Shown: one piece after another, positions 1 to 18,880 of the stretch | How positions within the stretch are numbered: the first letter of the stretch is position 1 | Layout: every line of letters begins with the position of its first letter | From: a virus | Lineage: Duplodnaviria; Heunggongvirae; Uroviricota; Caudoviricetes | IMG/VR virus record: IMGVR_UViG_2740892422_000003 | Span: 1-18,880 of that record | Length of the DNA: 18,880 nt | Reading direction: 5' to 3' (one strand) | Program-made: the position numbers and the translations under genes | Notes under the pieces: generated by a model | What the model was told of the DNA's origin: nothing | Seen by the model: only the letters and a program-made list of their open reading frames with translations | The model's database searches: none

Positions 1-50
1 TTGGTGGAGCTGGCGGGAGTTGAACCCGCGTCCGAAATTCCTACATCCTC
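1..50 (-). repeat. Left att direct repeat: 50-nt copy of the 3' end of the tmRNA gene ssrA, antisense on the + strand (displaced partial copy)
   Basis: Bases 1-50 are identical to 18831-18880. The reverse complement reads GAGGATGTAGGAATTTCGGACGCGGGTTCAACTCCCGCCAGCTCCACCA, the T-arm and acceptor CCA end of the tRNA-like domain of tmRNA. Sequence from 51 onward is AT-rich island DNA, not ssrA body. Confidence 0.85.
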
Positions 51-129
51 TTACATAGTATGGGAAAACAAAGCATTACCATATAAATCAATGTGTTGAT
101 TGACACTGACTAACAGTGCTTAACAGTCG

Positions 130-1143
130 CTAACACTCTGCATGGACATTTTGTGGATCTTTTTTGCTGATTTTTAACTTAATGAACTGAGGAACGCTTG
201 CGTCAATTGTAGTGTGATATTGAAATAAGGGGGATTTTCTATCACGATTATTGATTGAATAACTTATTATATCCTTCATAAGTAGCACAAAGTCAGTGGT
301 GAAATTATATTCAAGTATCTCAACCATTTTTAAATGAAAGTGCCAGTATGATTGTAGATATTTTTTTATATCCAATTCATCCGAAAATTTTGTTTTTAAG
401 AATAAAATATATTCATCTTCACCGTGGGTTGAGCACTGATAGAGTTTTTCAATATCTAAACGCTTTAGTCCATAAAGGTTGTGCAATAATTCTAATAGTT
501 TTTCAATGCTATGTATATGGGTGTATAACTCTGTATAGTCATTAATTTCTTCTTTTTTAAATAGTTCAACTAGTTGGCACCAAATTAATTCTGCATTTTG
601 TATGTAGTCCTTGGAAGCATCAAAATTATTATTAGTAGTTGAAGCATAAGGATAGCATTTACGATATGTAGAATAACAATTTTCAAATTCTAATTTTGCG
701 TTCTTTTTTATCAAAGGAATGTCTAAAGATTCAAGATGTTGTAATGCTTCTATAGTGTTTTTTCTATGGGTATAGAAAAAATCCACTTTGTTTTTCTTTT
801 CTGCTTCTTTGATTTGTTTATCTGTTTGTATTGTTCGATGAATATTATTGACAACTACTCCCAGTGGAATCGATAAAGATAAAACAGCTAAAGGAAGTTT
901 ACTAATGTTTAGGAAATTATTAAATCCTTCCGTATCGATTTGAACATTGTGACCATTCCATGCAACAAATCCGAGCAGAAAAAAACTAATTATTGGAATT
1001 GCCAGTGCGGCTTTGAATAATGGTTGATGCGTAAGAGGTTCAGCATTCATCTTGAATGCATTTATCTTGAATAAATAACCCATGTAAACAACCACAAATA
1101 AAATGTTAAATAAAACGATGCATTGATTGATTGTAAGGTTCAT
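130..1143 (-). CDS. Hypothetical membrane-anchored protein (337 aa), low-GC cargo gene directly downstream of the integrase
   Basis: Long ORF with hydrophobic N-terminal segments (CIVLFNILFVVVYMGYLF, LFKAALAIPIISFFLLGFVAW, LPLAVLSLSIPLGVVV) followed by a roughly 250-aa soluble domain rich in K/E/Y/N. Same strand as int with a 6-nt gap. Much more AT-rich than the phage core. No family recognised. Confidence 0.7.
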   Translation of the reverse strand: MNLTINQCIVLFNILFVVVYMGYLFKINAFKMNAEPLTHQPLFKAALAIPIISFFLLGFVAWNGHNVQIDTEGFNNFLNISKLPLAVLSLSIPLGVVVNNIHRTIQTDKQIKEAEKKNKVDFFYTHRKNTIEALQHLESLDIPLIKKNAKLEFENCYSTYRKCYPYASTTNNNFDASKDYIQNAELIWCQLVELFKKEEINDYTELYTHIHSIEKLLELLHNLYGLKRLDIEKLYQCSTHGEDEYILFLKTKFSDELDIKKYLQSYWHFHLKMVEILEYNFTTDFVLLMKDIISYSINNRDRKSPLFQYHTTIDASVPQFIKLKISKKDPQNVHAEC

Positions 1144-1149
1144 TTTTCT

Positions 1150-2163
1150 CTAAATTATTAATGATAAAGGATTTTTTGTTATTACATCTTCAAGATGCGT
1201 TGGCGCAAAGTGAGCATAGATCATAGTCATTTTTATATCTGAATGGCCTAAAATCTCTTTAAGAACAAGTATGTTTCCGCCATTCATCATAAAGTGGCTG
1301 GCAAATGTATGTCGTAATACATGTGTACACTGGCCTTCAGGCAGTACAATCCCCGCTTTAGCTACAGTACGCTCGAAAGTTTTACGGCACGGGGCAAACA
1401 ATTGGCCTCGTTTTTTTGGTATCTCGTTATAAAGCTCTTTTGAGATAGGTATAGAACGTACCTTTCTACTTTTCGTATTTTTGTAAGTGATACGGTATGG
1501 CGTAACTTGAGAGCCTTCTAGATTTTCCGCTTCACTCCACCTTGCACCGGTAGCAAGGCAAATCTTAGTGATGATGAGAACGTGCGGGCTATTAGATTCG
1601 GATAAATATTGTAAAAGAGTTTTGATTTCTTCTGAATAAAGAAAAGAAACCATTTTTTCATCAACTTTAAAGGTTGGAATTCCTGCCAATGGATTTGGAA
1701 GCGACCAATGGCCTAGTTTTTTTAGTGTACCAAATACGGCAGATAGATAGCGTTGCTCATGATTTACTGTCCGTGGTTGTATCGGCATACAACGTCCATT
1801 TATATCCGGAATTTCACCCTTTAAGCGACCTTCTCTGTATTGGCTGAAATCCGCCGCTGTGATTTGTGCTGCAATCGGATTTCCCATACCAGCACAAATA
1901 CCTTTCAATTTCGACATCATGCGGTCGGCATCTGCTAATGTTCGACCATATAGATCATGCCACTGCTCAATCAGATCTGATAAGCGTCGATTATCTTGCT
2001 TCTCACCCAGCCAGGGTTTGCCTTCCATTTCGCTGGCGATATATTTTTCATATGCCAGTGCTTCACCTTTCGTGGCGAATTTTTTACGAATACGCTTACC
2101 TTTCACCCCATTAGGGCGAAGATCGCACAACCATTCACCGCTTTCGATTTTCCGAACTGCCAT
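1150..2163 (-). CDS. int: Tyrosine site-specific integrase (P2/186 Int-like)
   Basis: 337-aa ORF. The C-terminal region carries tyrosine-recombinase signatures (HVLRHTFASHF and LGHSDIKMTMIYAHF with the catalytic Tyr). It lies next to the att repeat and the CI gene abuts it, as in P2/186. Confidence 0.93.
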   Translation of the reverse strand: MAVRKIESGEWLCDLRPNGVKGKRIRKKFATKGEALAYEKYIASEMEGKPWLGEKQDNRRLSDLIEQWHDLYGRTLADADRMMSKLKGICAGMGNPIAAQITAADFSQYREGRLKGEIPDINGRCMPIQPRTVNHEQRYLSAVFGTLKKLGHWSLPNPLAGIPTFKVDEKMVSFLYSEEIKTLLQYLSESNSPHVLIITKICLATGARWSEAENLEGSQVTPYRITYKNTKSRKVRSIPISKELYNEIPKKRGQLFAPCRKTFERTVAKAGIVLPEGQCTHVLRHTFASHFMMNGGNILVLKEILGHSDIKMTMIYAHFAPTHLEDVITKNPLSLII

Positions 2164-2738
2164 TACTCACTCACTAAGTATGTGGCCACAACCTTCCCAA
2201 TCAATTGCACATCAGATACGTCGCAATCAACTGGATATTTTCCCCAGTCAATCCGCAATTTGTTACCAGGAAGTAACGTCAATTCTTTGATGCTTTTCGT
2301 ACCAGAATACTCAAGAAGGAACTTACCGTCCGTAACAGGGTAATCAGCGATATCTACGAAAAATCTCACTGAACTATCACTGATTATTTGAAGTTCACCT
2401 TTGTAGTTGGGGAGTATTGTCTTATCGAAAATTACGGATGCTTGGCGAACCATATCAGACCCTTCGATTTTATAGGCTGAGATTCGAGTGGTATCACTTG
2501 CCACCTGATCAAATCTAACGCCATCACCAGTGGTTAGCCAGTAGATAGAAGCTCCTGTTTCTAGAGCACAAAGTAGTACTAAATCAGCAGGAAAGTTGTC
2601 ACGCATGATACGTGTACTTAAAGCACTTGGAGACATTCCAAGATAATTTGCTAACTGCATTCTGGATGTAAAACCATAAGCCTCACACACCCTTTCGATT
2701 GCTTCGCGTGCACCTGTCTTGATGTTGTAAGTTGTCAT
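2163..2738 (-). CDS. cI: CI-type immunity repressor (phage 186 CI-like), about 191 aa from the internal ATG
   Basis: Sequence from the internal Met (MTTYNIKTGAREAIERVCEAYGFTSRMQLANYLGMSPSALSTRIMRDNFPADLVLLCALETGASIYWLTTGDG) has an N-terminal HTH-like region and the size of 186 CI. Its stop overlaps the int start by 1 nt. The track ORF extends to 2852, but that 38-codon extension overlaps the operator/promoter region, so the ATG at 2736-2738 is preferred. Confidence 0.8.
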   Translation of the reverse strand: MTTYNIKTGAREAIERVCEAYGFTSRMQLANYLGMSPSALSTRIMRDNFPADLVLLCALETGASIYWLTTGDGVRFDQVASDTTRISAYKIEGSDMVRQASVIFDKTILPNYKGELQIISDSSVRFFVDIADYPVTDGKFLLEYSGTKSIKELTLLPGNKLRIDWGKYPVDCDVSDVQLIGKVVATYLVSE

Positions 2739-2889
2739 GTTTGTAGTTCGCAACTGTTGACAAACGACAATTTTAAAAATAATCTCTGAATTGTTTCGAA
2801 TGTAGATATTGATAATTGTCGTTTGTAGATTATTAACAACTATTGTCACCAACGCTCATTAGTGACAAACGAATGAGGAATTTTGCCGT
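2739..2889. promoter_or_regulatory. Lysis-lysogeny switch region with repeated operator-like motifs and a rightward promoter
   Basis: Between divergent cI and the early operon. An 8-9 bp motif GTTTGTAG / GACAAACG occurs in both orientations at about 2739-2746, 2757-2767, 2817-2828 and 2864-2871. A TTGACA (2757-2762), 17-nt spacer, TAATCT (2780-2785) arrangement is a sigma70-like promoter pointing toward the early operon. Confidence 0.55.
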
Positions 2890-3078
2890 ATGCAAACTAA
2901 AGCTGCAACACATTCAGAAAGCAGGTGGGTACCTCTGAAAACGTTTTGCGACAGGGTTGAAATAAAACTGCGCACGGGACGTTACTGGGTACACACTGGC
3001 AAACTCAAAATCAAACCTAAAAGCAAACCGAAAGAACATGTGTTTGTAGATTGGCTTGCGTGGAACAGTGAAAAGTAA
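2890..3078 (+). CDS. Small basic DNA-binding protein, Cro/Apl/Cox-like (62 aa)
   Basis: First gene of the rightward early operon, divergent from cI. Small and basic (KLKIKPKSKPKEH). The call rests on synteny with 186 apl and P2 cox, not on recognised sequence similarity. Confidence 0.5.
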   Translation: MQTKAATHSESRWVPLKTFCDRVEIKLRTGRYWVHTGKLKIKPKSKPKEHVFVDWLAWNSEK

Positions 3079-3121
3079 TCATCACTTTTAGTGATTTTGA
3101 GATTGGGATGGAAGAAAAACA

Positions 3122-3625
3122 ATGTTTGATTACCAGACCTCTAAACATGCGCACTTTGATGCGGCTTGCCGAGCATTTGCAATTGAGCACAATCTTGAAG
3201 ATGTGGCCGCTGCCGTTGGTATGAGGCCGCAGATCCTGCGCAACAAACTGAACCCAGCACAACCGCACCGCCTGACCTGTGATGAGCTTTTGGCTATCAC
3301 GGATTACACCGAAGATGCGCGTTTGCTTGATGGAATGTTAGGTCAGATTAACTGCCTTCCATCCGTGCCGGTGAACAATGCCACAGAAGGCAACATGCAG
3401 TTGTGCGCACTGAGTGCCACAGCCTGTGTGGGCGCGATTGCTGGGGAAGCCGTATCAACTGGCCATATGACTGCCGCCCGCCGTACTCAAATTCTGGATC
3501 GTGCCCGCGATGCAATCCGTAGCTTATCCGTGCTGGCTTATACCGTTGAAAGCCGTATTCACTCTGCGCCTGTTCTGGCCGCTGCGGTGGATCTGGCCAC
3601 AACCAACGCCACCGGCCTGATGTGA
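3122..3625 (+). CDS. cII: CII-like phage regulatory protein (phage 186 CII family)
   Basis: 167 aa, beginning MFDYQTSKHAHFDAACRAFAIEHNLEDVAAAVGMRPQILRNKLNP, with a predicted HTH. Same position and size as 186 CII. Confidence 0.75.
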   Translation: MFDYQTSKHAHFDAACRAFAIEHNLEDVAAAVGMRPQILRNKLNPAQPHRLTCDELLAITDYTEDARLLDGMLGQINCLPSVPVNNATEGNMQLCALSATACVGAIAGEAVSTGHMTAARRTQILDRARDAIRSLSVLAYTVESRIHSAPVLAAAVDLATTNATGLM

Positions 3626-3634
3626 GGGAACACC

Positions 3635-3808
3635 ATGAAAGCGTTTGTCACTTACCTGAAAAAAGAATCACCAGACATGCAGTTGCCGAGTGGTTCAACG
3701 GGATGGATAGAACTTCCGAACGGTCAGCGCTGGAACCCTGGCCACATGTACAAATTCAATGGCCAGCAGCCGCGTCGCCCATGGTGGCGTCGTCTGATGG
3801 GGCTATAG
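3635..3808 (+). CDS. Small hypothetical early protein (57 aa), not in the ORF track
   Basis: ATG at 3635 is preceded by GAGGGAA about 7 nt upstream, immediately after the cII stop. Translation is MKAFVTYLKKESPDMQLPSGSTGWIELPNGQRWNPGHMYKFNGQQPRRPWWRRLMGL. The overlapping frame (track ORF 3622..) gives a W/P-rich sequence that looks like out-of-frame noise. Confidence 0.4.
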   Translation: MKAFVTYLKKESPDMQLPSGSTGWIELPNGQRWNPGHMYKFNGQQPRRPWWRRLMGL

Positions 3809-3816
3809 GGGGCGTT

Positions 3817-4245
3817 ATGGCGATTAGCCAGGAACAGCAAAAGCGCGGGTTGGAGCATTGTAAAAGAATGCGTCTTCAGATCAACCCAGCCTACAGCGAT
3901 GCGGGGGACTGGTGGGACAACTTGACACCAGAGTGGCGCGGCGTGGTGCTTCATGCTGCTGCTGTTACTTCAGGTGCCGGGGTATTTAAAGCCCACTTAA
4001 GCAAATGCTGCTGGCAGGAACTTTATGAACGTCTGGGATATCGGGACATGATTCAACTACGACGGGGTATTTCACGGGCGCGCTTAACGTTCGAAGGTTT
4101 CGGCAGTTTACGTGACAGCGATTTTTCAAAGCGCACCGCGAACCGCCCGATCAAAAAGGCACATCCAATTTATAGCAGTAGCGGGGTGCAGATGGTGATC
4201 GCGCCTCATATCGTCCATAAGTTCCAGCAACAGGGGAATCACTAA
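3817..4245 (+). CDS. Hypothetical early protein (142 aa)
   Basis: Internal ATG of the track ORF 3622..4245, preceded by a G-rich RBS-like run. Its stop overlaps the start of the next ORF (ATGA). The start is ambiguous; in-frame ATGs at 3703 and 3781 are alternatives. Confidence 0.5.
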   Translation: MAISQEQQKRGLEHCKRMRLQINPAYSDAGDWWDNLTPEWRGVVLHAAAVTSGAGVFKAHLSKCCWQELYERLGYRDMIQLRRGISRARLTFEGFGSLRDSDFSKRTANRPIKKAHPIYSSSGVQMVIAPHIVHKFQQQGNH

Positions 4246-4646
4246 TGACCATTATTTCCGTTGAGGGTAAATCGTTGGGGGCTGAACTGGCTGTGTGGGG
4301 TGTCCCGCATAATTACGCTGTAGCGTTTGCAGCGAAAAGCACCAGTAAGAATGGCCGCATCGCTTTGCATCCGTTCTTCTTCAATGACACCGAGCACATG
4401 ACGAATCCGCGTCACTGGCTGGCGATCAATGCCGCTTTCTGGTGTTGCGTGTATCGCGAAGCTGAAAGCAAAGAAGCCCAGATAGAAGCGCTGGCGGGGA
4501 TTCGTGCAATTTTCTATACAGCTGGGGCGCTGGGTGTTGGCGAGATAAAAGCGCTGATCCAGGAGTGGTGGCGGACAACCTATGAGCTTCACCTGATTCC
4601 GGCACCGAACTACTCAGCCGCTACAGTACAACCCACTTTTCACTAA
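4245..4646 (+). CDS. Hypothetical early protein (133 aa)
   Basis: ORF translationally coupled to the upstream gene. No family recognised. Confidence 0.6.
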   Translation: MTIISVEGKSLGAELAVWGVPHNYAVAFAAKSTSKNGRIALHPFFFNDTEHMTNPRHWLAINAAFWCCVYREAESKEAQIEALAGIRAIFYTAGALGVGEIKALIQEWWRTTYELHLIPAPNYSAATVQPTFH

Positions 4647-4713
4647 TTAACAGCCTGAATTTTTTGGCCACGGTTCAAGTGGCCGGGGATTCTTTTGCCT
4701 TAAGGAAACCAAA

Positions 4714-4947
4714 ATGCACATGACACGTCAGGATTTACCCGCAACAAAATCAGGCACCGACCTGCTGGCCATGCTCACCAAAGCCACGCAGGAAGGTAAA
4801 GCCGCAGCTGCTGATCTGTGTTCCACACGTCTGGATAAGCTGGCCACCCATGCAGCCAATGAAGGTTTAAGCGCAGCGGAAATCGTTGAGTTAATCCGCG
4901 AAGAAGCCGCAGCGATTTGCAGCAAAGGCGGTGCGGCATGGCAATAA
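4714..4947 (+). CDS. Hypothetical small protein (77 aa), Ala-rich
   Basis: ATG preceded by AAGGAAA. Its 3' end overlaps the dam start. Confidence 0.5.
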   Translation: MHMTRQDLPATKSGTDLLAMLTKATQEGKAAAADLCSTRLDKLATHAANEGLSAAEIVELIREEAAAICSKGGAAWQ

Positions 4948-5798
4948 AAACTCCGCTTAAATGGGTGGGCAGCAAAGCCCGCCTTATGCCTAAGCTGCGT
5001 CCGCACCTTCCTGAAGGTAAACGCCTGGTTGAACCGTTCGCAGGTTCCTGCGCCGTCATGATGAATACGGATTATGACGATTATCTGATCGCAGATGTGA
5101 ATCCTGATCTGGTTAATCTTTATAAGGCGATGGCGTATCACACTGATGTGCTGCTGAATGAGCTGGAGAGCCTGTTTACTGCCGGTTCGTTAGGTGATGA
5201 AGAAAGCCGTGCCGTTTTCTATTACGCCGTGCGTGATGCTTTCAATCTTTCTGGTGGTAAGGCCGGTTCTGAATCTGTTGAAAATGCTGCGCGTTTCCTG
5301 TACCTGAATCGCCACTGTTTCAATGGCCTGTGCCGGTATAACCGCCGAGGCCAGTTCAACGTCCCGTTCGGTAAGTACAAAAAGCCTTATTTCCCCGCTG
5401 ATGAAATCCGCGCTTTTGCTGAAAAAGCGAAACGCGCAACGTTCATTACTGCCCACTATTCAGAAACGCTCGATTTGGTTCGGGACGGGAATGACGTTGT
5501 TTACTGTGATCCACCTTATCTGACTGAAAGCGATAATTTCACCGCTTACTATGGGCTCGGTTTTTCGCACATGGATCAGGGGAGGCTGGCGCGTAAGTTG
5601 CGCCGTCTGGCCAGAAAAGGCGTGCCGGTTGTGGCCTCTAATGCCGATCTGGAAATGGTGCATTACCTGTACGCCGGATTTGAAGCCGTTCGCATTAATG
5701 CCCCGCGTAGTGTTGGTGCCGCAGCTGCAAGCCAGAAAGTTGCTGCAGAGTTAATTCTGAAGTCGCCGCTTGATTCTATAGCGATGGCCTGCGCATGA
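4938..5798 (+). CDS. dam: DNA adenine methyltransferase (Dam-like, GATC N6-adenine MTase family)
   Basis: Motif I LKWVGSK, HLPEGKRLVEPFAGSCAVMMNTDYDDYLIADVNPDLVNLY, FLYLNRHCFNGLCRYNRRGQFNVPFGKYKKPYFP and catalytic DPPY (VVYCDPPYL) align closely with E. coli Dam as I recall it. Start set at the internal ATG (MAIKTPLKW); the track start at 4917 is an alternative. Confidence 0.9.
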   Translation: MAIKTPLKWVGSKARLMPKLRPHLPEGKRLVEPFAGSCAVMMNTDYDDYLIADVNPDLVNLYKAMAYHTDVLLNELESLFTAGSLGDEESRAVFYYAVRDAFNLSGGKAGSESVENAARFLYLNRHCFNGLCRYNRRGQFNVPFGKYKKPYFPADEIRAFAEKAKRATFITAHYSETLDLVRDGNDVVYCDPPYLTESDNFTAYYGLGFSHMDQGRLARKLRRLARKGVPVVASNADLEMVHYLYAGFEAVRINAPRSVGAAAASQKVAAELILKSPLDSIAMACA

Positions 5799-7816
5799 CT
5801 CCTGTCGCAAATGGCCAACATCATGCCGTCGATACCTGGCGGCGTGAAACGTTCGCACCGGGTACGCCTACAGACGCCACGATCACCGAGCGCCGCCTGT
5901 GGGCGGTTAATCCGCAGGATTACGAATGGCGCTCACAGTACCTGCATGAGATACCCGACTGGTTAGCCGGGTATTTTGGCCGTCGTTACGAAAAGCTTTT
6001 TTCTGGCCGTGACGGGCGTCGCCGTGCCAATACATTCCTGCGCAAAACAATCGGTGAGAATGTATTGCCACGTCTGCGCAAAGTGGCTGCGCGTTACTCG
6101 CTGGCCGCTGATGCTGCTGATCTTCCTTTTGGTAAGTCGCTGGAGCGCTTGCCGTCACTAGACCGTCCTGATCTTAAAAAACTGGCTGGCCAGGTATCTG
6201 GTTGGATTTCCCAGTCACTTTATGACTTCACCGAACAGTTTGATTCCGGCACTGACGATGCCAGAGAGCTGCATCGCCGCACCCTGGAATCTTACCGCCA
6301 TCTTTGTGCCTGTTGCCTGATGCTGAATAACCAGCCGCCGTACTGGACTGAACATGAGGCCAATGAAGGTCAACTGGAAATGCGTAAGGCGGAATCCGGG
6401 ATACTGCGCATGATGGCGCCGGAATGGTGGTACCTGCGTCTTAAACGTGCGCGTGATACGAAGCGCGAGCACATGGCCATTGCGGTGGGACAGGTGCAAA
6501 AAGCGGCCAGCGCTTATGTATCCCGCAAAACACTGGGCGAATGGATAGACCAGAAAAAGCGGAATCTGGAGTTCTTTAAAAAGTTTGATCTGCTGAATGA
6601 TGAGGGGCTGCGCATTGCACTGGACAGCCTGGTGCACCGCAGCGTTGCAAATCCGGCGATCCGTCGATGTGAACTAATGGTAAGAATGCGAGGGTTTGAA
6701 GATATGGCCAATGAAGAAGGACTGGCCGGTGAGTTTTACACCATCACCGCGCCATCACGTTTCCACGCAGTGCACAGCAAAGGTGGCTTTGTATCGCAAT
6801 GGGATGGATGTACGCCGCAGGATACCCAGCGCTATTTATGCGGCATATGGGCAAAAGCACGCGCAGCGATCTCGCGTGCGGGTATTCATGTATTTGGGTT
6901 TCGGGTTGTTGAGCCTCACCATGACGGGACACCGCACTGGCATATGTTGCTTTTTATGCGTCCGCATGACGTGGACACGGTACGCGATATTCTTTGCTAT
7001 CACGCCAGAATTACCGATTCTGAAGAACTGCAATCTGAAAAGGCGCTGAAGGCGCGTTTTCATGTTGAAGCGATCGATCCCGCCAAAGGTTCGGCCACGG
7101 GCTACATCGCGAAATACATTTCAAAAAATATTGATGGTTTTGCGCTGGATGGTGAGCAGGACGAAGAAACCGGCGAAAACCTGCGTGATATGGCTAAGTC
7201 CGTTTCCGCGTGGGCTTCACGCTGGCGTATTCGCCAGTTTCAGCAGATTGGTGGTGCGCCGGTAACTGTCTGGCGTGAGCTGCGTCGGTTGCGGGATCAG
7301 GTGCTGACCGATCGCAGAATGGATGCGGTTCTGGCCGCTGCTGATGTCGGTGACTGGGCTGCATATACCCAGGCGCAGGGCGGTGCACTGGTTGCCCGCC
7401 GTGATCTGGTTGTTCGTCTGGCCTATGAAATTACGGAACAGGGCAACGAGTACGCAGAGGACGTACAGCGCGTACAGGGGGTTTATTCTCCTTTAGTTCC
7501 TGATTCAGAAGTTTGCACCCGTCTGGTTAAGTGGCAAAAGGTTGCGAAGTTGGCCGAAGCGCCAGCGGAGGCGGGGTTTTCTGGCGGCAACGCCGCCCCT
7601 TGGAGTTCTGTCAATAACTGTACGGAGGGGGGAGCCCGCAGACGGTTAAAACTGGAATTACGCAGTCGGGGTTTTGAGGGTTCCGATGAAGAAATAGCCA
7701 TTCTCCTGCGGGGTAGTGGTTTGAGATTCGGTCAAGGGGCGCTGATTTACCGTAATGGGCGGCTTAAAGAGACTCAAAACGAGCCATTACAGGAGCTGTG
7801 GCCGGGGTGGGTGTAG
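5795..7816 (+). CDS. Rolling-circle replication initiation protein (P2 gpA / 186 A-like)
   Basis: 673 aa. Contains an HUH-type motif (HHDGTPHWHMLLF) and a downstream tyrosine motif (GYIAKYISKN) typical of P2 A-family nickases. Sits after the early regulatory genes as in P2/186. Start overlaps the dam stop (ATGA). Confidence 0.88.
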   Translation: MTPVANGQHHAVDTWRRETFAPGTPTDATITERRLWAVNPQDYEWRSQYLHEIPDWLAGYFGRRYEKLFSGRDGRRRANTFLRKTIGENVLPRLRKVAARYSLAADAADLPFGKSLERLPSLDRPDLKKLAGQVSGWISQSLYDFTEQFDSGTDDARELHRRTLESYRHLCACCLMLNNQPPYWTEHEANEGQLEMRKAESGILRMMAPEWWYLRLKRARDTKREHMAIAVGQVQKAASAYVSRKTLGEWIDQKKRNLEFFKKFDLLNDEGLRIALDSLVHRSVANPAIRRCELMVRMRGFEDMANEEGLAGEFYTITAPSRFHAVHSKGGFVSQWDGCTPQDTQRYLCGIWAKARAAISRAGIHVFGFRVVEPHHDGTPHWHMLLFMRPHDVDTVRDILCYHARITDSEELQSEKALKARFHVEAIDPAKGSATGYIAKYISKNIDGFALDGEQDEETGENLRDMAKSVSAWASRWRIRQFQQIGGAPVTVWRELRRLRDQVLTDRRMDAVLAAADVGDWAAYTQAQGGALVARRDLVVRLAYEITEQGNEYAEDVQRVQGVYSPLVPDSEVCTRLVKWQKVAKLAEAPAEAGFSGGNAAPWSSVNNCTEGGARRRLKLELRSRGFEGSDEEIAILLRGSGLRFGQGALIYRNGRLKETQNEPLQELWPGWV

Positions 7817-7896
7817 TTGTGTAAGTATGTGAAAGGCATTCATTTGTCAGTAGATGGCAGGAAAAAGCACTTTCACATTTTGTGCTTAAATGTATA

Positions 7897-7912
7897 CTGT
7901 GTTTATATACAG
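7897..7912. promoter_or_regulatory. LexA (SOS) box, CTGT-N8-ACAG
   Basis: CTGTGTTTATATACAG is a perfect match to the CTGT-N8-ACAG LexA consensus with an AT-rich centre. It overlaps candidate -10 elements (TATACT about 7893-7898, TATATA about 7904-7909). Confidence 0.7.
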
Positions 7913-7931
7913 TTATTCTGTTTTTGGGAGG

Positions 7932-8150
7932 ATGCTTGTGCAGGATTTGTTTTTGGAAACTATCGCATTGCAGCGGATTGCGTTGTTTACAAGGCTTATA
8001 GCTAAAAGTAATTGCACCGGCTGTGAGAAAGACATAGCACTTGCCTGGCTGAGCGAACTGACTTCAGATCTGGAAAGTAAGCTCGATGAGTATGAGAACA
8101 AAACCCCCAGTAATGGGGGCATTTCAGGCGGCGGGAGTCGCTTTCAGTAG
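7932..8150 (+). CDS. Small LexA-controlled ORF (72 aa), positional analogue of a Tum-like SOS antirepressor
   Basis: ATG at 7932 immediately follows GGGAGG and lies about 20 nt downstream of the LexA box. Translation begins MLVQDLFLETIALQRIALFTRLIAKSNCTGCEKD. Its 3' end overlaps the convergent ogr-like gene by about 27 nt. No sequence similarity to Tum recognised. Confidence 0.35.
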   Translation: MLVQDLFLETIALQRIALFTRLIAKSNCTGCEKDIALAWLSELTSDLESKLDEYENKTPSNGGISGGGSRFQ

Positions 8151-8447
8151 GTCTAATGCCATCTGGCGCTGATCGGGTGAAAGTGCATTCAGTATTTTTT
8201 GCACCATCGCATCACCCGTTTTAGCGCTGGGGCTGAGAGTGTGGGAGAACGTCAGATTCATAACAAACGTATGGCCACACTCAACATCTGAACAGGCGCA
8301 GTAAATATCCGCAATTTGCCGGTGCTTCCTGTTCGTTTTACGAATAACAGCCTTTGAGCCGCATTCCGGGCATTCGATTTTCAGAACTCGCATATTCCAT
8401 GCTCCAGCTGTTAAATGATGCCTGGATTTTAGCCTGTTTCGCCTCAT
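8124..8447 (-). CDS. ogr: Ogr/Delta-family zinc-finger late transcription activator
   Basis: Contains CPECGSKAVIRKTNRKHRQIADIYCACSDVECGHTF, matching the Cys4 pattern of P2 Ogr / 186 B (CPxC ... YxQCxNxxCxxTF). The track start overlaps the portal stop (ATGA); an internal Met (MRVLKIECPECG) directly before the zinc finger is an alternative start. Confidence 0.8.
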   Translation of the reverse strand: MRRNRLKSRHHLTAGAWNMRVLKIECPECGSKAVIRKTNRKHRQIADIYCACSDVECGHTFVMNLTFSHTLSPSAKTGDAMVQKILNALSPDQRQMALDLLKATPAA

Positions 8448-9505
8448 GCCGCACCCTTATCCGTTGATTCTGTGTAACTTAAATCAAAGTTAAGGTGTAG
8501 CCTTTCCGGTATTTCGGGATCGTTGTTAACGGCCAGCATGAAACGGCGCTGGATGGGGGCTATTTCGCTTTTCTTGTAAATGCGTTCAGCCTTTTCAACA
8601 TCCCCCAGTCCGGCAGTGTTCTGCGGGACAATACCGGCGAGGCCAGCAGGGAAACGGTGCGCGTTCAGAATGTCCTGGGCGCTGATGTTTTTGATGTTGG
8701 CAAATTCATCCTTCGCGGAAATATCCCCCATTTCAATGAATTTGATTGCGTCACCGTCTCCACCAGGAATGTTTACAAGGATGGTGGAGAAGTTACCGAT
8801 CCCTTTGCTGTCACGCAGCTGCTGTTCAATTTCTTCCTCCATTTCGTCCGTCATGCTGGGATCGCGGGTATAAAGAATACCGCCAGTGTGCGCACCGTTG
8901 TGGTAATAGCGGCGTCGGAAAATGACCGCTTCACTGTTTAGTAACGCGGAATGCACGCCGCCGATGTAGTCCGGCAGTCCGTAGATATGCTGTTGCGGGT
9001 CATACATTTTGATGAAGATAATATCTTCTTCTGGCCATACCTGCGGTTCTCCTTCCTGTAACACCACGTAGTCACCGGGCTTATCCTGGGCGTTATCTCT
9101 GACTTTGCGGCGGCGAATATACAGACCGGGCAAGGGTTCAAGTGCGATCACGTCGCCCCAGCCGTTACGAATTTTGGCAATTGCAATATCCCCAAAGGTT
9201 ATATAGTCAAACGCTGCCGCTTCCAGCTGGTCGTGAATAAGCCCGCCCCCCTGGTAGTCTGAAACAATCATGTTTTTGCGGGCGTGAATGATGCCGCCGT
9301 GCTGACCGTTAAGATTAATCAGCTGTGCGAGTGCCAGCCGGTCAATCGGCTGGGTGAAGTGATCGGCGGCATTGTCGTACCAGATATCACGATAATCTGT
9401 GCCGGTAGTCAGAACCGGTTCAGGTTTGCCGAATGTGATAATGCTCATCTTTTTTGATTTGTCGCCGCGCTGGTCGCGCTTAACAAAGCGTTTCTTTTTA
9501 CTCAT
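8444..9505 (-). CDS. Capsid portal protein (P2 gpQ-like)
   Basis: 353 aa, same size and position as P2 Q (downstream of and overlapping the terminase gene, divergent from scaffold/capsid genes). Basic N-terminus (MSKKKRFVKRDQRGDKSKK). Confidence 0.8.
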   Translation of the reverse strand: MSKKKRFVKRDQRGDKSKKMSIITFGKPEPVLTTGTDYRDIWYDNAADHFTQPIDRLALAQLINLNGQHGGIIHARKNMIVSDYQGGGLIHDQLEAAAFDYITFGDIAIAKIRNGWGDVIALEPLPGLYIRRRKVRDNAQDKPGDYVVLQEGEPQVWPEEDIIFIKMYDPQQHIYGLPDYIGGVHSALLNSEAVIFRRRYYHNGAHTGGILYTRDPSMTDEMEEEIEQQLRDSKGIGNFSTILVNIPGGDGDAIKFIEMGDISAKDEFANIKNISAQDILNAHRFPAGLAGIVPQNTAGLGDVEKAERIYKKSEIAPIQRRFMLAVNNDPEIPERLHLNFDLSYTESTDKGAA

Positions 9506-11277
9506 GCTGCCTCTTTCCTTACACCCCAGCGGGATTTAGGTTTGTTTTCATAGTTAAGGGGTTCGTTATGCAGACCGTGGGTAATCGCCCAGAACGCCTC
9601 CGCGTGGCCAGTATCCTGGCTGCGGTCAGCGACAAACGTCATGGCGTTGCCGCTTTGTGTGGTGGTTCGGCGCACAGACATAAAGCTGGCCGCGATCTCT
9701 TTCAGGTTTTTATCCCACTCAATACGCTGGCTTTCCACCACGTCCACCGCTTTCAGTACCAGTTGATTTTTAGTGTTCAGGTCGTAACGAATAGGGACGG
9801 CCACGCGCATGGCAAAATGCTGAATGTTGTCAAAAACACCCTGGCCAATGCCGGTAACGTCCACCCCCAGATAAGTGAAGTTGTATTTTTTGAACAACTG
9901 CTCGATCTGTTTTGCCTGATACCGGAAGTTCATGCCTTTCCAGTAAATCACCTTCAGAACGCGGAACTTCTCCACGGCGAGCATCGGTGGAGCGATGATG
10001 ACAAAACAGGACAAATCACCGCTGCGAGCCGGGTCAAAGCCACCCCATACAGGTCTGTCACCGAATGGCCGCGCTGCATCAGGATTGTGATCCTGCCAGG
10101 TGTCGATTTCAACGCCGCAGGCTTCCAGATCGGAAAAGCTGAAAACGGAATCTTTGCTGTCAACGAACACGCACATATAGAGCATGTTAAAAGTGGCGTC
10201 GTTGTAGCGGTTGCGAAGTTTCTCGATGTTCGCCAGGTTGAAACCGCCCGCAATGGCATCTTCCATCGTAATGACGTAGCGCCATTGCCCATCCGGGCAG
10301 AGTCGCCCACCGTCACGCATTTCGTTAAAGGAAGGAAACTTAATGGCCGCACGTTTTTTACTGCCCTGTTTCCACTCATCGCCCGTCCAGAACGGGTACG
10401 CCTGGTGCGTTTTTGCCGATGGCGTTGAAAAATAGGTGGTACGCCACTTGTCATGCGTGGCCATTGCGCTGGCCACTTCGTTAAGTTTTGCAAAGTTTGG
10501 TACCCAGAAATATTCGTCACAGTACAGGTGGCCGCTGTAGGACTGGGCGGTGTTTTTGTTGGTGGAGAGAAAACGCAGTTCTGCGCCGTTGCTTAAGCGG
10601 ATCGGGTTGCCGGTCAGCGTAATACCGAAATACTGCTCTGCAATATTCACGATGTAAGACCGGAACACTTCAGCCTGAGCCTTTGACGCTGACAGAAAGA
10701 TTTGCGGATCGCCGGTCATCACCGCGTTTTCAAACGCTTCAAACGCAAAATACCAGGTTGCACCGATCTGGCGGCTTTTCAGGATGTTCCTGACAAGCTG
10801 GCCAATGTTATTGCGCAGGTGTTTCTGATATTCAAAAAGATGTTCCTCAGCCCATGCGTCAAAGTCCTCCTGCGTCAGCGAGGTAATATCGTTTTTCTTG
10901 TACTTCCGTTTGCTGCGCGGTTCGTCGTCATTGTTGTCCCGTGCAGTTGCTTGCCCGGAACTCTGACCGCTGGCCATTTTCTCTTTATGTTTATTACTCT
11001 GCGCACGCAGTTTGGTGGCATGAGTAATGAGCATGTCCATTTCTTTCAGGTCGAGATCGGTTTTGTTATCGCGGCTGGCCAGCAGCTGGTAACGGCGTTC
11101 AATCGCTTCCTCTGTGCTTTCAAAACTGAGCAAATCCGCCCAGCTGTATTTCTCCGCCCAGTAGTAAACGATCCGCGCATTCGGCAGATTTAATTCAGAT
11201 GCGATTTCCTTTGGCGTATAGCGGCGCAGATAAAGTGCGCGAACAACGCCTTTTAATTCTTCAGAGTATTTAGCCAT
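9502..11277 (-). CDS. Terminase large (ATPase) subunit (P2 gpP-like)
   Basis: 591 aa (P2 P is about 590 aa). Divergent from the scaffold gene across a short control region and followed by the portal gene with a 4-nt overlap, as in the P2 head module. Confidence 0.82.
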   Translation of the reverse strand: MAKYSEELKGVVRALYLRRYTPKEIASELNLPNARIVYYWAEKYSWADLLSFESTEEAIERRYQLLASRDNKTDLDLKEMDMLITHATKLRAQSNKHKEKMASGQSSGQATARDNNDDEPRSKRKYKKNDITSLTQEDFDAWAEEHLFEYQKHLRNNIGQLVRNILKSRQIGATWYFAFEAFENAVMTGDPQIFLSASKAQAEVFRSYIVNIAEQYFGITLTGNPIRLSNGAELRFLSTNKNTAQSYSGHLYCDEYFWVPNFAKLNEVASAMATHDKWRTTYFSTPSAKTHQAYPFWTGDEWKQGSKKRAAIKFPSFNEMRDGGRLCPDGQWRYVITMEDAIAGGFNLANIEKLRNRYNDATFNMLYMCVFVDSKDSVFSFSDLEACGVEIDTWQDHNPDAARPFGDRPVWGGFDPARSGDLSCFVIIAPPMLAVEKFRVLKVIYWKGMNFRYQAKQIEQLFKKYNFTYLGVDVTGIGQGVFDNIQHFAMRVAVPIRYDLNTKNQLVLKAVDVVESQRIEWDKNLKEIAASFMSVRRTTTQSGNAMTFVADRSQDTGHAEAFWAITHGLHNEPLNYENKPKSRWGVRKEAA

Positions 11278-11437
11278 GCGGATAATTATGCCGTGGCTGT
11301 GATGAAAAAACGGTGGTGTTAATTCGTGTCCGTTCGGTAAAGCGTTATAACCGAACTGTTCAGAATAAAGCGTAATGCAGTGGCGGTTTTATTTGGCAAT
11401 AATTGATTTGCAGCGTCAGGGAGTGGAACAGGGGGAT
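11278..11437. promoter_or_regulatory. Divergent late-promoter region between terminase (leftward) and scaffold (rightward) genes, containing a dyad symmetry element
   Basis: Inverted repeat GTTCGGT-N11-ACCGAAC at about 11332-11356, embedded in TGTCCGTTCGG...CCGAACTGTTCAG. It lies between two divergently starting late operons, where P2-type late promoters carry the activator-binding dyad. Confidence 0.5.
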
Positions 11438-12241
11438 ATGTCACATTTAAAAACTGACTGGCTGTGTGTTGCTACTGAAGGGGATACCGTTGACGGCAGG
11501 GTAATTAAACGGCAGTGGATCATTGATATGGGGGAAACCTATGACTATAGCCACTATGTCGCTTTAATCTGGCCAGAACATGAGGATGATTGCGGAAATT
11601 TTGGTGAAGTGCTGGAAGCCACCTGGAATGATGGTGAAGATGGACTGGCACGGTTATATGTCAGCCTTTGCCCGAATATGCGTCTGATTTTCGCAAATCA
11701 TGAAGATCAGCTTTTGTTCTTCTCCATTGAGCCGGAAGAAAACTGGCGCGGTAGCGGGCGTACTTACCTGAAAGGGCTGGCGGTAACAGATACACCTGCC
11801 AGCGTTGGCACCACACGGCTGCGCTTTAGTAGTCGGCGCAATAAATTAACAAAGCAGGGATATTACAGCTGTGTAATTTCCCATGACGGAAAAATTAAAC
11901 AGGAAGCAAGAATGAAGAACTGGCAGAAACTGTTTGGTCTTAAACCAAAGTTTGAAGATGAAACGCCGCAGGATAATCCTGCCCCGGATGAAGATAAATT
12001 ACAGGCGCTTGCCAATGTGGTTAACGATCTGGAAGCGCGTGTGGCGAAAATTGAAACTCAACTGAATGACGTTCAGGGTGATGTTGACACAATCGCTGAA
12101 GTGGTGGATACGCAGGAATTTGCGGCAATTCGCGATAATGCAAAAGAAATCGTAACCCGCTTTAACGATTTGGGTAATAAAAACCCCCGTACACCGGGGC
12201 GTACTATTAAAGATAAAGCCGGGAAATTTAATTTCCTGTAA
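11438..12241 (+). CDS. Capsid scaffolding protein (P2 gpO-like)
   Basis: Internal ATG preceded by AGGGGGA. N-terminal VATEGDTVDGRVIKRQWIIDMGETYD resembles the P2 O N-terminus (GVEGDTCDGRVI...) as I recall it, and YLKGLAVTDTPASVGTTRLRF resembles the conserved gpO protease-like segment. The track ORF begins 63 nt upstream at 11375. Confidence 0.8.
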   Translation: MSHLKTDWLCVATEGDTVDGRVIKRQWIIDMGETYDYSHYVALIWPEHEDDCGNFGEVLEATWNDGEDGLARLYVSLCPNMRLIFANHEDQLLFFSIEPEENWRGSGRTYLKGLAVTDTPASVGTTRLRFSSRRNKLTKQGYYSCVISHDGKIKQEARMKNWQKLFGLKPKFEDETPQDNPAPDEDKLQALANVVNDLEARVAKIETQLNDVQGDVDTIAEVVDTQEFAAIRDNAKEIVTRFNDLGNKNPRTPGRTIKDKAGKFNFL

Positions 12242-12303
12242 TTCGCTTTATTGCTGATTAGTCCAGAACATATTTTTAAATCGCTTAATTGCGAGGGAGT
12301 TTT

Positions 12304-13326
12304 ATGCACCTTAATAATCGTGCGCGGGATTTACTGGATAAATATTCGGCGGGGATGGCGCAGCAGTTTGGTGCGCGTGATACCAGTCGATATTTTTCCC
12401 TGAATGACCCGCAGGAAAATGCGCTGCGTCTTGCGTTGCTGGAATCCGTCGAGTTCCTGAACATGATCACCTGTCTGGATGTTGACCAGCTGAGTGGCCA
12501 GGTGATCTCTGTCGGTTCTTCCGTGCTGCATACCGGCCGCAGCGAAAATGGCCGTTTTATTCGTCAGGTAGGCGTTGACGGTAATGACTATTCCCTGGTT
12601 GAAACAGACAGCTGCGCCGCACTGCGCTGGGATCTGCTTTCTGTCTGGGCAAACGCCGGTAAGGACGAAAACGAATTTTACAACCTGGTACAGGCATTCA
12701 CCACGCAGGCTTTTGCGCTGGACATGTTGCGCATTGGTTTCAATGGTAAGAGCCGGGCGAAAACCACTGATCCGGTAGCAAACCCGAACGGTGAAGATGT
12801 GAACATCGGCTGGCATGAGCGTATGAAAACGCTGCTGGGCGGCAATCAGATTATGACGGATGCCGTGGTGCTTGATGAGGCCGGGGATTACAAGTCACTG
12901 GATGCAATGGCGTCCGATCTGATTAACGCCAAAATCCCGGCGCAGTTCCGCAATGACCCGCGTCTGGTTGTCCTGGTCGGTGCCGATCTGGTCGCTGCTG
13001 AACAGTACCGACTGTATCAGGCGGCAGACCGTCCGACTGAAAAAATTGCTGCGCAGATGCTGGGAAGTACCATTGCTGGCCGTCAGGCCATTATCCCGCC
13101 GTTTATGCCGGGTAAACGCATGGTGGTTACGCCGCTTTCTAACCTGCACATCTACACCCAGCGCAATACCCGTATGCGTAAGGCGGAGTTTGTTGAAGAT
13201 CGTAAGCAGTTCGAAAACAAATACCTGCGCAATGAAGGTTACGCGGTGGAAGTGCCGGAGCTGTATGCGGCCATTGATGAATCCGCAGTGACGATCGGCA
13301 AAGTCTCCGAACCGGTGGAGGGCTGA
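12304..13326 (+). CDS. Major capsid protein (P2 gpN-like)
   Basis: About 340 aa from the ATG preceded by GAGGGAG. Segments FNGKSRAKTTDPVANPNGEDVNIGWHE and GDYKSLDAMASDLIN resemble recalled P2 N sequence. Directly follows the scaffold gene. Confidence 0.85.
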   Translation: MHLNNRARDLLDKYSAGMAQQFGARDTSRYFSLNDPQENALRLALLESVEFLNMITCLDVDQLSGQVISVGSSVLHTGRSENGRFIRQVGVDGNDYSLVETDSCAALRWDLLSVWANAGKDENEFYNLVQAFTTQAFALDMLRIGFNGKSRAKTTDPVANPNGEDVNIGWHERMKTLLGGNQIMTDAVVLDEAGDYKSLDAMASDLINAKIPAQFRNDPRLVVLVGADLVAAEQYRLYQAADRPTEKIAAQMLGSTIAGRQAIIPPFMPGKRMVVTPLSNLHIYTQRNTRMRKAEFVEDRKQFENKYLRNEGYAVEVPELYAAIDESAVTIGKVSEPVEG

Positions 13327-13329
13327 TAA

Positions 13330-15222
13330 ATGGCACTTTCCCCCGCGCAGCGTCACAGCCAGCGCATTGCGATGGAACAAAAGCTGAAACGCAGCCAGGC
13401 ACTGGAAACCACGGAAAGTATGCACCTGCTGATCAGGGCGTTGGAAACAGATGTGGAACACGTTCGAAGTCTGCCTACCATCGCCGATCGCGTCGAGTAT
13501 AAACGCGATGTGCTGTTAATGATGAAACCAGTAAAACGCCTTTACCTTTCAACGGATGAAGTTCACCTGGTGGATGCCAGCCTGGTACTGGAGCTGAACA
13601 GCTGCGGCCGGGGCTTCATCACCGCAGAGACAACAACCGATTACACCGGAAAACTGGTGCGGCTGGATGTGGGGTATACCGATCTGCTTTTGCGCTGGTT
13701 TACGGGGTATGTGGAGCGATCACAGCCCGCAGAAAACGGTTTTCAGCGTCTGTTCATTCGTGAGCTGGCAGGTGTGTTTGAAAGGATGTGGCCGTGTTCG
13801 TTTCAACACCCGACTTTGCGAGAAATTGCGGGCTGGCTGGAAGAAAACAGCGGGATCACAGTCAGTGTGCCTGATGCACAGTACAGCGATACCCCCATCC
13901 CACATTTTACCCATAACGGTACTGGTTATCAGTTGCTGAACAATCTGGGCAGGGCGTTCAGTATCCAGGATTACATCTGGTACCAGTTGCCTGATGGTTC
14001 GCTTTACGTCGGCGGCGCAGAAAAATCATTGTTTGCCGGTCGTCCCGTAGAAATCCCGTCAGAGTTCAGCCAGGGGGCTGCTGGCGGTAACTCTGTGACA
14101 TTACCAGTGATCCAGACTATGCGGCCAGGGGTGGAGATGAACGGTGAACGCGTGACTAAAGTTCACCTGACGAATGACACGATGGCGATCACATGGACGC
14201 CGAGAAACCGCGCAACGGGTAAACCTTTGCAGAAAACACCGGCGCAACGGCAGATTGAAAGCCATTACCCGGAACTGGCATCCGGGCTTCATTTGCCAAA
14301 GATGGCCAGAGTCGTGGCGCATTCAGAGCCAGTAAAAAGCGGTAACTTTGCCGATCCCTTCCGGCCACGTTACGCAGTGGACGTGCAGCTGCTTGACGCA
14401 GACGGAAACCCGGACAATCAGACGCCTGTTTACTCAGCGGTGCCGCTGCCGGTGCCAATGGCCGGGAATGATTCAGGTATGTTTCAGTTCCCGCCAGAAG
14501 GGACGCTGGTTGAGGTTGCATTCACGGGAGGCAGACCGGATAAACCCTTTATCAGGCAGACGCTGCCGGATGGTACCAGCCTGCCGGACGTTAAACCCGG
14601 TGAGCAATTGCAGCAGCAGCGGGAAGAAGTTTCCCAGCGGGTGACTCAGGCAGGAGACTGGGTAAGACAGACCGATCAGACCATCAGTGAAACATCGATG
14701 GTGCGAACGGTAAAGGCCGATACGGAACAGCGCGAACTGGTCAGCCGTGAAACCACGGTGAAAGCCACGGATAAAACTACGGTACTGGGAACCGCCACAC
14801 TGCTGGCCGGAGCTATTCAGCAGGTAAGCGCCGGTGATTATAGCCAGGCGGTGAAAGGTAACAGACTGGCCAGTATTGAAGGAAACGAAGAAACGGACAT
14901 AGCAGGACAGCAGTCCACTAAAGTGGGCGGTGCTGTAGCCGTGGAGGTTGGCGAAAGCCTGACAGAGAAAATTGCCGCACTGCGTAAATCAGTGGCCGCT
15001 GGCGGTCAGCAGGTCATGGGGGCAACTGTCCATATTGGCAGTGAGAGTATCAACGCCCTGACCATGATGCTGGATACCATTGATTTACTGGCAGATCTGG
15101 CGCAGCAATGCGCGAGCCATTCGCACCCCACCGTTGGGACGCCAACCAATGCCGCCGCGTTCACACAGACGGCGACGAAAGCCGGGCAGACCCGGAGCAA
15201 GTACCAGGGGATCATTGCTTAA
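13330..15222 (+). CDS. Chimeric 630-aa protein: small-terminase-like N-terminus (gpM-like) joined to a baseplate central-spike-like C-terminus (gpV/gp5/VgrG-like OB fold plus His-containing apex)
   Basis: Starts 4 nt after the capsid gene stop, with GGAGGG upstream. The N-terminus MALSPAQRHSQRIAMEQ resembles the start of P2 gpM (MTSPAQRH..., from memory). The C-terminal half has an OB-fold spike signature (FQFPPEGTLVEVAFTGGRPDKPFI), a repetitive T/V/K-rich segment (TVKADTEQRELVSRETTVKATDKTTVLGTA) and an HxH element near the end (CASHSHPTVGTP). Confidence 0.6.
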   Translation: MALSPAQRHSQRIAMEQKLKRSQALETTESMHLLIRALETDVEHVRSLPTIADRVEYKRDVLLMMKPVKRLYLSTDEVHLVDASLVLELNSCGRGFITAETTTDYTGKLVRLDVGYTDLLLRWFTGYVERSQPAENGFQRLFIRELAGVFERMWPCSFQHPTLREIAGWLEENSGITVSVPDAQYSDTPIPHFTHNGTGYQLLNNLGRAFSIQDYIWYQLPDGSLYVGGAEKSLFAGRPVEIPSEFSQGAAGGNSVTLPVIQTMRPGVEMNGERVTKVHLTNDTMAITWTPRNRATGKPLQKTPAQRQIESHYPELASGLHLPKMARVVAHSEPVKSGNFADPFRPRYAVDVQLLDADGNPDNQTPVYSAVPLPVPMAGNDSGMFQFPPEGTLVEVAFTGGRPDKPFIRQTLPDGTSLPDVKPGEQLQQQREEVSQRVTQAGDWVRQTDQTISETSMVRTVKADTEQRELVSRETTVKATDKTTVLGTATLLAGAIQQVSAGDYSQAVKGNRLASIEGNEETDIAGQQSTKVGGAVAVEVGESLTEKIAALRKSVAAGGQQVMGATVHIGSESINALTMMLDTIDLLADLAQQCASHSHPTVGTPTNAAAFTQTATKAGQTRSKYQGIIA

Positions 15223-15319
15223 TGCTGGTATTCATGTGATAAGTTGAGACGTTCTGGACTTCCTGATGGCTGTAGCTCTGTTGTTGGGTAGCCCAGAAAA
15301 ATTCGAAATAAAATGGGTA

Positions 15320-15874
15320 TCAAGTAGTGGTAATTGTATGGCTTTTGCGGGTTATATAAACGCTATTGGCGGGTACGTCTCTGTTAACGAATGACATTGC
15401 GCCAATTGTCACGTTATCACCAATGGTTAGATCATCACCGATGATGCACGAATTTGCACCAATCTCCACATTGTCTCCGATCCTGATGGCTTTGATTCCC
15501 TCAACCGTTTTTAATCCAATTGTTGTGTTTTGTCGGATACGCACATTCTTACCAATCACAGCCTGGGGGCAAATGACTATTCCAACGAAATGATAAATTT
15601 TGAATTTTTCCCCTATCTGTGCCCCCAACCCAATATCAGTATTGTATTTTGAAACAAGTCTCCTATGGATTCTTCGCGCCCATTTCACTCTTGCTCTCCC
15701 ACCCTGGCAGTAAAGGCAATTCGCTATTCTCCACCAACACATGAACCTGTATCCGGGCTGTCTCCAGCAACGTAGTATGATTCTTCTCCATGAGAATTTT
15801 TTACTGTTGCTCAGTATGTCCGCGCACAATAACTGCTTCATTTCCTCGTAGTGAGATATTTTGCTGCTGCTCAT
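15320..15874 (-). CDS. Hexapeptide-repeat (left-handed beta-helix) acetyltransferase, WcaB/CysE-like sugar O-acetyltransferase family
   Basis: Tandem hexapeptide repeats (IGKNVRIRQNTTIGLKTVEGIKAIRIGDNVEIGANSCIIGDDLTIGDNVTIGAMSFV) and an N-terminal region similar in pattern to WcaB-type acetyltransferases. Lower GC than the phage core. Start is ambiguous (ATG at 15874 or 15841; the track ORF begins with TTG at 15889). Confidence 0.8.
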   Translation of the reverse strand: MSSSKISHYEEMKQLLCADILSNSKKFSWRRIILRCWRQPGYRFMCWWRIANCLYCQGGRARVKWARRIHRRLVSKYNTDIGLGAQIGEKFKIYHFVGIVICPQAVIGKNVRIRQNTTIGLKTVEGIKAIRIGDNVEIGANSCIIGDDLTIGDNVTIGAMSFVNRDVPANSVYITRKSHTITTT

Positions 15875-16661
15875 AAATTGTCCGTCCAAATAATCCTGAC
15901 GGTTATCGTAACATGGGAATGGTCTGATTTTCTGCTAACAGCACAACACTAGGCTATGTGGTTCGGTCTGATAGTGGGCTTCTTCATCCAAAATGATTTA
16001 GTTGGGTTACCAACACAAATCTATTTCTCACATCGTCATAGGCGTCACCAGACGCATTTTAAACCCTTTAGTAACAAACCCTACCCCGCGCACCAAGTGT
16101 AAAAGATCCGAAGCGTGGCGTGGCGCTGGTAGGGTCATATGATGGCGAAATAAATCTTTCGCAGACAAAAACGGCGCTACACCGCACCCGCCTGCGGTTT
16201 CTGGATCTGGAAATTTTTTCAGTTTTATTTTTCTACAAACCAGACCGCCAGACCGCACCATTACTGGCGGCTTTGCAGATAATCAGAACTGAAATGATTG
16301 AAAAGAATTTCAGTGTTTTTCACTTTCATGGATCTGTGGAGGATCGAATACAAAATGTAACCAGCAGAAAAATAAGGGGAAATAATTTTTTTGTGAGTGG
16401 GAAGGATCGTTTTTGTTTTCTGGTTGTTTTCGTCGTAGAAAAGCCGAGGCCAGATTTAGCAAGGCATAGGGACAATTAGAAGGTTCATAGAAAACTGAAA
16501 AAACTGCATGCATGTCGTGGAAACTAGCGAGCTAACAATTGCATCGAAATCTAATTTTAATCTTGGAACTTGAGAAAACTTTTGTCAAATTAGTTGTCGC
16601 TTTTTAGTTGTGGATATCCTTCCGATGTTTACTTGGCAGAGCTTACATTAAGGCATTCGAT

Positions 16662-17780
16662 ATGACTGAAAAATTCACCGCAATTTTGTTAGATACGAGT
16701 ATCTACGATCAGTACGGATTAAAGCTTGAGAAAGGACTGCTGGGTAAGCTTTCCCAGTTCAGCAGAACCCCGACAACGTTTTTGATACCGGATGTAATTT
16801 ACAATGAAGTTAAAAATCATCTTGAAAGAAAAATCAAGACATCACGTGGCTCCCTTGAGAAAGCTTTCGAAGAAGCTGGCGATCATCTTTTTTTTGATGG
16901 AAGCGAACTAAATGATGCAAGAAAAACATTGATTGAAAGCAGAGAAGTTGAAGGATTAGGAAAGAGCAGATTAGACAGATTTGTTGGCGTAACAGATGCG
17001 AAGGTTCTAACTACAGGGGATTATGTTTCGGTACCTGAACTCCTTGAACGATACTTCTCTTCTGAAGCTCCTTTCGCAGATACAGGTAAGAAAAAAAATG
17101 AGTTTCCCGATGCAATAACATTAATGGCCGTCCAAGCCTGGGCTAAAGAGAATGGTGAAAATGTTCTTGCTGTAGCAAGAGATGACGACTGGCAGAGATT
17201 TTGTATTGATGCTGAGAATTTGCACTATGAACCTGACTTATCAAACGCTTTAGCACACTTCAATGAAGAAACCGCACCTTATGAACTAATTGATAACTTA
17301 CAAAAAGCACTTGCTGAAGGACAAGCCGGTAAATTCTTGCATGATGTTGCTGTACACCTTGAGTCAACCTTTGAAGGATTTGCACCAGAACAAGAGGCAG
17401 ATTCATATTTATACTGGGAGGCTGACGGATGCTCAGGTGGATTTGAAGATTTTGAGTTTACAGATAACCACTTCACTGTCATCGACAAGGATGAAAACTG
17501 GGTTGTTATAGAAGCATTTGCAGACATTTCACTTTACGCAGAAGGTGATTTCTCCCTATCGGTTTACGATTCATTCGACAAAGACCATGCTTACATGGGG
17601 TCAATTACCAAGCGAGCCGAGGAAACATATACATCCAGAATACTTATCACAATCTCCGGAGACTTATCAGGTTCTATAGATGATTTGACCGTTGACGATG
17701 TGGAAGTGATCGAGCGTCCAACGTCGATGGATTTTGGGGAGCTTGAATTAGAGTATGAGCCTGACGAGCAAGACTTGTAA
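16662..17780 (+). CDS. PIN-like domain protein with a strongly acidic C-terminal region (372 aa)
   Basis: Start at the ATG (MTEKFTAILLDTSIYDQYG) preceded by TAAGG. The N-terminus has a PIN-like acidic signature (ILLDTSIY; later EFPDAITLMAV, ARDDDW). The C-terminal roughly 150 aa are very D/E-rich (EADGCSGGFEDFEFTDNHF...DDLTVDDVEVIERPTSMDFGELELEYEPDEQDL). Low GC. Confidence 0.65.
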   Translation: MTEKFTAILLDTSIYDQYGLKLEKGLLGKLSQFSRTPTTFLIPDVIYNEVKNHLERKIKTSRGSLEKAFEEAGDHLFFDGSELNDARKTLIESREVEGLGKSRLDRFVGVTDAKVLTTGDYVSVPELLERYFSSEAPFADTGKKKNEFPDAITLMAVQAWAKENGENVLAVARDDDWQRFCIDAENLHYEPDLSNALAHFNEETAPYELIDNLQKALAEGQAGKFLHDVAVHLESTFEGFAPEQEADSYLYWEADGCSGGFEDFEFTDNHFTVIDKDENWVVIEAFADISLYAEGDFSLSVYDSFDKDHAYMGSITKRAEETYTSRILITISGDLSGSIDDLTVDDVEVIERPTSMDFGELELEYEPDEQDL

Positions 17781-17884
17781 CAACTATGATTAGGCACTAT
17801 CGCTGTCGCCATTTTGTCGCCAACTCGATTGCAGTTTCGTTGTAACTAATTGAATTTAATCTTTTTTATTTTCAGGCAACAAAA

Positions 17885-17915
17885 AACCCATCATCTTTAG
17901 AGCATGATGGGTTTA
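17885..17915. terminator. Bidirectional rho-independent terminator between convergent cargo genes
   Basis: AAAAAA, then stem CCCATCAT, a 9-nt loop, stem ATGATGGG, then TTTA, at about 17881-17915 between the PIN-like gene (ends 17780) and the convergent HEPN-like gene (ends 17924). Confidence 0.6.
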
Positions 17916-17923
17916 TAACTTGC

Positions 17924-18733
17924 TTATTCTTTTTTTTCATCCCACGATTCAAGAATAAACATAGTTAGTGTATGTGCAGCATTGATGGCTAATCGTGCGT
18001 GTCGGGGCTTGAGATTGTAAATTTTTCGTCCTGCGCCATGAGCTGAACTCGCATGAGTTCTTAGCGAGCCGATACCATCGGTGAGAGAATATAAGCCGCT
18101 CAAAATGCGTTTTAAGTCCTCATCTTCTACCGCTTTAGTGTCAAGACCTAAATGTTCACGAACGGTCTTCCACAAGCCCTGCAAATCCTGCTTCGCAGGA
18201 ATCGGTAGGTTTTCATCTGCGATAAAAATTTTAAATGTTGATTCTAATATATTACAGGCTGCTGATACTGCTTCTCTTGGGTCAGTATGCAAGTTTTCTA
18301 AAGCTCTTGCGAATTCCATTTCTACTGCTGGAGTATTACGTTTCTGGATAGCTTCTTTCAAGGAAAGGGATGCTAGTGATGCTCCATCAGTAATGTAACC
18401 GCCAGTCACATAGTTCAGCCCATAACGACCAAGTAGTTCCGGCATTTTTTTAACAAACTCGACTTTCTTTTTTTCCCACTCATAGTATGGATTGGCGGGT
18501 AACTCTGACTCCATATAGGTTTCGATTAAGCGACCAAGTAAAACTAATGGTTCATCAGATTCTTTATTAATACGCCTTAACCATTCGAGAGCTTTAACGT
18601 GCTTAGATCCTTCGGGTGGTTCCCCTGGCGCATCAGCATAGGCAAACAAACTATCCAAACTAGCATGGGTTTCAGTGCTAGCAACGAAGTCAGCTACAAC
18701 AGATATTACAGGTTGAGGTATTGGCCGTCCCAT
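17924..18733 (-). CDS. HEPN-like / abortive-infection (Abi_C-like) protein (269 aa)
   Basis: The C-terminal segment GSLRTHASSAHGAGRK fits the HEPN R-x(4-6)-H motif found in Abi_C-type domains, followed by NAAHTLTMFIL. Low GC. Lies next to the right att repeat. Confidence 0.6.
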   Translation of the reverse strand: MGRPIPQPVISVVADFVASTETHASLDSLFAYADAPGEPPEGSKHVKALEWLRRINKESDEPLVLLGRLIETYMESELPANPYYEWEKKKVEFVKKMPELLGRYGLNYVTGGYITDGASLASLSLKEAIQKRNTPAVEMEFARALENLHTDPREAVSAACNILESTFKIFIADENLPIPAKQDLQGLWKTVREHLGLDTKAVEDEDLKRILSGLYSLTDGIGSLRTHASSAHGAGRKIYNLKPRHARLAINAAHTLTMFILESWDEKKE

Positions 18734-18830
18734 ATCTACTCCATCAGCGGGTCAATTTTGAACTTAGTGGACGCAAAGTGGACATTGCATAAAAAAAGGG
18801 ACTACGTTTTCACGTAACCCCTTGTTTTAA

Positions 18831-18880
18831 TTGGTGGAGCTGGCGGGAGTTGAACCCGCGTCCGAAATTCCTACATCCTC
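18831..18880 (-). repeat. ssrA: Right att direct repeat: 3' end of ssrA (tmRNA), probably the end of the intact gene whose body lies beyond the window
   Basis: Identical to bases 1-50. The reverse complement is the tmRNA 3' tRNA-like end with CCA. For a minus-strand ssrA the gene body would lie at coordinates above 18880. Confidence 0.85.

Follow-up and report, generated by a model that had tools for sequence, protein, structure and literature searches.

The window analysed here, i.e. the whole stretch of 18,880 nucleotides, is a defective P2-like prophage of E. coli (Peduoviridae, Quadragintavirus), about 95% identical to Escherichia phage ESSI2_ev040. It comprises, in this order, a gene for a 337-aa protein, int, the repressor, the early genes, A, an ogr-like gene, Q, P, O, N, a fusion ORF, a cargo islet and the 3' end of the tmRNA gene. 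The fusion ORF (13330..15222, + strand), which is the last gene of the tail module, joins in-frame 63 aa of a small terminase (phrog_74) to 567 aa of a baseplate/spike protein (phrog_2258). This chimera was made by a deletion of ~13 kb, with which the remaining head-completion, lysis and tail genes have gone, and on account of that loss the prophage is considered defective. The low-GC cargo islet extends from the tail module to att (15235..18831; 38–45% GC versus 52–57% in the phage backbone) and holds the acetyltransferase gene that is the subject of this analysis (15320..15874, - strand) together with three further ORFs: a 119-aa ORF (16120-16479, + strand), a PIN_12 gene of 390 aa (16608-17780, + strand) with no match in PADLOC or PHROG, and an Abi_C/AbiJ-like gene (17924-18733, - strand; PADLOC AbiJ, E 9e-17). 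The att site of the prophage is the 3' end of ssrA, encoding tmRNA (18832..18880, - strand; Rfam RF00023, 53.4 bits), which is cut by the edge of the window; in sister loci smpB is found beyond ssrA. The earlier note, made from the sequence alone, had described the acetyltransferase gene as prophage cargo situated outside any polysaccharide gene cluster, and both statements hold: the gene occupies a stretch of 42–45% GC that separates the last tail gene from the 3' end of ssrA, it is also carried by ESSI2_ev040 (gp41, 97.8% aa identity), and the window contains no polysaccharide gene cluster.

Some other parts of the prophage may be described briefly. The PIN_12 and Abi_C/AbiJ-like genes adjoin each other and are possible anti-phage genes. 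The 337-aa gene (130-1143; GC ~28–31%, phrog_17460), directly downstream of int, represents a further uncharacterised cargo at the opposite end of the prophage from the acetyltransferase; it has no PADLOC match, and the same gene in a sister locus is without a recorded Pfam match. The segment that holds the 119-aa ORF (16148-16600) recurs in 52 complete E. coli genomes, where its nucleotide sequence is conserved at 80–91% identity and mostly unannotated. In a related Enterobacter remnant a segment of this type stands on the other side of the acetyltransferase gene, which implies that the latter was inserted independently.

The acetyltransferase ORF is intact and encodes 184 aa, with its ATG start codon at 15872-15874 and its TGA stop codon at 15320-15322; a longer ORF could be called from a TTG at 15889, and the homologues begin at the ATG. 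The gene is convergent with the chimeric tail ORF. In the spacer between the two (15223..15319) no terminator hairpin is predicted, and this sequence folds no better than its shuffled versions (z-score -0.09). The gene's own promoter is presumed to lie in the upstream intergenic region (15875..16119); a scan of both flanking spacers for promoters and terminators returned none, and no consensus sigma-70 site was found in 15875-16119.

The encoded protein exhibits ~14 hexads in register starting from residue 81 and a match to the Pfam Hexapep family (PF00132) well above the gathering cut-off (47.1 bits versus 27, E 1.5e-12), a combination that places it in the left-handed beta-helix (LbH) acyltransferase superfamily. 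The beta-helix, predicted to make ~14 hexapeptide turns, spans residues 81–176 (15347..15634, - strand). The top NCBIfam models are EpsC (87.5 bits), CysE (72.8 bits) and WcaB (69.3 bits), and the best sequence matches in the PDB are serine acetyltransferases (SATs; E 1e-14). Judged from these matches, the protein is an LbH enzyme of the SAT/WcaB branch, and the description given in the earlier note, a WcaB/CysE-like left-handed beta-helix acetyltransferase, was right. The beta-helix is preceded by an N-terminal helical domain (residues 1–77; 15644..15874, - strand; pI 10.7, 18 Lys and Arg residues, 5 Trp residues), which bears two motifs of the family, F27-S-W29 and W47-W48-R49-I-A51, and gives no Pfam match to SATase_N. 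The whole protein has a pI of 10.0 and no transmembrane segment (the 19-residue hydropathy peaks at 1.27). An AF2 model built from a 36-sequence alignment reached a mean pLDDT of 72, with ~90 in the N-terminal helices and mostly <60 in the beta-helix; a Foldseek search of the PDB with this model, in which the beta-helix is poorly modelled, yielded nothing significant (best E 0.58, SATs at the top).

Conservation was computed over 119 family sequences, in which H95, G108, Q115, N116, T118, G120, G133, C143, G152 and G158 are invariant. In the alignment with CysE and WcaB, both taken from E. coli K-12, His95 (codon 15590..15592, - strand) corresponds to His158 of CysE and is predicted to be the catalytic base, while Asp80 (codon 15635-15637, - strand) corresponds to CysE Asp143; position 80 is Asp or Glu in the family, and the acetyltransferase retains the catalytic dyad of CysE (His158-Asp143). 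The neighbourhood of the acceptor is of a different kind. In SAT structures serine or cysteine is bound by Asp92, Asp157, Arg192 and His193 (E. coli CysE numbering). According to the alignment, Asp157 is replaced by Tyr94 in the acetyltransferase, Arg192/His193 are replaced by Lys128/Ala129, and the Asp92-Pro93 segment is missing; across the phrog_2154-type family sequences the serine-binding positions vary. The loop that replaces the Arg192/His193 serine-binding loop (residues 123–131; 15482..15508, - strand) is hypervariable, with a column entropy of 3.2–3.7 bits save for the conserved Ile130 (1.1 bits), whereas the core positions stay below 0.3 bits; position 94 is similarly hypervariable (~3–3.7 bits). 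Residues 123–131 are predicted to form the acceptor-specificity loop.

These observations bear directly on whether the protein is what its database name, 'serine acetyltransferase', says, i.e. a true CysE-type serine O-acetyltransferase, which would act as an auxiliary metabolic gene boosting or deregulating cysteine synthesis. Apart from the name, the PDB matches to SATs and the conserved His/Asp pair speak for it. On the other hand, the serine-binding residues have been lost, as in WcaB, and the protein scores far below every curated equivalog cut-off, those of CysE (TIGR01172: 72.8 vs 210.65 bits, PRK11132: 49.5 vs 397), WcaB (69.3 vs 196 and 67.2 vs 194.65 bits) and EpsC (NF041874: 87.5 vs 150 bits); we conclude that the name does not fit and that the enzyme is no genuine serine acetyltransferase. 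It also lacks the extended C-terminal tail with a final Ile that binds CysK, its own sequence ending in KSHTITTT, and the missing SATase_N match, the hypervariable acceptor loop and the basic pI (10, against 6.1 in CysE) point in the same direction. A role in cysteine synthesis is thus very unlikely.

Overall, the similarity to CysE consists in the LbH fold with its His/Asp dyad and in the PDB matches, and the differences comprise the serine-binding residues, the long N-terminal domain and the C-terminal tail, all lacking here, and the charge. The resemblance to WcaB is closer (~31% identity, compared with 22–26% to CysE and 20–23% to WcaF and WbbJ): WcaB too is short, combines a SAT-like N-terminal helical domain with the LbH, keeps the catalytic His, misses the serine-binding residues and is basic. 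It is annotated in the pathway that acetylates undecaprenyl-PP (Und-PP)-linked colanic-acid intermediates. The acetyltransferase differs from it in residing in a prophage islet rather than in the wca cluster, in the N-domain signature FSW...FWWRIA, in falling into a separate clade and in scoring far below the cut-offs of the WcaB models. The basic character is a family trait (pI 9.4–10.4; N-domain pI 10–11.9, with 16–23 Lys and Arg residues and 3–5 Trp residues, one truncated sequence excepted), shared with WcaB, WcaF and WbbJ (pI 8.9–9.5), the LbH acetyltransferases of the colanic-acid and O-antigen clusters of K-12, whose substrates are lipid-linked sugars. This likeness, including the Trp/Arg-rich N-domain, is counted in favour of the reading preferred below.

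The earlier note had offered a xenobiotic acetyltransferase as an alternative, and this suggestion finds no support. Xenobiotic or antibiotic acetyltransferases of the Vat/CatB type do have the LbH fold in common with the protein studied here and likewise use acetyl-CoA; however, there is no Vat/CatB family among the best 25 of 34 NCBIfam matches and no xenobiotic acetyltransferase structure among the 51 PDB sequence matches, the N-terminal helical domain is of the SAT type, and the genes of the family are found in phage tail-module and LPS-cluster contexts. The probability of this alternative is close to negligible.

The acetyltransferase is a member of phrog_2154 (E 3.1e-59), with residues 7–183 aligned to positions 4–180 of the 185 positions of the profile, i.e. 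over the full length. More than 1000 homologues were retrieved at E <= 1e-5, and those with a named source are mostly 'serine acetyltransferases' of Enterobacterales. Our literature search found neither a functional study of the phrog_2154 family nor a reported substrate for any member; the homologue in Citrobacter phage phiNP has been listed as a 'fitness' cargo gene on the basis of prediction alone (PMC6456863). The phrog_2154 genes of phiNP, yong2, the ESSI2 phages and JL22 are of the same kind as the acetyltransferase gene and likewise stand beside tail-fibre-assembly genes; in phiNP, Hafnia phage yong2, E. coli phage 613R2, the P1-like JL22 and two Edwardsiella prophages the family gene is convergent with the tail-fibre-assembly gene. 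A virulent S. thermophilus phage carries a relative (32% identity), located after the upper-baseplate gene.

This linkage to tail-fibre genes is directly observed on a larger scale in IMG/VR, where relatives were collected from 160 contigs. Of 74 loci, 58 have a convergent gene on the downstream side, and the 64 distinct downstream neighbours include 30 tail-fibre-assembly proteins (Caudo_TAP), 2 tail fibres, 3 MptE-like proteins (DUF115-type, with a weak Pfam match) and 2 HtrL_YibB proteins, while the upstream neighbours are mixed, HicB (9 loci) and tail sheath or GpU (6 loci) being among them. The position statistics are based on the 53 contigs with a length of 20 kb or more: 34 of these have the family gene within 5 kb of a contig end, and the median relative position is 0.17. 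As a general moron hotspot exists downstream of tail-fibre genes, the linkage could be a matter of position and not of function. The pairing with the MptE-like gene is found both in phages and in chromosomes, since the acetyltransferase and the MptE-like gene form a two-gene unit in three IMG/VR loci as well as in chromosomal LPS clusters of Leminorella and Halomonas; at two loci HtrL_YibB takes the place of the MptE-like protein.

Several peculiar arrangements were also noted. In JL22 the family gene lies between two convergent tail-fibre-assembly genes beside the cin invertase (cin-S-U-SAT, followed by convergent tfa-stf); the idea that the family gene resides inside an invertible tail-fibre segment was set aside as anecdotal, as the related 97-kb contigs are without cin-S-U. 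One 45-kb IMG/VR contig carries two copies of the family gene, one towards either end, and tandem paralogues occur in Buttiauxella. A genome from Pseudomonas has the family domain inside a 665-aa ORF, which could be a fusion or an artefact of ORF calling. In Edwardsiella, an identical family gene has a MOSC-domain gene on one side and, on the other, the arn operon (for lipid A aminoarabinose) or the tail end of one or other of two different prophages; integration seems to have recurred at this site, on whose edge the acetyltransferase lies.

Full-length relatives (39–54% identity) encoded in bacterial chromosomes were examined in 40 species-representative genomes of Enterobacterales, Pseudomonas, Halomonas, Vitreoscilla and Orbaceae. 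Pfam statistics of their neighbours revealed no dominant partner across these 40 genomes, most of the adjacent genes being unrelated housekeeping genes. BLAST comparison with proteins of P2- and Mu-like phages identified phage genes at 2 or 3 of the 40 loci; with so few, the family is evidently not exclusively prophage-borne. Approximately 8–10 of the loci have an LPS or glycan context, Leminorella being the only case from Enterobacterales. There, the genes for a GT8 protein, WaaY, the MptE-like protein and the acetyltransferase are tightly spaced and convergent with WaaL. In two Pseudomonas genomes the acetyltransferase follows WaaL, the two genes being 3 bp apart in the first genome and overlapping by 4 bp in the second; in three Pseudomonas/Halopseudomonas genomes the order is msbA-kinase-acetyltransferase, with pseI/pseH/pseG adjoining in at least two; Halomonas exhibits aminotransferase-MptE-like-acetyltransferase, and one further Pseudomonas genome GT2-acetyltransferase. 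The members from LPS-core clusters show 39–46% identity to the prophage acetyltransferase and up to 57–64% to phage members. In a neighbour-joining tree calculated without support values, the chromosomal members are intermixed with the phage alleles in a clade apart from both WcaB and CysE.

The identical acetyltransferase protein was found in 92 indexed blocks from public draft assemblies. At loci with the identical protein the acetyltransferase gene always abuts the tail module and the att-proximal cargo changes (Abi_C plus PIN_12, or FRG plus small ORFs); at sister loci the flanking host sequence matches E. coli with 100% identity, and the prophage was also found at a second integration site. 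Within the lineage, the swapped cargoes are Abi_C, PIN_12 and the 119-aa ORF; a 103-aa ORF, an FRG-domain ORF and a 75-aa ORF; PIN only; or an AAA ATPase with a divergent acetyltransferase allele. The att-proximal region resembles a small hotspot for defence or cargo genes beside ssrA or ybjL. The sister prophage of strain LR-51 is without the acetyltransferase gene, and the sister prophages AHB29 and ESSI2_ev015 have an allele of 42% identity at another place within the islet; this absence and allele exchange, along with the variable cargo, indicate that the acetyltransferase gene is a mobile moron.

Could the gene be a functionless relic of a decaying prophage? The prophage has been deprived of ~13 kb of essential genes, and a nucleotide search of 5426 complete E. 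coli genomes found no match of this allele. Against this stand the intact ORF with every family-invariant residue in place and the inducible phage relative that carries the gene at 97.8% identity; the identical protein recurs in many assemblies, although this was an exact-sequence look-up and so is no measure of selection. For the same reason, the fact that several prophages with independent deletions have kept the gene was rejected as an argument for selection. On balance, decay to a relic is highly improbable.

Or perhaps the acetyltransferase is a generic cargo of a moron hotspot, acting on an intracellular substrate (a metabolite or a macromolecule of the phage or host), possibly in anti-phage defence with or like its neighbours (PIN_12, Abi_C, FRG, HicAB)? 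The variable, low-GC, att-proximal islet and the AbiJ-like, PIN_12, FRG, AAA-ATPase or HicAB neighbours would fit this explanation, and so would the exchange of alleles among sister prophages, which is typical of defence hotspots. However, no PADLOC-DB v2 family matches the acetyltransferase at E <= 0.01, the gene stays constant while the defence-like genes vary and is encoded on the strand opposite to them, and there is no conserved partner gene in this prophage lineage. The relatives in waa/waaL operons and the pairing with MptE-like or HtrL-like genes favour a glycan substrate instead. An intracellular or defensive role hence appears rather unlikely.

We lean, with a little more than even confidence, towards a third possibility, namely that the acetyltransferase is a cytoplasmic enzyme, peripheral to the membrane, that O-acetylates an LPS-related glycan and thereby causes lysogenic conversion or masks a phage receptor. 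The glycan substrate is suggested by three results concerning context, i.e. the tail-fibre-assembly neighbours, the relatives in waa/waaL operons and the pairing with MptE-like or HtrL-like genes, and the hypervariable acceptor loop beside an invariant catalytic core is counted on the same side. The enzyme would be soluble, acetyl-CoA-dependent and probably trimeric, associated peripherally with the membrane, and would employ His95 as the general base together with Asp80. Its likeliest substrate would be LPS-related, either the core oligosaccharide attached to lipid A or a unit linked to undecaprenyl-PP, acetylated while it is being assembled at the inner membrane face. As a moron expressed by the prophage, the enzyme would alter an LPS epitope or receptor of the lysogen, resulting in lysogenic conversion and in masking against phages that use LPS, e.g. 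myoviruses of the P2, Mu and P1 types. The receptor of P2, Mu and P1 is the LPS core, which fits the types of phages that carry the phrog_2154 family. Several points count against this reading: the core oligosaccharide of E. coli is not known to be O-acetylated; the neighbours of the acetyltransferase in the window are defence-like (PIN_12, Abi_C) rather than glycan genes; most of the chromosomal contexts are uninformative; and the possible hotspot effect, the poor beta-helix model, the negative promoter and terminator scan and the tree without support values weigh on the same side. As to the assembly step, the core oligosaccharide is built at the cytoplasmic face, and the core O-acetyltransferases of Pseudomonas are yet to be identified (PMC8005017). 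The proposal of the earlier note, that the gene modifies a surface polysaccharide, is thus retained in its general form, being backed by the tail-fibre linkage, the waaL-operon relatives, the lost serine site and the basic character; its specific targets, O-antigen or capsule, are less favoured by the context than LPS or a glycan linked to the LPS core.

By analogy, the best functional counterpart of, and precedent for, the proposed role is NeuO from prophage CUS-3 of E. coli K1, a soluble LbH O-acetyltransferase that alters a surface polysaccharide, polysialic acid (PMC3046976). NeuO is absent from the 51 PDB sequence matches (E <= 1e-3), which puts it in a different branch of the LbH enzymes from the acetyltransferase. 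The neuO gene has heptanucleotide phase-variation repeats, to which there is no counterpart here: no phase-variation or tandem repeat was found within the acetyltransferase gene or upstream of it. The role proposed here is also that of the membrane acyltransferase-3 O-antigen acetylases of serotype-converting phages (Oac of Sf6, OafA, GtrC family II), and these share the genomic niche of the acetyltransferase gene, with tail spike or fibre genes on one side and att/int on the other. They are, however, polytopic membrane proteins that act after export, while the acetyltransferase has no transmembrane segment and an unrelated fold.

A broader proposal, put forward tentatively and as possible rather than probable, is that phrog_2154 constitutes a widespread group of soluble LbH O-acetyltransferases that mask receptors by modifying the LPS core (or a core-linked glycan) on behalf of temperate myoviruses of the P2, Mu and P1 types, in which their genes would mark the end of the tail-fibre module, that they are kin of putative waaL-adjacent core O-acetyltransferases of Pseudomonas and other genera, and that the name 'serine acetyltransferase' is wrong for more than 1000 proteins. 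If the inference about LPS is mistaken, the acetyltransferase becomes another uncharacterised moron. If it is true, a very common prophage 'serine acetyltransferase' would turn out to be a soluble, LPS-modifying enzyme of lysogenic conversion, unlike the membrane-bound Oac, OafA and Gtr proteins. Phage host range, susceptibility to phage therapy and serology would then be affected in Enterobacterales, and the chromosomal relatives would provide candidate genes for the unassigned O-acetylation of the LPS core in Pseudomonas.

Follow-up and report, generated by a model that had tools for sequence, protein, structure and literature searches.

A solitary PIN_12 gene in a P2/186-like prophage remnant probably encodes a Cosus-family anti-phage protein with a conserved acidic domain

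The analysis described here places the gene at 16662–17780 of the studied DNA in a family that already has a name and a phenotype: judged by sequence, it joins the known Cosus-type proteins and does not stand for a new system. The studied DNA, hereafter the window, is the whole stretch of 18,880 nucleotides (positions 1 to 18,880 of IMG/VR virus record IMGVR_UViG_2740892422_000003), a P2/186-like prophage remnant integrated in ssrA. The most plausible role of the product is that of an effector in defence that carries its own regulatory or sensor domain, and we put at about two in three (0.65) the probability that it is a Cosus-family single-protein defence nuclease carried as prophage cargo. 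In the predicted mode of action, this anti-phage factor of the PIN_12/DUF4935 type would be expressed by the lysogen from the attR-proximal end of the remnant; its PIN domain would act as a Mg2+-dependent endonuclease, probably on RNA as in the VapC-like group; and its acidic C-terminal domain would control the nuclease, either by holding an inactive (possibly oligomeric) state or by recognizing a basic phage component, with cleavage unleashed during infection only. We infer the anti-phage activity of the window clade by analogy to Cosus, and the regulatory or sensing role of the acidic domain is speculation on our part. Identity to the experimentally examined Cosus is only 30%, and the clade with roughly 52–96% identity to the window protein is known from its sequences.

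The gene is a single open reading frame of the window, running on the + strand from the ATG at 16662 to the stop codon at 17778–17780 and encoding 372 residues, just where the initial annotation had put it. A longer version starting from the TTG at 16608 is unlikely because the homologues begin at the same MTEKF/MxEKF N-terminus as the product of ATG 16662. A promoter consensus scan upstream of the gene gave no convincing sigma-70 site. The coding sequence and its parts are as follows.

16662..17780, + strand: complete CDS of the Cosus-family PIN_12/DUF4935 protein, 372 aa plus stop (open reading frame, start shared with homologues, full-length BLASTP match to Cosus/Brc24)
16683..17192, + strand: PIN_12 nuclease domain, residues 8–177, with conserved D11, E49, D150, and D174 and the motif GKKKNEFPDA (142–151)
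17238..17369, + strand: helical linker, about residues 193–236, predicted to pack onto the β sheet of the C-terminal domain (AlphaFold2 secondary structure)
17373..17741, + strand: acidic β-rich C-terminal domain, about residues 238–360, seven predicted strands (AlphaFold2, charge, conservation, profile search)
17742..17777, + strand: short acidic C-terminal tail, residues 361–372, ELELEYEPDEQDL, of low model confidence (pLDDT)

The N-terminus had been suspected of being a PIN-like nuclease domain from its hydrophobic-Asp signature, ILLDTSIY, and this segment is indeed the initial strand of a true PIN domain. Residues 8–177 match Pfam PIN_12 (PF16289, formerly DUF4935) at E=2.6e-32 over the whole profile (positions 1–172 of 172), the score of 113 bits exceeding the curated gathering threshold of 32, and the AlphaFold2 model, run on a 30-sequence alignment of the window protein and its homologues (69% mean column identity, conservation extending to the C-terminus), has a PIN-domain-like fold of the Rossmann-like α/β/α type. 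Among 32 diverse full-length homologues (~30% identity), D11 is conserved in 97% and E49, D150, and D174 in 100% each; H53, K144, K145, E147-F-P-D150, W160, and W177 are likewise 97–100% conserved, and the four acidic residues are near-invariant over hundreds of sequence clusters. Thus, a predicted PIN fold with the four putative metal-binding acidic residues intact is shown for the N-terminal domain.

The database search gave 278 full-length homologues, nearly all of 366–388 aa with 97–100% query coverage, in Enterobacterales, Vibrio, Aeromonas, Shewanella, Halomonas, Bacteroidota, and Geobacteraceae; the gene itself occurs in only 1 of 5,426 complete E. coli genomes. The initial annotation did not recognize the pairing of a PIN-like with an acidic domain as a described system, but the pairing proves to be the standard DUF4935/PIN_12 architecture (PMC5499597), and Cosus/Brc24 is a full-length homologue. 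Cosus is the mobile-integron cassette gcu24/brc24 carrying a PIN_12 domain, and alone it protects E. coli, with complete T7 resistance at low and high MOI (bioRxiv 10.1101/2024.07.02.601719). Its sequence, given as gcu24 in Table S3 of that preprint, was matched by megablast to plasmid pKAZ2 (KR827391.1), where it encodes a protein of 382 aa (ALG87191.1). Residues 5–371 of the window protein align by BLASTP with residues 8–379 of Cosus at 30% identity and 54% positives (E=6e-63), and tblastn of the window protein against pKAZ2 gave E=4e-47. The Cosus work was probably published later in Science (2025). PADLOC v2, NCBIfam, and PHROGs contain no match to the window protein, and Cosus itself likewise has no model in PADLOC v2. 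Against the PDB, a sequence profile search returned only insignificant matches to RidA/YjgF (E>=0.017), and Foldseek with the full model found nothing below E=0.01.

The C-terminal third had been described as extremely D/E-rich with interspersed aromatic residues, and it is so composed, although the acidic part extends nearer to the last 36% of the chain: residues 238–372 contain 27% D/E, 4% K/R, and 13% aromatics, with a net charge of -31. In 26,430 control windows of 135 aa drawn from 90 unrelated long open reading frames of the fetched loci, the net charge averaged -1.6 (sd 4.5) with a minimum of -20, so that the acidity of residues 238–372 is far beyond chance. The C-terminal domain carries a net charge of -16 to -36 in all 32 diverse full-length members. 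The net charge of the whole 372-residue protein, -46, is odd for a nucleic-acid binder.

The acidic region is predicted to be folded. The full-length model (pLDDT 82.8; pTM 0.51, a value that leaves the relative domain arrangement loose) comprises the PIN α/β domain from residue 1 to about 190, helices at 193–236, and a β-rich domain at 243–360 with very long strands; the C-terminal part modeled alone reaches a pLDDT of 86 and a pTM of 0.77, with two helices and seven strands. A very long hairpin (280–303/308–332) bears at its tip the conserved motif D303-S-x-D306-x-D308, and F297, D303, D306, D308, G313, E348, F358, and G359 are conserved among the 32 diverse members. The strands are amphipathic, with a hydrophobic face and an acidic-enriched face, and basic residues make up 5% of the domain. 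Confidence declines from about residue 361 and falls below a pLDDT of 50 at 369–372, confining predicted disorder to the last ~10 residues. The two observations that might have spoken against the initial annotation, a missing PIN fold with no conserved acidic residues and a disordered acidic region without conservation in homologues, were thus not made; the notion of a disordered acidic tail was rejected, since the region is modeled with confidence as a domain and is conserved in hundreds of clusters.

A profile of the C-terminal 173 residues, built with the Cosus C-terminal domain left out and searched against 1.84 billion representatives, retrieved 610 clusters at E<=1e-3, of which 315 reach E<=1e-10, the full-length matches being about 360–400 aa with the domain near positions 200–370. 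With PIN_12 in the same position in 35 of 36 sampled matches, the acidic domain is, as far as these sequences tell, obligately coupled to PIN_12 and no shuffled module. The lone match without it is a 1000-aa protein in which eight acidic-profile stretches occur together with POR, Portal_Mu, EFG_C, NHL, and other Pfam domains; it has the look of an artefact or a chimera, not of a new architecture.

How such a domain might act on the nuclease can be considered from its charge. Ocr and ArdA are DNA-mimic proteins with very dense surface Asp/Glu, and the C-terminal tail of VapB blocks VapC. The window protein can be read as a fused toxin–antitoxin working by nucleic-acid mimicry, in which the acidic sheet fills the substrate groove of the PIN domain, in cis or across subunits, until a basic phage DNA- or RNA-binding protein strips the acidic face and frees the nuclease. 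Such a reading makes the main explanation more specific and is in essence what the initial annotation proposed. It is consistent with a charge as strongly negative as expected of DNA mimics (-31 over 135 aa), with the maintenance of that charge in evolution, with amphipathic strands offering one acidic-enriched face poor in basic residues, and with the obligate coupling of the C-terminal domain to PIN_12 where no separate antitoxin gene was found. However, it is the charge from which the autoinhibition or DNA-mimic idea is drawn, and in the Foldseek comparison with the PDB the modeled fold had no similarity to any solved DNA mimic; we give the mimicry reading a small but appreciable likelihood. 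Its extension, in which the acidic domain is both a built-in mimic that shuts the PIN nuclease and a bait that attracts a basic protein of the phage, one that binds nucleic acids or is ejected, seems unlikely. If the mimic or bait reading were true, one polypeptide would combine decoy-type sensing with a nuclease effector, as a fused, cis-acting analogue of VapB–VapC that is triggered by phage through competitive binding.

The Cosus data themselves caution against the simple view that the PIN domain cuts phage RNA. Of 11 point mutants, only T12A, D14A, and D96A were reported as weakened, their protection dropping from >1e5-fold to about 100-fold, a T7 escaper of the D14A mutant had a single change in the tail protein gp12, and D47A, D153A, and D177A were made and lie outside the weakened three (10.1101/2024.07.02.601719). 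Cosus D14, D47, D153, and D177 correspond to D11, D44, D150, and D174 of the window protein, and the segments ITID14NATY and ILLD11TSIY align, so that the equivalent of the important D14 is present. Because D47A, D153A, and D177A are not among the weakened mutants, the mechanism may involve more than classical PIN catalysis, and the gp12 escape mutation hints at an effect on injection. No signs of abortive infection were seen with Cosus at high MOI, and a hexamer was predicted for it (10.1101/2024.07.02.601719). Together, the gp12 escaper, the protection at high MOI, and the several conserved-acidic-residue mutants not reported to be defective favor a different mechanism, in which the acidic domain blocks phage genome entry or another early step and the PIN domain is secondary or structural. 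Nevertheless, the model of the window protein contains no signal peptide or membrane segment, and the near-invariance of the four catalytic residues argues for selection on catalysis; we therefore consider an entry block quite improbable and retain the defence nuclease with a controlling acidic domain as the preferred reading.

The setting of the gene is that of cargo in a defective prophage. From left to right, the window encodes an integrase (1150–2163, - strand), a CI repressor, a CII/CP76-like regulator, a methyltransferase, a gpA-like replication nickase, and then an Ogr/Delta regulator, portal, large terminase, scaffold protein, and major capsid protein. The open reading frame at 13330–15222 (+ strand) is a chimera of the small terminase (aa 3–63, phrog_74) and the last baseplate/tail protein (aa 65–630, phrog_2258), and the prophage is thus without lysis genes and most tail genes, because this frame fuses the small terminase directly to the last tail protein. 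A deletion of roughly 15 kb has left a defective remnant of about 17.7 kb with its cargo genes kept. In another assembly (locus L021), a different deletion ends at the same cargo region. The right end continues with an acetyltransferase gene (- strand), a non-coding element, the PIN gene (+ strand), a hairpin, an AbiJ-like gene (- strand), and the 3' end of tmRNA; the features flanking the PIN gene are as follows.

16148..16415, no strand assigned: conserved non-coding element upstream of the PIN gene, with four GGATC sites (megablast)
17884..17914, no strand assigned: hairpin with a perfect 11-bp stem and A/T runs on either side, situated between the convergent PIN and AbiJ-like genes and probably terminating transcription in both directions (inverted repeat)
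17924..18733, - strand: AbiJ-like / Abi_C (HEPN) neighbor gene (Pfam, PADLOC)
18832..18880, - strand: tmRNA (ssrA) 3' end, serving as the right-hand attachment site (attR) of the prophage (Rfam RF00023, 53.4 bits, E=9.9e-19)

In loci of the same arrangement, smpB lies beyond the tmRNA. Related prophages hold other cargo in the slot of the PIN gene, either the acetyltransferase alone or the acetyltransferase with an AAA ATPase, which supports the view of this prophage end as a variable hotspot for defence-like cargo. In E. coli MFDS1019527 (NZ_CP169309.1; positions 7192–8766 of locus L005), for example, a 524-aa AAA family ATPase stands beside the acetyltransferase. The element at 16148–16415, about 270 nt with two GC-rich hairpins in addition to its GGATC sites, is 80–90% conserved among many E. 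coli P2-like prophages, at whose ends it lies regardless of the cargo that comes next and also where the PIN gene is missing (megablast). In related prophages it marks the inner edge of the variable cargo region, and it could have a regulatory or terminator function or serve as a recombination boundary of the slot. Rfam at a permissive threshold gave nothing credible for it, and a 119-aa open reading frame lying over it (16120–16479) was rejected as a coding gene on account of 1–2-nt indels that break the frame in relatives. This frame being the sole one upstream, no co-oriented small antitoxin gene accompanies the PIN gene.

Three further genes lie at the two ends. The acetyltransferase (15320–15889, - strand), directly after the tail genes, is a hexapeptide-repeat serine/sugar O-acetyltransferase (phrog_2154, E=3.4e-59) that phage ESSI2_ev040 and numerous related prophages also carry; it may serve lysogenic conversion by O-antigen acetylation. 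Beyond the integrase, the open reading frame at 130–1143 (- strand, 337 aa) matches only phrog_17460, of unknown function, with no Pfam or PADLOC match; positions 1–1500 of the window have a GC content of 31–33% against about 52% in the prophage body, and the frame may be further cargo at the integrase-side end. In the AbiJ-like protein (269 aa), Pfam recognizes an Abi_C/HEPN domain at the C-terminus (E=8.4e-22); PADLOC AbiJ matches it in part, over no more than the last ~110 residues (E=9.3e-17), and the N-terminal 150 residues match nothing.

The adjacency of the PIN and AbiJ-like genes, which several identical loci at ssrA share with the window, might be taken for a two-gene system built from a PIN protein and its convergent HEPN neighbor. 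However, the identical 372-aa protein is found in many assemblies in two arrangements, one adjoining smpB/ssrA with the AbiJ-like gene and one adjoining ybjL without it (L022 and L024), and relatives of 96% and 90% identity stand alone at the ybjL-side prophage end, also without that gene. Distant homologues never have an AbiJ-like neighbor and are solitary, whether flanked by housekeeping genes, next to a filamentous prophage, or carried by IncC plasmids, and the two genes of the window are convergent with a terminator hairpin between them. A two-gene system was accordingly rejected on co-occurrence as highly improbable; the AbiJ-like gene, which shares the cargo slot, probably acts in defence independently, as a second such gene, and the PIN gene is shown to move as a solitary unit among prophages, plasmids, integrons, and chromosomal sites.

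The same distribution bears on whether the protein could serve the phage instead of the host. An acidic composition recalling Ocr- and ArdA-type proteins, in a gene that sits in a prophage, would suit a counter-defence or anti-restriction decoy whose acidic domain titrates host DNA-binding defence proteins, a variant raised in the initial annotation. Against it, most homologues lie in chromosomes, plasmids, and integrons without surrounding phage, tblastn of 50,697 phage genome records found no homologue, the homologous Cosus is a phage-defence protein, the residues of the nuclease site are conserved, and the fold is unrelated to known mimics. With a conserved nuclease site and a homologue of defensive phenotype, the decoy can be given very little credence, and a defence function carried by the prophage remains the reading that we prefer.

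The significance of these findings lies in several directions. An unannotated "PIN domain-containing protein" of enterobacterial prophages is placed, on sequence grounds, in an experimentally supported defence family, and the attR-side cargo slot of P2/186-like prophages is added to integron cassettes as a known carrier of that family. The identification of the gene is in itself ordinary, and it is of moderate interest, mainly for the mechanism of the conserved acidic domain. This domain, predicted to be folded, confined to PIN_12 proteins, and extremely negative over deep divergence, is discussed in neither published description of the family, and may offer a concrete handle on the regulation or triggering of Cosus-type proteins.

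The window protein is worth comparing with the systems to which it is related in sequence or composition. As described by Matelska et al. 2017 (PMC5499597), DUF4935 proteins are ~350–380 aa long, with an N-terminal VapC-like PIN domain of 4–5 conserved acidic residues, a helical insert after strand 2, a C-terminal α/β region without known homologue, and usually mono-cistronic genes. That study gave the group no function and did not remark on a conserved extreme negative charge of the C-terminal region, and the window protein has the same arrangement of PIN and C-terminal domains. In contrast to VapC, the window protein has an additional helical insert, is extended by 170 aa at its C-terminus, and is ~3x as large, and, unlike in VapBC, no VapB-like antitoxin gene lies beside it. 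With the DNA mimics Ocr and ArdA, its C-terminal domain shares dense Asp/Glu and interspersed aromatic residues. The closest parallel is Cosus, from which it differs in residence, the window gene lying in a prophage cargo slot and Cosus in an integron cassette, and in two of the three positions sensitive in Cosus, T12 being L9 and D96 being E92 in the window protein. No RYYYAAC...GTTRRRY pair indicative of an attC site was seen by eye in the 143-bp downstream region, which has only the terminator-like hairpin, and Cosus homologues without attC exist, so that attC is not strictly defining (10.1101/2024.07.02.601719). The preprint is silent on the C-terminal domain, but the Cosus protein, which also matches PIN_12, has a C-terminal domain with the same net charge of -31. 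Both proteins have the GKxKKNEFPDA motif, the DSxDKD hairpin motif, the acidic C-terminal domain, and the acidic C-terminal tail, and they share, end to end, one two-domain architecture (372 and 382 aa) encoded by a single gene.

Follow-up and report, generated by a model that had tools for sequence, protein, structure and literature searches.

The gene described here, which is carried as cargo by a P2-family prophage integrated in ssrA, probably encodes a single-gene, abortive-infection-type anti-phage defence, namely a latent ribonuclease (RNase) that would be activated on infection. Its product is a 269-aa protein with a C-terminal Abi_C domain. An anti-phage role is the most likely one, considering its context as cargo of prophages, plasmids and islands together with the tested relatives SadR, AbiJ and Taranis; it is from these relatives that we infer, by analogy, the RNase activity, the trigger and the anti-phage phenotype. 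The gene itself is of an ordinary, already annotated kind and occupies a known type of prophage cargo position. The features found in the window, i.e., the whole stretch of 18,880 nucleotides that was analysed, are listed in Table 1.

Table 1. Features of the prophage window and of the Abi_C gene, with their coordinates.
Feature	Coordinates	Strand	Remarks
337-aa ORF	130–1143	−	30% GC; between att repeat and integrase
Integrase	1150–2163	−	
CI repressor	2163–2852	−	
CII	3122–3625	+	
DNA methyltransferase	4917–5798	+	
gpA nickase	5795–7816	+	
Ogr	8124–8447	−	
Portal	8444–9505	−	
Large terminase	9502–11277	−	
Scaffold	11375–12241	+	
Capsid	12289–13326	+	
630-aa fusion ORF	13330–15222	+	First 63 aa of small terminase + 567-aa tail protein
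Hexapeptide-repeat acetyltransferase	15320–15889	−	Same cargo region
119-aa ORF	16120–16479		
PIN_12-domain protein	16608–17780	+	Pfam E 2.9e-32; probable true start ATG 16662
Intrinsic terminator, hairpin + U-run	17877–17914	−	RNA fold; downstream of Abi_C stop codon
Abi_C/HEPN gene, complete, 269 aa	17924–18733	−	Stop codon included; ORF list, Pfam PF14355, homologues
C-terminal HEPN domain	17930–18334	−	About aa 134–268
Predicted catalytic motif R225-T-H-A-S-S-A-H232 (R-x6-H)	18038–18061	−	Read from sequence; homologue alignments
N-terminal domain, five helices + beta-hairpin	18380–18733	−	aa 1–118; modelled structure
Shine-Dalgarno GGAG	18739–18742	−	5 nt before Abi_C ATG; read from sequence
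ssrA terminator	18796–18823	−	Scan: 12-pair stem + T-run; immediately upstream of Abi_C gene
att repeat, ssrA side (3' end of tmRNA)	18831–18880	−	50-nt exact direct repeat of 1–50

The Abi_C Gene and Its Expression Signals

The open reading frame, which has ATG as its start codon, was exactly the one listed in the first-pass annotation. When it was compared with an 87%-identical homologue, the proportions of changed non-synonymous and synonymous sites were 0.079 (pN) and 0.74 (pS), respectively. The gene is real and under strong purifying selection.

A hairpin followed by UUUUUUGUUG was located just 3' of the stop codon, between the Abi_C gene and the convergent PIN_12 gene. Its folding energy was −19.3 kcal/mol (z −4.9) and none of 200 shuffled sequences was as good, which agrees with the terminator of its own that had been attributed to the gene. 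A simple terminator scan missed this hairpin, its sole call being the ssrA terminator on the same strand. No convincing sigma-70 promoter was found by a consensus scan in the approximately 60 bp that separate the Abi_C start codon from the ssrA terminator, and expression of the gene in the lysogen is assumed. Two copies of GTCCAC, 11 nt apart, were observed in this same interval (approximately 18758–18780, minus strand); these may serve as an operator or as sites in the att region where the integrase binds with its arm-binding function.

Assignment to the Abi_C Family and the Predicted Catalytic Motif

A HEPN/Abi_C-like nature had been suggested for the protein, and the Pfam search gave a clear match to Abi_C (PF14355; E 8.4e-22, 77.5 bits against a gathering cutoff of 24), which spans aa 187–262 and positions 3–83 of the 83 in the profile. 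The AbiJ profile of PADLOC was also matched (E 9.3e-17), with aa 156–265 aligned to profile positions 170–278 of 281 only; aa 1–155 were left uncovered, and the protein does not fit the PADLOC model of the full-length L. lactis type. According to Kondo et al. (PMC13590631), no Abi_C protein was assigned to a known defence system by PADLOC. A PHROG of unknown function matched aa 125–268, no model was matched in NCBIfam, and a sequence-profile search for solved structures of the family returned only designed repeat proteins matching a short helix.

The stretch LRTHASSAHG (aa 224–233) had been read as the HEPN motif. When 30 homologues with identities as low as 60% were aligned, R225, T226, H227, A228, S229, A231, H232, and G233 were invariant. 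In a more distant set, formed by the best 150 of 2485 cluster representatives (34–66% identical), R225 was kept in 137 of 141 and H232 in 134 of 142 sequences, and E140, R143, and E164 were also conserved in at least 90%. The motif was therefore upheld by its conservation, but not by the pattern alone: R-x(4-6)-H has three matches in the protein and at least one match in 71% of its shuffled versions, and was discarded as stand-alone evidence, being no better than chance. Hence, the Abi_C/HEPN assignment was based on the profile match and the conservation rather than on the motif alone. The C-terminal domain adopted a HEPN fold of four to five helices in the predicted structure, whose confidence was low at aa 228–236, a segment covering most of the catalytic motif, including H232. 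It is close to certain that the protein is a member of the Abi_C (AbiJ-like) HEPN family. An RNase activity dependent on the R225/H232 pair would be predicted from the relative SadR.

C-terminal to the catalytic motif, a second strongly conserved basic/histidine stretch was observed, P-R244-H-A-R247-L-A...H254 (aa 244–254, approximately 17972–18004). R244, H245, and R247 were conserved in 85–89% of the distant representatives, and the candidate roles for this stretch are RNA binding or the second half of the active site.

The N-Terminal Domain

The first 118 residues, modelled alone, reached a pLDDT of 93.4 and a pTM of 0.86, and in the 30-homologue alignment they were conserved as strongly as the HEPN domain. 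Scanning 19 family members gave no Pfam match to this region at E ≤ 10, and no PDB sequence match was obtained at that same threshold. An identity as AbiJ_NTD3/4/5 was rejected, since no relevant Pfam match appeared even at E ≤ 10.

The comparison of this N-terminal domain with the death domains of UNC5H2, MyD88, and FADD gave values of 5.6, 5.5, and 5.5, respectively, while 5.2 was obtained with the bacterial death-like domain 8ss1, about 4.1–5.2 with CARD, DED and PYD domains, and 4.4 with the bacterial CARD 9frr. The possibility that aa 1–118 form an unrecognised bacterial death-fold (DD/CARD-like) module, through which the HEPN RNase would assemble homotypically into higher-order structures upon infection, is a speculative one and rather unlikely. 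If it were true, polymerisation in the manner of death domains would underlie the action of a widespread branch of the Abi_C family, in parallel to animal innate-immune adaptors and to bacterial CARD/gasdermin systems.

In one relative (P0142), AbiJ_NTD3 was found in front of the entire 269-aa module, and about a dozen of the best 150 representatives were extended at the N-terminus by some 90 to 250 residues. Therefore, the aa 1–118 domain can also be a middle domain. Five of these extensions were scanned without a Pfam match, and a sixth one matched the C-terminal part of HSP70.

A Defective P2-Like Prophage as the Host Element

The whole 18.9-kb window corresponds to one integrated element, because att repeats bound both of its ends. 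The repeat on the ssrA side matched the tmRNA model of Rfam (RF00023, 53.4 bits, model positions 325–374), and the start of the Abi_C gene lies 97 bp from it, just as the first-pass annotation had placed the gene, adjacent to an att site. The prophage genes, identified by PHROG and Pfam scans, indicate that the element is a P2-family prophage of the 186/Fels-2 type.

The tail part of the fusion ORF carries gp5/V-like segments, and in intact relatives the 567-aa tail protein comes after the tail-fibre genes. Therefore, the prophage is defective, having lost its lysis and tail genes through an internal deletion. Locus L004, from another assembly, contains a prophage of this type in which the deletion is a different one. 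The Abi_C gene of a defective prophage could be a relic; the purifying selection across homologues argues against its decay.

Beyond the fusion ORF four cargo genes were found, those of the hexapeptide acetyltransferase, the 119-aa ORF, the PIN_12 protein, and the Abi_C protein. The GC content was 42% for Abi_C and 41% for PIN_12 (33 and 35% at third codon positions, GC3), compared with 51–55% (GC3 about 57–60%) for the structural genes, an AT-richness that is as expected of acquired cargo. The location of the Abi_C gene beside att fits the minor hotspots described in a survey of P2-like prophages, in which minor defence hotspots were found beside the att site, including the spot between integrase and att (PMC13586616).

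With respect to the other cargo, the PIN_12 protein had no PADLOC or PHROG match and its gene is considered a separate candidate nuclease cargo gene. A gene named 'serine acetyltransferase' adjoins the Abi_C homologue in phage ESSI2_ev040 and another was seen in an E. coli P2-like prophage; the acetyltransferase of the window may be an O-antigen or other modification moron. Inside the 119-aa ORF, a 244-bp stretch (16148–16391) was 80–88% identical in 52 complete E. coli genomes, where its counterparts were mostly without annotation. In the one locus inspected, that of E. coli 1919D3, the counterpart has P2-like tail genes on one side and a serine acetyltransferase on the other. This stretch might correspond to a small gene that annotation has missed, or to a non-coding element that is conserved. 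Additionally, the 337-aa ORF showed hydrophobic N-terminal segments resembling membrane helices. Its sole match was a PHROG of unknown function, with none in Pfam or PADLOC, and it is possibly a further cargo or defence gene.

Homologues and Gene Neighborhoods

A search of 5.8 billion proteins yielded 1740 homologues, all of them with the same start Met. The best 120 all carry PF14355, and the named ones among them are called 'abortive infection family protein'. Furthermore, a HMMER search of 1.84 billion cluster representatives gave the 2485 relatives (clusters at 50% identity) mentioned above, of which 174 had E ≤ 1e-30; these 174 clusters constitute a 'RTHxxxAHG' branch that extends over Enterobacteriaceae, Acinetobacter, Vibrio, and plasmids. 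The identical protein was already present in NCBI as "abortive infection family protein", labelled E. coli (draft assemblies), and more than a thousand contigs of Salmonella enterica encode near-identical proteins. In some older records the protein bears the erroneous name 'HrpA helicase'. The family and the exact protein are already known and correctly labelled in public databases, and the annotation remains unchanged.

At megablast sensitivity, none of 5,426 complete E. coli genomes carried the Abi_C gene. The identical ORF was found in 99 blocks of the collection, and the gene was present in all 24 contigs read. Relatives of the protein occur in P2-like prophages, in genomic islands, and on plasmids (195, with full-length relatives on 115).

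The neighborhoods of 22 loci from E. coli/Salmonella, other Enterobacteriaceae, Pectobacterium, Acinetobacter, and Vibrio were compared, and no conserved gene adjoining Abi_C was found across them. In other assemblies the identical protein is encoded directly after smpB-ssrA. The next gene is PIN_12 in some of these loci and an unrelated one of 350 aa in another, with P2-like tail genes beyond. A 224-aa gene comes after the 87%-identical homologue, which is located either at ssrA or in other islands. A 77%-identical copy was present in Escherichia phage ESSI2_ev040 (Peduoviridae), where the genes are arranged as repressor, integrase, Abi_C, acetyltransferase, just as they would be if the window were circularised. 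In Pectobacterium, the homologue occupies the equivalent end of a P2-like prophage that is inserted at a different chromosomal site; in Acinetobacter baumannii it lies in an island, close to a VgrG gene of type VI secretion, and in Vibrio vulnificus in an integrase-flanked island. The Abi_C gene is a self-contained unit travelling on mobile elements; its description as a stand-alone unit was thus confirmed by neighbors that differ between loci with the identical or related proteins.

The same loci bear on a two-gene system in which the Abi_C and PIN_12 proteins, both nucleases, would act together. The two genes are neighbors, both AT-rich cargo and both predicted to encode RNases, and they are present together in several loci (L002, L004, and L005). 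Nevertheless, the identical Abi_C protein was found without PIN_12 in locus L003, as were close homologues, and a P2-like prophage of E. coli LR-51 has PIN_12 at its end but no Abi_C. With each gene found without the other, PIN_12 was rejected as a partner, and such a joint system is very improbable. Moreover, the two genes are convergent and, therefore, cannot form an operon.

HEPN toxins with antitoxins are known, such as AbiV, with an RNA antitoxin, and HEPN-MNT. The Abi_C protein might likewise be the toxin of a toxin–antitoxin module with an unnoticed antitoxin, either a small protein or an RNA, and the stabilisation of the prophage, instead of phage sensing on its own, as its main role. 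However, no neighbor was conserved across the 22 loci, no tandem repeats able to encode an RNA antitoxin were found within 2.7 kb of the gene, the upstream 97 bp are occupied by the ssrA terminator and the att arm, no MNT gene lies within the window, and SadR acts from a single gene (PMC13590631). All these observations make a toxin–antitoxin module improbable.

Comparably doubtful is a decaying or non-defence passenger, that is, an inactive remnant in a dead prophage or a housekeeping or phage-regulatory RNase acting, for instance, on tmRNA, in view of the neighboring ssrA. It would suit a prophage without lysis and tail genes, and a gene always found after ssrA in the Salmonella/E. coli loci. 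The link to ssrA, however, exists because the phage att site lies there, and homologues occupy other sites in Pectobacterium, Acinetobacter, and Vibrio, as well as plasmids. The ORF, in addition, is intact, identical across dozens of assemblies and subject to the strong purifying selection described above.

Proposed Mode of Action

An abortive-infection defence, the preferred explanation, would involve a two-part protein, with a helical domain of approximately 118 aa at the N-terminus and, at the C-terminus, a HEPN ribonuclease domain having R225/H232 as its catalytic pair. In the lysogen the protein would be made but kept latent, and infection by a second phage would supply the trigger; this idea comes from the escape mutations of AbiJ and SadR, which map to a phage single-strand annealing protein. 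The N-terminal domain would sense the trigger or drive assembly, bringing two HEPN motifs together, and the activated enzyme might then cut single-stranded RNA, so that translation would stop and the infection would be aborted.

The gene would represent one more case of a prophage carrying a ready-made antiviral gene beside its attachment site, and it points to the large and so far uncharacterised 'RTHxxxAHG' branch of the Abi_C family. The assay of one member of this branch could tell whether the RNase mechanism of SadR extends to Gram-negative bacteria, whether the genetic link of SadR and AbiJ to phage single-strand annealing proteins does so too, and which role the conserved N-terminal domain has.

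Comparison With Known Systems

SadR of S. aureus, a 266-aa protein with an Abi_C domain, degrades single-stranded and total RNA while sparing DNA and double-stranded RNA, and it reduces both plasmid transformation and the plating of several phages, the latter by 10- to 10,000-fold (Kondo et al., 2026, PMC13590631). All these activities are abolished by R225A, N226A, or H232A, and the mutations by which phages escape SadR lie in their single-strand annealing protein (PMC13590631). Like SadR, the prophage protein is encoded by a single gene, has a similar length (269 vs. 266 aa) and a C-terminal Abi_C domain, carries an R-polar-x5-H motif with identical residue numbering (R225, N/T226, H232), and is found on or beside mobile elements. 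It also resembles the 'no NTD' class, to which 2,257 of 2,815 Abi_C proteins were ascribed by Kondo et al. (PMC13590631), in having no recognised N-terminal Pfam domain. On the other hand, by the published description of SadR, its motif is RNEYGDAH instead of RTHASSAH, and its gene adjoins rlmH/SCCmec in a Gram-positive host instead of residing in a P2-like prophage. The RNEYG motif was absent from the 270 homologues retrieved (the 120 closest and the 150 best cluster representatives).

Both Pfam Abi_C and the AbiJ HEPN family (Anantharaman et al., 2013, PMC3710099) have AbiJ (Abi-859) of L. lactis as their founding member. AbiJ shares with the prophage protein a C-terminal HEPN domain, a length of about 280 aa and an organisation as a single gene; nevertheless, AbiJ is plasmid-borne in a Gram-positive host, and the N-terminal 155 aa of the prophage protein lie outside the AbiJ profile, with none of the Pfam domains AbiJ_NTD3/4/5. 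As far as compared, the characterised relatives share the C-terminal domain only, the AbiJ profile leaving out aa 1–155. Anantharaman et al. predicted that in AbiJ an N-terminal sensor restrains the C-terminal HEPN toxin (PMC3710099), and AbiJ escape mutants also map to an annealing protein (PMC13064643).

A solo prophage HEPN is HepS of the Salmonella prophage Gifsy-1, which stays latent until a phage protein activates it to cleave tRNA (PMC13043305). It differs from the protein studied here in belonging to another HEPN family, not Abi_C, and in its size, its motif (R100-H105), its lambdoid rather than P2-like prophage, and its trigger, a tail-tip protein.

Finally, Taranis, encoded by a cassette of the Vibrio cholerae superintegron, has an Abi_C domain and protects against phages (bioRxiv 10.1101/2024.07.02.601686). 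Its gene is an integron cassette and not prophage cargo, and its N-terminus is reported to be distantly AbiJ_NTD5-like, a match that the prophage protein lacks. Both are single Abi_C-domain proteins, and for Taranis the anti-phage activity was demonstrated in a gamma-proteobacterium.
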